Source of the DNA: Cetorhinus maximus
Taxonomy: Eukaryota
Assembly (NCBI RefSeq): GCF_964194155.1
Contig: NW_027597787.1
Span: forward strand, 1-64,000
Direction of reading: 5' to 3'
DNA: 64,000 bases
Shown here: one piece after another, positions 1-64,000 of the stretch
How the letters are laid out: every line of letters begins with the position of its first letter
How positions within the stretch are numbered: position 1 is the stretch's first letter
The notes under the pieces: model-generated
Seen by the model: the letters and a program-made list of their open reading frames with translations, nothing else
Databases searched by the model: none
Told to the model about the DNA's origin: nothing
Made by a program: the position numbers and the translations under genes

Positions 1-170
1 TCAGACAAGGGAGAACTTTAGAGACAGTTTTGTCCAGTGTGTTAGTGGAAGACAGGGAAGTAGCAGAGGCAGCCGATCAGATTGTCTCAATCTTAGTGAC
101 AATGAAGCTCCATGAGCTCCTCACACTTGTTGGAGCTGAGGGTATTAGAGGTGGGGAGATGGAGAGTAAT
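1..170 (-). mobile_element. L2-type LINE fragment downstream of ZNF-1
   Basis: Reverse complement matches the LINE-like segments at 38400-38530 and 57190-57330. Confidence 0.6.
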
Positions 171-393
171 TCAGAAGGAACTAACTTGTGTTGGAGATAT
201 TAAAAAGACTCAACACACTGTGTGTTTAACACAAAACTGATTTATTTGACATTTATCCACAATGTTAATGCCCATTACTGGGCTGGAATTTATTAACATC
301 CACAGAAACAGATTCAAATTAACAGAGTTCAGCCCTGAATGTGATTAACAGAAAAATCCAATCATTGTAGTTACTCATGAACTCGCTAGCGTC

Positions 394-1407
394 TCAGCAG
401 GGTGGATCACCAAGTGAATCCGTTCCCACACTCGGAGCAGGTGAACAGCCTCTCCCCATGTGAACTCGCTGGTGATTCAGCAGGTGGGATGACCGGGCGA
501 ATTTCTTCCCACACTCGGAACAGGTGAACGGCCTCTCCCCAGTATGAACTCGCTGGTGATTCAGCAGGGTGGTTGACTGAGCAAATCCCTTCCCACACTC
601 AGAGCAGGTGAACGGTCTCTGTCCAGTGTGAATCCGCCGGTGTACAGTGAGTTGAGATGAGTGCTTGAACCCAGTCCCACAGGAGGAGCACTTGAACGGT
701 CTCTCACCAGTGTGAATTCGCTGGTGTGCGGTTAGTTCAGACGATCGAATGAACCCAGTCCCGCAGTGAGAGCACTTGAATGGTCTCTCATCAGTGTGAA
801 CACGTTGATGGGACATCAGTTCCCCGGAGCTTTTATAGCACTTCTCACAGTCTGGACATTTAAAAGGTCTCTCCCCGGTATGAACTCTCTCATGTCTCAG
901 CACATGGGACAATTGAGTGAATCTCTTCCCACACACATAGCAGGTGAATGGCCTCTCACCAGTGTGAATTCGCTGGTGTACAGTGAGTTGAAACGATCCC
1001 CTGAACCCAGTCCCACAGTGAGAGCACCTGAACGGTCTCTCATCAGTGTGAACACGTTGATGGTACATCAGGTCCCCAGAACTTCTATAGCATTTCCCAC
1101 AGTCTGGACATTTGAAAGCTCTCTCCCCAGTGTGAACCCGCTGGTATGTCAGCAGGTTGGATGACTGAATGAATCCCTTCCCACACTCAGAGCAGGTGAA
1201 TGGCCTCTCCCCAGTGTGAATTCGCTGGTGTGTTAACAGGTCGGATAGCCGAGTGAATCCCTTTCCACATTCGAAGCAGGTGAACGGCCTCTCCCCAGTG
1301 TGAATGCGTCGATGAGCTTCCAGCTCAGACGGGTAACTGAACCTCTCCTCACATTCCCCACATTTCCACAGTTTCTCCCCACTGTAAACGGTGCTTTTTC
1401 CTTCCAT
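394..1407 (-). CDS. C2H2 zinc-finger protein (ZNF-1), 11 in-frame fingers, KRAB-less; a 12th finger is frameshifted
   Basis: ORF 394-1491 with repeated Cx2Cx12Hx3H and TGERPF linkers; first ATG at 1407 (MEGKS...); splice acceptor near 1518; frameshift near 456 (HMGRGCSP...). Confidence 0.85.
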
Positions 1408-1944
1408 GTTCAAAATCTGATGACATTCAGGTGACGATAAATTGAGCGACTCCATCAGATCCCGATGTGATATTTGCTTTGAGTTTCCCAAAGTGCAAAT
1501 CCTCCCCCTCTAATACTCTGTGAAGTTGATTTAAAACAGAAAAAAATGGGAGTGAGAAAGAACCCACAAAAACACAAAGGCAAGTTGTGAAATTGAGCTG
1601 AATGAATCTGGTCATTTGTGGAGCTAACACTAGCAAAAGTGACCATGAAATCTGCTGGATTGTCACAACAACCCAACTTTTTCACTGATGTCCTTCAGGG
1701 AAGGGAACCTGCCATCAACACTGGGCCTACACAAGTCTCTGGCCTCTATGGGGGGGATGAGGGAGAAAGAGAAAGGGTGAGAGGGATAGCAAGAAAAAGG
1801 GGAGGCAGAGAGTGAAAGAGAGGGATTTTAAATATCTACAGCTCAACTAGAACTTTGACAGAATCTCCCAAATCCTCAACCTCCACTAACTAAAAGTATG
1901 AGGGGAGCAGGTGTATGTGAACACCATCACCTCCAAGCTTCCCT

Positions 1945-2295
1945 CCATGGACTGCAGCGGTTCAAGAAGATGGCTCACTCCCACTTTCTCAAGGGCAATT
2001 AGGGATGGGCAATAAATGCTGGCCCAGCCTGCAATGCCCATAAATGAATTTTAAAAAATCCAAGTCACACAGTGCTGATTTGTCTGACATCCAGCACTGG
2101 ATGAGCAGAAATCTCCTCCATTTAAATATTCCTTCCCTGCCACTGGGTCAAAATCCTGGAACTCCCTTCCTAACAGCACTGTGGGTGTACCTATACCACA
2201 TGGACTGCAGTGGTTCAAGAAGGCAGCTCACCACCACCTTCTCAAGGGCAGTTAGGGATAGGCAATAAATGCTGGCTGAGCCACCAATGCTCACA
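1945..2295 (+). repeat. Two copies of a LINE/SINE 3' tail (catggactgcagcggttcaagaag...gggcaataaatgctggc)
   Basis: Near-identical segments at ~1946-2045 and ~2199-2295; same tail on SINEs elsewhere in the window. Confidence 0.6.
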
Positions 2296-3045
2296 TTATT
2301 GCTTTCAGTGCCTACTACAAATTCCACTCCCTAACCACTGACTCTCTCCCTCTCCTTGGCAACTGCCTGAGGCTGAATCACACTGTTCACAATCGCGAGA
2401 TGAGCTTACAGCCACATATCCGCATCAACACGAAGACCACCTATTTCTGCCTCAGTAACATCACCCGACTCCGCCCTAGTTTCAGTTAATCTGCTGTTGA
2501 AAGTGTCATCCATTCATTTGTTACCTATAGTCTAAATTATCCTAATGCATACCCAACCGGCCTCCAACATTCAACTCCATCCTCCTACCCCCAGAATCTT
2601 GAGGTCATCCAAAACTCTGCTATCTGTGTGCTTACTCACACTCAGTCTTGTTCACACATCACCCCTGTGCTCACCGACCAACAAAGGCTCTCATTTTAAA
2701 AGCACCAAAACTTTAAAATTCTCATGTTTTCCTCCATGGTTGTGATGATCCCGATCTCTGTATTCTCCTCCAGCCACAGCCCTCGCCAGGATCTCTACAC
2801 TGATCTAATTCCAGCCACTTGAGCATTCCCGATTTTAATCGCTCCACCATCAGTGACTGTTCTTTCAGTTGCCTAGGCCACAGCTCTACGCCTCACTCTT
2901 CTTCTTTAAAATACTCCTTAAAACCTACCTCTTTGACAAAGCTTTTGGTCACCTGCCCTAATATGGCTCATGTGGCTCAGTGTCAAACGTCACTTTGTAA
3001 TATTTCAGTGAAATGCCTTGGAAAATTTTATTATGCTAAAGGCAT
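2295..3045 (+). mobile_element. Degenerate L2-type LINE 3' portion
   Basis: Homologous to 40085-40220 and to the reverse complement of 47520-47950; decayed RT C-terminal coding traces. Confidence 0.55.
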
Positions 3046-3179
3046 AATTATTGTCACTGCCTTGGACATATATCGTTGATTTGCCTCATCAATTACACAT
3101 TGTAACTCAAAGTGTGAAGCAGCTTGATGGACAATTGTCCTCAGTCTGTCATTGGGAACATTTCAAAAAATGCCCACAG

Positions 3180-3550
3180 TAAAGATGGCGGCTGCGCACG
3201 CGCCCCGCCCACAATAAAGATGGCGACCGTTACCTCGGGGCTGCAATCGGAACAAAACTGCCGTCCTGGCTCCGTACAAAAGTGGGAACGCTATGGTCTT
3301 TTTCGGGGTTTTGCGGATTACGCAACATGTTTACAAAACCTTTCCGCCTACCCACCGGATCCATCGCTTCCTCCGTCCCCCGATTTTCGCCCTTACCGAT
3401 ACGGATCTGACAAAGCCTTCTCCCCATCGTCATTACTGGCTCTGCGCATGCTCCAATGTTTTTCTCCACTGCGCCTGCGTATTGCTCTCCTGTGATGTGG
3501 ATAGCGGATATTCCCCACCGCGGGGGATGATGGGTGAAGGCCCCGCCATT
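3180..3550 (-). promoter_or_regulatory. CpG-rich promoter/exon 1 of ZNF-1 (module A)
   Basis: Two YY1-type AAGATGGCG motifs, NRF1-like GCGCATGC/GCGCCTGCG, ZNF143/Staf-like TCACCCATCATCCCCCGCG (minus, 3519-3537), donor GAG|GTAACG near 3234; paralogous to 11050-11580. Confidence 0.6.
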
Positions 3551-3658
3551 GAAAATACAAATTATTGTATCGAGATTTGTTTTCCTGGTGTGGTACGGAG
3601 ACTGGGGCCGGAGGATCAAACAATTAACTTAGGAAACAAATAATATCGTTATACTATA

Positions 3659-4945
3659 TTGAAACTATTGGAGAAAATTCTGAAGGAGAGAATCTATCTC
3701 CACTTGGAGAGGCAAGGTTTGATCAGGGATAGTCAGCATGGCTTTGTCAGACGGAGGTCATGCCTAACAAATTTGACTGAATTTTTTGAGGGGGTGACCA
3801 GGTGTGTAGATGAGGGTAGTGCAGTTGAAGTAGTTTATATGGATTTCAGCAAAGCCTTTGACAAGGTTTTGGCTTGTAGGTGGCAGAGGTTGATGACAGA
3901 AGGATGCTTTAGTGACCTGAAGCCAGTGTCCAGTGGCGTACCACAGGGATCTGTGCTTGGTCCCCTATTATTCATCATTTATATAAATGACATAGATGAC
4001 TATGTAGGGGGTAGGTTTAGTAAGTTTGCGGATGACACAAAGATTGGCCGGGCGGTTAACAGTGAGGTTGAGTGTCTTGGGCTACAGCAAGATATAGACG
4101 GGATGGTCAAATGGGCAGATAAGTGGCAGATGGAATTTAACCCTGAAAAGTGTGAGGTGATACACTTTGGAAGGCGTAATTTGACAAGGAAGTATTCAAT
4201 GAACGGCATGACATTGGAAGTTCTGAAGAACAAAGGGTCCTTGGCGTGTGTGTCCACAGATCTCTGAAGTCGGAGTGGTATGTTAGTGGGGTGGTGAAAA
4301 AGGCATTTGGGACACTTGCCTTTATCAATCGAGGCATAGGTTACAAAAGTAGGGAGGTCATGTTGGAGTTGTATAGAACCTTGGTGAGGCCACAGCTGGA
4401 GTACTGAGTGCAGTTTTGGTCACCACATTATAGGAAGGATGTGATTGCACTGGAGATGGTGCAGAGGAGATTCACCAAAATGTTGCCCTGGGATGAAACA
4501 TTTAAGTTATGAAGAGAGGTTGGATAGACTTGGGTTGTTTTTGTTGGAGCAGAGAAGACTGAGGGGTGACCTGATCAAGGTGTACAAGATTATGAGGGTC
4601 ATGGACAGGGTGGATAGGGAGCAGCTGTTCCCCTTAGTTGAAGGGTCAGTCACAAGGGGGCATAACTTCAAGGTGAGGGGCAGGAGTTTTAGGGGGGATG
4701 TGAGGAAAAACTTTTTTAACCAGAGGGTGGTGACGGTCTGGAATGCGCTGCCTGGGAGGGTGGTGGGGGCAGGTTGCCTCACATCCTTTAAAAAGTGCCT
4801 GGATGAGCACTTGGCACGTCATAACATTCAAGGCTGTGGGCCAATTGCTGGTAAATGGGATTAGGTAGGGAAGTCAGGTGTTTCTCATGTGTCGGTGAAG
4901 ACTCGATGGGCTGAAGGGCCTCTTCTGCACTGTGTGATTCTGTAA
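3659..4945 (+). mobile_element. CR1 LINE, 5'-truncated with internal deletion
   Basis: RT motifs QHGF, YMDFSKAFDKV, SGVPQGSVLGP, KFADD; C-terminal RRLRGDLI; tail gattctgtaattct. Confidence 0.92.
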
Positions 4946-6599
4946 TTCTGAAACCCAACTGTGCGGACCCTCCATTATCCAGCAGAAAGGAGAATGGGAT
5001 TTGGTGGAAAATAGAGAGTCTCCAAAGAGCAGCAATAACAGCAGAATCCAACCCCTACAGTCACATATGAACTTACTGGTGCCCCAGCAGGCGGGAAGAA
5101 CAACTGAATCGCTGCCCACAAACACAACGTTTAAAAAGCCTCTTTCTACCAGGTGGGAAAATTCAGTCAATGCTTTCACACGTGTAAATTATCTGAATGG
5201 TCTGTCACAATGTGGCTATGCTGCCGTGTCCTGTCAGCTCTGAAAATCCTCCCCCGGTGCAACTACACAAGAGTTTCCATCTTAAATGGCAATGGAATCA
5301 CTCCTCACAGTCAACAACAACAAAAATCTGCATTTATTTTACACCTTTACTTTAATAAAACATCCCAAGATGCTTAGCATGGGTGAAATTGTAGCAGTGT
5401 TTTTGCGACCAAATTAAAGACAAAAACACAATTTCCAAACAATAAAAATGGAAACGCACACATTTTAGCAACATAAATCCGTGGCTCTGTTAAATGGTTC
5501 ATCACATTGTATAACATTCCTATGGTTGTAAAACAGCAGATAATCTGGCTCAGTATGATCTGTGCTTTGGTAGATCTGCTGTGAATATAACACATAGGGA
5601 ATAGCTGCGCATTTCATATTTGTTCTATCACATACATTTACTTTAATCAAATGTCTTGAAGCTGATTGTCTCCCAGGCTAATTTATTCAAAAGCCTTAAT
5701 AACCAGTGTTTCTTGTTTCCCATTTTTTTTTCTACAGCTCCAGCATTCATCTGATCCAATTGTTATTTCTCACCTCAGTTTTCAATCACTGTTGTCTTCA
5801 ATATCCTTTCTCATAATCCACTTCCCATCTGTGTCCACCCAACTATTCAGATTTTGTTACAAAAGCTGGTAACGATGTGAAATATGTCATGCAGCCTGAT
5901 ATTTAACACTATTTTGGGTGGTGGGGATTGATTATTGAGTACAATTTATGCAAAATGTATTCCTTCTTAGGGAGTCCCATCTGAAACATTAACCATCACA
6001 TGACGTTTATATGGGAAAATGTTTTTTTATCGAGACCAAGGAAGCGCAAAAATTGTCCCAAAGTTCATGGCCATGAGCGTGGGTGTCGAGTCCACATAGA
6101 TGAAGCACAATTGCCAGTTGGTCCTCACCAGCAACAAGAACTCCCACTCCCCATCATCCCCCAGACCCCTCAGCACAGCTCCTGGCCTCTCCCTGCCATT
6201 TGATGCTCCTCACATCTGCATCCTGTTGTTGTTGTATCAAGTGATTAAACACAGCTCCGCACTGTGCCCAGGAATTCCTTCCCATAATGTGCAAAAGCAC
6301 TCAGTCACTTCAAACACATCAACAAGACAATAAGTAATGGTGGAGGCACTGAAATGGCAGGTGCTGGAAACGTGGTGAGAGCAGGAAAGTGATAGCATGA
6401 AGTTAGAGGGAAGGAGGAGTAAGATGTGTCAGTGCGAAATTGGAGGGGGGGGAAAAGAGGAATGTCTGTGTGAATTCCTCTATCAAAGCCTTTCCTCATC
6501 CTCAGAATACAAATGTGATTTGAAGGTGTTTCGAAACAGCAACACGCCATGCAGTGGAAGAACACTAATTTATACCTGGGTCTGGCAGTTCCTCCAGGG

Positions 6600-7205
6600 T
6601 TTAATAGCCTGCTGCCTCCAGCTCTGTCAGACTGGAGCTGTGGCAACTGGTGAGGGAATCAACAAGAGGGAAAATCCTTGAACTCATTCTCACCATTCTA
6701 CCTGTCACAGATGCATCTGTCCATGATAGTATTGATAGGAGTGACCCCACAAGGCCCTTGTGGAGTCAGAGTCCCACCTTCACCCTGACAATTCCCTCCA
6801 TCGTGTTGTGTGGCACTGCCACTGTGCTAAATAGGATAGATTCAGAAGAGATCTAGCAACTCAAGACTGGGAACCCATGAGGCAGTGCGAGCCATCAGCA
6901 GCAGCAGAATCGTATTCAACCACAGTCTGTAAACTCATGGCCCAGCATATCCCTCACTCCACAATTACATCAAACCAGGCGATCAAGCCTGGTTCAATGA
7001 AGAGTGCAGGAGAGCAGGTCAGCAGCAGCACAAGACATATTGGAATGTCAACCTGGTGAACTACAACACAGGACTGCTTGCCAAACAGTGGAAGCAGCCT
7101 ATGATAGCCAGAGCTAAGCGATCTCACAACCAATGTATCAGATCAAAGCTCTGAAGACTTGTGTTCCAGAACTAGTGACACCTCCAGCCAAACCGTTCCA
7201 GCAGC
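6600..7205 (+). mobile_element. Decayed LINE fragment (end of APE endonuclease and linker, CR1 group)
   Basis: Translation resembles VREPTRGKxILDLILTNLP...DSIGRSDH, the APE C-terminal motif. Confidence 0.55.
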
Positions 7206-7647
7206 TTTCCAAAGAAAATAAAACCCAGCCTATGAAATGCTTCCTCTTCCCAACTGTTTTTGATGTGAATAAGGTTGAGTGGGAGTTCGCTAATTTCTCT
7301 CCCTTAATCTTATGAATCAGATCATTCTTGACATGGGTCTGCTGCTATTGGGCACCCAGGGAGTGACCATTCTAATTCGGTGACTCTGAGCAGTTTTGTT
7401 GGTCCAGGGACTTGAGTGAAACTTGCCACTTTTAAAGCGTCATCATTCATTGTACATTAGGCCACACCTACAAACTGATTTCTCACATTTCCAGTGAAGT
7501 GGAGGAAGTTTGCTTTCATAAACCAGCAACTGTGATAAAGACAAAGCAGGATGGAGAAAGACTCATTTGGAGCACAGTGACGCAGTGGATGAATGGAGAG
7601 CTGAGGTTCACCCATGAAAGCAGCAAAGTTTTTTAAAAAAGCAACAG

Positions 7648-7720
7648 CACCCAAAGTGGGGCTTGAACCCACAAACCTGAGGTTACAGGCCTCATGCACT
7701 ACTGACTGTGCTAGCCAGAA
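7648..7720 (-). pseudogene. tRNA-Lys(CTT)-derived pseudogene with altered anticodon loop
   Basis: TTCTGGC TA GCAC AGTCAGTA GTGC A TGAGG CCTGTAA CCTCA GGTTT GTGGG TTCAAGC CCCAC TTTGGGT G; A/B boxes; T6 terminator 7 nt downstream; acceptor stem decayed. Confidence 0.75.
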
Positions 7721-8454
7721 TCTCAAGGGACTGATGCTTTCCATTCAATCATTCACAGCTTCCCTTTCTTTGTTGCACCTCCTTCCAAACACTGTGATCC
7801 ATTTTCTTCAGGATTTCTTCCTGGATTTAATATTTACCTGCTTTGTGACCTCATTTTGAGATCAGATTCTCTTCGATCTCCAACACAAATTGAGTGGCAA
7901 AGCTGTCGGACAAACAATGGAAAACAAGTCAGTCGGTAACACAAATCCCATGGTGCTCATTTACAGATTCACAACAGTCAATTTTTAAATAAAAGGAAGG
8001 AATTTTGCAGGGAAAATATTTAGAAAGTTGTTTTTATTTGTGACACACTCACTCGGGTATTTTGTAAATGCTGCTTGGAGGTTCAGTGACCGGGATATAA
8101 TCTACCTGTATTTCCCTGAGCCGGTGCTCGGTGTATTGGGAGGTTTGACCTGGGTTGGAGTATCTTGCGTCCCAGGGATGGGCACTAACCCACTGTTTGA
8201 AGCTGCAGTCACCGCCTTCTGCTGGCAGCGGGCGATTGGAGAGTGCGGGGCCGGAATATTGCTGCTTTTCTGCTTTTCCCTGTCTCACTCACTGTGGAGC
8301 TGAGGAGGAGCGAATGGGTTTGTTTGAATCCAATAACTTCACAGATTTCCAATGGGTTAGATATAGGTACAGGGTAGGTCCAATCATTTTCTCATTAAAC
8401 TTGAAATAAATTAATCTATAATCCATTTGTGTGTGGCATGGGGCAGGGAGGGGG

Positions 8455-8765
8455 ATATGGTGGCATAGTGGGAATATCACCTAACTAGTAATCCAGAATC
8501 CCAAACTAATGATCTGGGGAACAAGGTTCAAATCCCAGTGGAATTTGAATTCAAGTAATAATCTGGAATTGAAAAGCTAATCTCAATAATGATGACTATG
8601 AAACCATTGTTGTAAAAACCCATCTGGTTCACCAGTGCCCTTTAGGGAAGGAAACCTGCTGTCCTTACCTGATCTGGCCTACATGTGATTCCAGACCCAC
8701 AGCAATGTGGTTGACTCTTAACTTCTTATGAAATGGTGTGACAAGCGACTCAGTTCAAGGACAAC
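8455..8765 (+). mobile_element. tRNA-derived SINE (family 1)
   Basis: A box TGGCATAGTGG, B box GGTTCAAATCC; body shared with copies at 11955-12410, 13205-13470 and 19030-19300. Confidence 0.7.
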
Positions 8766-8769
8766 AAAA

Positions 8770-8870
8770 CCATAAAATGCTGGAAAAACTCAGCAGGTCT
8801 AACAACATCCGTGGAGAGTAAAAGAAACAGAGTTAACATTTTGAGTCTGTATGATTCTTCTTCAGAGTCA
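8770..8870 (-). repeat. Penelope-type terminal repeat fragment with degenerate hammerhead
   Basis: Homologous to 63165-63260. Confidence 0.65.
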
Positions 8871-9129
8871 TCCCTTCAAGCCTTTCAGTGTCTTGTCTGT
8901 TACCAAGTATTCTGATTGTCCCAAAGTCGAAATTAGGTTGAAATCCCTGATGTGCTGTAACGAGAATCCTTTCAATTTCTCAGATCAGTTAATTTCACTG
9001 ATAACATCAGAATCAATGTTCCAGCGTCTTAAAGAAGGGAAAGGTGCCTTGACTGACACACACTAAGTCAAGATGTCAGTTTATCTCCTCTTAACCCTGA
9101 GAAATTAAGACCACAGATGCTAAAACTGA

Positions 9130-9401
9130 TTTCCTTGACATATTCTGATATATCCTGACCATTGACTAACTGTAAATTTCTCCTGAACCTTGGGGCTGTG
9201 ACTGCTTCCTGAAAGAAAGTGTCCAGCTAACTCTCCCCCTCCCTGACAGCCCTGATGTCTGCAGCTCAGAGTGCAGCTCAATAACCCTGAGACCAGGTTT
9301 CCTGAGCTGCAGACACTCACCGCAGATATGATGGTCCAGGATCGCAATATTCTCCAGAAACTCCTACTTGTTGCAGTCCCGGCACAGCACCTGCCCTGCA
9401 A
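9130..9401 (-). mobile_element. CR1 ORF1 fragment (zinc finger/leucine zipper N-terminus)
   Basis: Minus-strand reading ...VLCRDCNK*EFLENIAILDHHICGECLQLRKPGLRVIEL..., a Cx2C...Cx2C plus heptad pattern typical of CR1 ORF1. Confidence 0.55.
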
Positions 9402-9493
9402 AGAACTTTAAACTCTGGCCCAGTGATGGGAGTTATTACCTTCAGCAGAAATAAACAAAGCATGTGATTAACAGCAGCATCCAACCCCTGCAG

Positions 9494-10165
9494 TCACACA
9501 TGAACCCGCTGGTGTCTCAACAAGTTGGATGGTCGATTGAATCCCTTCCCACATTCGGAGCAGGTGAACGGCCTCTCCCCACTGTGAGTGCGTTGGTGTC
9601 TCTGGAGATTGAATGACTGAGTGAATCGCTTCCCACACACGGAACAGGTGAATATCCTTTCCCCAGTGTGAACTCGCTGATGTTGAATAAGGTGAGATGA
9701 TTGTCTGAATCTCTTCTCACAGTGAGAGCAACTGAATGGTCTCTTGTCAGTGTGAACAAGCTGGTGTTTAATTAGATCAGGAGAGGTTTTAAAGCAATCT
9801 CCACAGTAAAAGCATTTAAAAGGCCTCTCGTCACTGTGAACTCTCTGGTGTGACCCCAGGCTGGATGACTTAATGAATTCCTTTCCACACACAGAACAGG
9901 TGAACGGTCTCTCCCCAGTGTGACTGCGTCGATGAGTTTCCAGCTGGGATGGGAAACTGAATCCCTTCCCACAATCCCCACATTTCCACGGTTTCTCAAT
10001 GGTGTGGGTATCCTTGTGTCTCTCCAGGTTGGAAGATCTGTTGCAAACTTGTCCACACACAGAACACATGTACAGTTTCTCCCCGCTATGAATGGTGTGA
10101 TGTTTTTTCAGGCTGTGTAACTGGTTAAAGCTCTTTCCACAGTCAGTGCACTGGAAGACTCTCAC
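9494..10165 (-). CDS. C2H2 zinc-finger protein (ZNF-2), 8 fingers; start uncertain
   Basis: 223-codon open frame of tandem fingers; the usual TMEKP start is TIEKP here; upstream module has stops. Confidence 0.75.
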   Translation of the reverse strand: MRVFQCTDCGKSFNQLHSLKKHHTIHSGEKLYMCSVCGQVCNRSSNLERHKDTHTIEKPWKCGDCGKGFSFPSQLETHRRSHTGERPFTCSVCGKEFIKSSSLGSHQRVHSDERPFKCFYCGDCFKTSPDLIKHQLVHTDKRPFSCSHCEKRFRQSSHLIQHQRVHTGERIFTCSVCGKRFTQSFNLQRHQRTHSGERPFTCSECGKGFNRPSNLLRHQRVHV

Positions 10166-11049
10166 ACGGGTGTGTGTGTCTCGGTGCTTTTCTGGTCACA
10201 CTGATGTTTGTTATCTTTTCCCACAGACAGATCAGAGAAACATTTCTCCTTCCACATTCAAAGGTTGATGATATTCAGGTCCTGATGAATCGACTGACTC
10301 TGGGAGGTCTTGATGTGATGTTTGGTTAGTTTCCTGTGCAAATCCTTTCCTTCTAATATCCTGCAGAAAGAGTTGACAGTGTCAGTATCGCTATCAGTCC
10401 ATGTTAGAAATTCAAAACAGACAATTCTAGTTTCTATGCAATCTTTTTCTCTCTCTGTTCTTCCAAACATGTGATCTAAATCAATCTAAAAGAAGCCCCA
10501 AAAGGCAAAAAAAGCAAATGGAATTTTCACAATTAAACCACAATGTTAATTGCAGTGACTATGAGACACTCTGCACTCTGAGGTGCCCACTGTTTGTGGA
10601 AGGCATCAACCATACGGATTGACACTGCATCCTCGCTGGCCACCAGGGCGCAGGCAAGACCATAGAAGACTGACCCGCAGCCAAAGGGTCCCACCCACCC
10701 TAGATCTACAAGTTGTAACCACGCTGAAGAGCAGCTCCAGGACAAGATCCTCTTATGTACCTAGTCCCCTCCACACTGGACAGATAACGATAAGGAGCCT
10801 GGGTCTGAAGTGTGACCAAACATTGAAGAGCAGACCTTCAGGTAATTATACAGGGGCTGCAACATCTCACAATGAATATATACATGGCCCATAGACTCCC
10901 GTAGGCTGCAAACATCATCTGCAGCCTGGGAGTGGGTGAAGCTGTTTAAAAATGTGTTGCGCAATAAAACCAATTCTGGGGCACTGGGACCCAGTTGGGA
11001 ACAGATTCCCCCCTGCGGCCCCGCCCACTCCCTGTTGGGGCACCATGAC

Positions 11050-11580
11050 GTCCGCGCATGCGCTCTGCTCCCCGCTCAACCAAAATGGCGGCCGTTAACT
11101 TGAATAAAAACAAAAAACTGCGGATGCTGGAAATCCAAAACAAAAACAGAAACACCTGGAAAAACTCAGCAGGTCTGGCAGCATCGGCGGAGAAGAGCAA
11201 AGTTGACGTTTCGAGTCCTCATGACCCTTCAACAGAACTGTTCATTTCTGTTGCCGTTAACTTGAACTTGTTCGGAAAAAAGAACCGGGCTGCAAACGGG
11301 AGTATCTCAGGGTCTTATTCGAGGTTGGTGCCTTTACGAGGTGTTTAGAAACCCTCCCCGTCCTCCCGCCGCCTCCATCGCTCCCTCCGCCTCCATCGCT
11401 CCCTCCGTGTTTTCACTTCCTTACCAGTTTGGAGATAAGACAGACAGAAGACTCCGCATCGCCATTATGGCGCATGCTCCAAACACTGGGCGGTACTGCG
11501 CCTGCGCACTGCTCTCCTGTGGTGGGGGATAGGGGACATTCCCCACCGCGGGGGATGCTGGGTAAAGTCCTCGCCATCGA
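11050..11580 (-). promoter_or_regulatory. CpG-rich promoter/exon 1 of ZNF-2 (module A)
   Basis: NRF1 GCGCATGCGC, YY1 AAAATGGCGGC, ZNF143/Staf-like TTACCCAGCATCCCCCGCG (minus, 11547-11565); paralog of 3180-3550. Confidence 0.6.
11105..11245 (-). repeat. Penelope-type terminal repeat with minimal hammerhead motif (11201-11239)
   Basis: Minus strand AGTT-CTGTTGA-A-GGGTC-ATGAG-GACTC-GAAA-CG-TC-AACT; flanked by duplicated gccgttaacttgaa. Confidence 0.7.
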
Positions 11581-11954
11581 GTGGCCTAATTGGTGAATCG
11601 TGAGTCCTTATTTTTGCAACGATGTGGGGATTGGGGCGAGTGTTGGGCAGTCAATAAAATTAGCAACCAAATTATACAGAGGCCCAAGTGCACAGAACCT
11701 CCATTATCCACCAAAAAGAAGGGAACTGATGGTGAATTGCAAATCCCCCAAAGTTTTACCGAAACAGCAGCAATGACGCGGAATCCAATCCCTCCTGTCA
11801 AATATGAACTCAGGAGATGGGGTGACTGAGTGAATCCTTTCAGTGAGTAACTGTCAGGATTGTTGTCTTGTGGATATTCCTGGTTGTGTATTTTTAGTTA
11901 TGCTGTCACACACCAATAACACAGAGAAACCTGGAAACAGGCTGCAGTTCCTTT

Positions 11955-12410
11955 TTTTTCATTCATCACAGGATATGGGTGTCACTGGCAATGTGGGCAT
12001 TTATTACCATCCCTAATCGCCCTTGAGAATGTGATGGTGACCTGCCTTCCCAAACCGCTGCAATCCAATTGAATTTTACTTTCTCTGAGCGGTTTTGATA
12101 TGACCAAGTGGCTTATGCACCATTTCAAAGGGTCAAAGGTTCAAAGCACATTGCTGTTGGTCTGGAGTCACCTGAAGACCAGATAAGGCTGAGATGGCAG
12201 ATTTCCGCTCCTCGAGGATGTCAGGGGACCAGCTGGACTTTTGTAACAATGCATTTGTTTCATAATCACTGATAACAGCTTTTACAGTGGATTTTTATTC
12301 CAGATTTATTGAATTAACTGAATTTAAAATCTCTAACTGTTGTGATGGGATTTGAACTCACATCTCCAGATCATTATTCCCTCTCAATTACTAATCCAGT
12401 AATGTAACCA
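11955..12410 (-). mobile_element. tRNA-derived SINE (family 1)
   Basis: Reverse complement of the 8455-8765 family including the tail. Confidence 0.65.
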
Positions 12411-12414
12411 CTAT

Positions 12415-12785
12415 GTCTGGGCATGTCATCAGAATGCTTGAATTCAGATTGACAAACAGGCGCTGTACTCAGAGCTACACCAGGGAGACCCTTCACATGG
12501 GGCCAAAGGAAACTTTTCAAAGACAATCTCAAGGCCTCTGTGACATTCTGCTCTATCAACATAAACACTTGGGAAGCAGATTCCCAATCGCCTCCAAAAT
12601 GGCGATTCATCATCCAAAAACGTTTCAATCAACAAGAGCAGCCACTGAGAGAGACAAACAGAGAGGGCAGCTGCTTATGTCAACAATCCACCACCAACTC
12701 CACTGGCTGACAACCCCCATGTCCTCACTGTTGGGAGAGCCTGCAAGGCTAAAATAGGGCTCTTTAGTCATTTGTGAACCCACAG
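12415..12785 (+). mobile_element. RTE-clade LINE 3' fragment
   Basis: GHVIRM..RL..ALYSEL..GQRKLFKDNLKAS..TWE..W and a terminal CxxC..IGLFSH motif, frameshifted. Confidence 0.7.
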
Positions 12786-13029
12786 CTAACGCTGACATCT
12801 CACTTCCACCGAGTCATCAACAAAAAAGAATCATCCCTGACATGTGGGATTGTCAATGGATAACCACAATGTTATCTTCTTTATCTGCGGATCGAATGTC
12901 AGTTACATAATTGCAGCAGCAGTTAACAGCCTCCTGTGAACTCCTCCATGCGATATCTTAGTGCAGATTTTCAATAATTTATTTTGAGTGTGTTTATGTT
13001 AAATGAGTTAATACTGATTTTATAAATCA

Positions 13030-13810
13030 ATTGTTAGGCCTCAGTTGGAGTGCTATATTCATTTCTGGGCATCACACTTTAAACAGGATTTCAAAGCCTT
13101 AGAGAAGGTGATTTACTAGAATGGTACCAAGGATAAGAGGCTTCAGTTATATGGAGAGACTGGAAAAACTGGGATTGTTTTCCTTGGAGCAGAGGGTCAA
13201 AAATGGAGGTGGTGGCATCGTGGTATTGTCACTGGGCTAGTAATCCAAAGACCCAGGGAAATGCTCTGGAGACTGGGTTCAAAACCCACCAAATCTCATG
13301 ATGACCATGAAGTCCTTTTCAAATGTCATAGAAACCCATCTGGTTCACTAATGTCCTTTAGAGAAGGAAATCTGCCATCCTCACCTGGTCTGGCCTGCAT
13401 ATGACTTTAGACCCACAGCAATATGGTTGACTCTTAAAATGCCCAGAACTGACACCACATGGACTGCAGCAGTCTGAAAGAAAAAAGATACAATAGCAGT
13501 TTTCAAAATCATGAATGGCTTTGACAAACTAAAGAAAGAGGAAGGGTCTCCAGTAGCAGAAAAATAGCTAATCAGAGGACACAGATTTCAGAACATCTTT
13601 TTTAAGCAGTGTGTTTTTGTGATCTGGAATGCACTGCCTGAAAGGGTGCTGCAAGCAGAATCAATAGCAACATTCTTGGGAGAATTGAATAAATAGTTGA
13701 AGAGAAGAAATATCCAAGTCTAGGAGTAAAGAGCAGGGGAGTGGGACTAATTCGATAGCTACACTAATGAGCTGGTACAAACATGATGGACTGAACACCT
13801 TCCTTTAGCC
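13030..13810 (+). mobile_element. Old CR1 3' fragment interrupted by a family-1 SINE (13205-13470)
   Basis: Degenerate RPQLEY/ERLEKLGLFSLE coding and CR1 3'UTR. Confidence 0.6.
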
Positions 13811-15519
13811 CCTGTACCATCTGAAGACAATGGCAGATGATGCTACCCAGAATGCTTCAGGTGGTAGCATATGGCCCATCAACATCAACAGGGATGCAAC
13901 ACTCAGATTTTGCTCCCTTTCTTTCGTGCTGTGTGATGGTGGGGTTCAATCCCAGTCACTGTTTACCTGCCTGTACCCTGCTGCAAAGTAGTAATGCTAA
14001 GCTTATGATCCTATACTGTGAGCTATAATAACGGTATTTTATTCAAGAAACAAGTTTTCAGACCAAAGACTGAATTGCAGTGTGACTTACATGAGGAAAT
14101 TCACATATAGACTAAATAAAGTTAAAAACATGGAAATGTGACAATCAAACACCAGAAACAGGTTCCAGTTGAAAACTGGCAGGGAAAATGTTTCCAATGA
14201 TAATAATAAAGTCGGACACCAGAACTGAAATAAAAGGCAGGTTATTTTCTAATAATAACAGTGGCAGAGTATGAGTGTAACAATGACACACACGGTCTGA
14301 TACAGTAAGAGTGCAGATGGGGCCCGAAGTAAGAACAGCAAAGGTTTGGCTAACTTTGAGTGTAACAAACACAATGTTTGTTTCAATAATAAGAGTCAGG
14401 TTGCAGTGTGTTAGTGAATTCATCATTGGATCCAATGTGATGATAATACAGTCAGTATCTAGTGCACCAAAACCAAAGATTAGGTCTCATATAGCAGTGC
14501 GAGCGAGTCATGGTCTATTGATATAATATGATATCAATGTGTTGCCTAATCCCTAATAACAGAGCCAAGGATCAATGCAATGTGAATGGGATGGGGTTGA
14601 GTGTAATAACACAGACACGGTCTATTGGAATATGAACTGACGTCAACATTGACTAATTGGTGGCACACTCACCCCGAATCAGAAGGATGTGGGTTCAAGC
14701 CCTCTCCAGAGACCCAACCACATCATCTAAGCTGATGTGCCTGGTCTCATTATAAATGGGAGTCTCTGTTCTTTTGCTGGCTATTTTCTTAGACTCAGAA
14801 GGAGTGAAGGGAATGACAGACGGGACAATTCTGGGCAGTTGCTCCATCCAGCAAGGCAGGGATTTCTGGGACATGATTGCAGGTTTGAGGTGTCCGCCCA
14901 CTCATTAAAAAACAACCTCTTCCTCTTTGGGTTTGTGAAGGGAGTTATGGCTGCAGCACGCGAGGCCGACTAGAGTCTGGTGTAAAAATAATCACAAAGG
15001 CCAATTCCAGTTCTTAATAACGGAGGTGGCTTTAACTACAGGTAATCTTACATTAAGGGAGACAAGAGGCTGAGTAAAGATTCGATTGTAATAGGAGGAC
15101 AAGGTGTAAGGAAGCAATGATATTTGGGTGTCTGTGTTATGGTGAGTGTCACAGGGAGGTGTGTGATAAAATAGAAGTGGAAATGTCATGACAGAGACAC
15201 GTGTGACTGACTCCACCTGACTGAGAGCTGTTATACCCAAGGGGAGGGCAATGACGACATGGGGAACTCCAGAGATTTCTGGTGTCTGAGGTGACAATGG
15301 TGCATCTGTTAGAGGAACTGAAAAGCATTGGTTCCTTCTCACCCTTGCCTGCAGTTCCTGAGTTACACAGACACACAGGAAACAGATCTGACAGCTCGTA
15401 GAAACTAATGTTTTAAATCTTCTGTTTGAGACACATTACGATTGAAAAGATCAAATGTTAAAACCTCAGGAGAGGAAAATTCAGAATGTCACAAAGATGA
15501 GTGAACTGTCCAATTAGTC

Positions 15520-15925
15520 CCATTCACCATAACTCTGCGAATTTTCCCCTCTTCGAGTATTGATCCAATTCCCCTTTGCGAGTTTCCAACTCCCTGTCAG
15601 TGTCTGCATTCCAGATCATATCAAATCACTGTGTAAAAATGTTCTCATCACACCCTCCAGTTCTGTTGTCAAACATCTTAAATTTCTGTGTCTTCTGGTT
15701 ACAAACCTTCCTGCTCCTGGAAACAGTTTCTCCCTATCAATACTATCACAAATCCTTCCTCATTTTGAACACCTCCATTAAATTTCCCCCTAAACTTTTC
15801 TGATCTAAGAAGGACAGCCCCTGTTTTTCCCGCTCAAAAGAAGCGTCACATTGGACTCGAAACCTTAAATCTGTTTCTCTGTCCACAGATGCTGCCAGAC
15901 CTGCTGAGTTTTTGCAGCATTTTCT
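15520..15925. repeat. CR1 3' fragment (minus) abutting a Penelope-type terminal repeat (plus)
   Basis: GLSFLDQKSLGGNLMEVFK on minus; ggactcgaaacc...cacagatgctgccagacctgctgag at 15853-15910. Confidence 0.55.
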
Positions 15926-16964
15926 GCCTTTAGCCGTTTTTCCTTCTTTAATCAATCAAAAACCCTTCATGATAACCCTCAATTAAACAGGCACACACTG
16001 ACATCAAGAGAGATTAAGAGGAAAGGAGAGACAAAGACAGAGAAAAACTGAGACACTTAAAAAAACAGAAAGATGAGGCGGTGAGAGATAAAGCTGAGAA
16101 ATAGAGAAAGCAAGTAATACAGAAAGATGTGAGAGAATGATATAAAATGGAAAGGAGCAGGCTAGCAGTTCCTGGCTATGGAAAGCAGAGGGAACTCAGT
16201 GACTGACCCACAGACACGGCCACGTATGTCCGGGAATGGAGACTCTGAACAGAAGCAACAGACTCATTTGTAAATGTCACCGCAATGTGATCTGTGTGAC
16301 TCTGCCCTAACTCTGTGGCCAGATATAGGCCGCCTTGACAGATGTTCTCACCCGACCGTGGCCTCTGGATTTATTTTCTGCTCAGAAGTGAGATGTGTGG
16401 TTAGGAACCAGCAGCAGAGAAACAGGAAGTTGTGTTTCCTGAGAATGAAACAGCAGGTGTTAGTTTCATGTTATCACCGTGAACAGTCTTCCTGCCTGTG
16501 AGGGTGGACTCACTCTGACAGCATCAAGAACAACCACACAGATTGCTGCCAGTCTCAGCATTACATTCACCTCCATTCCCAATTTAAAGATTTAAACATA
16601 TGAGCTTATTTGGGGTTTTACCATATTCACTGAAGGGGGAAACGAGCTGATGGTTATCCTTGGGAGAAATAAGGGGAAATTATATAAAATGAATAATTTT
16701 GCCCAAAAACAGTTATCAGAAAATAGGAGAGTTAAAGTGAATCGAGGCCTGTCTGAGAGTGAGAGAGTGAAACAGAGAGAGAGGGGAATGACTCTCTGTA
16801 CGTTGAGCACTGCCTCAGACAGAGAAGAGAGGCTAAGTAAGGTTAAGTGTGTTAGGTTCTTTCTCAGAGAGAGATAAAAAAATTAAGTGAGTTTAGGTGC
16901 TCTCTGAAACAGAGAGATTAAGTGACTCAGTATCTGAGAGAAAGAGGAGAGAAGTTAAGTGAAA

Positions 16965-17130
16965 TAAAAGCAAAATATTGTGGATGCTGAAAATCTGAAA
17001 TAAAAACAGAAAATGTTGGAAAAACTCAGCAGGTCTGACAGTATCTGTGGAGAGAGAAACAGAGTTAACGTTTCAAGTCTGTATGACTGAAGACGACCAT
17101 ACGCTCTGAAGAAGAGTCATACGGACTCGA
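16965..17130. repeat. Penelope-type terminal repeat (minus) followed by an inverted partial copy (plus)
   Basis: gagttaacgtttcaagtctgtatgact then ctctgaagaagagtcatacggactcga. Confidence 0.6.
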
Positions 17131-17379
17131 GAGTTGAAGTGAGTTTGGGGACAGATGTGCTCATATTGGTAATTGAATGGTCAATGTGAGATTGTTTTCT
17201 AAACAGCAGCACCCCAGAGAATGGGTTCCAGATAATTGTCAGTGCTATGAAAAGATTTGCAAAGATATTACATTTGGAATAAATGGAAATAAAGGACTAA
17301 AATACTTGCTGGGGATAATTACTTCAGGAAATACATTGCAAACGTGAAGAATGATGCGTTCACAATCAGACACATAGAC

Positions 17380-18436
17380 ACAAGAACAAAGAAGAAAAGG
17401 ACAGCACAGGAACAGGCCCTTCGGCCCTCCAAGCCTGCGCCGATCATATTGTCTGTCAACTAAAACATTTTGCACTTCCGGTGTCCGTATCCCACTATTC
17501 CCATCCTATTCATGTATTTGTCAAGTTGCCTCTTAAAAACCACTATCATACCTGCTTCCACCACCTCCTCTGGCAGCGAATTCCAGACACTCACTACCCT
17601 CTGCGTAAAAAACTTGCCCTGCACATCTCCTCTAAAGTTTTCTCCTCTCACCTTAAATCTATGTCCCCTAATAATTGACTCTTCCACCCTAGGAAAAAGT
17701 TTCTGACTATCTACTCTGTCCATGCCACTCATAATTTTGTAAACTTCTATCAAGTCGCCCCTCAATCTCCGTCGCTCTAGTGAGAACAATCCGAGTTTCT
17801 CCAACCTCTCCTCATAGCTAATAACCTCCAGACCAGGCAGCATCCTGGTAAACCTCCTCTGCACCCTCTCCAATGCCTCCATATCCTTCTAGTAATGTGG
17901 CGACCAGAATTGCACGCAATATTCCAAGTGTGGCCTAACCAAGGTGCTATACATTTGCAGCATGACTTCCCAGCTTTTATACTCAATACCCCTGCCAGTG
18001 AAGGCAAGCATGCCATATGCCTTCCTGACTACCTTATCCACCTGCGTTGCCACTTTCAGTGACCTGTGGACCTGTACACCCAGATCCCTCTGCCCGTCGA
18101 TGCACTTAAGGGTTCTGCCATTTACTGTATAATTCCTGCCTGTATTAGACCTTCCAAAATACATTACCTCGCATTTGTCCGGATTAAACTCCATCTGCCA
18201 TTTCTCCGCCCAAGTCTCCAACCGATCTATATCCCGTTGTATCCTTTGACAATCCTCTTCACTATCTGCAACTCCTCCAACCTTCGTGTCGTTTGTAAAC
18301 TTACTAATTAGCCCAGTTACATTTTCCTCCAAATCATTTACGTATACTACAAACAGCAAAGGTCCCAACACTGATCCCTGCGGAACACCACTAGTCACAG
18401 CTCTCCATTCAGAAAAGCATCCTTCCACTGCTACCC
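17380..18436 (-). mobile_element. CR1 LINE 3' end, relatively young
   Basis: SGVPQGSVLGP...RPHLEYCVQFWSP, one stop, then RRLRGDLIEVYK; 3'UTR and simple-repeat tail. Confidence 0.92.
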
Positions 18437-18869
18437 TCGAGTGTGTGCGCGCACACACTCACACACACCATTTTGTGTTGAGCTGGTTTCAGTTGTGCCT
18501 GTTAACCAGTTGATAGATTTTTAATTGGATACCATTAGGATTCTGCAGCAGTCCATTCGACTGAGGAGACAGTTCTAGATTCTGTCTGACACCATCAGTG
18601 GGTCAGGTGGAAGCTTAATAGAAAATCCTGCAGGAAAAATAATCCTTAACATTAAAAATCTATCTGAGCAATTGACTCAGTGCTACACCAGTGTGAATTA
18701 GTAAACTTTAACACAACAGGGTTTGTCACTAAGTAGTGTAAAGTACAGTGCACTAATGCTCACCTTTAGTCTTGCCCCTCAATCCCAGTTAATCTCTGGG
18801 AGATTGTTACAAGATTCACCCCATCCTTTCGACACAAATATTACCCACATAACACTAGAGTCATTAGAA

Positions 18870-19880
18870 ATTGATGTGTGCTTCCCACACACTGTCCTTT
18901 TAAATATACTTCACTCCTACCAGCCTTTAACTATCAAAAACATAACAGAGTTAATAGCTGCTGATAGCTGTCAATGAGATTAAATTTATGCTTGAAATGA
19001 TTAAATCTTCACATGCAAAATATATTTTGTTTTATTCTTTGATGGGATGTGGGTGTCACTGGCAAGGCCAATATTTGTTGCCCAACCTTAACTGCCCTTG
19101 AACAGAGTGGCTTCCTCGGTTATTTCAGAGGGCAATTAAGAGTTAACCACATTGCTGTGGGTCTGGCCTCACATGTAGGCCGGACCAGGTGAGGACGGCA
19201 AATTTCCTTCCATAAAGGACATTAGTGAAGCAGATGGGTTTTTACAACAAGCAATGATAATTTCATGGACACTATCACTGAGACCAGCTTTCAATTGCAG
19301 ATTTTGAATATGAGGTTAGAAGCCTGGTCAATATGCTCAGGTTCTGAAGGTGAAATCCACAATTTAGAGATCCTGAAATCAGTGTCGTCACTGTAACCAA
19401 GCTGCTACTAAAATGTTTAAGGAGCTAAGGTGACATTTTACATCTACAGTTTGACCATAACATTGGTTAATACCATTACTGTTAAACTTCCAGATAATAA
19501 AATCACAAACAGCAACTTCAAGCAGAAGGAGCAGAATAAACGAGATGGAGAGAAACACGAGAACCCACAGGCGAGTACCACATAGAGCAGGTTCACACAC
19601 CCGCGGACAGGGTGGGTTGGCGCGCCCAGGGGTGGGGCGGGTTCATACACCCAAGGCTCACCGGGAATGATCAGAATAAGGAAACCACCCAGAAAACTAC
19701 CAATAGGAATCTTCAGCTGAACACATCACTCATTCTTAAAGGGACCGAAGGGGTCCTGACACTGTGAAGTTAAAGGGGCAGACACAGCTTCAGCCTTCTC
19801 TCTGTTACCTTTCTGATAGTTAAAGGCTGGTAGGAGTGAGGTATATTTAAAAGGACAGTGTGTGGGAAGCACACATCAAT
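18870..19880. repeat. 67-bp near-perfect inverted repeat pair (18870-18936 / 19814-19880)
   Basis: One mismatch in 67 bp by direct comparison; encloses a family-1 SINE (19030-19300) and a GC-rich patch. Confidence 0.85.
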
Positions 19881-20570
19881 AAAACTGGGAATTCTTGGAC
19901 ATACGCTGCAGGTCGTTCTTTATCTGGGAATCAAACTGTTGTATTATTGTCCCAGCAGTTAACAGCCTCCTGTGAACTCCTCCAGCTTCTAGTTTAATGC
20001 AGATTTTAACCCAATAAATTTCACCATGTTTCGATTCAGTGACTCGGGACTGACACACAAACACGTTGAACCATTTTAGACTTATTAAGAACCATTCTCC
20101 GTCTGGAAACTTAAACCTGCTGTTTCACTTTCAGTCAGGAACAGATCACAATTTTACACCAACCTTTGATTTGGCAGCACATTTCCAGCATTCACCATTG
20201 TTCTTCCTGACTCTAAACCCAGTTGTAAAAGAGCCTTCTGTTCTGTGTCTAGGAGCTCTGAACCATGGAAGAGAGCAACTGAGACACATTTCTTACACAC
20301 CTCAGGATTCACCCACATGGGGATTGTGCCGTCAGTGAAGAAAGATAAGAAAGACCAAAGAGTTGTTTAGGGCTCCCTCAGTGTGACCCTGATGGACTGT
20401 GTCCAGGCTGAAGTTCTGTTCCTACCGTAAGATCTTCCCCAAGATTGTCCTTTATGACTCCAGCCAGGTGATGTTAAACACTCAGATGGGGAAAAACAAA
20501 AATCTACAAACAAAGCTGATTTATTTCACATTTATTCAGAATATTGAACCTCATCAACAGGTCAGGACAG

Positions 20571-21734
20571 TCAGAATGAACATGGTTCAGTCCTGGTATG
20601 ATTAACAGCATCAACAGGAGTAGAATCCAAACCTTGCAATCGCCTGTGAACCCACTGGTGTGTTCGCAGGTGTGATGACTGAGTGAATGCCTTTCCGCAG
20701 GCATTACAGGTGAACGGCCTCTCCCCACTGTGAACTCGCTGGTGTTTCAGCAGATAGGATGAATGAGAAAATCTCTTCCCACACACAGAGCAGGTAAATG
20801 GCCTCTCCCCACTGTGAATGCTCTGGTGTGTCAGCAGGTTGGATAACTGAGTGAATCCCTTCCCACACACAGAGCAGGTGAACGGCCTCTCTCCAGTGTG
20901 TACTCGCTGGTGATTCAATAGGTTGGATGACCGAGTGAATCCCTTCCCACACACGGAGCAAGTAAACGGTCTCTCCTCAGTGTGAACCTGTTGATGTGTC
21001 AGAAGGTTAGATGAACGGGTGAATCCCTTCCTACAGTCAGAGCAGGTGAATGGTCTATCCCCTGTGTGAAGTTGCTGGTGTATCAGAAGGTTGGATGAAT
21101 TAATGAATCCCTTCCCACAGTCAGAGCAGGTGAACGGCCTCTCCCCAGTGTGAATTCGCTGGTGATTCAGTAGGGCAGTCGGACGGGTGAATCCTTTCCC
21201 ACAGTTGGTACCGGTGAATGGCCTCTCTCCAGTGTGAGTATATTGATGTGTTAGCAGTTCCTTTTTGCTTTTAAAGCTCTTGTCACAGTCAGAACAATTA
21301 AAAAATTTGTTATCAGAGTGAACAAGTTGATGTGTCAGAAGGTGGGATGACTGAATGAATCCCTTCCCACACACGGAGCAGGTGAACGGCCTCTCCCCAG
21401 TGTGAATACGTTGATGTATCAGCAGATCTTTTCTGCATTTAAAACTCTTCTCACAGTTAGAACATGTAAACGGTCTCTTATCAGTGTGAACAAGTTGGTG
21501 TGTCACAATGTGGGATGACCGAGTGAAGTCCTTCCCACACACAGGGCAGGTGAATGGCCTCTCCTCAGTGTGAACTCGCTGGTGTGTCCGAAGGTTGTAC
21601 AAATGGGTGAATCCCTTCCCACAGATAGAGCAGGTGAACGGTCTCTCCCCAGTATGACTGCGCCGATGAACTTCCAGTTGGGATGGGAAACTGAATCCCT
21701 TCCCACAGTCCATACATTTCCATGGTTTCTCCAT
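20571..21734 (-). CDS. C2H2 zinc-finger protein (ZNF-3), 13 fingers (one degenerate)
   Basis: 387-aa ORF from accATGg (MEKPWKC); the usual stop is replaced by CGA, giving a C-terminal extension. Confidence 0.88.
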   Translation of the reverse strand: MEKPWKCMDCGKGFSFPSQLEVHRRSHTGERPFTCSICGKGFTHLYNLRTHQRVHTEERPFTCPVCGKDFTRSSHIVTHQLVHTDKRPFTCSNCEKSFKCRKDLLIHQRIHTGERPFTCSVCGKGFIQSSHLLTHQLVHSDNKFFNCSDCDKSFKSKKELLTHQYTHTGERPFTGTNCGKGFTRPTALLNHQRIHTGERPFTCSDCGKGFINSSNLLIHQQLHTGDRPFTCSDCRKGFTRSSNLLTHQQVHTEERPFTCSVCGKGFTRSSNLLNHQRVHTGERPFTCSVCGKGFTQLSNLLTHQSIHSGERPFTCSVCGKRFSHSSYLLKHQRVHSGERPFTCNACGKAFTQSSHLRTHQWVHRRLQGLDSTPVDAVNHTRTEPCSF

Positions 21735-22359
21735 GGTGTGGGGGTCCTTGTCTCTCTCCAGGTTGGACGCTTAGTTGAAGCCTTGTCCACACACAACACG
21801 TGAACAGTTTCTCCCCACTGTGAATGGTGCGATATTTTTGCAGACTGTGTAACTGCTTAAAGTTTTTTCCAAAGTCAATTCACTGGAACACTCTCACTCG
21901 GGTGTGTGTGTGTTGAGGCTTTTCCAGTCACACCGATGTTTGAAATCCTTTCCCAAAGACAGAATAGACAAAAATTTCTCCTTCCACATTCAAAAGTTGA
22001 TGATACTCAGGTCCTGATGAATTCAGTGCCTCTGACAGATCTTGATGTGATGTTTGCTTTGCGTTTTCTGTCTGCCAGTCACCTCCGTTTAATACCCTGT
22101 AAAACGAGTTTACAAAAGTCATCACTTTAAATCCAGGACTGAAATTCAGAACAGAGTTTCTATGGAACATTTATTCCTCTCTTGTTCCCCCAAAGCTGTA
22201 AATCCCTGTCCCACACACTCTCCCTCCTCCCTGGGCTGAAATCCAAACCCATCTCACCATCTCCACCATTTCTTTCCTCCACTCCCAGTTTTCTCCCTCC
22301 CTCTCCTCTGCCTGGGTTCAGTTCTCCAGCTCCTGTGTCTCTGATTCAGGGTCTCAGGC

Positions 22360-22830
22360 GGGACCCCAGCTGCCTTCGGGCGGGACACAGGACAGGGGAC
22401 CCTCCTGGGTGTGTCTTACCCGGACCCTGAGTCCGTCCCCCCAGTTTCTGAGCCCCCGGGCGGCCCGCGGTCTCCCCGCAGTTTCTGAATCTCCCGCTCC
22501 GGAGCCTCTTCCTCTGAACCCGGCTCTGTCACCGGGAAGAAGCCCCGGAGCTGCAAACACGGGTCATGGAGACTGTGATCCGGGATTGCGGCCTACACCG
22601 GGTGTTTCTGGATCCTCCCCACCCCGGCTCCCGGCTCCCAGAACCGCTCCTCCCTCCGCCTCAGCGACTCTCACTCGCGTCTCCCGCACTCCCAGGGCTC
22701 TGATCAAACTGACACTGCGCATGCTCCAGGTATCATCATCAGCATTGCGCCTGCGCGTTGGGCTCCTGTACAGTGACTAGGGCACTTTCACACACGCAGG
22801 TGATTGTGGGTATCGGCAGTGCCATTGAAA
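22360..22830 (-). promoter_or_regulatory. CpG island, promoter/exon 1 of ZNF-3
   Basis: High CpG density; TGCGCATGCTC and TGCGCCTGCGC NRF1-like motifs as in module A; donor CGG|GTAAGA near 22419. Confidence 0.6.
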
Positions 22831-23554
22831 CACAAAATAGAGAACGAAAACAATTTTCTGATACCCAATTGTGAACAAATAAAAAGAAAAATCACACGCA
22901 AATCCTAGTAAATGGGTGCTTTGCCATGTTCCATTTCTCGAAGTGATTTAAACATATCTCAAGCCAGCTTAAACGTGTTAAGGGCAAGTCATGTTCAACT
23001 AACTTGCTGTAAATTATTCACAAATGCCCATTCCCCTTCCTTCTGTTGTATAATGGAAGTTCCGTGCATTGGTGTTTCTTTATCATTTGGTTCTGATCTT
23101 TATTGATTGGTCTATGGTCAAAGTTTCAATCCCATAACCACAAAGTAATCATAAAAAAAAATATTTTTCACTCACAATTACCCAGCACCCCAGCAGCTGG
23201 GATTCTGCATTGCGACTGGAGGAGCTCCTGCTCATAGATTCTGCTTCCAACAAATGTTGTTCTTATAGTGGCTGTCCCTGTGATTGCGGGCTTTTCTGGG
23301 GTGAAATTGCCCGTTGCCCCCGTGTAGTTGGAACCCTGGTTCTGAAATACTGTCCGTATGATTTTAAGGTTTCCTGGAATAATGCACCGATGGAAATCTG
23401 CAATAATCCATGGTCCCATCTGAGTTGCAGATTTTAATGTGATTGTCCAATCTAGAAAAAATATCATTTCACCCCTTTAAACCTGATTCAGCTGATCCCC
23501 TCCACACATGCTACAAAAGATTATTTTTGAGATCAGCTGTTCCTTTTCGTCTGG

Positions 23555-23657
23555 AAGAAAAACAAAAAATGCTGGAAAAATTCAGCAGGTCTGATAGCAT
23601 CTGTGGAAAGAAAGACAGAGTTAACGTTTTGAGTCCGTATGACTCTTCTTCAGAGTC
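23555..23657 (-). repeat. Penelope-type terminal repeat with hammerhead-like core
   Basis: Minus CTGAAGA-A-GAGTC-ATACG-GACTC-AAAA-CGTT-AACT. Confidence 0.65.
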
Positions 23658-23928
23658 TGTGTTATTTTGAATTATGACATTCTCCTGAACCTTTTTTTAT
23701 TTTTTTGCAAAAATATACTTTATTCATAAAATATCTTCAATCACATTCCAAACCATTTCAAAAACACCATTTCGAGGGTACAATCAGGTTCAACTTTTAC
23801 AAAATGTATCACCAGGTGCATCAGTATAAACAATATTACAGTCATTTACAGCCTTTCATTTTGAGCTGTACAGCCCGAGGGGCTTTTAAACAGTTCCCAG
23901 TCCCTCGGTGCACTGTGGCAGAAAGGTC

Positions 23929-26900
23929 TTAGATAGCGACCCTTCCCCATTGCGCCTTTGCGGCAGCTGCCCCAAGCTTCAGTGCGTCCCTCAGCACGTA
24001 ATCCTGGACTTGGATTGTGCCAGTCCGCAACACTCGGTCGGGGACAACTCTTTGTGCTGGAAGACCAACAAGTTTCGGGCAGACCAAAGCGCGTCTTTCA
24101 CCGAGTTGATGATCCTCCAGCTGCAGTTGATGTTTGTCTCGGTGTGTGTCCCTGGGAACAGCCCGTAGAGCACAGAGTCCTGTGTCACAGAACTGCTCGG
24201 GATGAACCTCGACAGCAACCACTGCATCTCTCTCCAGACCTTCTTTGCAAAGACACAATCCACAAGGAGGTGAACAACGGTCTCTTCCCCACCACAGCCA
24301 CCTCAAGGGCAACGTGCAGAGGGGGTGAGACTCCTGGCGTGTAGGAAGGATCTAACGGGAAGGGCCTTTCTCACCACCAGCCAAGCCACGTCTTGGTGCT
24401 TGTTGGAAAGTTCTAGCGATGAGGCATTCTGCCAAATGACTTTGAGTATGCTCGGGGAACCATCCCACAGGATCCACCCTCTCCTTTTCCCTCAGGACCT
24501 CTAAGACTTTACGTGCTGACCACTGCCTGATGGACTTGTGGTCAAAGGTGTTTTTCTGCATAAATTTTTCCACGAGGGACAGGTGGTACGGCACGGTCCA
24601 ACTACTTGGAGCATTCCGCGGCAGCGTGGCCAGACCCATCCTTCGCAACACCGGGGACAGGTAGAACCTCAGCACGTAGTGACACTTGGTGTTTGCGTAC
24701 TGAGGGTCTACGCACCGCTTGATGCAGCCACACACAAAGGTGGCCATCAGTATGAGGGCGATGTTGGGCACGTTTTTTCCCCCTTTATCTAGAGGCTTGT
24801 ACATCGCGTCCCTGCGGACACGATCCATTTTCGACCTCCAGATAAAGCGGAAGATGGCTCGAGTGATCGCCATCGCGCAGGAGTGTGGAATGGGCCAGAC
24901 CTGCGCCACGTACAGCAACAGCGAGAGTGCCTCACACCTGATGACCAGGTTCTTACCCGCAATGGAGAGGGAGCATCGCTCCCACATGCCCAGTTTCCTT
25001 TTCACCATAGCCACTCGCTCCTTCCAGTTTCTAACGTATGCCCTGGTCCCTCCGAACCATATCCCCAGCACCTTCAGGCCATCAGCCCTGACAGTGAAGG
25101 GGACAAAGGATCGGTCAGCCCAGTTCCCAAAGAACATGGCCTCGCTCTTCCCACGATTTACCTTGGCTCCCGAGGCCAGTTCGAACTGGTCGCAGATGTG
25201 GATCAGTCTGCGCACCGACAGCGGATCCGAGCAGAAGACGGCGACATCGTCCACGTACAGGGAGGCTTTTACCTGAGTGCCTCCACTGCCTGGGATCGTC
25301 ACTCCTCTTATGCCCGGATCCTTCCTGATGGACTCGGCAAAGGGTTCTATGCAACACATGAAAAAAACAGGCAAGAGAGGACAGCCCTGCCTGACTCCAG
25401 ATTTAATCGGAAAGCTATCTGTTTCCCACCCATTGATTGAGACTGCGCTACTGATGTTAGTGTAGAGCAGTTGGATCCAATTTCGAATTCCCTCCCCAAA
25501 CCCCATTTTGGAGAGCACATCCACCATGTAGGTGTGCGATATTCTGTCAAAGGCCTTCTCCTGATCCAAGCTGATGAGGCAGGTATCCACACCCCTGTCC
25601 TGTACATAGACAATCGTATCCCTGAGCAGCGCGAGGCTGTCAGAGATCTTCCTGCCTGGCACAGTGCAGGTCTGGTCAGGGTGAATCACCAATTCCAGAA
25701 CGGATTTGACCCGATTGGCGATGACCTTGGACAGAATCTTATAGTCCACATTCAACAGTGCAATGGGTCGCCAATTTCTAATTTCCTCCCTTCCCCCCTT
25801 GTGCTTGTAGATGAGGGTGATGATGCCTTTCCTCATTGATTCTGACATGCTGCCAGCCAGTAGCATACTCTCGTACACTTCTAGCAGGTCTGGGCCGATC
25901 AAGTCCCACAGCGCCGAATACAACTCCGCCGGCAAGCCATCGCTTCCGGGAGTTTTACTCTTCTCGAAGGACTCAAGGGCCTTAGTCAGTTCATCAGGAG
26001 TTAGCGATTTGTCCAGGCTCTCCCGCGTACTGTCGTCTAAGACCTCCGTGATAGAGGACAGGAAGGACTGGGAGGCCGTGCTGTCCGTGGGCTTCACGTC
26101 ATACAATCCGGCATAAAAGGATTTGCTGATCCTCAAAATGTCAGACTGTGATGACTTTACTGAGCCGTCTTCTTCCTTCAGGCTGCTGATCACAGAGCTC
26201 TCTCTGTGTACCTTTTGGAAGAAGAAACGTGAGCACGTCTCATAATGCTCCACGGAGCGGACTCTGGAACGGAAGATGATCTTGGAGGCCTCCGAGGCAA
26301 AGTGCGAGGCTTGCTGGCTCTTCACCTCTTGGAGTTCCTCCTTGACATCGACGCCCATCGACTGCAGTCGGAGCAGATTCTGAATGTTTTTCTGGAGTCG
26401 AGACATTTCCCTCTGTTCCTTTCTAGCTTTCTGGGTGCCTTTGAGGATGAAAAACCTCTTGATGTTTCCCTTGATCGCTTCCCACCAGTGTGTCAGGGAC
26501 TCAAAGAGGGGTTTCACGGTTCTCCAACCTTTGTAATCCCTCTTGAGCTCCTCAATGTTCTCTGGGGTCAGCAGTTGCACATTTAGCTTCCATGCCCCCC
26601 TGCCCACCCTCAGGTCCTTCACTAAGTGGCAGTCCGCCAGTAGGAGGCAGTGGTCAGAGAAAAACACCGGCTTGACGTCGGTGGATCTGACTGTGAATGC
26701 ACGGGACACAAATAGGAAGTCTATCCTGGAACGAATGGACCCGTCTGGCTGCGACCAGGTGTATCTACGCTGCGCTCCGTCTGCAGGGTTGCTGAAGACG
26801 TCGTGCAACTTGGCATCCTTAACTGTTTCCATCAGGGATCTGGACGTAGCGTCCAATCTGCTGTCGGCCCTGCTGGATCGTCCAGCCGTATCGATGATGC

Positions 26901-27333
26901 AGTTGAAGTCACCGTCCAGAATGACCAGCCTGGAGGTTGCCAGCAGCAGTGGGAGCTGCTGAAAAACCTCCAGCCGCTCGGCCCCTTGTGACGGGCCATA
27001 CACGTTAATTAACCGGAGTGGAGCATTCTTGTATATTACGTCTGCTACGAGGAGGCGCCCGCCCACCACCTCCTTAACCTCAGAGACGGTGAAGTTGCCT
27101 CCCCGCAGCAGAATACCCATGCCGGAGCAACGAGAGTTGTTTCCGCCCGACCAGATCGATGGCCCATGGGACCACCATCGTGACCATTGCCTGTAGGAGC
27201 TGAGGTGTGGTATCGCACACTCCTGCAGAAACAAAATGTCAGCTTTGACCTTGGCAAGGTAGTCCAAGGTCGCAACACGTCGCGTAGTCGATTTAATGCT
27301 ACGCACATTTATGGATACAATCTTTAAACCCAT
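23929..27333 (-). CDS. Tx1 unit B ORF2 (APE endonuclease, RT, C-terminal CCHC), frameshifted near 24447
   Basis: SINVRS, FLQE, GDFN, SRID, SDH (EN); KTPGSDG, WRPIALLN, LDQEKAFD, GVRQGCP, YVDD (RT); C-terminal part continues in another frame. Confidence 0.92.
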
Positions 27334-27343
27334 TTTAAAGCAT

Positions 27344-28882
27344 TTATTCTCTTACCAAACCTGTTGTCTCTGAGAGTCCCAGAGCTTTAGTCTGCTCCTT
27401 CATACCCGTAGTGAACTCAAATTGCTTCACTTTGGATGGGCTGAGGAAATTTTCCTGAACCTCCCCATTGGCGGTGTTCTGCTCGGGTGGCATCTGGGGG
27501 ACTGAGCAGAGAGTGGGGTTTGAAATGACCTTTGTTGGAGAAGCTTCTCCAATCCTCTCACCCTCTGGGACGTTCCTGCTCCCGGCTTCCCGGAGCTGGG
27601 GTGCGCTGAGCGTCTCACTGCTCCCAGATTCCTGGGGCTGTGGTGCGCTGGCCTCTTCGGGTTGTAGGCAAAGTTGGGGTGCGCTGGTCTCCTCATTGTC
27701 TCCAATGTTCTGAAGCTCGGGTGCCTCGTCCTCCAACTCCCGAGAGCTTTGCCACTTCTTCTGTCGGTGCCGCCTTGGCCCTTCTTCATCCGAAGAGCTG
27801 CTGCCCTTGTCATCCATTTCAAATGGGAGATGCCTCTTGCCACTTGTCTGGGAAATGGCTTGGTTTCTTCTTAGCCCCTTCTTCCTTTTGGCTCTCTTCA
27901 CCGTCTGCCACTCCCCCTGCTGCTTTGCCACTGCTGCCTCCTCCCCCTCCATTGATTCGCTGTCCTGAGGACTGGGAGGTTCAGGGGGCAGTGCTGTTGA
28001 TTGGCTGTCAGTTGCCTCAATCTTTTCCTCCACCTTATCTCTCTCTGTGTCCTCCTTTGTCCCATTGTTCTTCCTGGGGGCCTTGGTGGTTGGAGTGACA
28101 CGAAGCATTTCTTCTGCTTCCCTCTCATTGGCTTTGGCTGCCTGTACATAAGTACGGCAGCGTTTGGGGCAGGTCCTGTAGAGGTGACCTGCCTCGACAC
28201 ACAGGTTGCAGCACTTAGCCTGTTTGCAGTCTTTTGTCTGGTGCCCTTCCTGTTTGCAGTTCTTGCAGAGGACGGCACTGCAGTTGGCTGCCACATGACC
28301 AGACTTGCCGCATGAGCGACAAAGTTTGGGTTGCCCAGCGTAGACGAGGTAACCACAGCTTCCCCCGATAGCGAATCTGGAAGGAGGGTTGAAGGTGGCT
28401 CCCTTACCGTCGGTTTTGAGCGTGACCTTAATCTGGCGTTTGCATATCCAGATCCCCAAATCGTCTCTAACCGCGGTGCAGCTCCCCACCTTATCGAAGT
28501 ACCTGGTGAGGAAGGTGAGCACGTCGGCGACAGGGACGAAGGGGTCATAAAGATGCACATTCACCACCCTGTCCCGTTGCGACAGCAGAGCAAAGAGCGG
28601 CTCCGCTGTCAGGATCTTCATCTCCGGCAGGTCTCTCTTCTTGAACACCTTCAGGAGCTTGACGCAGTCTGCCACTCGCTTGAACGTCACATCAAAATAT
28701 CCAGCGCTGGGGAAGTCCTGCAGGCAGTAGATTTCCGCAGCTTCGAAACCACACACCTTTAACAGGATCCTCCTGGCGAAGACTGCCCGATCCACAGGTG
28801 CTCCTCCTTCTTCGCTGCCCTTCACCATGACTTGGATGGTGTTAGGTACCCCATGGTATGGGGCTTGATTGGTTATAGCCAT
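27344..28882 (-). CDS. Tx1 unit B ORF1, intact 512 aa, three CCHC zinc knuckles
   Basis: CRSCGKSGHVAANC, CKNCKQEGHQTKDC, CNLCVEAGHLYRTC; 10-nt spacer to ORF2. Confidence 0.9.
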   Translation of the reverse strand: MAITNQAPYHGVPNTIQVMVKGSEEGGAPVDRAVFARRILLKVCGFEAAEIYCLQDFPSAGYFDVTFKRVADCVKLLKVFKKRDLPEMKILTAEPLFALLSQRDRVVNVHLYDPFVPVADVLTFLTRYFDKVGSCTAVRDDLGIWICKRQIKVTLKTDGKGATFNPPSRFAIGGSCGYLVYAGQPKLCRSCGKSGHVAANCSAVLCKNCKQEGHQTKDCKQAKCCNLCVEAGHLYRTCPKRCRTYVQAAKANEREAEEMLRVTPTTKAPRKNNGTKEDTERDKVEEKIEATDSQSTALPPEPPSPQDSESMEGEEAAVAKQQGEWQTVKRAKRKKGLRRNQAISQTSGKRHLPFEMDDKGSSSSDEEGPRRHRQKKWQSSRELEDEAPELQNIGDNEETSAPQLCLQPEEASAPQPQESGSSETLSAPQLREAGSRNVPEGERIGEASPTKVISNPTLCSVPQMPPEQNTANGEVQENFLSPSKVKQFEFTTGMKEQTKALGLSETTGLVRE

Positions 28883-28892
28883 TGCTTGACGA

Positions 28893-28944
28893 CCTTTCCC
28901 TGGCAGAAACCGTGATCAGGGTCTCTCCCCTGCCAGGTAAGTAT
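28893..28944 (-). ncRNA. U1 snRNA-derived 5' head of Tx1 unit B (partial, remodelled)
   Basis: ATACTTACCTGGCAGGGGAGAGACCCTGATCACGGTTTCTGCCAGGGAAAGG; first 21 nt identical to vertebrate U1 5' end. Confidence 0.88.
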
Positions 28945-28960
28945 CTTTATAGTCTTTGTC

Positions 28961-29865
28961 TTTTTTTTTGCAAAAATATACTTTATTCATAAAATATCTT
29001 CAACCACATTCCAAACCATTTCAAAAACACCATTACCAGGGTACAATCAGGTTCAACTTTTACGAAATGTATCACCAGGTGCATCAGTACAAACAATGTT
29101 TCAATCATTTACAGCCTTTCATTTTGAGCTGTACAGCTCGAGGGGGTTTTAAACAGTTCCCAGCCCCTCGGTGCACTGTGGCAGAAAGGTCTTAGACAGT
29201 GACCCTTCCCCATTGTGCCTTTGCGGCAGCTGCCCCAAGCTTTAGTGCGTCCCTCAGCACGTAGTCCTGGATTTTGGATTGTGCCAGTCCGCAACACTCG
29301 GTCGGGGACAACTCTTTGTGCTGGAAGACCAACAAGTTTCGGGCAGACCAAAGCACGTCTTTCACCGAGTTGATGATCCTCCAGCTGCAGTTGATGTTTG
29401 TCTCGGTGTGCGTCCCTGGGAACAGCCTGTAGAGCACAGAGTCCTGTGTCACAGAACTGCTCGGGGTGAACCTCGACAGAAACCACTGCATCTCTCTCCA
29501 GACCTTCTTTGCAAAGGCACAATCCACCAAGAGGTGAACAACAGTCTCCTCCCCACTACAGCCACCTCGAGGGCAACGTGCAGAGGGGGTGAGACTCCTG
29601 GCGTGTAGGAAGGATCTGACGGGGAGGGCCTTTTTCACCACTAGCCAAGATACGTCTTGGTGCTTGTTGGAAAGTTCTAGCGATGAGGCATTCTGCCAAA
29701 TGACTTTGACAGTCTGCTCGGGGAACCATCTCCTGACGTGTAGGAAGGATCTGACGGGGAGGGCCTTTCTCACCACCAGCCAAGCCACGTCTTGGTGCTT
29801 GTTGGAAATTTCTGGCGATGATGCATTCTGCCAAATGACTTTGACAGTCTGCTCGGGGAACCATC
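28961..29865 (-). mobile_element. 5'-truncated Tx1 3' fragment with a 135-bp duplicated start
   Basis: ORF 29192-29884 has WFPEQTVKVIWQNASS twice; period 135 bp; own 3'UTR and A-tail. Confidence 0.88.
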
Positions 29866-30102
29866 TTTGTCTTTTTTTTTGCAAAAATATACTTTATTCA
29901 TAAAATATCTTCAATCACATTCCAAACCATTTCAAAAACAACATTACAAGGGTACAATCCAGGTTAAACTTTTACAAAATGTATCACCAGGTGCATCAGT
30001 ACAAACAATATTACAATCATTTCCAGCCTTTCATTTTGAGCTGTACAGCCCGAGGGGCTCTAAACAGTTCCCAGTCTCTCGGTGCGCTGTGGCAGAAAGG
30101 TC

Positions 30103-33100
30103 TTAGACAGCGACCCTTCCCCATTGCGCCTTTGCGGCAGCTGCCCCAAGCTTTAGTGCGTCCCTCAGCACATAGTCCTGGACTTTGGTTTGTGCCAGTC
30201 CGCAACAATCGGTCGGGGACAACTCTTTGTGCTGGAAGACCAACAAGTTTCGGGCAGACCAAAGCGCGTCTTTCACCGAGTTGATGATCCTCCAGCTGCA
30301 GTTGATGTTTGTCTCGGTGTGTGTCCCTGGGAACAGCCCGTAGAGCACAGAGTCCTGTGTCACAGAACTGCTCGGGATGAACCTCGACAGCAACCACTGC
30401 ATCTCTCTCCAGACTTTCTTTGCAAAGGCACAATCCACAAGGAGGTGAACAACGGTCTCTTCCCCACCACAGCCACCTCGAGGGCAATGTGCAGAGGGGG
30501 TGAGACTCCTGGCGTGTAGGAAGGATCTGACGGGGAGGGCCTTTCTCACCACCAGCCAAGTGGTGCTTGGTGCTTGTTGGAAAGTTCTGGCGATGAAGCA
30601 TTCTGCCAAATGACTTTGACAGTCTGCTCGGGGAACCATCCCACAGGGTCCACCCTCTCCTTTTCCCTCAGGGCCTCTAAGACTTTACGTGCTGACCACT
30701 GCCTGATGGACTTGTGGTCAAAGGTGTTTTTCTGCATAAATTTTTCCACGAGGGACAGGTGGTACAGCACGGTCCAACTACTTGGAGCATTCCGCGGCAG
30801 CGTGGCCAGACCCATCCTTCGCAACACCGGGGACAGGTAGAACCTCAGCACGTAGTGACACTTGGTGTTTGCGTACTGAGGGTCTACGCACCGCTTGATG
30901 CAGCCACACACAAAGGTGGCCATCAGTATGAGGGCGATGTTGGGCACGTTTTTTCCCCCTTTATCTAGAGGCTTGTACATCGCGTCCCTGCGGACACGAT
31001 CCATTTTCGACCTCCAGATAAAGCGGAAGATGGCTCGAGTGATCGCCATCGCGCAGGAGTGTGGAATGGGCCAGACCTGCGCCACGTACAGCAACAGCGA
31101 GAGTGCCTCACACCTGATGACCAGGTTCTTACCCGCAATGGAGAGGGAGCATCGCTCCCACATGCCCAGTTTCCTTTTCACCATAGCCACTCGCTCCTTC
31201 CAGTTTCTAACGTATGCCCTGGTCCCTCCGAACCATATCCCCAGCACCTTCAGGCCATCAGCCCTGACAGTGAAGGGGACAAAGGATCGGTCAGCCCAGT
31301 TCCCAAAGAACATGGCCTCGCTCTTCCCACGATTTACCTTGGCTCCCGAGGCCAGTTCGAACTGGTCGCAGATGTGGATCAGTCTGCGCACCGACAGCGG
31401 ATCCGAGCAGAAGACGGCGACATCGTCCACGTACAGGGAGGCTTTTACCTGAGTGCCTCCACTGCCTGGGATCGTCACTCCTCTTATGCCCGGATCCTTC
31501 CTGATGGACTCGGCAAAGGGTTCTATGCAACACATGAAAAAAACAGGCAAGAGAGGACAGCCCTGCCTGACTCCAGATTTAATCGGAAAGCTATCTGTTT
31601 CCCACCCATTGATTGAGACTGCGCTACTGATGTTAGTGTAGAGCAGTTGGATCCAATTTCGAATTCCCTCCCCAAACCCCATTTTGGAGAGCACATCCAC
31701 CATGTAGGTGTGCGATATTCTGTCAAAGGCCTTCTCCTGATCCAAGCTGATGAGGCAGGTATCCACACCCCTGTCCTGTACATAGACAATCGTATCCCTG
31801 AGCAGCGCGAGGCTGTCAGAGATCTTCCTGCCTGGCACAGTGCAGGTCTGGTCAGGGTGAATCACCAATTCCAGAACGGATTTGACCCGATTGGCGATGA
31901 CCTTGGACAGAATCTTATAGTCCACATTCAACAGTGCAATGGGTCGCCAATTTCTAATTTCCTCCCTTCCCCCCTTGTGCTTGTAGATGAGGGTGATGAT
32001 GCCTTTCCTCATTGATTCTGACATGCTGCCAGCCAGTAGCATACTCTCGTACACTTCTAGCAGGTCTGGGCCGATCAAGTCCCACAGCGCCGAATACAAC
32101 TCCGCCGGCAAGCCATCGCTTCCGGGAGTTTTACTCTTCTCGAAGGACTCAAGGGCCTTAGTCAGTTCATCAGGAGTTAGCGATTTGTCCAGGCTCTCCC
32201 GCGTACTGTCGTCTAAGACCTCCGTGATAGAGGACAGGAAGGACTGGGAGGCCGTGCTGTCCGTGGGCTTCACGTCATACAATCCGGCATAAAAGGATTT
32301 GCTGATCCTCAAAATGTCAGACTGTGATGACTTTACTGAGCCGTCTTCTTCCTTCAGGCTGCTGATCACAGAGCTCTCTCTGTGTACCTTTTGGAAGAAG
32401 AAACGTGAGCACGTCTCATAATGCTCCACGGAGCGGACTCTGGAACGGAAGATGATCTTGGAGGCCTCCGAGGCAAAGTGCGAGGCTTGCTGGCTCTTCA
32501 CCTCTTGGAGTTCCTCCTTGACATCGACGCCCATCGACTGCAGTCGGAGCAGATTCTGAATGTTTTTCTGGAGTCGAGACATTTCCCTCTGTTCCTTTCT
32601 AGCTTTCTGGGTGCCTTTGAGGATGAAAAACCTCTTGATGTTTCCCTTGATCGCTTCCCACCAGTGTGTCAGGGACTCAAAGAGGGGTTTCACGGTTCTC
32701 CAACCTTTGTAATCCCTCTTGAGCTCCTCAATGTTCTCTGGGGTCAGCAGTTGCACATTTAGCTTCCATGCCCCCCTGCCCACCCTCAGGTCCTTCACTA
32801 AGTGGCAGTCCGCCAGTAGGAGGCAGTGGTCAGAGAAAAACACCGGCTTGACGTCGGTGGATCTGACTGTGAATGCACGGGACACAAATAGGAAGTCTAT
32901 CCTGGAACGAATGGACCCGTCTGGCTGCGACCAGGTGTATCTACGCTGCGCTCCGTCTGCAGGGTTGCTGAAGACGTCGTGCAACTTGGCATCCTTAACT
33001 GTTTCCATCAGGGATCTGGACGTAGCGTCCAATCTGCTGTCGGCCCTGCTGGATCGTCCAGCCGCATCGATGATGCAGTTGAAGTCACCGTCCAGAATGA

Positions 33101-33509
33101 CCAGCCTGGAGGTTGCCAGCAGCAGTGGGAGCTGCTGAAAAACCTCCAGCCGCTCGGCCCCTTGTGACGGGCCATACACGTTAATTAACCGGAGTGGAGC
33201 ATTCTTGTATATTACGTCTGCTACGAGGAGGCGCCCGCCCACCACCTCCTTAACCTCAGAGACGGTGAAGTTGCCTCCCCGCAGCAGAATACCCAGGCCG
33301 GAGGGACGAGAGTCGTTTCCGCCCGACCAGATCGATGGCCCATGGGACCACCATCGTGACCATTGCCCGTAGGAGCTGAGGTGCGGTATCGCACATTGCT
33401 GCAGAAACAACAGGTCAGCTTTGACCTTGGCAAGGTAGTCCAAGGTCGCAACACATCGCGTAGTAGATTTGATGCTACGCACATTTATGGATACAATCTT
33501 TAAACCCAT
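30103..33509 (-). CDS. Tx1 unit A ORF2, frameshifted near 30560
   Basis: Same EN/RT motifs as unit B; CCHC domain (CPRGGCGGEETVVHLLVDC) in ORF 30103-30639. Confidence 0.92.
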
Positions 33510-33519
33510 TTTAAAGCAT

Positions 33520-35026
33520 TTATTCTCCTACCAAACCCGTTGTCTCTGAGAGTCCCAGACCTTTAGTCTGCTCCTTCATACCCGTAGTGAGCTCAAATTG
33601 CTTCACTTTGGATGGGCTGAGGTAGTTCTCCTTGGCGGTGTTCTGCTCAGGTGCAATCAGGGGGTTCGCGTTGAGAGCAGGTTTTGAGATGACCTTTGGT
33701 GGAGAAGCTTCTCCAAAACTCACCCCCTCTGGGGCATTGCTGTTCCCGGCTTCCCGGAGCTGGGGTGCGATGATTGCCTCACTGCTCCCAGGTTCCTGGG
33801 GCTGTGGTGTACTGGCCTCCTCAGGTTGCAGGCAAAGTTGGGGTGCTCTGGTCTCCTTGTTGTCTCCAATGTTCTGGAGCTCGGGTGTCTCGTCCTCCAA
33901 CGCCCTGGAGCTTTGCCGCTTCTTCTGTCGGTGCCGCCCTGGCACTTCTTCATCCGAAGAGCTGCTGCCTTTGTCATCCATGTCGGATGGGAGACGCCTC
34001 TTGCCACTTGTCTGGGAAGTGGCTTTGCTTCTTCTTCGCTCCTTCTTCCTTTTGGCTCTCCTCACCGTCTGCCACTCCCCCTGCTGCTTTTCCACTGCTG
34101 CTTCCTCCTCCATTGATTCGCTGTCCTGAGGAGTGGGAGGTTCAGGGAGTGGTGCTGTTGTTTGGCTATCTGTTGCCTCAATCTCTTCCTCCACCTTGTC
34201 TCTCTCTGTGTCCTCCTTTGTCCCGTTGAGCTCCCTGGGGGCCTTGGTGGTTGGAGTGACATGAAGCATTTCTTCTGCTTCCCCCTCGTTGGCTTTGGCT
34301 GCCTGTGCATAAGTACGGCCTGTAGAGGTGACCTGCCTCGCCACACAGGTTGCAGCACTCAGCCTGTTTGCAGTCTTTTCTCTGGTGCCCTTCCTGTTTC
34401 CAGATCTTGCAGAGGGAGGCGCTGCAGTTGGCCGCCACATGACCAGCCTTGCCGCATGAGCGACAATGCTTGGGTTGCCCAGCGTAGACCAGGTAGCCAC
34501 AGTTTCCCCCGATAGCGAATCTGGAAGGAGGGTGGAAAATGGCTCCCTTACCGTCGGTCTTTAGCGTGACCTTAAACTGGCGTTTGCCTGTCCAGATCCC
34601 CAAGTCGTCTCGAATCTCGGTGCCGCTCCCCACCTTATCGAAGTACCTGGTGAGGAAGGTGACCACGTCAGCGACAGGGACGAAGGGGTTGTACAGATGC
34701 ACCATCACCACACAGTCCCGTTGCAACTGCAGAGCAAAGAGCGGCTCCGCCGTCAGGATCTTCATCTCCGGCAGGTCTCTCTTCTCCTCGAACACCCTCA
34801 GGAGCTGGACGCAGTCTGCCACCCGCTTGAACGTCATGTCGAAAAAACCAGCGCTGGGGAAGTCCTGCAGGGTGAAGATCTCCGGAGCTTCAAAACTGCA
34901 CGCCTTCAACAGGATCCTCCTGGCGAAGAAGGCCCGATCCATAGGTGATCCTCCTTCGCTGTCCTTCACCGTGACTCAGACGGTGTTAGATAACCCATGG
35001 TATGGGTTTTGATTGGTTATAGCCTT
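33520..35026 (-). pseudogene. Tx1 unit A ORF1, disrupted
   Basis: Start ATG changed to AAG, early TGA (~34976), deletion/frameshift after the third knuckle (~34318); clearly diverged from unit B ORF1. Confidence 0.85.
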
Positions 35027-35036
35027 TGCTTCCCGA

Positions 35037-35087
35037 CCTTGCCTTGGCAGAACCATGCTCATGGTCTCTCCCCTGCCAGGTAAGTAT
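35037..35087 (-). ncRNA. U1 snRNA-derived 5' head of Tx1 unit A
   Basis: ATACTTACCTGGCAGGGGAGAGACCATGAGCATGGTTCTGCCAAGGCAAGG. Confidence 0.88.
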
Positions 35088-35114
35088 CAGGACATTCTCC
35101 TGAACCTGTCCTAA

Positions 35115-35546
35115 ATTCTTTCGAGTTATCAACAGTCACAGATTGCAACTCTTTCGAGTACAATCACAGTTCTTGGTTTCCGGGAGTGGGACATGAACCC
35201 ACAACCCTCTGATTCAAAGGCGAGGGTGCTATGGACTGAGCCACAGCTGACACCTCCTCAATTCTTTCGAGTTATCAACAGTCACAGATTGCAACTCTTT
35301 CAAGCACAATCACAGTTCTTGGTTTCCGGGAGTGGGACATGAACCCACAACCCTCTGATTCAAAGGCGAGGGTGCTATGAACTGAGCCACAGCTGACACC
35401 TCAAAAATTCTTTCGAGTTATCAACAGTCACAGATTGCAACTCTTTCGAGTACAATCACAGTTCTTGGTTTCCGGGAGTGGGACATGAACCCACAACCCT
35501 CTGATTCAAAGGCGAGGGTGTTATGGACTGAGCCACAGCTGACACC
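35115..35546 (-). mobile_element. Head-to-tail trimer of a 140-bp tRNA-derived SINE
   Basis: Units 35115-35254, 35261-35400, 35407-35546; A box TGGCTCAGT, B box GGTTCATGTCC; flanking direct repeat aacctgtcctaa (35103-35114, 35548-35559). Confidence 0.88.
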
Positions 35547-35789
35547 CAACCTGTCCTAACCCTTCTGCCAGTTCACTTATTGGAAACAGGGACTCTCCTT
35601 GTTTTAATGTTAACACTCCATGTCTCCCCAGTTATTCATTTAAGTCAGCCCATGAATTGTTTGTGCATTGTTTCATCATGTTCCCACATTTCATTAACAA
35701 ATGTTGAAACGTTTGCTTCGCACCCACAGGGTTTCATCTGTTTAAAGCCACAAATAAAGGTCCAGTTTTCTCCTGGAGGTTGAGACAAA

Positions 35790-36240
35790 TCAGCTTTCAA
35801 AATGATGCAGAGTTTCAGCCAATGAGGGACATCCGAATTCAACCCCGCCCCTCATTCACTCTGATTGGTTGGAGGATCACACGCTCACGATTGGACCTCC
35901 AGGTCCGCCCGCTCTTCCTATTGGTCCGGAGTCTCCGTCAATCCACCGGGCACTGTGATCTGGAGCATGCGCAGTGTGGGTAATGGCGGAGGACAGAGGC
36001 TTGTTTGTCGGATCCACAGGAGGTAAGATAAAGGGTGGAGTGCAGGGAGAAATAGAGCCGGTGGGTGGACGGGGAGCGTTCATAAGCACTTGATGCGGGT
36101 CTGAACCCTAAATAAGAAACTATCTGCGGGGCGAAGGCTGCGGGATCGCGTCTCCAACAAAAGGCCCGGGTTAACGGCCGCCATCTTGAGCGGGGTTAAT
36201 GTGCAGCAGGGCGCATGCGTGGTCATCCCTGTCAGCAGGA
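35790..36240 (+). promoter_or_regulatory. Promoter/exon 1 of ZNF-4 (module B)
   Basis: Several CCAAT/ATTGG boxes, GC boxes, GCATGCGC, donor GAG|GTAAGA ~36022, YY1 GCCGCCATCTT; homologous to 58740-58880 and 63390-63500. Confidence 0.65.
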
Positions 36241-37087
36241 GGAGAGAATGTTGTGCATTTCTATCCTGGACTGACGGGGATGGGTTTTGGAAACTCCTTT
36301 TATAGGGAATTGGAAGGGGAGGATTTACACACAGCCATTCAAAGCAAAGATCACATTAAGATCTGACTCAAGTCACTCGATTCATCAGGACCTGGATATT
36401 ATCGGTCTTTGAGTTTAAGCATTGAGTTCCAGGTCATTAACACTCAATGTGTGAAATTTCTTCCTCACATTCCCCCTGTAGATCTTACCCTAAATCTTAA
36501 ATCTGTGTCTGTGATACTTTTATGATTAGCTAATACCTTATGTATTTTTCATTCACAGGATGTGGGCTTTGCTGGATGGGCCAGCATTTATTGCCCATCC
36601 CTAGTTTCCTTTGAGAAGGTGGTGGTGAGCTGGCCCTTCTTGGTGGTGGAGGTTCAGGGTTTTGAGTTTCTGTCAAAATTCTGGTTGAGTTGTAATCCCT
36701 CTTTTTCAACCGTTCCCTCTCCCACCCCGACCCTTCTCTCTCTTCCTGTCTTCTCCCATCTAGGCCTGTGCCTTGTGTAGGCCCAGACTGGGTGGCAGAT
36801 TCCCTTCCCTGAAGGACATGTGAACCAGTTGGGTTTTTATGACAATCCAGCAGTTTTCATGGTCACTTTTCCCTGGTGCCGGCCCCACAAATTACCAGAT
36901 TCATTCAGCTCAATTTCACAACCTGTTTTTGTGGGTTCTCTCTCACTCCCTTTTCTCTGTTTTAAATCAATTTCACAGGGTATTAGAAGGGGAGGATTTG
37001 CAGTTGGGAAACTGAAACCAAACATCACATCAGGATCTGACAGAGTTGCCCAGTTTATCATCACCCAGATATCATCGGAAGTTGAAC

Positions 37088-38209
37088 ATGGAAGGAAAAA
37101 GCACCGTTCACAGTGGGGAGAAACCGTACACGTGTTCTGTGTGTGGACGAGGCTTCAACCGATCATCTAATCTGTTGAAACATAAATGCAGTCACAACAG
37201 GGAGAAACTGTGGAAATGTGGGGACTGTGGGAAGGGATTTAATTACCCATCAGAGCTGGAAAATCATCAACGAATTCACACTGGGGAGAGGCCATTCACC
37301 TGCCCTGAGTGTAGGAAGAGATTTACTTGTTCGTCCAGCCTGCTGAAACATCGGCGAGTTCACACTGGGGAGAGGCCGTTCACCTGCTCCGAGTGTGGGA
37401 AGGGATTTGCTCGGTCATCCACCCTGCTGACACACCAGCGAGTTCACACTGACGAGAGACCTTTCAAATGCCCAGACTGCGGGAAGTGCTTTAAAAGTCC
37501 CCGGGAACTGACTGCCCATCAACGTGTTCACACTGATGAGAGGCCATTCAGGTGCTCGCACTGTGGGACTGGGTTCAAGACATTATTTCACCTCACTGTT
37601 CACCAGCGAATTCACACTGGGGAGAGCCCATTCACCTGCTCCAAGTGTGGGAAGGGATTTGCTAACGCATCCACCCTGCTGAATCACCAGAGTGTTCACA
37701 CTGACGAGAGACCTTTCAAATGTCCAGACTGTGGGAAGTGCTTTAAAAGTTCCGGGGACCTGATGATCCATCAACGTGTTCACACCGATGAGAGACCGTT
37801 CAGGTGCTCTCACTGCGGGACTGGGTTCAGACAATCATCTCAACTCATTGTACACCAGCGAATTCACAATGGGGAGAGACCATTCACCTGCTCAGAGTGT
37901 GGGATGGGATTCACTCGCTTATCCATCCTGTTGACACACCAGCGCACGCACACTGGGGAGAGGCCATTCACCTGCTCTGAGTGTGGGAGGGGATTCACAA
38001 CCACATCCTCCCTGCTGAGACACCGGCGAGTTCACACTGGGGAGAGGCCATTCAGCTGCCCCGAGTGTGGGAGGGGATTCACAACCACATCCTCCCTGCT
38101 GAGACACCGGCAAGTTCACACTGGGGAGAGGCCATTCACTTGCCCCGAGTGTGGGAGGGGATTCATAACCTCATCCAAACTGCTGAAACATCAGCGAGTT
38201 CACAAGTGA
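37088..38209 (+). CDS. C2H2 zinc-finger protein (ZNF-4), 13 fingers; close paralog of ZNF-1
   Basis: ORF 37046-38209; ATG at 37088 (MEGKS); acceptor ttcacag at ~36978; AATAAA downstream. Confidence 0.9.
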
Positions 38210-38399
38210 TTGGGTTTTTCTGTTAATCACATCCAGGACTGAACTGTGCCCATTTGGTCTGTTTCTGCTGATGTTAATAAACTCCAGTCCAATTAATATT
38301 CTGGATAAAGTCAAATAAATCAGCTTTGTGTTAAACTTGCACCGTGTTGAGTCTTTTTAATATCTCTAACACAAATTAGTTCCTTTTGAAGTGCTCTCC

Positions 38400-40220
38400 C
38401 TCTCTGTCTCCTTCATCCACACCTCCAACAACAAGTGTGAGGAGCTCATGGAGCTTCTTTGTCACTAAGATTGAGACAATCCGATCAGCTGCTTCCCTCC
38501 TTCCACTGGCCCACCGGGCCAAACTCTTTCTAAAGCTTCCCCCCTGCCCCTTGCCCTGAATCTGTTTTTCTCCCGTTTCGCCCCTCTCCCACTTCTTGCC
38601 GTCTCAGAGCTCATCTTGTCAATGAGACCTGCCTTCTGCTGCCTTGACCCTATTCTCACGAAACTGCTGACCATCCATTTTCTCTATGTTAGCTGATATT
38701 GTTAACGGTTCTTTCTCATATCTGTCCCTCTTGCCTTAAAATCCACCACCATCACCCTCCTGAGAAGAAACAAACCTTTATCCCACCATCTTTACAAACT
38801 ACCACCCCATCTCCAAACTCCCTTTTCTCCACAAAGTCCTTGAACTTGGTGTCCCCCAAGGATCTATCCTTGGCCCCTCCTATTTCTCATCTACCCGCTG
38901 CCACTAGGTGACATCACCCAAAAGCACCGTGTTAGTTTTCACATGTACACTGACAATGCCCAGCTCTACCTCACCACCATCCCTCTCCATTCCTCCACTG
39001 TTACTAAATTATCAAACTGTTTATCTGACACCAAGTACTGAATGAGCAGGAATTATCTCCAATCAAAATTTGGGAAGACCAAAGCTATTGTCTTCAGTCA
39101 CCACTTTGAATTGTCAAGGAACTATCAGATTTTTTTCTGATATTATTGTGGGATATTGTGAAACAAGCTTATGGTTCTGTGTGTGTGTGGCTAATTTAAT
39201 TAACTAAAGACAATTAGACTGCAAGGTTTAAATTATCAAAGGAGTGAGGTGTAAAAGAAGCATTTGAAATGGGGATGAGTGAGCTGGAATGAGGTCTCAG
39301 TGGATAAGGTGTGAAGGTAATTTATATGTTTAGATAAAGAAGGAGTTGTTTGATTTTCAAAGGGATGGTGTAATGTTTACAACTGACAAGATAAGTCAGG
39401 CAAAGTGATTGCATTCGTTTTTCCCAGAAGTGCTGGCCATAATAACAACGTGAAAGATTTTTATATTCTGGGAAAAGTAACTTTGAAAGAGAAACAATGG
39501 GATTTACAAATCAAAAGGTATAAAATATATTTAAAGAAGGATGGAAGGTTGTGTGGGGTATGGCCATGTGAGAACTTGAAAGGTGCAACGTGTGAAACAG
39601 ACTTGGGGGGGGGGGGGGAAAGCCTCAAGCTACCCTCCAGAAGTTTGCTGTTCCAGTAACCAAGGTTGTGTTAAAAGCCGTTGGAATTTCACTGTCGAGT
39701 GGGTGCTAGTGGTAATAGTATTGAATGTGTTTATAAATTGGGAATCTATTTGGGCTGTTGCCTTAAAGGAAGTGTGTAGTTGGTAGTCTGGTTAAGTATG
39801 AATTTTGCGAAATGCTATAAGATTAAGTAACTGTGTAACCGTGATTTTGTGTGTGCGTGTTTAAGTTTTTTCTTATTTTTATTTTCTTAAGTTTTTATTA
39901 AAGTTAATAAATACTTTAAATTAATCTTTAAAATCTCTGAAGGTGGCTGTGGACTCATTACTTCTGACTTCAGTGCACAAGCCTCCTTGTAATAAATGCA
40001 AATAGAAAAATCATTGTGATAGTTTGGCCAAGTCTCCCTTGTGGATTTGATCAGCCTGGAAAATTCTGTTCCATAACGGCCGTGTGCATCCCTCTCCCTG
40101 GGAACTGTCTGAGGCTCAACCACACTGTTCACAATCCTGGTGTCAGATTTAACCCCAAGATAAGTTTCTGACCACATATCCGCACCATCACTAACACCAG
40201 ATATTCCACCCCACCCCAGC
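38400..40220 (+). mobile_element. L2-type LINE fragment split by a probable solo LTR (~39112-40078)
   Basis: GVPQGSILGPLLFLIY/YTDNAQLY-like RT remnants at 38846-38970, continuing at 40085; intervening ~1-kb AT-rich segment with AATAAA and an LTR-like end. Confidence 0.5.
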
Positions 40221-40224
40221 TCAT

Positions 40225-40421
40225 GTGGGACACTTGCCTTTATTAGCCGAGACACAGAATATAAGAGCAGGGAGGTTATGTTGGAGTGTATACAATGTGA
40301 GTTAGGCCACAGCTGGAGTGCTGTGTGCAATTCTGGTCACCAAACTATAGGAAGGATGTGATTGCACTGGAGAGGGTGCAGAGGGGATTCACCAGGATGT
40401 TGCCTGGGCTGGAGCGTTTCA
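40225..40421 (+). mobile_element. CR1 fragment fused to the ZNF-5 upstream module
   Basis: RPQLECCVQFWSPNYRKDVIALERVQRGFTRMLPGLE. Confidence 0.8.
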
Positions 40422-40724
40422 GCCAGACCTGACTTGATTTATGGGAGCTCAATATCATCAGCCTTTGAACTAGAAAGAGAAATGTTTGTTCTGTCTGCTT
40501 CAACAGATTTTAAACGTCACTGTGTCTGGAAAATCACCAAGAAGCTCGTGTACACACATGTGCGAGAGTTCCAATGCACTGACTGTGGAGAAAACTTTAA
40601 CCAGATACACAGACTGAAGAAACATTGCACCATTCACAGCCAGGAGAGACCGAACACGTGTACTGTTTGTGGATGAGGCTTCAGTTAAACATCTTACCTC
40701 AAGGAATGCAAGGACACCTGAACC

Positions 40725-41483
40725 ATGGAGAAACCATGCAAATGTGGGGAATGTGGGAAGGGATTCCGGTCCCCATCTGCACTGGAATCTCATCGCCGCA
40801 TTCACACTGGGGAGAGGCCGTTCACCTGCTCTGATTGTGGAAAGGGATTCACTCAGTTATCCCACCTGCAGATACACCAGCGACTTCACACCGGGGAGAG
40901 GCCGTTCACCTGCTCTGATTGTGGGAAGGGATTCACTAACTCTTCCAATCTGCGGACACACCAGCGAGTTCACACGGGGGAGAGACCGTTCACCTGCTCC
41001 ATATGTGGGAAAGGTTTCAGTGATTCATCCAGCTTGCTGATACACCAGCGAGTTCATACTGGGGACAAATCATTCAACTGCTCTGTATGTGGGAAGCAAT
41101 TCAGTCGATTATGCAACCTTCTGCGACACCAGCGAGCTCACACTGGGGAGAGGCCGTTCACCTGCTCTGAGTGTGGGAAGGGATTTGCTGATCCATCCAT
41201 CTTGCAGAAGCACCGGCGAGTTCACACTGGGGAGAGGCCATTCAGCTGCTCCATGTGTGGGAAGGGTTTCACTCAGTTAACCAACATGCTGACACACCAG
41301 CGAGTTCACACTGGGGAGCGGCCTTTCATCTGCTGTGAGTGTGGGAAGGGATTCAGTGATTCATCCACCCTACTGCGACACCAGGGTGTTCACACTGGGG
41401 AGAGGCCGTTCACCTGCTCCATGTGTGGGAAACGATTCACTCGGTCATCTCACCTGCTGAGACACCAGCGAGTTCACCAGTAA
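40725..41483 (+). CDS. C2H2 zinc-finger protein (ZNF-5), 9 fingers
   Basis: 252-aa ORF from accATGg; decayed fingers upstream at 40480-40720. Confidence 0.82.
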
Positions 41484-41689
41484 TTACAGGGGTTGGATTC
41501 TGCTGTGATTGCTGCTGTCAATCACATTCAAGACTGAACCATGTTCATTCTGACAGTTGGTGAAGTGGGAGGGTCAAAGGGTTTCTTTCTGCTGTACTGG
41601 CCAGTCTTACAACTTTGTTTCCAGTGGTCTGGAAGTGCACATTTCCACTGAAATGTTCCACAGAAGCTGATGAAGGTCATTTATTGCTG

Positions 41690-41925
41690 CAAAAAGAGAC
41701 ATGCTCTTGAAGTTTTCATATTGCACTTATCAGGACAAACACAAGAACACCAAATTTCAAAGGGAGCAACTATTTATACTATGTGAGAAAAGGGTGCTGA
41801 TTAGTTGGCAAGTCAGTTGCGACTGGTCAAGTCGTTGCCATGGAGAATTCACCAGAAAGCTCGTGACCTCAGCATTTAGTTGGATTCAAAAATGTTGCAA
41901 TGCCTGGACATGTCCATTTTGGCTT
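41690..41925 (-). repeat. Second Penelope-type terminal repeat family, degenerate hammerhead
   Basis: Homologous to 48448-48790; minus TGTC-CTGATAA-GTGCAATAT-GAAA-ACT-TC. Confidence 0.5.
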
Positions 41926-43913
41926 CAGAGTATCAGAGCTTTATGATGGTCCAATGTCACTTCCCTGCTTTTTTACTCAATGACCTGGATTTTCAGAGTC
42001 AGAAAGACTCACCTACCTTCAAAAATTGTGGGTGGGACCCGGATGCGGAAGTCCCACTCCCATTTTTCACAGATCCAATTTTTGCCAGTAGGGGACAGGG
42101 GCAGGGCTTGATTCACACCCAAGTTGAACCTGAACTCAGCAGAGCCATCTGAACTCAGCACTGAGTTCAAACAGGCACCATTTTGCCTTCTGCAAGGGAG
42201 TTAACTCATAGTGTGAAAGTCACGACTTTATGGAGTAGACGTAAAGACTCTTGTTGGGTGGATAGGGTCTGTTTAACTGTCATGATTGAAAGTCTTTTTT
42301 AAAATCCCCTGCTCTCCTGACTTCGTCTGCAGCTGTCAGTGTAAGTGAAAAAGATAGTTGGCTGTACAATGTAGCATCAGTCCCAGCAGTTTCAGTAATT
42401 GCTGGCATTTCCCTAAGGGCTATTTATGAATGCTTGGCTGACTTCCAAAACCTACAGTCATCTCAGCAGCTGTTCTGAGTCCACACTTTGACAACTTAAA
42501 GAGACCATTAAGGGTTTAGCTGCCTTTGAAGTGGTATGGACAGAAGTATGTTGGTTTTTATATGAGATTAACCAAAAGTTTTGAATAAGGTTGCAAGAAT
42601 GGGAGTTTTGTTTAAAAATAGTGAAGGCTGTTTTAGATTTTTAGAACTTTATTTTAATTAATCTCAACCTGGCTCCTGGGGTCTGCCCATAGTGAATAAT
42701 GTGAGTTGGGATGTAGGGTAAAAGGGGCGATGGGGGATCCATGCCAGGGCAAGAGTTGGCATGAGCGGGCATGGAGTACATAAGGGCCTTGGGGTGGAAT
42801 GGGGGCTTGCAATTGGCTCACTTGCAATTAGTGAGGAGGAATTGTGTTGGGCTGCTGCCCCTGGTGGGTGGGCAATTATTCCAAATAATCATGTCTATTA
42901 ATTTATTTTTAAAACATTCTCTTGGCATGTGGGTGCCACTGGCGAGGACCAGAGATTCCAAAAGGTTACAATGCAACTGGGATAAAGTCCCAGAGATGGA
43001 GGCAGGCCTTTTAACCAGCCCACCTCAGTGCTCGGGCATCCTGTTAGCCGCCTAAGCTCCGATTCCAGTGGCACAGCAACCAACTCCATCCATAACCGCC
43101 CACCTCAAAGCACCACCCCCCTCCCCCCGCCCCCGAGTGAAGATCACAACATTTGGGAACCTTTAAATCGAGGCAGGTCCGGCAATTGGAAAATTTCCAG
43201 ATCCAAGCTACCCACCTCGGTACCCAAGATCCAACCCAAGCTCTCTATTTCTGAAGCTCAAGATCCCACATGCTTTGCTAATTCCTCTCTCACTGTGTCC
43301 TGCCACCTTCAAAGATCGCTGCACATGAACCCCCAGGTCCCTCTGTCTCTGCTCACTCTTTGGAACTGTGCCATGACATCTGTGTTGCCTCTACCTGTTC
43401 CTTCTGCCAAATTACATCACCTCAACTTTCCCTGTATTAAACTCCATCTGCCACTTCAGAGAATGTGAAGGGGAGATTGAAGTGTTAAACTAAACATACA
43501 GAGAAGAGGAGGCACTGATTGCTTTAATATGTCACCCACATTTGAAGATCCTTTAAATGCACATGAGGCTCATAGAGCACAGTAGGAGGCAATTGGAGGC
43601 TCTTTCCAATTAATCCCATTGCCCTGCAATTTTCTTTTTCTTTCAAGAATCTGTCCAGTTCCCTTTTGAACGATACAGTTGAATTTACTTCCAGTCAGTT
43701 TTGAGGCAGTGGATTCCAAATCGTAACAACTCGCTGTGTTTTTAAAACAAATAATTCCTCATCTTGTGTGTGGTGTATTTGGACTTTCAAAAAGCATTCG
43801 GAAAGCTGTCAACCAGGAGGTTCATACACAAAATGAGGTCTCAATCCTTATGAATGATCTAGATGAGGGACTGAGTGTAATGTGTCCAAATTTGCTGACA
43901 ATGAAACAAGGAT

Positions 43914-44120
43914 TTGCATTTCTATAGCGCCTTTCACAACCACAGGATGTTTCAAAGCCTTTTACAGCCACTTTTGAAATGTAGTCACTGTTGTAATGTA
44001 GGAAACTCGGCAGCCAATTTGCACACGGCAAGGTCCCACAAACAGAAATGTGATAATGACCCAAATGATATGTTTGTGGTTATGTTGACTGAAGGATAAA
44101 TGTTGGCCCAAGACACCAGG
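43914..44120 (-). mobile_element. SINE family 2 (L2-type tail aaggcgctatagaaatgca)
   Basis: Homologous to 49605-50056, 45050-45140 and 45750-45992. Confidence 0.65.
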
Positions 44121-44534
44121 GATCAAGGCCCGGGAGAGTGGGGTTCAGACAGTGCCAAACAGCAGGGCCTGGGATGTTATGGGTGGGGGAGGTGAGTAGG
44201 TGTGGTCTGGGCTCATTGTTTCAAACAGTTTTGCATCATCCTCACTGAGCAGCCAGAGCTACAAACCTGACAGACCAGCTTAAAAAACAGATCTGTCAGG
44301 CTGAGAGTTCTGATATTTTCGAAGCCAGTCTGTCAGTGTCAGGTCAATTTCACGAGTTGCTGCTGCTGCCTCGAACTTCAGGCAGCTTTGCAATTCCAAT
44401 TTTTTTGAAAAGCCTGCCAGGAAACCACAAAGCTGCCCGAAGGTGAGAAGCAGCAGCAGCAGAAACTGAGAGTTTTCCTGCTTGAGAAATAGTCAGTCAA
44501 ATCCCTGTAATTTTACAACCAATTGGATGCTGTT

Positions 44535-44885
44535 GTGGGTAGGGGGTGGGGGGGAGGGGTGGGTGGGAGGAAGGGGGGGCATGTTTAGAGGGGGTTGGGG
44601 GAAGTTTGGAGGGGGTTTGGGGGATGTGGGAGGGGGTTTGGGGGATGTGGGTAGGTTGGAGGGGTGGTTGGGGGTAGGTTTTGAAAGGGGTTGTGGGGAA
44701 GTTTGGGAGTTGGGGAAAGTTTGGAGGGGGGTTGAGGGGTAGGTCAAGGTTTGGAGGGAAGTTGGAGGGATTTGGGGAAGTTTGGAAGGGGTTGGGGGAA
44801 ATTTGGAGGGAGGTCAGGGAAGTTTGGTGGAGAAGGGGGGATGGTTGGAGGAGTTCAGGGGAGCTAGAGGGGTTTTGGGGGTAGA
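44535..44885 (+). repeat. G-rich degenerate minisatellite
   Basis: Repeated GGAGGGGGTTTGGGGGA-like units. Confidence 0.8.
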
Positions 44886-45749
44886 TTAGGTACAGATTTG
44901 AATTGTTTTTGTAAATGTAGCCACTTTGCTAACATCAGTTGATTGCTCGGTGATTAATTATCTTTAAATAATCAGCATTGGGCCTCCACTTTCACCATTG
45001 CTACTGTCACTCTGCCCACTGCATGCAGTTATAATGAAAGAAAGACAAAACCTACATTTATATAGCACCTTTCACAATGTCCTAAATCACTTTCCAGCCA
45101 ATTCAGCACTTTTGAGTTGTAGTCATTGGTGAAATGTAGAGAATGTTATCTAATGGCGGGGCAGGCTCATGGGGGCGAATGACCTACTCCTGCTCCTAAT
45201 ACATATGTGTGTATGGAGATAGGTGAGATGAACAGGACTCGATGGCCTTTGTCATCTATAATTATCTTGCGAACAGAGGGTGGAATCCTGGCTGGAGTTC
45301 TGTTTATTTTGTTGCTGGTGAAAGTTTACTGTGAGCAGGATTTGTGGGATGAGATCACCAGGACAGGAGTGCAGATTGAGCTCAGAGTGAATCAGTAACC
45401 TGTTTTACTGCACATAATTCACAAGAGTCTTTTCCATATACTTCAATCTTATCCTTTTGTCCAGTTACCTGTTATCCCACTCCATCTTGCTGTTTTTTTC
45501 TGAGTTTTTTGAGGTTAGAAATATCGTGATAAAGTTATGGGGCGTTGCAGATATTGAAAATATATTGTGGTGAGAAGCAGCAATCAGCAGAGTCTTCGGA
45601 CTTGCTGATGACCAAACAGATACAACTGTGAGCCATTCAGTCTTCGTTCTCTGGCCCCTTAAAAGTTCTGTTGCACGGAGAAGCCTGAGAGCCTGGAAAC
45701 AGGAAAAGCACCGGGGCCCAGGATTTCTCTCCCAGTCCCTGCTGGAGAT

Positions 45750-45992
45750 AACTCTTCTGCCCTTCTTCGAAATAGTGGCTGTGGGTTCTTCTTCGCCCAC
45801 CTGAGAGGGCAGACAGGGCCTTGGTGTATTGCTCGTCTGAAGGACAGCAGCTCTGACAGTGCAGCACTCTCTCAGTGCTGGCACCAGGAATGTCAATTTT
45901 GATTGTTGTTCTTGGGCCCCTGGATTGGGACTGGAACCAACAACCTTCTGACTCAGAAGTAAGAGTGAGATCCACTGAGCCACTGCTGACAC
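45750..45992 (-). mobile_element. SINE family 2, tRNA head and body
   Basis: Minus GTGTCAGCAGTGGCTCAGTGG...GAGTCAGAAGGTTGTTGGTTCCAGTCC. Confidence 0.65.
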
Positions 45993-46689
45993 GATAGACA
46001 ATACAGATTTAGAAAGGGAAAGTTACCCTTTAAAAGCCCCCACCCTTTGCCTCCAGCACCTAAATCTAATAATAAAAACCCTAGTATAAAAAACACATAC
46101 AGGACTGACAAATGTTACAGTGTTGGTTTAGAGCCAAAGTTTCGAGTTCCCATTTGAGTTCCTACGCCTTTCTGTCTCTCTATTGCGCATGTGAATGACA
46201 GCCAGGCGATGGAGCTGAAGGCTCAATGTAGCTGAGAATAACAGGGCTTGTGGCCCAGTTGGGAAACTGCCACTGACGCCGCACTAATAGAGACAGCAAG
46301 GTGCTGGAGGACTGACTGGGAAATGGGTCTCCAGCCAATCAGGGAGGGAGAGATGGTGATGTGACCTCCCCGGGGTTCAGTGCTCCTGTGTCCAAAGTGG
46401 GGAGTCATGAGGACAGGGTACAGAGGAGCCAAAAAGAAACTATTTGGATCGAGAACATTGTGCACATCCTTTTACTCTGGTTGTCTTTAATCCTCAAGTA
46501 ATTTTCTGTTTTTTTTAAACCATGTTCTGTGACATTAATAAATTTTATCAGTAAAAATATTTGATTTTGCTGGACTTTTGATTAGATTTATGCTCTTTAG
46601 GGAAAGTGGGTGAAAGGAAGTGGCAGGCTGTTTAACAGAAAGTGAATCCCTCTAAGGTAATTGGCAAAGGATCCAGAAGGTGAGATGAT

Positions 46690-46985
46690 GGTGGGGGAGT
46701 CCAGAACCAGGGGTCACAGTCTGAGGATATGGGGTAGACCATTTAGGACTGAGATGAGGAGAAATTTCTTCATCCAAAGAGTGGTGAGCCTGTGGAATTC
46801 GTTACCACAGAAAGTAGTTGAGACCAAAGCATTGTATGTTTTCAAGGAGTTAGATACAGCTCTTGGGGTGAAAGGGATCAAAGGTTATGGGGAGAAAGTG
46901 GGAGCAGGCTATTGAGTTGGATGATCAGCTATGATCATAATGAATGGCGGAGCCGAATGGCCTACTCCTGTTCCTAGTTTCTATG
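46690..46985 (+). mobile_element. CR1 3' end
   Basis: SRTRGHSLRIWGRPFRTEMRRNFF..RVVSLWNSLP. Confidence 0.85.
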
Positions 46986-48447
46986 TAAATTTTATTTTTT
47001 TCACACAGCGAGTTGTTCTGATCTGCCTGAAAGCAGATTCAATTATTTATTTCCAAGGTGTAAATATTTGAAAGGGAAGAATTTGCAGGGCTGTAGGGAA
47101 AGAGGAGAGCAGTTGGATGAATCAGAAATTCCTTTCAAAGAGATGGCACGGGCATGATGGGCCAAATGGATTCCTTCTGCAGCCTGTGAATCTGAGCTTC
47201 CTGTCTTTGTGCAGGTTAAAAGGTCAGATTTCATTTCAGCCTCATCCTGGTATATATATTTAAAGAGACAAGTTTCTCTTTAGTTCTGAGGGACCGACAT
47301 AACAATGTCTCCAATCCTCTGTATATTTAAACATTGAAGATTGCATGGCCAATTGTAGTCAACAGCCTTCCTGTAGCTCTCTCAGGAGGCAGCAAGAAAG
47401 CATTTGACTGCTTAACAACAGCAACCTCCGCTGAACATGATTAAACCACAACAACAAAAACAACCTGCATTTGTATAGCACCTTTAATCATGTGCTTCAC
47501 AGGTGCCATTACTAAACAAAATTTTACACCGAGCCACATAAAGAGATGACCAGTAGCTTGGTTTTAAGGAGTTTCCTAAAGAAGCACAAGAGATCAAGGG
47601 GCAGAGAGGTTTAAGGAGGGAATTCCAGAGCGTGGGACCCAGGCAGCTGAAGGCAAAGCCCCCAGTTGTTGTGCAATTGAAATTGGGGATATTGAAGAGG
47701 CCAGAATTAGTGGAGCACAGATATCTCAGAGGGTTTTAAGGATGGAGAAGATTACAGAGATGGGGAGAGGGGGATGTGAGACCACGTGGTGGTTTGAAAA
47801 AAAGGATGCTAGGGAGGGATTTGAAAAAAAAGAGAATTTTAAAATCGAGGCGTTGCTTGAGTGGGAGCCAGTGTTGGTCAGTGAGCACAGCGGGTGATAG
47901 GTGAACGGGACTGAGTGTGAGTTGGGAGACAGGCAGCAGAGTTTGTTGACTGAAGAAAACTGGTCCAGTTCTGGACATTTCCCATGACACTACTTATGTC
48001 TAAGATTGAGCTGACATCAAACCTTTCCATTGGGATTGCATAATCTGCTGATGTCATCGCATTCTATTGTGATGATGTCATAAGATTACATCAGCATTTT
48101 TCTGATTATATAATCAGCTGACACCAGACTATATACTTTATTGGGAGTGTGGGATTAGCTGATGCCTGTACAATCCTTTACCTTTACGCAGTAAGCAGAA
48201 ACGATCGTTTGTGTGATTTCATAAATAAAATTTTTAACTACATGTACATAACTTATTTTTGAATCCGGAAATGGTCCGGATCGTGAACATTTACCACTAA
48301 AATTAACCAATTTGCTAGCGCAAGCGTATGTGACTTTTCAGCCAATTTGTTGTTCTTGTTTACAATAAATTGTTGGGGAGAAAAAAATGTTATTTCAACC
48401 AATCTCCCAATGTTATCAAATCCTTTTAAACATTTGAATATTGCTGA

Positions 48448-48790
48448 AAAAAGAGACATGCTGTCAAAGCTTTTCTTCTTGCACTCATTAGGATAGTTGC
48501 AAGAATACCAAATGTCAAAGTGAACAACAGTTTATACTGTCTGAGAAACAGGGTGCTGATTGGTTGTCAAATGGACCCTGGCTGGTTGAGGCATTGCCAT
48601 GTAGAATGCACCAGGGAACAGTTACCCAAAGCTTTTGTTCAAATTCAGAAATGGCAAGTCGACTCTGATTGGTTGAGATGCTGCCATGGGGAATGCATCA
48701 GGGAACAATTGTCCCCCAAGCTCCTGTTTAATTAAAAAGGCAAAATGCTTGGACAAATTCCTTTTGTGTGCAGAAAACAGGGCCCAGTAT
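48448..48790 (-). repeat. Second Penelope-type terminal repeat family
   Basis: Minus TATC-CTAATGA-GTGCAAGAA-GAAA-AGCT-TT-GACA; internal ~70-bp tandem duplication. Confidence 0.5.
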
Positions 48791-49604
48791 TTGAATATGA
48801 AAAATCCAGTGCCTGGATCCAGTTTGCACGTTCACTACATCTAATCATTTCTTCCTTTGACCATACTCTATTTGTGTACCACGTTTTGTTCAAATCCATC
48901 CATTAGTTTTTAAGATATATTGTTACAGACAGACAGACAAACAAACAGGGATGAAAACATTCTCTGTAAGGACAAAGCTGAAAAAAATAAACGTTTTTAT
49001 TAAGACCAAGGAAGCCTTAGGCTAATCCACAGCTAACAACCTGCTCTGAAAACTCTGCTGATATTTTGACAGCTGTGATAAATTCCACCCCAGCAGCGGA
49101 GACAATCCACAACATTCCAAAGCAATCGCCATTCGAAATAAAACAAACCACAACAATTGAAAAGAAAAAGTCAATTCTCCTGATCTCCCAATGTGAACGG
49201 ATCGTTCAAAAAAATTCCAGGATCTGGAACTGCACCAAAGATAGGACAGTTCTTGCATGGTCGGTGGACCAAGTTTCGGTAATTCCATCCATTAATTTGT
49301 GAGATCAATTGTTTACAGACAAACATCTTCAATGGCAGAGATACTTTCAGTACATTGACCAGCCCCAAAATCTATTCTCTGCCAGCATTTCACAGGGGGA
49401 AAGGGGTGGATTCTCAGACGAGCAAGATAAGGCATCCCCTTTAAATAGCCAGTTCCCACAGTTTATTCAGTGGCCTTTGGACGGAAGCAGATTGGTCGAC
49501 ACTGGGAGTTCTTGCACTGCCCCTCCCCCCCACCCTCAGGTCAGCTGGCTCCTGCTCCTGCTGGACAATCTGCCGGTAAGAATAGGAGCGTGTTGATTTA
49601 AAAA

Positions 49605-50056
49605 TAAACTTGCATTTATATAGCACCTTCCACCACCTCAGGGAGTCTCAAAGTGTTCCACTGCCAATGAAACACTTTCTGAAATGTGGTCACAATGTAG
49701 GAAACGTGGCAACCAATTTGTGCACAGCAAGCTCCCACAGACGGCAATGGCCAGAGTGTCTGTTTTCACTGATGCTGATTGAGGGAAAAATATCAGGCAC
49801 CAGGACACCAGGGGAGATCTCCTCCCCCTCCTGCTCTCCTTCCAATTGTGGCCATTAAATCTTTTACATACACCTGAGAGGGCAGACGGGGCTCTCGGGT
49901 TAATGTCTCACTGGAAAGACGGTCCCTCCGACAGGACAGCTGTCCCTCATAATTGGCACCGGAGGTGTCAGCCGTGGATTCTGGGGGCTTGAGTCTCTGG
50001 GTTGAGGATTCGAATGCAGCACCTCCTGAGTTAGAGGTAAGAGTGCGACCCACTGT
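49605..50056 (-). mobile_element. SINE family 2, near full length
   Basis: tRNA-like head near 50056 and L2-like tail at 49605. Confidence 0.65.
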
Positions 50057-50405
50057 CATGCTGTGTTGAATAAAATCATCTAGCTGGTGTTCTAGAGTGA
50101 TGGAATGGTTACAACGCTGAAGGAGGCCATTCAGCCCATTGTGTCTGTGCCAGCCCTCTGCAAGAGCAGTGAACATAGTGTCATTTCGCTACCTTTTCCA
50201 CATAACCCTGTCAATTTTTCCCCTTCAGATAATGATCCAATTTTCTTTTGAAACCCATGACTGAATCTTCCTCCAAGCCCCTTCATCCCTGGCACCATTC
50301 TAGTACATCTCCAATCCTCCCACTTCACCAACTGTCAAGAATGAACATGGTTCAGTCCTGGATGTGATTAACAGCAGCAATAACGGCAAAATCCAACCCC
50401 TGTAA

Positions 50406-51248
50406 TTACTTGTGAACTCTCCGGTGTCTCAGCAGACTGGATAACTGACTGAAACCCTTCCCACACATAGAGCAGGTGAATGGCCTCTCACCAGTGTGAA
50501 TTCGCTGGTGTCTCAGCAGGGTGGACGAATCTCTGAATCCCTTCCCACATTCAGAGCAGATGGACGGTCTCTCCCTGGTATGAACTCGCTGTTGCATCAC
50601 CAGGTTGCATGACTGAATGAATCCTTTCCCGCATCCAGAGCAGGTGAATGGCCTCTTCCCATTGTGAACATGTTGGTGTGTCTGCAGGTGGGATAATTGA
50701 GTGAATCCTTTCCCACACTCGGAGCAGATGAAAGGCCTCTCCTCGGTGTGAACTCGCTGGTGCGTCAGCAGGTTGGATGACTGAGGGAATCCCTTCCCAC
50801 ATGTAGAGCAGATGAAGGGCTTCTCCCCGGTGTGAACCCGCTGGTGTGTCAGGAGGGCAGATGAATCGCTGAATCTCTTCCCACACTCAGAGCAGGTGAA
50901 TGGCCTCTCCCTGGTGTGAACTCGCTGGTGCATCAGCAGGTTGGATGACTGAGTAAATCCCTTCCCACACTCAGAGCAGATAAATGGCCTCTCCCCAGTG
51001 TGAACTCGCTTGTGTGTCAGCAGGTGAGATGAATTACTGAATCCCTTCCCACATTCAGAGCAGATGAATGGCCTCTCCCCGGAGTGAACTCGCTGGTGTT
51101 TCAGCAGGGTGGATGACTGAGTGAATGCTTTCCCACACTCAAAGCAGGTGAAAGGCCTCTCCCCAGTGTGAATGCGTTGATGAGTTTCCAGCGCAGATGG
51201 GGTGCAGAATCCCTTCCCACAGTCACCACATTTGTACGGTTTCTCCAT
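50406..51248 (-). CDS. C2H2 zinc-finger protein (ZNF-6), 10 fingers (one H>Q)
   Basis: 280-aa ORF from accATGg (MEKPYKC). Confidence 0.87.
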
Positions 51249-52584
51249 GGTGCAGGTGTCCTTGTGTCCCTCCAGGTTAACTGCTCAGTTGAAACCTTGT
51301 CTTCACACAGAACATGTGTACAATCTCTCCCCGCTGTGAATGGCGTAATGTTGTTTCAGACTGTATAACTGGTTAAAGCTCTTTTCACAGTCAGTTCACT
51401 GGAGCATTCTCACTCAGTTGTCTGTGTCTCATTGCTTTTCCAGTCACACTGATGCTTGAAATGTTTTCCCACAGACAGAACAGGGGAACATTTCTCCTTC
51501 CATATTCCACATTCAAAGGGCTGATGATATTCAGGTTCTGATGAATCCAGTAACTCTGTCAGATCTTGACGCGATATTTGGTTTGTGTTTCCCAGATACA
51601 AGTCCTCTCCTAATATCCTGTAAAAGAAGTTTACAAAAGTCATCATTGTCAGTGCAGGATAAAAATTCACAACACATAATTCTAGTTTCTACGGAACATT
51701 CTTTCTCTCATATTCCCCAGAAGCAGTAACTCTCTGTCCCTCCATTCTCACTGTGCTGTACCTCCCAAATCTCCTGAAGGTGCCATTTCATGCTGATCAG
51801 CAGATCCATGTGCACTGCTTCCTGTCCAGGGCACAGGGGCCTTGGAAATCATTATGCAGGCTATATATATATGTATACATTACTGGATTTAAAATGTGCA
51901 TAATATACACTGCACTACTTGATTAAAGATACAGAGAGGATGCAAGGAAGAGCTTTATTTAGGAGCGAGTGTGCATGACCTGGAACTCTCTGCCTGCAAG
52001 GCTGGAGGAACTCGCGATGATCAGTGATTTCAAAATGAAATTGGTGGACACTTGAAGGAAATAAACTTGTAGGAGAACGGGGCATAGAGGGAGAATGGGA
52101 TGGATAGCTCTACAGAGAGTCGGCATGGACTTGAGTTGCTGAATGCATTCCTGTGCTGTAATGACTCGATGACGGGAAATATATAACGGTAGCTAGAGTA
52201 CTATATTACAAGACTAGACATATTTATAAATGAAAGTTATTATTGGTCAACAAAAAATATATCAAATATTTACCATATAAAAACATTCGACATATCTCTG
52301 CCCTATATTAGTTTACTGCCACCTTAAATGTCAGGCATCTCCTGGGGAATCCGCCTATTTTATTGGAAATACTAGGAAAGAGGCTATCCTTTTAGCCAGA
52401 CAAATAAATGTGTCAAGCTGAGGGAGTAAAGGATGTCATTGTCTTTAAGAGAGAGCGAGAGAGAAGGACAGACCTGGGCCAACCTTTCCAGAGTCTGCAC
52501 CCTCTTCCTTTCCCTTCAGTTTCTGCAGGTCAACAATTTAAACCCAGAATTAGAAAAGAAATGGAAAGGGGGAGAAAAAGAAAG

Positions 52585-53490
52585 TGTTTTACTCACAGGT
52601 ATTTGACATGGGACTGGGGAGAAAGTTTTCGTGTGTGAGAAGCTAAATCCTCATTCAGAGAGAGAAGCAGCATCAGCAGCTTTGCTGGGCAGTAATGGAC
52701 AGGTTTAAAAGCTCATTGTCCAACATGCGCATTCAAACAATGGGGGAAGTTCCGTGTCGTCATTGCGACAGTGGCCGCGCTCTGATTGGTTGGAGGACCA
52801 TCCACCTTCCGGTCGTCCAGCTCCTCCCATTGGTTAACCTCGGTCCGACCACAATGAGGGAGAGTAACCCGAGCGCGTGTTCGGTGGAGAGAGTTTGACC
52901 ATCAAGCCCAGTGCTCTCAATGTGAACTGGGAACGCTCCTCTGAATCATTGTGACGCCTGAATCAGCCAATAGGACTGACTGTGCTCCGCGGTGACGTCC
53001 TCGGGTTCCAGTTTGCGGACCAGGCGCGCGGACACGGGAGCCCCACCCATTGTTCCCCCACCCATTGTTCCCCCTCCCCCACCCATTGTTCCCCCTCCCC
53101 CACCCATTGTTCCCCCTCCCCCACCCATTGTTCCCCCTCCCCCTGCACTTCCTCGAGCCAAAGTTTCCAGGCAACCGGCTGACGGCTCCGGCCAGAGCGA
53201 GAAGCCGCTCAGCGAATTCCCCCTCCCCCCCTCTGTCTACGGCGACCGGCTGGTCCAAAAAGAGATCGAGAGCGACCGCTGACGGCAGCCACACTGCGCC
53301 TGCTTCGGACAGAAAACGCTTTCTGCGCCTGCGTACTGGGCTGCCGGCTATGGGGGTGCGGGAGGGGACTGTGTAAAATGTCTTCTCATTTTCTTCCAAT
53401 GCAATTTGACTTTAAACGGCACAGCATTTGTTTTTAGGTTCATAAACATTAAAACTTCTTCCTCGGTCCAACATCTGTGAGTAAATCACT
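52585..53490. promoter_or_regulatory. Bidirectional CpG-island promoter between ZNF-6 and ZNF-7
   Basis: CCAAT boxes, TGACG half-CRE sites, NRF1-like GCGCCTGCG; homologous donors CT|GTGAGTAAA facing outwards at ~52597 (-) and ~53477 (+). Confidence 0.65.
53041..53143 (+). repeat. 21-bp minisatellite (CCCCACCCATTGTTCCCCCTC) x~5
   Basis: Direct reading. Confidence 0.92.
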
Positions 53491-54844
53491 TTCTTTCCTT
53501 CCCCTGGGAAATACAGAGAGTTGCGGGAATCTGTAACTGGAATTAGTGCCAAATATGCTGAGGGGGGAAATGCTGGTGATTTTGTGGACCAGGCTGATGC
53601 TCCAGCTGTTTAAAGTCATATTTATCCGGTCTATTGAAATGCCATTTGTCTGTTAATGCAGGCTTCATTTATGTTGAATTTAGTTTGATTGTTACCGGAA
53701 TCGTTTTTAAAAAATAAAACCTTGTCCTTCTGTTTATTCCGTTGGGGTTGTCTGGGAATTTGTTTATTTTAAGGTTATTGGTTTCCACAGGGATCGTAAC
53801 AACAGAGAAATGTCTAGTTATTTATTATTCTGTATTAAAGTTCATTTATTATTATTTCTAGTCCTGTAATAATACTGTAGCTGCATTATATATTTCCAGT
53901 CATAAACGCATTACAGCACAGATGGTGTCCAATTGGAAACTCAGATCCATGCTGACATTCTGTAGAGTAATCCAGTCGATCCCATTCTCCATCTGTATCC
54001 TCGTTCCCCTGAAAGTTTTTCTTTCAACTCCCTATCCAATTTCATTTTGAAACCATTGATCATCTCCGGTTCTGCCATCCTCATAGGCATCGAATTCCAG
54101 GCCATGACTACTTGCTGTCTAAATAAAGTTCTTCCTCATATCCCCTCTGTATCGCTATTCAAGTATTACAATCTTTTTGGCTCCTTCAGGAGAATTGGGA
54201 ATGTATAAATGAGATATAACAGAGTGAGAATGAAGGGAGTAAAAACAGAAAATGGTGCAAAAAACTCAGCAGGTCTGGCAGCATATGTGGAGCAAGAAAC
54301 AGAGCTAACATTTTGAATCTGTCTGAACATTCCTGAGAGCTCAAAATGCAGGGAGCATGTTGGGGATGGAGATTTACAGCCTTTGGGGAATGAGAGGGGA
54401 AAGAATGTTCCATAGAAACTAGAATTGTCTTCTGAATTTCTATCGCAGACTTTCTGTGATGACTTTTGTAAACTCCTTTTACAGGACATTAGAAGGGGAT
54501 GATTTGCAGTCAGAAAACTCAAACCAAAGGTCACATCAAGATCTGGCAGAGCCACTTGATTCATCGGGATCGGTATATCAGCAGCCTTTGAATCTAGAAG
54601 AAATATTTGTCTGTTATGTCTGCTTCAAAATATTTGAAACATCAGTGTGACTGGAAAAGCACCGATTCTCACACACCCGAGTAAGTGTATTCCAATGCAC
54701 TGGCTTTGGAAAGAGCTATGAACTGTTATACAGTCTGAAGAAACATTTCAGCTTTCACAGCCAGGGAGACCGTACACAGGTTCTGTGTGTGAACGAGGCT
54801 TCAACTGATTGTCAAACCTGGAGAGACACAAGGGCACTCGCACC

Positions 54845-55519
54845 ATGGAGAAACCATGGAAATGTAGGGATTGTGGGAAGGGATTCCGATGCCCGTCTGC
54901 ACTGGAAATTCATCAACGCAGTCACACTGGGGAGAGGCCATTCACCTGCTCTGAGTGTGGGAAGGCATTCAGTGGTTCATGGCAGCTGCACGCACACCAG
55001 CGAGTTCATGCAGTGGAGAGGCCATTCACCTGCTCTCAGTGTGGCAAGGGATTCAGTGATTCATCAACCCTGCTGAGACACCAGCGAGTTCACACTGGAG
55101 AGAGGCCGTTCACCTGCTCTGAGTGTGGGAAGGGATTAACCCAGTTATCCAACCTGCTAACACACCAGGAAATTCACACCGGGGAGAGGCCATTCACCTG
55201 CTCTCATTGTGGGAAAGGATTCACTCGGTTATTCAACTTGCAGACACATCAGCGAGTCCACACCGGGGAGAGGCCGTTCACCTGCTCTGTGTGTGGGAAG
55301 GGTTTCACCCAGTCATCCAACCTGCTGCTACACCAGCAACTTCACACTGGGGAGAGGTCATTCCCCTGCTCTCAGTGTGGGAAGGGATTCACTCGATTAT
55401 CCAGCTTACAGAGGCACCAGCGAGTTCACACCGGGGAGAGGCCATTCATGTGCTCTGTGTGTGGGAAGGGATTCACTCAGTCATCCCACCTGCAGACACA
55501 CCAGCGTGTTCACAAGTGA
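54845..55519 (+). CDS. C2H2 zinc-finger protein (ZNF-7), 8 fingers
   Basis: accATGg at 54845 (MEKPWKC); acceptor ttttacag at ~54484; decayed fingers 54600-54840. Confidence 0.87.
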
Positions 55520-55597
55520 TCACAGAGATTGGATTCTGCTCTTATTGCTGCTGTTAATCACATCCAGGACTGAACCATGTTCATCCTGACAGTTGGA

Positions 55598-55737
55598 GGT
55601 GTCAGCTGTGGCTCAGTTCATAGCACCCTCGCCTTTGAATCAGAGGGTTGTGGGTTCATGTCCCACTCCTGGAAACCAAGAACTGTGATTGTACTTGAAA
55701 GAGTTGCAATCTGTGACTGTTGATAACTCGAAAGAGT
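55598..55737 (+). mobile_element. 140-bp tRNA-derived SINE monomer in the ZNF-7 3'UTR
   Basis: Near-identical to trimer units; 17-bp TSD ttcatcctgacagttgg at 55580-55596 and 55738-55754. Confidence 0.92.
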
Positions 55738-56159
55738 TTCATCCTGACAGTTGGTGAAGTGGGAGGATCCCTTTCTGCTGGACTGGCTGGTCTCATACCT
55801 TTGTTTCCAGTGAGCTGATGCTCTTTGAGGCTTGTTGCGAGTATCCATTGCACATTTCATATGGATCATAAAATAAAATGCTGTAGAGATGGAAAAAGAT
55901 ATTCATGCATTTCTGTTTGGAATCTCCTAAAGCATGCCATGTTGCCATGGAGATGGGCTGTTGGAGTTAGAAGGTTCTTTTGTTTGATTTATCTGGGTGT
56001 TTCCCACAGAAGGCAGTTGCACATCTGGGCTTGTGTAGTTTGCAGCTCACTTGGAGTTGGTGAGGGAAAAGAAGCTGGAAGATTTGCCTGGCTTGGAGCT
56101 AGAGGATGAAATCTACAGTGGCCCTCCCAGTGAAAGGCCTTGTGGTAGAAAGCAGTTAA

Positions 56160-56800
56160 TCATATGAATTAGGAGCAGGTATAGGCCATTCAGGCCTGTG
56201 AGCCTGCTCGGCCATGTGATAAGATCATAGCTGATCTAATTGAGGCCCCAACTCTACTTTCCTGTCTACCCCCATAATCTTTGACTCCCTGTCAATCAAG
56301 AATTAACTCAACCTCAAAATTATTCAATAGCCTCCACTGCTTTCTGGTGAAGAGAATTCCACAATTGACGACCCTGTGAGAGGACAAATTTCTCATCTCT
56401 GTCTCAAATGGGAGACCCCTTATTTTTAAACAACGGCCCCGATTTGTCGTCTCTCCCATAAGGAGAAACATGTTCAGCCTCCGAAGTGGCCAGGAGGCAC
56501 AGATTTGTTTCAGAGCAAAAGGAGGCCATTCAGCCCATCGTGACTGCACCTGCTTTTTGAATGGTCATTTGATTTAGAGCCGTTCTCCCGCCTTCTACTT
56601 ATAACCGTGCACGTTCTTCCTTTTCCGGTAACAATCTAATTCCCTTCTGAATGCTTCAATTGAACCTGCCTCCACCACACTCCCAGGCAGTGCATTCCAG
56701 ACCTTAACCACTCGCTGCGCGAAGAAGGTTTTCCTCGTGTCACTTTTGCTTCTTTTACCAACTACTTTAAATCTGTGCCCTATCGTTTTTGATCCTTTCA
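56160..56800 (-). mobile_element. Two adjacent CR1 3' fragments
   Basis: RGRCLKIRGLPFETEMRN..RVVN and RKTFFAQRVVKVWNALP on the minus strand. Confidence 0.7.
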
Positions 56801-56874
56801 GAAGGGGGAGCTCATCTCATTCTCCCCATCAACCCTGTCCAGACCCCTCATGATTTTGAATACACTTCAAGCCC

Positions 56875-57170
56875 ACTGAAACACCAGTTCTTCACACTGG
56901 GGAGAGGCCATTCACCTGCTCTGAGTGTGGGAAGGGATTCACTCGTCATCCCACCTACTGGCACACCAGGGAATTCACAAGTAACTATCGTGATTGGATT
57001 TTGCTGTTAATCACAAACAGAACTGAACTATGTTCATTGGGGTCTGTTTCTGCTGATGTTAATAAACTCCAGCCCAGTTATAGGGCATAGTATTGTGGAT
57101 AAAATTCAAATCAGCAGCTTTGTGTTAAATACAGTGTGTTGAGTCTTTTTAGTATCTCTGAGACAAGTTA
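56875..57170 (+). pseudogene. ZNF 3' remnant (last finger + 3'UTR) of the ZNF-1/ZNF-4 subfamily, followed by L2 fragment (57190-58030)
   Basis: [17 protein letters not shown], 3'UTR and downstream LINE junction match 38140-38530. Confidence 0.75.
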
Positions 57171-58454
57171 GTTCCTTTTGAAGGGCTCTCCCTCTCCCCT
57201 GTCTCCTCCATCCTCATTGCCAACAAGTGTGAGAAGCTCATGGAGTTTCTTTGTCACTAAGATTGAAACAATTTGATCAGCTGCCTCTGCTGCCTCCCTC
57301 CCTTCCACTAGATCACCTGTCCAATTAACCTTGAATGTTCCCCCCTCGCCCTGAACGTACATCTTTCTGTAGTTTCTCTCCCATGTCCCCTCGTTCCTTC
57401 TCAGCACTTAGCTTTGCCATGAGACCCATCTCCTGCTACCCCAGCCCTATTTTCACTCATTTGTTGATCTCCAAGCTTCCCATGGTCATTAACATTGTTA
57501 ACAGTTCTCTCTCTTCAGGCACTGCTCCTCTCTCCTTCAAATCTGACATTATCACCCCCTCCTCAATAAAATCAACCATTGATCCCACCATCCTTGCAAA
57601 CCACTCCAAGCTCCCTTTCCCCTTCTAAGTCCTGAAATGCGTTGACACCTCCCAAATCCTGCCCATCTTTTTGGAATTCCATTTTTGAATCTGAACATAT
57701 GAAATAGGAGCAGAAGTAGGCCATTTGGCCCCTCGACACACAAGATTTCTGCCTCTGCCACATTATCGAAGTAGCTCTTCTCATCGTCCTAAACTGCATC
57801 CAATGTAACCAAGGTAAACTCTCCCTCATTGTCCTTTGTCCTTCTTGGCCCATCTACAGTCTTTGACACCATTGACCAAACCATCCATAGCGATGGTGAA
57901 TAAATGCTGGCCTAGCCACATCCCATAAATGAATTAAAACATAAATTCCTTCAATGCCTCTTCACTGTTGTCCAGCTGGGTGGGACTGATCCCTGATTCC
58001 TTTCTTATCAAATTGTAGCAAGAGGATCAGCTGCAGTAGCTGTGATTATTTGAGGTTTTTTTTACAAACTGACTCACTGGGAAAATGATCATGTGTCACT
58101 AGACATTAACATAAAAATGTTCCATTATCAGTCTCACATTGACTGTCTCTTACAGACCAAGTCCTTCTAAATATATCACCGCTCCTGGATTAGATCAACA
58201 GGGAAAAGTGAAGATGGTGTAGTCCACAACCCAATCTAATAGCAGTAAAAATATCTGAAAATTCCCATTAAAATGCAAGGCATTGCAGAGCAACTGTGTC
58301 TTCTGTGACTTATTGAAACAGTCATTACACAGATTGGCCAAAAGCTCCATTATTGCAGGATGCGGATGGTAGAATATGGAGCTTGATCTTTCTTATTTTT
58401 CAACACCGGCATTAGCGGAATCTCACCCCCACTTCCCTAGAATCAAACGAAGAT

Positions 58455-58885
58455 TATGTGAGTTCGCTCTCTAATGGCGGCCGCAGTACCCACAATACCA
58501 TACGGCTCAGAAATCGCTCCATCTGCCGCGGGTTGGCCGGGTGGATCGCGCATGCTCGGAGGGTCCTGGTCTCTTTGTTTGAGGTTGTTCCCGGAGAGAA
58601 GCCGGAAGCGGCGGATAGTGAGAGTGGAGAATGTTCATTGTTTAATATTCGGCTCTGGGGCCGCACTCGGGATTTGTAAACCCCGCCCCCCTGCCCGGGG
58701 TTTATTCACCTGACAGTTCACGATGCGCGGCTGATTGACGGCGGAGCTAGACCAATAGGAAGAGGGGGCGGGGTTGGAGGCATGAGCACTGACGGCTGAT
58801 CCTCCAACCAATTAGAGTGAATGAGGGGCGGGGCTGAGTCCAGATCAGCCTCATTGGCTGAAACTCTGCATCATTTTTAAATGGG
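58455..58885 (-). promoter_or_regulatory. Promoter module B copy (inverted relative to 35790-36240)
   Basis: ccaataggaagag, cctccaaccaat.agagtgaatgaggggcgggg, cctcattggctgaaactctgcatcattt. Confidence 0.65.
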
Positions 58886-58919
58886 CAATGGGAGATGTCA
58901 CAGAGCTGGAAGCAGGCAG

Positions 58920-59480
58920 CCTGGAGTATTGTGTGCAGTTTTCGTCTCCTTACCGAAGAAAGGATATACTTGTCACAGAGGAAGTGACTGCAAAGCTTCA
59001 CCAGCCTGATTCCTGGGATGGCAGGATTGTTGTATGAGGAGAGTTTTGGGTCGACTAGGGCTGTATTCACTAGAGTTCAGAAGAATGAGAGGGGACGTCA
59101 TTGAAACGTATAAAATTCGGGCAGAAGTGTACAGACTGGATGCAGGGATGATGTTTCCCCTGGCTGGGTTTGGGGGAGTGAGTGGTGGGGGGCGTCTGGA
59201 ACAAGGGATCAATCTCAGGATATGGTGCAGGCCATTTAGGACTTAGTTGCGGAGAAATTTCTTTGCTCAGTGCGTGGTGAACCTGTGGAATTGTCTACCA
59301 CAAAAGGCTGTGGAGGCCAAATCGCTGAATAGATTTCTAGACATGAAAGGCATCAAGGGGTTTGGGGAAAGAGGGAGAGTATGATGTTGAGGTAGAGGGT
59401 CAGCCATGATCATTTGAATGGAAGAGCAGGCTCGAGGGGCCAAATGGCCTACTCCTGCTCCTATTTTCTATGTTTCTAAG
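58920..59480 (+). mobile_element. CR1 3' fragment
   Basis: LEYCVQF..RLGLYSLEFRRMRGDVIETYKI; tail ttctatgtttcta. Confidence 0.85.
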
Positions 59481-59584
59481 TGTCTATGCCTTGGTAATGG
59501 AGCCGATGTTGGTCACAAAATCAGTTCAAGGTGAAATCAACATTGAGATGATGAACAATGTGGCTCAGACTCAGGTGGTGGCCA

Positions 59585-61060
59585 GAATAACAACAGAACA
59601 ATAGAATCCAACCAATACAGTCAGATGTGAACTTATTGTTGTGTCAGAAGGTTGAATGATCGAGTGAATCCCTTCCCAGATTCAGTGCAGGTGAATGGTT
59701 TTCTCTCCATTGGTATTTCATCTGATCTTTAGAGCTTTGAAAACTCTTCAAACAGTGAGAACAATTAAAAGGTCTCTTATCAGACTGAACAACCTGATTG
59801 GCAGTGAGGTTGGACACACAAGTGAATCAGGATCGGATGTGTCAATAAATTTCAGTTATGGAGCAGCTCTATTAAGAGAAAGGCAGGACAAACTTAAAGA
59901 CTAAAGGTAAAGTTCAGGCAGTGATTTACAGAACAACGTGAGCTCTATACTTCCCTTGTCATATCTGGACAGCAGAGCACACTTCTTCCCTTGGAGCTTC
60001 CAGTTTTCTTGTGGAGTTTCCAGCTTTCGTGTTTCTTTCTCTTCTTTCCTTTGTTCTTTTCTCCACTGCACCAAACCCCTCAGGTGGACTGTTCTTATGC
60101 TGGAAACCCCCCAACTGGCTCCCCTGAGGCCACCAATCAGAACTGTCCATGGACATTTCACTATTCAATCATGTGGCTCTTGTCCAATCACAGGTGTGTT
60201 CATGTGAACAGCATTCGCCTGTTGATGAGAGCACACACATATTCCTCTGTGATTACATAGAACTTCTGCACTTCCACCATCTCACAGTTCTAAACTCAGA
60301 CAAGCCGGTTAAAAGCATGACATCACCTCCACAGATTCTACCCTACAGATCAACACACAGGCAAAGAAAGAACACAACTTCTGCAGACTATATTAATACA
60401 CAGTCAAAGAAAGAACAGAATTCTCACAGACTGTATCCGGAGAATGGATGACTGAGTGAAGCTCTTCCCACACACGGAGTAAGTTTTACGGTTTCTGCTC
60501 ACTGTGAATGTGCTGGTATTTCTGGAAGCTGGATGATTCGATGAATCCCTTCCCACACACAGTGCAGGTGAATGGCCTCTCTCCAGTGTGACTGTGCCAA
60601 TGAGTTCCCAGCCGGGATAGAGAACTGAATCCCTTCTCACAGTCCCCACATTTCCACGGTTTCTCCCTGTTGCTTAATCCTTGCTGACAATTCTTATTGA
60701 CTTACATACTCTTCAAAGTGAAACCTCCATTATGAAATTAAATTATCAAACAACAGGAATCAAAACAGTGAAATATTTTACAGGCACATCAATAAAAGTT
60801 TAATCAATCGACATTGATATTGATGAAGTTTGGAAGTCGCTGAGTTCAATCATTTCTTACATAGCAGCAGTAACATTTGGTAAAGGGGAATCCACAACAA
60901 AGGCTGGTTTGAGACCTACTCAGCAGAGATGACATCTATCATTGAAGCAAAAAGCAAAGCTTACCTGATGCACAACATAAACCCAACAGCTAAGTACTGT
61001 GTGCAGTACCCTGTTACTAGTGTCCATGTGTCTCTCCAGGTTGGATGATCAGTTAAGCCT
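59585..61060 (-). pseudogene. Fragmented ZNF pseudogene (fingers at 59630-59830, 60425-60670, 61015-61060)
   Basis: Degenerate [28 protein letters not shown]; conserved 3'UTR motif at ~59590. Confidence 0.65.
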
Positions 61061-61069
61061 TACACAGGA

Positions 61070-61620
61070 TTATATAGGATATACAGCACAGAAAGAAGCC
61101 ATTCAGCCCAAACAGTGCATGTTGGTGTTTATGTTCCACTCAAGCCACCTCTCATCTTTCCACTTCTAAATCTACCATCATGACCTAATATTTCCTTCAG
61201 CCACATATGTTTGTCTAGCCTCCCCATGAATACATCTATACTATTCCCTTCACCCACTTCCTGTGGTCTTGAGTTCCATATTCTCACCACTCTCTGGGCG
61301 AAGAAGTTTCTTCTGAATTCCCTATTGGATTTCTCGGTGACTATCTTATATTGATGGTCTCTAGTTTTGCTCTTCCCCACAAGAGGAAACATGCTCTCTG
61401 TTTCCCCTCCATTAAAACTTTCATCATTTTAAAGTCCTAAATTAGTTCAGCTTCAGACATATTTTTTCAAGAGAAAAGAGATTCAGTCTGTTCATCCTTT
61501 CCTGATATGTCAACCCATGCATTTCTGATATCATTCTTATCAATTTTCTCTGCACCCTCTCCAGTGTCTCTATATCCTTTCTATAATTTGGTGACCAGAA
61601 CTGCACACAATACTTGGCTG
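61070..61620 (-). mobile_element. CR1 3' fragment
   Basis: YCVQFWSPNYRKDIETLERVQR; RRNFFAQRVVRIWNS. Confidence 0.85.
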
Positions 61621-61664
61621 TTGGGTTTATTTTGTGTGTCAAAAGGAGATCTTCCCTCCACAGC

Positions 61665-63262
61665 TTCCAAGCTCATAGTCTCCCAACCTCCCACAACTCT
61701 TTCTCCGGTACATCGATGACTGCTTCGGTGCCACTTCATGCTGTCACCTGGACGTGGAAAAATTTTATTAATTTTGCTTCCAATTTCCACCCCTCCAACA
61801 CTTTCACATGGTCTATCACTAACACTTCTCTTTCCTTCTTTGACCCCTCTGTCTCAATTTCTGGTGATAGACTGTCCACCAATATTCATGACAAGCCCAC
61901 CGACTCCCACAGCTACCTCGACTACAGCTCCTTACACCCTGCTTCCTGTTAGGACTCCATCCCATTCTCTCAGTTCCTTCGCCTCCGTCGCATAGTTCTG
62001 ATGATGCCACTTTCCAAAACAGTTCTTCTGACGAGTCTTCCTTCTTCCTTAACCGAGGTTTTCCACCCACAGTGGTTGACAGGGCCCTCAACCGTGTCCG
62101 CCCCATTTCCCGCGCATCTGCCCTCACACCTTCCTCTCCCTCCCGGAACCATGATAGGGTCCCCCTTGTCCTCACTTATAACCCCACCAGCCTCCACATT
62201 CAAAGGATCATCCTCCGCCATTTCCGCCAATTCCAGCATGATGCCACCACCAAACATCATCTTCCCTTCACCCTCCCTGTCGGCATTCTGTAGGGACCAT
62301 TCCCTCCGGGACACCCTGGTCCACTCCTCCATCACTCCCTACACCTCAACCCCCTCCCATGCAACCGCATAAGGTACAACACCTGCCCCTATACTTGCCC
62401 CCTCCTCACCGTCCAAGGGCCCAAACACTCCTTTCAAATGAAGCAGCAATTCACTTGCACTTCCATCAATTTAGTCTACTGCATTCGCTGCTCCCAATGT
62501 GGTCTCCTCTACATTGGAGAGACTAAACGCAGACTGGGTGACCACTTTTCAGAACACCTCTGGTCTGTCCACAAGCACGACCCAGACCTTCCAGTCGCTT
62601 GCCATTTCAACACCCCATCCTGCTCTCATGCTCACATGACCGTTCTTGGCCTGCTGCAATGTTCCAGTGAAGCTCAACGCAAACTGGAGGAACAGCACCT
62701 CATCTTCCAATTAGGCACTTTACAGCCTTCTGGACTTAACATTGAGTTCAACAACTTCAGGTCATGAACTCTCTCCTCCATCCTCACCCCCTCTTTTATC
62801 CCCCTTTTAAAATTTAATTTTATTTATATATATATTTTTTTTCTTTTTTCACTGATTTCTATTATTATTTTTGAAATTTATTTCTATTCATTCTTTATTC
62901 CCCATCTTTAAGCCTATTTCGATCCCCTCCCCCACACCTCACCCCCACCAGGGCCATCTGTCACTGCTCATCCTGCTTTCCACCCTTAATGTCACAATTA
63001 GCACATCCTTTAGCTCATATCACCATCGTCAACACCCCTTTGACCTTTTATTTATGACAGCTTTTGCAGTCTCTCCTTTGCCTCCACCAATCACTGGCCC
63101 TCTATCCAGCTTCACCTGTCCCACCCCCTTTAACAACTTATATTTCACTACATTTCTATTTCTCTCTAGTTCTGATGAAGAGTCATATGGACTCAAAATG
63201 TTAACTTTCTCTCCACAGATGCTGTCAGACCTGCTGAGTTTTTCCAGCAATTTTTGCTTTTG
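61665..63262 (+). mobile_element. Penelope-like element, 5'-truncated (RT C-terminus, GIY-YIG endonuclease, terminal repeat with hammerhead)
   Basis: LFLRYIDDCFG at ~61697; NLVYCIRCSQCGLLYIGETKRRLGDHFSEH...GLN (62438-62767); AGTT-CTGATGA-A-GAGTC-ATATG-GACTC-AAAA-TG-TT-AACT at 63168-63206. Confidence 0.9.
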
Positions 63263-63294
63263 TTCCTGGGTAACCACCCCTTCAATTGTCTGTC

Positions 63295-63500
63295 TCTGGA
63301 CGCCACTCGCAATGCGCATGCGCACCGATATAGATGGGGCAGCCATATTGAACATGCTCCAGCTCACAATGCCCATGTGATTGATGGCAGCACCAGGCCA
63401 GTAGGAGGAAGGAGCGGGATGGAGAACTGAACGGGAGCAGCAGGTCCCCCATCCAATCGGAGTGAGTGAGGGGCGTGGCTGAGCACGGATCTCCCTCATT
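63295..63500 (-). promoter_or_regulatory. Degenerate promoter module B copy
   Basis: TGCGCATGCGCA (NRF1), ccaatcggagtgagtgaggggcgtggctgag. Confidence 0.5.
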
Positions 63501-63509
63501 TGTTGAACA

Positions 63510-64000
63510 GAGTCACATAGAGTTATACAGTACAGAAACAGGCCCTTTGGCCTATTGGGACTGTGCCGGCCATCAAGCACCTGTCTATTCTAAACCCATA
63601 TTCCACCACCTGGCCCATAGCCCTGTATGCTATGGCTTTTCAAGTGCTCATCTAAATATTTCTTAAATGTTGCGAGGGTTCCTGCCTCTACCAAGCCCTC
63701 AGGCAGCGTGTTCCAGATTCCAACCAACCTCTGGGTGAATTTTTTTCCCTCAAATCCCCTCTAAACCTCCTGCCCCTTACCTTAATTCCATGCCCCCTAT
63801 TATTGACACCTCCGCTAATTATGCCCATCATAGTTTTGTAAGCCTCTAATATGTCCCCCCTCAGTCTTCTCTGCTCTAAGGGAAACAACCCTAGCCTATC
63901 CAATCTCTCTTCATAGTTGAAACGGTCCAGCCCAGGCAACATCCTGGTGAATCTGCCCTGCACCCTCTCCAGTGAAATCACATCCTTCCTATAGTGTGGC
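63510..64000 (-). mobile_element. CR1 3' end
   Basis: LERVQGRFTRMLPGLDRFNYEERLDRLGLFPLEQRRLRGDI. Confidence 0.88.

Follow-up and report, generated by a model that had tools for sequence, protein, structure and literature searches.

Organisation of the locus

The window (the whole stretch of DNA analysed, 64,000 nucleotides) contains a block of about 11.4 kb in which two full-length Tx1-like LINEs, units A and B, lie head to tail with two shorter pieces, F and C, between them. Read on the minus strand, the block starts with a target site duplication (TSD, 35107-35091), followed by CTG (35090-35088), unit A (35087-29872), the bases GACAAAG (from 29871), F (135 bp, 29865-29731), C (29730-28961), GACAAAGACTATAAAG (28960-28945), unit B (28944-23693) and the second TSD copy (23692-23676). 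The left copy of this outer TSD (AGGTTCAGGAGAATGTC) is identical to the right one in 17 of 17 positions, and the sequence occurs only these two times in the whole window. The initial annotation had described two full units, a 135-bp fragment and a 3' fragment inside a single 17-bp TSD, and both order and coordinates were reproduced. Beyond A, B, F and C, no further copies of the element were found within the window. A SINE-like trimer adjoins the block, and its own TSD overlaps the left TSD of the block; its three units lie inside one TSD and it looks multi-template.

All features of the block are on the minus strand. Unit A comprises an ORF1 region with ZCCHC3-type RNA-binding domains (33520-35030), whose frame is disrupted near 34320 by a deletion of 17 bp, an ORF2 coding for APE endonuclease, RT and zf-RVT (30103-33509, frameshift near 30566) and a 3' UTR with AATAAA (29881-30102). 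In unit B, ORF1 (27344-28915; ZCCHC3 RNA-binding domains and CCHC knuckle) is open over 523 codons, and ORF2 (23929-27333) is broken near its 3' end by a 2-bp deletion near 24446, a stop and a 1-bp deletion near 24012. The 3' UTR and A7-T-A6 tail of B follow at 23693-23928. F is a piece of ORF2 without a tail, and C is a 3' piece that extends through the 3' UTR with its frame open (29730-28970). The locus is a single dead locus, and no host function is indicated.

Assignment to the Tx1 clade

Elements of the Tx1 clade have an ORF1 of their own that codes for CCHC knuckles and RNA-binding domains. ORF1 of the element yields the RNA-binding domains and CCHC knuckles PF23057, PF23058 and PF00098, while ORF2 has the Tx1 order of APE endonuclease and then RT (Pfam PF03372, PF00078), with human L1 ORF2p as best PDB match (E 7e-87). 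Poly(A) tail and TSD are present, as for the clade. We call the element Tx1-like on account of its architecture, the named elements Tx1, Keno and Tx1-Mar being absent from the protein matches. The nearest named protein to ORF2 is from the whale shark (68% over 20% of ORF2).

In the probable shark host, U1-headed Tx1 elements form a family of thousands of copies. Family tails exit into flanks in 109, 129 and 122 contigs of three runs, with an agreement of only 0.32-0.33; runs X15-X23, with shares of at most 0.16, were left out of the read analysis. The one outer TSD starts with AGGTTC, and the family flanks are without clear consensus (agreement 0.33). A metagenome scan for the family 3' end gave 0 matches. 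In the literature covered, which was largely open access, no published report was found of a shark U1-headed Tx1 or of a single TSD enclosing two full-length LINEs; passages of PMC12016303 contained nothing relevant.

U1-derived heads

Both units carry a U1 snRNA-derived head as part of the element (Rfam RF00003). The head of A (35030-35087) consists of the 5' arm and stem-loop I and matches model positions 1-64 with an E value of 1e-4, below the gathering score because it is 3'-truncated. The head of B (28886-28944) gave E values of 1.3e-5 (model 1-34) and 4.4e-4 (model 1-65). U1 was not found by Rfam over 15 kb and was seen only in short stretches with truncated hits allowed. Both heads start at U1 position 1 and have the same shortened loop. 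The G of the CTG in front of the A head is also found 5' of the B head and may be the copy of a cap. Among 47 organism C reads, 30, from 25 starts, have the 1-base gap of A inside the head, and these reads appear to reach the first base of the head. The 26 identical bases of the U1 5' arm (P ~0.06) are not claimed as special conservation, and the fold test of the head hairpins was not significant (z -1.8 and -1.3). Insertion into a U1 gene is ruled out, as no U1 remainder lies 3' of any tail. U1-derived heads of Tx1 elements are already known from crocodilian Tx1 (PMC4494074).

Internal repeat and junctions

When eight candidate units were examined for flanking repeats, exact 17-bp repeats were found around two, the whole block and F+C; for the remaining six, the two flanks have no more than 4-8 bases in common. 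The repeat around F+C (AAAAAAAAAGACAAAGA, 29880-29864 and 28969-28953) reads A9GACAAAGA and follows both A and C with an equal A count. The initial annotation had seen no internal TSDs, the presence of which it held to speak against a single event, and this exact 17-bp direct repeat is formally of that kind; instead of a TSD, however, it could be a 3' end that was copied again. GACAAAG, which had been put forward as a linker to be sought in other copies, is part of the repeat, and family tails in public reads mostly run into unrelated flanks. For this reason, the tails of A and C would hardly be those of unrelated templates.

Between A and B, the outer TSD does not recur. As TSD of its own, B has nothing comparable, only 4-8 A-rich bases, whereas the clear TSDs here measure 12-17 bp. 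The unique spacer 5' of B (CTATAAAG, 28945-28952) is either source flank or untemplated. All junctions are unique sequence, and no junction-spanning read was among the 24 pieces listed of ~157,000.

F and C begin at the same base of ORF2, site S (GATGGTTCCCC, 30625-30640 in A), which is the sole GGTTCCC in unit A. It matches the core GGTTC of the outer TSD, with a chance of 0.0009 per exact position and five such sites in A, a likeness noticed after the fact, and also the GGTTCCC of the SINEU-3 TSD (PMC4494074). The joints at S have 1-2 bases of microhomology, the bases retained at the F/C joint are one off register, and the 5' joint of F+C has GA microhomology. Family reads showed neither a pile-up of ends nor a depth step at S, and three folds (z -0.66, 1.74 and 0.24) gave no support for RNA structure as the cause of a stop there.

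Divergence among the copies

Divergence between units A and B is ~10% for ORF1 and 4% for the 3' end; in ORF2, by contrast, A 30767-33295 and B 27119-24591 show 1 difference in ~2,530 bp. The longest run without a difference is 2,298 bp, with flanks 4-10% apart, and a second identical run measures 206 bp (P 0.004). This contrast indicates that A and B were homogenised later, by conversion or in assembly. Of the letters of B that are uncommon in organism C reads, 7 of 7 listed inside the identical stretch are shared by A, compared with 3 of 27 outside, so the stretch is not the family consensus. These letters and the 206-bp run speak for conversion.

Comparison of the ORF1s yielded 160 substitutions, a dN/dS of 0.58 and no stops versus 5.8 expected if neutral (P 0.002), although the synonymous excess is only marginal against the neutral null (P 0.04). 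Judged from these counts, they resemble those of two source lineages. Pairwise, the 3' parts do differ, as had been noted before, with values of 4.1-5.2%: A and C are 5.2% apart and differ from B by 4.1% and 4.8%, and neither of the two is nearer to the other than to B. Private changes number 16 in A, 12 in B and 21 in C. These differences follow a star-like pattern that cannot be told from neutral decay, and therefore do not imply separate templates. Those between A and C are synonymous in 10 of 26 cases (P 0.23), fitting neutral decay; synonymous and nonsynonymous counts of 3/4, 4/4 and 6/8 in the 3' parts of A, B and C do not separate decay from source differences. Polarisation by protein homologs failed, the full-length ones being too distant (34-47%). 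F and C differ at 8 of 135 bases; at a single site C agrees with B and F with A.

Origin of the block

The A-B pair is best accounted for by a template jump from one full-length RNA to another, since there is one 17-bp TSD, no comparable TSD of B and no outer TSD between the units, and since the ORF1s resemble those of two source lineages. Of the single event with successive jumps proposed initially, this part stands, while the remainder is weakened by the 17-bp repeat that flanks F+C. We tentatively prefer one insertion, in which B was joined to A by the jump and the 3' end of A was re-copied twice, with somewhat less than an even chance of being correct. It would have been a single target-primed reverse transcription event using RNA of two source elements of the U1-headed Tx1-like family. 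After an endonuclease nick at the outer target, the RT would have copied B to its 5' end and then jumped end to end onto the source-A RNA, ending in the A-tail and a few flank bases (GACAAAGACTAT), which it would have copied as far as S. There, the cDNA 3' end would twice have primed anew on A-source sequence lying more 3', which yielded F and then the whole 3' end of A, after which copying would have run through to the 5' end of A. A9GACAAAGA would be present twice because this 3' end was re-copied. The likeliest trigger would be a nick at S by the element's own endonuclease, as S resembles the element's target. The copies would later have decayed by ~2% each, and gene conversion, which we would favour over assembly, would have homogenised 2.5 kb of ORF2. 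That A, B and C have similar numbers of private changes fits a joint origin. Against a single event stand the lack of a closer relationship between A and C, the site at which C sides with B and F with A, and the length of the internal repeat, which at exactly that of the outer TSD is better explained by a second insertion.

Such a second insertion is the most serious competitor, though unlikely. F+C, 5'-truncated and with its 5' end doubled, would have entered the poly(A) tail of A after the A-B pair had formed, with A9GACAAAGA as its TSD; the 17 bp lie within the 12-18 bp stagger of L1 ORF2p (PMC10830420), and the GA microhomology, the failure of C to lie nearer to A than to B and the renewed hit on the site by the SINE trimer agree with it. 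However, the duplicated A9 would have gained no A from C, a tail of 9 bases that is unlike the outer GGTTC-type target would have to be hit a second time, and the common start of F and C at a target-like site is not explained by itself. An origin at the DNA level is improbable. A nick at S in an existing A-B pair with two replication or repair slip-backs, or recombination of a donor, ectopic or circular (B5'-ORF2-A3'-F-C), into a lone element inside its TSD with duplication of the ORF2 middle, would result in the same sequence, 1-2 bases of microhomology and the repeated linker, and the donor also accounts for the identical ORF2 middles. Yet later duplication predicts that A and C are closer to each other than either is to B, which is not observed, and the donor version needs a concatemer elsewhere.

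Still less probable is an assembly artefact, with the block, or at least the ORF2-middle identity, arising from a false loop or consensus polishing. It would fit the 2,298 bp without a difference, the lack of a spanning piece among the 24 listed and a best run that holds 0.64 of the words, but not the family-rare letters kept in the shared stretch, the unique junctions and the perfect outer TSD. We give very little credence to the strict form of the multi-template proposal, three or four unrelated RNAs end to end with GACAAAG as family 3' end or linker. The 3' ends 4-6% apart, F and C differing at 8/135 and the look of the SINE trimer agree with it, and a minority subfamily ending in GACAAAG would be compatible with the 24 listed of 4,692 loose ends; most of the family tails listed enter unrelated flanks, though, and it is hard to see two unrelated RNAs both ending in A9GACAAAGA or both stopping at S. 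Least probable is fully serial nesting, with B inserted into the 3' junction of A and a TSD of just a few bases (AAAG, or ATAAAG if the A-run slipped afterwards). The sequence permits this, and Tx1-Mar and SINEU often insert in tandem (PMC4494074), but the clear TSDs here are longer (12-17 bp), and R1 and SINEU-3 tandems keep the target TSD between units. The lack of such a separating copy also argues against serial insertion at the element's own 5' end, the alternative first suggested.

Extended to its full form, the preferred single insertion would mean that the nascent copy is nicked by its own Tx1 endonuclease where ORF2 has a target-like site and that the RT re-primes there repeatedly, producing an 11.4-kb concatemer of two full-length lineages, with end-to-end jumping being routine for retrotransposons here, as suggested by the neighbouring SINE insertion with its three units in one TSD. 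We consider this whole proposition doubtful, more so than a second insertion. If the preferred reading is true, RT template jumping has here left an in vivo product of unusual length, in which two full-length lineages are joined, and self-nicking at an internal target-like site offers a testable cause of repeated truncation at one base. A single outer TSD is not proof of a single event, and later conversion wipes out evidence on event history. The block is a rare but explicable copying accident by known mechanisms.

Comparison with known systems

Template jumps of R2 were reportedly described by Bibillo and Eickbush in 2004, and the R2 endonuclease is of another type. In vivo, R2 jumps to U12 and tRNA (PMC3414825). 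Like these, the block would involve an end-to-end jump, in which the RT reaches the 5' end of a full-length element RNA and continues on another RNA, and an snRNA head from which a subfamily may arise; R2 differs in its rDNA target and in small RNAs as acceptors (PMC3414825). R1 arrays share the head-to-tail LINE units at one target, but their units are separated by a 14-bp target TSD, the mark of serial insertion (PMC2718515), and no outer TSD separates the units here.

Template jumping by ORF2p is known in vitro (PMC10830420), and L1 insertions of two transcripts in the same orientation have been ascribed to template switching or RNA ligation (PMC11702581). Same-orientation pieces of two RNAs in one insertion are common to both cases; the L1 section of PMC11702581 is without two full-length elements, while the present block of 11.4 kb has two full-length units and what would be a re-copied 3' end.

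The closest likeness is to the U1-headed crocodilian families Tx1-2_Crp, Tx1-2B_Crp and Tx1-4_AMi and to SINEU (Kojima 2015, PMC4494074), the 5' additions of which are ascribed to template jumps and which form tandem copies; elements of this Tx1-Mar type prefer Mariner-N4_AMi or AGGTTC-type targets. Tx1-type LINE, U1-derived 5' head, poly(A) tail, a TSD beginning with AGGTTC and tandem copies are shared, whereas in the crocodilian tandems the target TSD is sandwiched between units (PMC4494074), which is not the case here, and the present host is probably a shark. Whatever the mechanism, U1-headed Tx1 LINEs are hereby extended from crocodilians to probably a shark.

Structure and coding content of the block

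Sequence inspection and self-comparison place the parts of the block in the order drawn in the initial annotation. On the minus strand, the left copy of the outer TSD (35107-35091) is followed by CTG and unit A (35087-29872), then by the linker GACAAAG, the 135-bp ORF2 piece F (29865-29731), the 3' piece C (29730-28961), GACAAAGACTATAAAG, unit B (28944-23693) and the right TSD copy (23692-23676). Domain searches found ZCCHC3-type RNA-binding domains in ORF1 of both units, with an additional CCHC knuckle in B, and APE endonuclease and RT domains in both ORF2s; zf-RVT was located in the 3' pieces. The best solved-structure relative is L1 ORF2p, and the closest named protein is from the whale shark, which makes a shark the probable host. 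We take the units to be putatively Tx1, from their ORF1/ORF2 architecture. Both units are dead: A is frameshifted in both ORFs, and ORF2 of B carries two frameshifts and a stop towards its end. The block has the look of a genuine composite fossil, left by a Tx1-like family with U1 heads.

Units A and B begin at position 1 of U1 snRNA and match its 5' arm and stem-loop I, with the loop shortened. Rfam E values were 1.3e-5, 1e-4 and 4.4e-4 on short stretches, all under the gathering score. The Rfam search found no U1 remainder after any tail, so the U1 part is a head; U1 sequence as the insertion target was thereby ruled out. The one-base gap of A was found in 30 of 47 reads of organism C at 28911, from 25 starts, hence the head region is family-wide in that organism. 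On the plus strand, the heads (35076-35087 and 28933-28944) match the 5' splice donor consensus, so that transcripts running through the block on this strand could be affected.

Family in public reads

The family is large and 5'-truncated, with a depth in raw reads of organism C of ~1,530 near the 3' end versus 57 near the 5' end. This corresponds to roughly 2,400-4,500 and 90-165 copies, respectively, assuming a genome of 3-5.5 Gb. The best read run contained 0.64 of the window's words and is therefore possibly from another individual or species. Among the pieces listed from aligned runs, none spans a junction. A joint from 23909 to 27329 in runs X1, X5 and X24 (three organisms) fuses ORF1, via 13 additional letters, directly to the 3' UTR and lacks ORF2; this internally deleted derivative is a candidate non-autonomous family. 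A second recurrent internal deletion joins 24342 to 25487 (X1, X2, X24). One X2 contig links ORF2 sequence to a U1 head (28943 to 24761) and may reflect nesting at another locus.

Divergence and the identical ORF2 middle

The ORF1s of A and B are ~10% apart (160 substitutions in 506 codons, dN/dS 0.58), with 0 stops versus 5.8 expected under neutrality (P 0.002); the synonymous excess is by itself marginal (P 0.04). We read this as decay on top of a difference between two source lineages. Among A, F, C and B, the 3' parts diverge by 4.1-5.9% in a star-like pattern, with 16, 21 and 12 private changes in A, C and B, and their comparison gave no indication whether C derives from the source of A.

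Downstream of ORF1 and short of the 3' end, 33295-30767 in A and 27119-24591 in B show 1 difference in ~2,530 bases (P 3e-21 if divergence is 2%). The listing gave 40 of 1,308 variant rows, and 34 were analysed, leaving out 4 in the flanks and 2 in C. Within the shared stretch, all 7 analysed rows are nonsynonymous changes present in A and B alike; each of the four runs has 5 of these letters at low frequency, whereas the other 2 are common in organism A. In rows beyond the stretch, A matches the listed letters of B in only 3 of 27. Three departures from near-invariant columns (95 columns, 43 homologs) also lie inside the stretch, a fourth being past the frameshift. Given this identity and the rare letters common to both, homogenisation of the middles would thus postdate decay. 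Another run without differences between A and B (206 bp, P 0.004) fits patchy gene conversion.

Internal repeat, linker and site S

Eight candidate units were tested for flanking repeats. The whole block is flanked by its 17-bp repeat and F+C by an exact 17-bp repeat, A9GACAAAGA (29880-29864 and 28969-28953), while the remaining six have 4-8 flanking bases in common. Because of the repeat around F+C, the initial claim that internal TSDs are absent is wrong in form. A survey of other copies for the linker had also been suggested, and 4 of 24 read runs were aligned over 23350-29060. Past the nine tail A's, 109, 129 and 122 contigs (three runs) enter flanks agreeing only 0.32-0.33; therefore, GACAAAG is not the usual 3' end of the family, although it may be that of a minority (24 of 4,692 loose-end rows listed). 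The sequence common to the tails of A and C is thus locus-specific: it is a TSD, or it arose when an end was copied again.

In the alignment, F and C share their first base; this site S corresponds to position 30640 of A and 24464 of B. GGTTC occurs at S in the same register as in the outer TSD, for which the chance is 0.0009 per position, and unit A has 5 such sites. S is also the sole GGTTCCC of unit A; this target likeness was noticed after the fact. SINEU-3, thought to be mobilised by Tx1-Mar, usually has the TSD AGGTTCCCATCAGCAT according to Kojima (PMC4494074). Aligned runs showed neither read-end pile-up nor a depth step at S that would indicate a general role, and RNA folding found no strong structure before it.

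Origin of the block

The best account, held tentatively, is a single TPRT event. B would be copied first, after which the RT would jump onto an A-source RNA ending A9GACAAAGACTAT. Copying would halt at S, be primed anew two times from A-source sequence lying further 3', and then complete A, with decay and conversion following. A single insertion suffices in this account, which would explain the matching numbers of A's and the shared start of F and C but treats the 17-bp length of the internal repeat as chance. The jump proposed initially is plausible for A-B, but the claim of three or four templates without an internal TSD cannot be kept in its original wording.

The repeat length is accounted for by the main rival, a somewhat less probable second insertion of F+C into the tail of A, which however requires another strike, zero extra A's and a separate cause for S. 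DNA-level duplication or an ectopic donor is unlikely. Still less likely is an artefact: an assembler could likewise produce alike middles, but rare letters would be lost in a family consensus. We consider unrelated templates very improbable, and fully serial nesting the least probable of all.

Neighbourhood

Immediately left of the block lie three head-to-tail SINE-like units (35115-35546, minus strand), 97-99% alike and with varying joints. Their 12-bp TSD (35559-35548 and 35114-35103) shares five bases with the start of the left Tx1 TSD. The middle unit has two letters in common with a dispersed copy (55598-55737, plus strand), which has a TSD of ~17 bp (TTCATCCTGACAGTTGG), lacks poly(A) and found no credible match in Rfam; GACAG(G)TT is present in the TSDs of both. 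The trimer is possibly a multi-template SINE insertion and weakly supports end-to-end joining in this genome; equally, the site may attract repeated insertions.

The block sits inside a cluster of arrays with an 84-bp period (378-1304, 9500-10000, 20645-21657, 37271-38204, 40801-41477, 50411-51172 and 54922-55514). In the one array scanned, the domain search identified C2H2 zinc fingers (37016-38209). A high-copy short repeat, presumably resembling shark HE1/HER1 tails, lies ~20 bp beyond the right TSD (23555-23657), and ARAGORN predicted a tRNA-Thr(TGT) gene or pseudogene at 7647-7721 (minus strand).

Comparison with known systems

U1 heads have been published for three crocodilian Tx1 families (PMC4494074); a partial literature search returned no report of a shark U1-headed Tx1. 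Nor did the same partial search turn up two full-length LINEs sharing a single TSD; similar junctions may be present in the PMC4494074 supplements. Template jumping is reported as demonstrated for L1 ORF2p in vitro (PMC10830420) and for R2 in vivo (PMC3414825), and for L1, nine two-transcript insertions are described, including same-orientation ones (PMC11702581). Serial tandems of R1, as described in PMC2718515, and of SINEU-3 (PMC4494074) retain the target TSD between units, whereas the block does not.

Follow-up and report, generated by a model that had tools for sequence, protein, structure and literature searches.

A Cetorhinus maximus LINE with U1- and U2-derived 5' ends that favours U1 and U2 genes and is probably transcribed from their promoters

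The retrotransposon array in the window

The window, a 64,000-nt stretch of contig NW_027597787.1 of Cetorhinus maximus, contains two units of one LINE family (A and B), with fragments of the same family between them and a SINE-like array beside them. The features are as follows:

35115..35547, minus strand: three tandem copies of a SINE-like repeat of about 146 bp, with their own 12-bp duplication (35559-35548, 35114-35103)
35091..35107, minus strand: left copy of the 17-bp target-site duplication, then 3 extra bases (CTG) before +1
35031..35087, minus strand: U1-derived head of unit A (U1 nt 1-33, 6-nt gap, drifted nt 40-57)
35062: ATG at head nt 26 of unit A, which opens the ORF1 frame (MSMVLPRQGREAKAITN)
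33520..35062, minus strand: ORF1 of unit A, broken by a stop at codon 29 and split into two frames
30103..33509, minus strand: ORF2 of unit A, AP endonuclease and reverse transcriptase, frame broken near the 3' end
29872..30102, minus strand: 3' UTR of unit A, AATAAA (29898) and poly(A)
28945..29871, minus strand: two 5'-truncated 3'-end fragments of the same LINE family (29865-29730 and 29730-28961)
29871 and 28960: short repeat GACAAAGA bracketing the two 3'-end fragments; a 16-nt spacer precedes unit B
28887..28944, minus strand: U1-derived head of unit B, without ATG and one base longer than the in-frame type
27344..28882, minus strand: ORF1 of unit B, 512 aa, open, with two ZCCHC3-type RNA-binding domains and zinc knuckles
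24352..27333, minus strand: ORF2 of unit B as listed, 993 aa, about 2.1 kb identical to unit A
23693..24351, minus strand: rest of unit B, AATAAA (23724) and poly(A)
23676..23692, minus strand: right copy of the 17-bp target-site duplication

The original prediction, made from the window alone, was that both units begin exactly at U1 +1, and this was confirmed by the two exact matches of ATACTTACCTGGCAGGGGAGA (minus strand, at 35087 and 28944; none in 100 shuffles). The remodelling described for the head also agreed with the U1 genes of this genome, and the six nucleotides absent from it are AAGGTG in the L010-type U1 gene. As had been stated, the Rfam search of the window returned neither a U1 gene nor a U1 3' half; Rfam does not detect the U1-derived head. 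The ORF1 start had been placed 62 nt from +1, which is correct for unit B (ATG at nt 63) and incorrect for unit A, which carries AAG there; the ATGs of unit A, at head nt 26 and head nt 32, belong to the U1-derived part and share the frame of ORF1. The two units had been regarded as full-length autonomous elements and as separate evidence. Neither is intact, their ORF2s being 987 and 993 aa versus 1135 aa in intact relatives, and they are not independent, since they are 100% identical over about 2.1 kb of ORF2 (85-93% in the ORF1 regions) and have one outer duplication in common: the 17-bp AGGTTCAGGAGAATGTC at 35107-35091 and 23692-23676 brackets the whole block of unit A, fragments and unit B. 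The claim that this duplication is unrelated to U1 is qualified by its first letters, AGGTTC, which also begin the U1 target site, a weak likeness of 6 nt. The SINE-like repeat, in which ARAGORN found no tRNA gene, is likely a non-autonomous partner of the LINE, because copies of it break up three U1 genes at the site used by the LINE.

Start codon and fold of the head

In most copies the sole in-frame ATG of ORF1 is U1 nt 26-28, and U1 sequence from nt 26 onward is in the ORF1 frame, so the head is not the plain 5' UTR that it had been thought to be. Counted as copies, which represent about five or six lineages and are not independent, the U1 ATG was in frame in 37 of 40 U1-headed ends without a downstream ATG, head ATGs were lost in 10 of the 12 U1-headed ends that retain a downstream ATG, all 14 U2+U1 heads were in frame, and all three U2-only heads keep the downstream ATG. 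The heads share the 6-nt gap and substitutions that were found in none of the intact U1 genes viewed, which argues that they are inherited and not re-copied from U1 RNA.

A CCTGGC/GCCAGG helix had been proposed to extend stem-loop I. It forms in the predicted fold of unit B (z = -1.15), not in that of unit A (z = -1.67), and lacks support as a conserved feature. With L071 at -1.77 and the true U1 at -2.61, the z-scores of the four folded sequences (62-nt heads or U1 5' ends) did not support any new conserved helix in the head.

Identity of the family

The element of about 5.2 kb shows the hallmarks of L1/Tx1-type non-LTR retrotransposons, i.e., two ORFs, a poly(A) tail, duplications and 5' truncation, and with its two ORFs it is not a SINEU, which is short (<500 bp) and non-coding. 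ORF1 encodes RNA-binding and zinc-knuckle domains, and ORF2 encodes an AP endonuclease (PF03372 at residues 7-228) and a reverse transcriptase. We take the LINE to be a putative Tx1 element from the original prediction and its architecture; in protein searches the nearest proteins were amphibian, 45-47% identical and without a family name. U1-headed Tx1 LINEs are already published for crocodilians (Kojima 2015), where their transcription was left open. Our literature search returned no U1-targeting LINE; the supplements of PMC4494074 could contain U1-flanked Tx1 copies, and the family may already be catalogued in Repbase/Dfam.

FastTree trees of natural copies, rooted on L077 and leaving out four of 38 rows for ORF1, none for the endonuclease and three for the reverse transcriptase, had poorly supported deep branches and were used for two points only. 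In the ORF1 tree the U2+U1-headed lineage has short branches and falls within the AAG-type U1 lineage, and L192b of the U2+U1 lineage is placed elsewhere in the reverse transcriptase tree. Members of the U2+U1-headed lineage, a young sister lineage that enters U2 at nt 39, sit in U1 genes and in U2 genes. One 617-nt contig with a second organism label spans the head and the beginning of ORF1 at about 90% identity, which hints weakly that a relative may also have the head. Four contig sets from runs guessed to be RNA speak neither for nor against expression, as start, strand and level are not readable in them.

Insertion into U1 and U2 genes

Among 39 promoter-bearing (PSE+U1) loci, 14 carried an interrupting insertion at nt ~33-57, which was the LINE in 11 loci and the SINE in three, where chance would give 0.001-0.012 hits. 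Junctions of tail, poly(A) and U1 numbered 140 in the genome and those with U2 nt 39 numbered 921 (reversed-pattern control 0 for each), most of them being segmental duplicates (C29, C30, unplaced contigs) and not separate events; 23 distinct U1 junction types were found among the loci examined. The 3' junctions fall at U1 nt 37-41 and U2 nt 38/39, and the head ends coincide with the target sites: on the right, the U1 duplications reach to U1 ~57, and U2 heads stop at nt 34-43.

Insertion favours the U1 and U2 sites, yet the majority of copies lie elsewhere. Only one of 30 sampled 3' ends adjoins U1, and the 30 3' flanks taken from the first 124 Mb of C1 yielded no target consensus beyond a weak G/T-T-T bias. 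The 921 U2 junctions (mixed tail types, many duplicated) compare with 3220 and 1227 exact 3' ends for two types of tail; insertion is not near-exclusive to U2, as it is for Keno, and U1 is also hit. The original prediction that U1 is carried instead of targeted was thus half right, since dispersed copies do carry the head but U1 genes are entered far above chance. Intact U1 3' halves downstream, which it had counted against itself, do occur in a subset of copies.

Promoter-fused and dispersed copies

Full-length copies were found whose +1 coincides exactly with the start of U1 or U2, with the promoter upstream, the 3' half downstream and the 5' arm unduplicated. Seamless 5' junctions that use upstream host sequence carried by the element occur in L076, L186, L205 and L250-L252. 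Three U1-headed copies (L076, L186, L205) are fused seamlessly into U1 genes, and all are decayed, with broken ORFs and 93.7-96.6% identity to the nearest of 20 dispersed copies. Source copies behind a U1 PSE promoter, as anticipated, are present structurally in L076 and L186; in L205, just 15 nt of U1 upstream flank is left of the promoter, the U1 3' half follows, and the head stands in place of the 5' sequence that belongs to the host variant. Since these three are broken and diverged, no U1-fused source was identified for the window copies. Twelve copies directly adjoin the U2 upstream flank or promoter, and the three U2-fused copies checked all have a 100% U2 promoter, both ORFs open, U2 38-187/191 downstream and 98.4-99.2% identity to the dispersed copies L247 and L248. 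The intact promoter-fused copies found were all fused to U2, none to U1.

Most headed copies are dispersed in the genome and share derived changes, so the head is inherited with the element and travels inside it, as had been proposed. In the first 30 head matches out of 107, one of 24 headed LINEs lies behind a promoter, and the U1 retrocopies are five full-length and one short. Apart from tails of the family itself, the 5' flanks of 30 headed copies have nothing in common at the junction. The dispersed L247 consists of head, element, poly(A), U2 39-55 and a second 3' end, all within one 22-bp duplication, and L204 is its U1 counterpart with a 9-bp duplication; the duplications were convincing in these two of five composites outside the window and not convincing around L201, L202 and L203. 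Among dispersed copies, open ORFs were found in L247 (both) and L239 (ORF2). G stands at -1 in 25 of 42 complete heads versus a 20% background (p = 3e-8), and at -2 and -3 in three of 42 each. This G may be read as a cap signature, but it often falls within the apparent duplication and could stem from a cleavage preference; 5'-truncated copies are a poor control because microhomology blurs their junctions.

Discussion

The LINE favours U1 and U2 genes, and judging from the structures of the copies, its sources are probably those fused behind an snRNA promoter, with transcripts that would start at snRNA +1. Pol II would start there and read the entire element into a capped RNA, sometimes continuing beyond the poly(A) signal to enter the tandem unit that follows, and every full-length daughter would then carry an snRNA 5' end. 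On entry into an snRNA gene, the cDNA end may anneal to the matching upstream arm and overwrite it, which would rebuild a promoter-fused source and spread head mutations, as proposed for R2 with upstream 28S sequence; the heteroduplex model of R2 provides the precedent for such annealing (PMC3774820). In the main lineages, U1 nt 26-28 has turned into the start codon of ORF1 by sequence and presumably in translation, which would explain the frame-keeping 6-nt gap and the U1 remnant retained when a U2 head was added. Dispersed copies, including the two in the window, carry a head without a promoter and would mostly be dead ends.

We lean slightly towards a stricter version, in which the LINE is an obligate parasite of snRNA promoters: it would have no promoter of its own, its only live sources would be fused at +1 of U1 or U2 genes, the fusion would be rebuilt each cycle through homology of the snRNA 5' arm, heads would be swapped between U1 and U2, U1 nt 26-57 would encode the N-terminus of ORF1p, and the same cycle would explain the heads and transcription of crocodilian SINEU and U1/U2-headed Tx1 elements. 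According to PMC2241894, RNAs made from U1 promoters have a tendency to disregard poly(A) signals, and the long RNAs among them are exported in the manner of mRNA. On the other hand, Pol II from snRNA promoters is described as failing to enter long-range productive elongation and as not recruiting CPSF (PMC3337830), which is a real obstacle for an RNA of 5.2 kb.

This poor elongation is one reason to consider that the head was captured once as an internal promoter or self-sufficient 5' structure, that any full-length copy can be a source and that snRNA insertion is a side effect, a head with such a role having been the second option of the original prediction; the dispersal of most headed copies and the open ORFs of L247 and L239 also point that way. 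We consider this quite unlikely, as unrelated U1 and U2 heads were exchanged without loss of activity, heads stop at the target sites, a dispersed copy bears the U2 duplication fingerprint of an snRNA-resident source, and PMC4494074 reports that no promoter-like sequence was found in SINEU heads. In a further model, the reverse transcriptase switches template to abundant U1/U2 RNA and gains new heads again and again in this way, and promoters that happen to lie upstream drive transcription; we consider this very unlikely. Kojima proposed template switching for SINEU, U1 retrocopies do occur in this genome and the process could account for the first captures, but the common gap and substitutions speak against it, and it predicts neither promoter-fused copies with an snRNA 3' half nor head ends at target sites. 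As routine propagation it is already largely refuted; for the founding captures, no sequence test here separates it from insertion plus read-through.

The simplest reading, that the head is merely the upstream half of a targeted snRNA gene and lies outside the element, fits the U1/U2 3' halves downstream of many copies, but it is refuted and retains next to no probability: the window copies and most headed copies have no promoter or U1 3' half, U1 lies downstream in none of 17 full-length tailed copies (of 20 examined), and several dispersed copies have their own unrelated 12-17-bp duplications. Beyond completing the 5' junction, the head RNA might guide site choice to the matching snRNA gene. 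The U1 head keeps a drifted copy of the U1 cut-site sequence, the U2+U1-headed lineage enters both genes, and the off-target sites share only the weak G/T-T-T bias, so strong endonuclease specificity is not apparent. Such guidance is rather unlikely, because many U1 insertions are 5'-truncated, their cDNA falling short of the head (although the RNA still bore it), short 3' fragments and the SINE enter the same site, Keno and Utopia with different endonucleases share one U2 site, and open chromatin or protein tethering at snRNA genes fits the data equally well.

How U1/U2-headed retroelements are transcribed is stated to be an open question in Kojima 2015, which contains no start-site data (PMC4494074). 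The intact young U2-start fusions, the older U1 fusions and the dispersed daughter with an snRNA-source fingerprint make this question testable at named loci. If snRNA promoters are indeed the source, Pol II snRNA promoters would drive a 5-kb coding RNA in a germ line although they reportedly elongate poorly, U1 would be added to LINE targets (the 2015 list had just a DNA transposon), and a segment of a spliceosomal RNA would have been recruited into protein-coding sequence. The host bears a heavy load, with about one third of the promoter-bearing U1 loci found disrupted.

The closest known systems are the crocodilian Tx1-Mar elements, Tx1-2_Crp, Tx1-2B_Crp and Tx1-4_AMi with a U1 head and Tx1-11_Crp with a U2 head, a clade that groups with Keno (PMC4494074). 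As described there, they are likewise LINEs with U1/U2-derived 5' ends, stacked U1 and U2 pieces, poly(A) tails and target preference instead of strict specificity, but they target Mariner-N4/LTR elements, whereas the Cetorhinus LINE targets the U1 and U2 genes themselves. Their head addition is ascribed to template switching and their transcription is called an open question (PMC4494074); promoter-fused copies and a U1 ATG opening ORF1 set the Cetorhinus LINE apart from Tx1-Mar as described. The duplication of SINEU-3 (PMC4494074) starts AGGTTC, as the U1 site here does, a lead of 6 nt. Keno likewise has an AP endonuclease and a reverse transcriptase, and after the Cetorhinus LINE U2 resumes at nt 39, the site given for Keno/Utopia (PMC4640811, PMC4494074). 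This U2 junction belongs to sister lineages 92-96% identical to unit B, the window copies not being in U2. Unlike Keno as described, the Cetorhinus LINE also enters U1, is mostly dispersed and takes the snRNA 5' end along.

R2 has a restriction-like endonuclease, rDNA transcription and a self-cleaving ribozyme. The Cetorhinus LINE would work like R2 with upstream 28S sequence in its putative host co-transcription, and resembles it in putative upstream host sequence on the RNA, uniform seamless 5' junctions and inherited junction deletions (PMC3774820). It differs from R2 in that the host start site would set the 5' end, the promoter would be a Pol II snRNA promoter and the host sequence lies inside the coding frame. 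Dada-U1, a DNA transposon and the sole U1-targeting element in the 2015 list, shares the U1-gene target and differs in its 6-7-bp duplications, with neither a reverse transcriptase nor a head (PMC8869645, PMC4640811).

Results

Units A and B, the two full-length LINEs of the window, are located within a C2H2 zinc-finger gene cluster, and the whole block of unit A, two 3' fragments and unit B is enclosed by one 17-bp duplication. Around this insertion (window 394-55519) eight C2H2 zinc-finger ORFs of at least 150 aa are listed.

LINEs and other repeats in the window
35087-29872, minus strand: unit A, full-length LINE
28944-23693, minus strand: unit B, full-length LINE
35115-35547: SINE-like repeat, three tandem copies of about 146 bp, not called tRNA by ARAGORN
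7656-7713, minus strand: probable SINE head, seen as a partial match to tRNA (38.3 bits)

ORF1 encodes ZCCHC3-type RNA-binding domains and zinc knuckles, and ORF2 an AP endonuclease and a reverse transcriptase; the nearest labelled match was a Scyliorhinus protein, at 69% over a short segment, and the genome is probably that of a cartilaginous fish. About 2.1 kb of ORF2 is 100% identical between unit A (about 33000-30900) and unit B (about 26800-24700), with flanking parts at 85-98%, which points to a recent exchange between the two tandem units, by gene conversion or recombination, or else to assembly collapse.

Both units begin with U1 sequence, as originally noticed; 21 exact U1 bases gave two matches versus none in 100 shuffles. 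Compared with U1 genes of the same genome (42 Rfam matches, 15 viewed), the head consists of U1 nt 1-33, a 6-nt gap and drifted nt 40-57. A head plus ORF1 query of the 3.99-Gb genome gave 40 matches, and the head was present in 30/30 examined copies, a set biased by the query and including the window and its duplicate; contig C24 carries a 100% duplicate of the searched stretch and is also rich in U1 genes. The head-only pattern had 107 exact matches, and among the first 30 of them 24 run on into this LINE (23 belong to the main family, one to a relative at about 75%); the other 6 are retrocopies or fragments of U1. Eighteen further head matches on C29, C364 and C652 collapse to three duplicated loci. 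Of 20 full-length copies examined, 17 had the tail in range; U1 was found downstream in none of these, and six have clean 12-17-bp duplications, so the U1 piece travels inside the element, as had been proposed. Both ORFs were open in none of these copies. L077 (C6:40.69 Mb), L079 and L094 represent a relative with 75-82% identity to unit B. It has the same U1 1-33 head and gap, followed by a leader of about 190 nt and its own ATG; the head is either old or exchanged between families. The promoter-less U1 retrocopies L014 and L015 have G at -1, seem to extend into U1-like 3' flank and may be derived from capped pre-U1.

The accompanying claim that U1 is not the target did not hold. A search pattern limited to the promoter block plus U1 nt 3-12 (reversed control, 1 match) identified 39 loci, which may include duplicates among the unplaced ones (L187 and L190 have one insertion in common). 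Twenty-five are intact, three of them rated so solely from a full-length Rfam match. The other 14 carry an interruption at nt ~33-57, caused by the LINE in 11 and by a SINE-like repeat in 3. By chance, 39 windows of 25 bp should receive 0.001 hits if the 4447 counted exact ends are used, or 0.012 if 50,000 ends are assumed. There are 140 junctions of tail, poly(A) and U1, mostly duplicates on C29 and C30, and in all 23 distinct types among the loci examined U1 resumes at about nt 34-41. Only 1/30 sampled LINE 3' ends adjoins U1, so insertion into U1 genes is a preference rather than a specificity. The SINE-like repeat of the window also splits three U1 genes (L112, L118 and L119), at the site used by the LINE, and in L188 carries a LINE insertion of its own; it is likely a non-autonomous partner of the LINE.

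On C29 (0-5.7 Mb), C30 (4.4-8.9 Mb) and numerous unplaced contigs, the family has heavily invaded large duplicated arrays made up of U2 genes and of U1 3' halves that lack a promoter, and most junction counts originate there. U1 genes at L192:417-9901 and L188/L189 hold trains of at least four insertions spanning 12-14 kb, whose stacked U1+U2+U1 heads resemble SINEU-1 subfamily structures. At L001, L006 and L007, an intact U1 gene is followed after some 0.7-0.9 kb by a U2+U1-headed copy, away from the usual site.

An authentic U1 upstream region precedes 1/24 headed copies (L049/L076), in which a block at -55 is conserved and ATGCAAAT stands at -208; the PSE and DSE of human U2 have like positions according to a passage of PMC3337830. 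Past its poly(A) follow U1 nt 37-53, then another 3' fragment, U1 41-162 and the U1 downstream flank. The order in L076 and L186 is promoter, head, element, poly(A) and U1 3' half, and the duplicated 5' arm is absent. In L205, 15 nt of upstream flank remain, and the U1 3' half is that of the C24-type variant; in place of this variant's own 5' sequence stands the head of the element. The ORFs are broken in all three.

The sister lineage has heads of U2 nt 1-43, 1-37 or 1-34 with a U1 remnant, or of U2 alone, and 921 junctions of tail, poly(A) and U2 were found. The U2 upstream flank directly adjoins 12 copies; U2-fused loci include C29:2369612 and C713:113888. The three examined have a 100% U2 promoter, the U2 3' part downstream, an ORF1 opened by the U1-derived ATG and an ORF2 of 1135 aa, and are 98.4-99.2% identical to the dispersed copies L247 and L248. 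In L247 the head and element with their poly(A) are followed by U2 39-55 and by another 3' end with poly(A); a single 22-bp duplication, with an additional G, encloses the whole, which would most simply have arisen by read-through from a tandem source within a U2 gene. The internal fingerprint recurs in L248, whose right end lies beyond the stretch examined. Four dispersed composites have a U1 fingerprint, with a convincing outer duplication in L204 only. Some close relatives, in the trees, of the young U2-fused and L247-type copies lie in U1 genes as well. At L246:755-4629 an internally deleted member occupies a variant U2 gene, inserted between nt 37 and 38; the gene belongs to a 4.3-kb tandem unit, and its upstream region is unlike the main class of U2 promoter.

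After exclusion of the 4 heads resident in genes from the 46 complete ones, G occupies -1 in 25/42 versus a 20% background (p = 3e-8), with 3/42 at each of -2 and -3. Reverse transcriptase copying an m7G cap would add such a G, and the element RNA may thus carry this cap type. A cleavage preference at the target is a possible alternative, as the -1 G often also matches the target sequence.

The 75 distinct ORF1 5' ends comprised 52 U1-headed, 14 U2+U1, 3 U2-only and 6 truncated or long-leader ends. The ATG at U1 nt 26 is in frame in 37/40 U1-headed ends without a downstream ATG, and the other three have private indels. Where a downstream ATG is present (12 ends), both head ATGs are lost in 10, whose length varies freely, and kept in 2; one of the latter, L071, still has the CTCCCAGGAC of U1 itself, which an ancestral state would be expected to show. 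An ATG in the U1 remnant is in frame in 14/14 U2+U1 heads, and U2-only heads keep the downstream ATG in 3/3. In the U1-ATG frame the 6-nt gap is a loss of two codons, and 3/4 common substitutions within nt 40-57 leave the amino acid unchanged, although numbers are small. This pattern suggests that translation would start at the U1 ATG. The gap also takes out most of loop I, the U1-70K site, and this loss may matter for an mRNA.

Discussion

U1 targeting, the seamless fusions, the U2 arm, the -1 G and the start-codon pattern all fit one cycle, in which the element would insert at an snRNA-gene site, be fused at snRNA +1 by homology, be transcribed from the snRNA promoter and disperse headed daughter copies. 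Sequence directly shows the targeting, the geometry of the fusions and the start-codon pattern; use of the promoter, type of cap, fusion by homology and a start of translation at the U1 ATG are inferred. Four rival readings, an internal promoter, routine template switching, plain targeting and RNA guidance, were weighed and are less likely. By analogy, the seamless U1 fusions fit a cDNA that would overwrite the host 5' arm; such overwriting was proposed for R2 elements with upstream 28S sequence, in a model that also accounts for inherited junction deletions (passages of PMC3774820). Transcription is the weak point of the cycle. Poor elongation and absence of CPSF at snRNA promoters, reported in PMC3337830, count against this step. 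According to PMC2241894, long transcripts from the U1 promoter are treated like mRNA and tend to run past poly(A) signals, and the read-through composites agree with this.

In our searches of the open-access literature we found no U1-targeting LINE, snRNA-promoter-fused source or U1-derived start codon. The LINE with a captured U1 head is a real feature but not new in kind, since U1- and U2-headed Tx1 LINEs of crocodilians were already described by Kojima in 2015 (PMC4494074). The U2 junction of the present family, where U2 resumes at nt 38/39, is the same site as that given for Keno and Utopia in a passage of PMC4640811.
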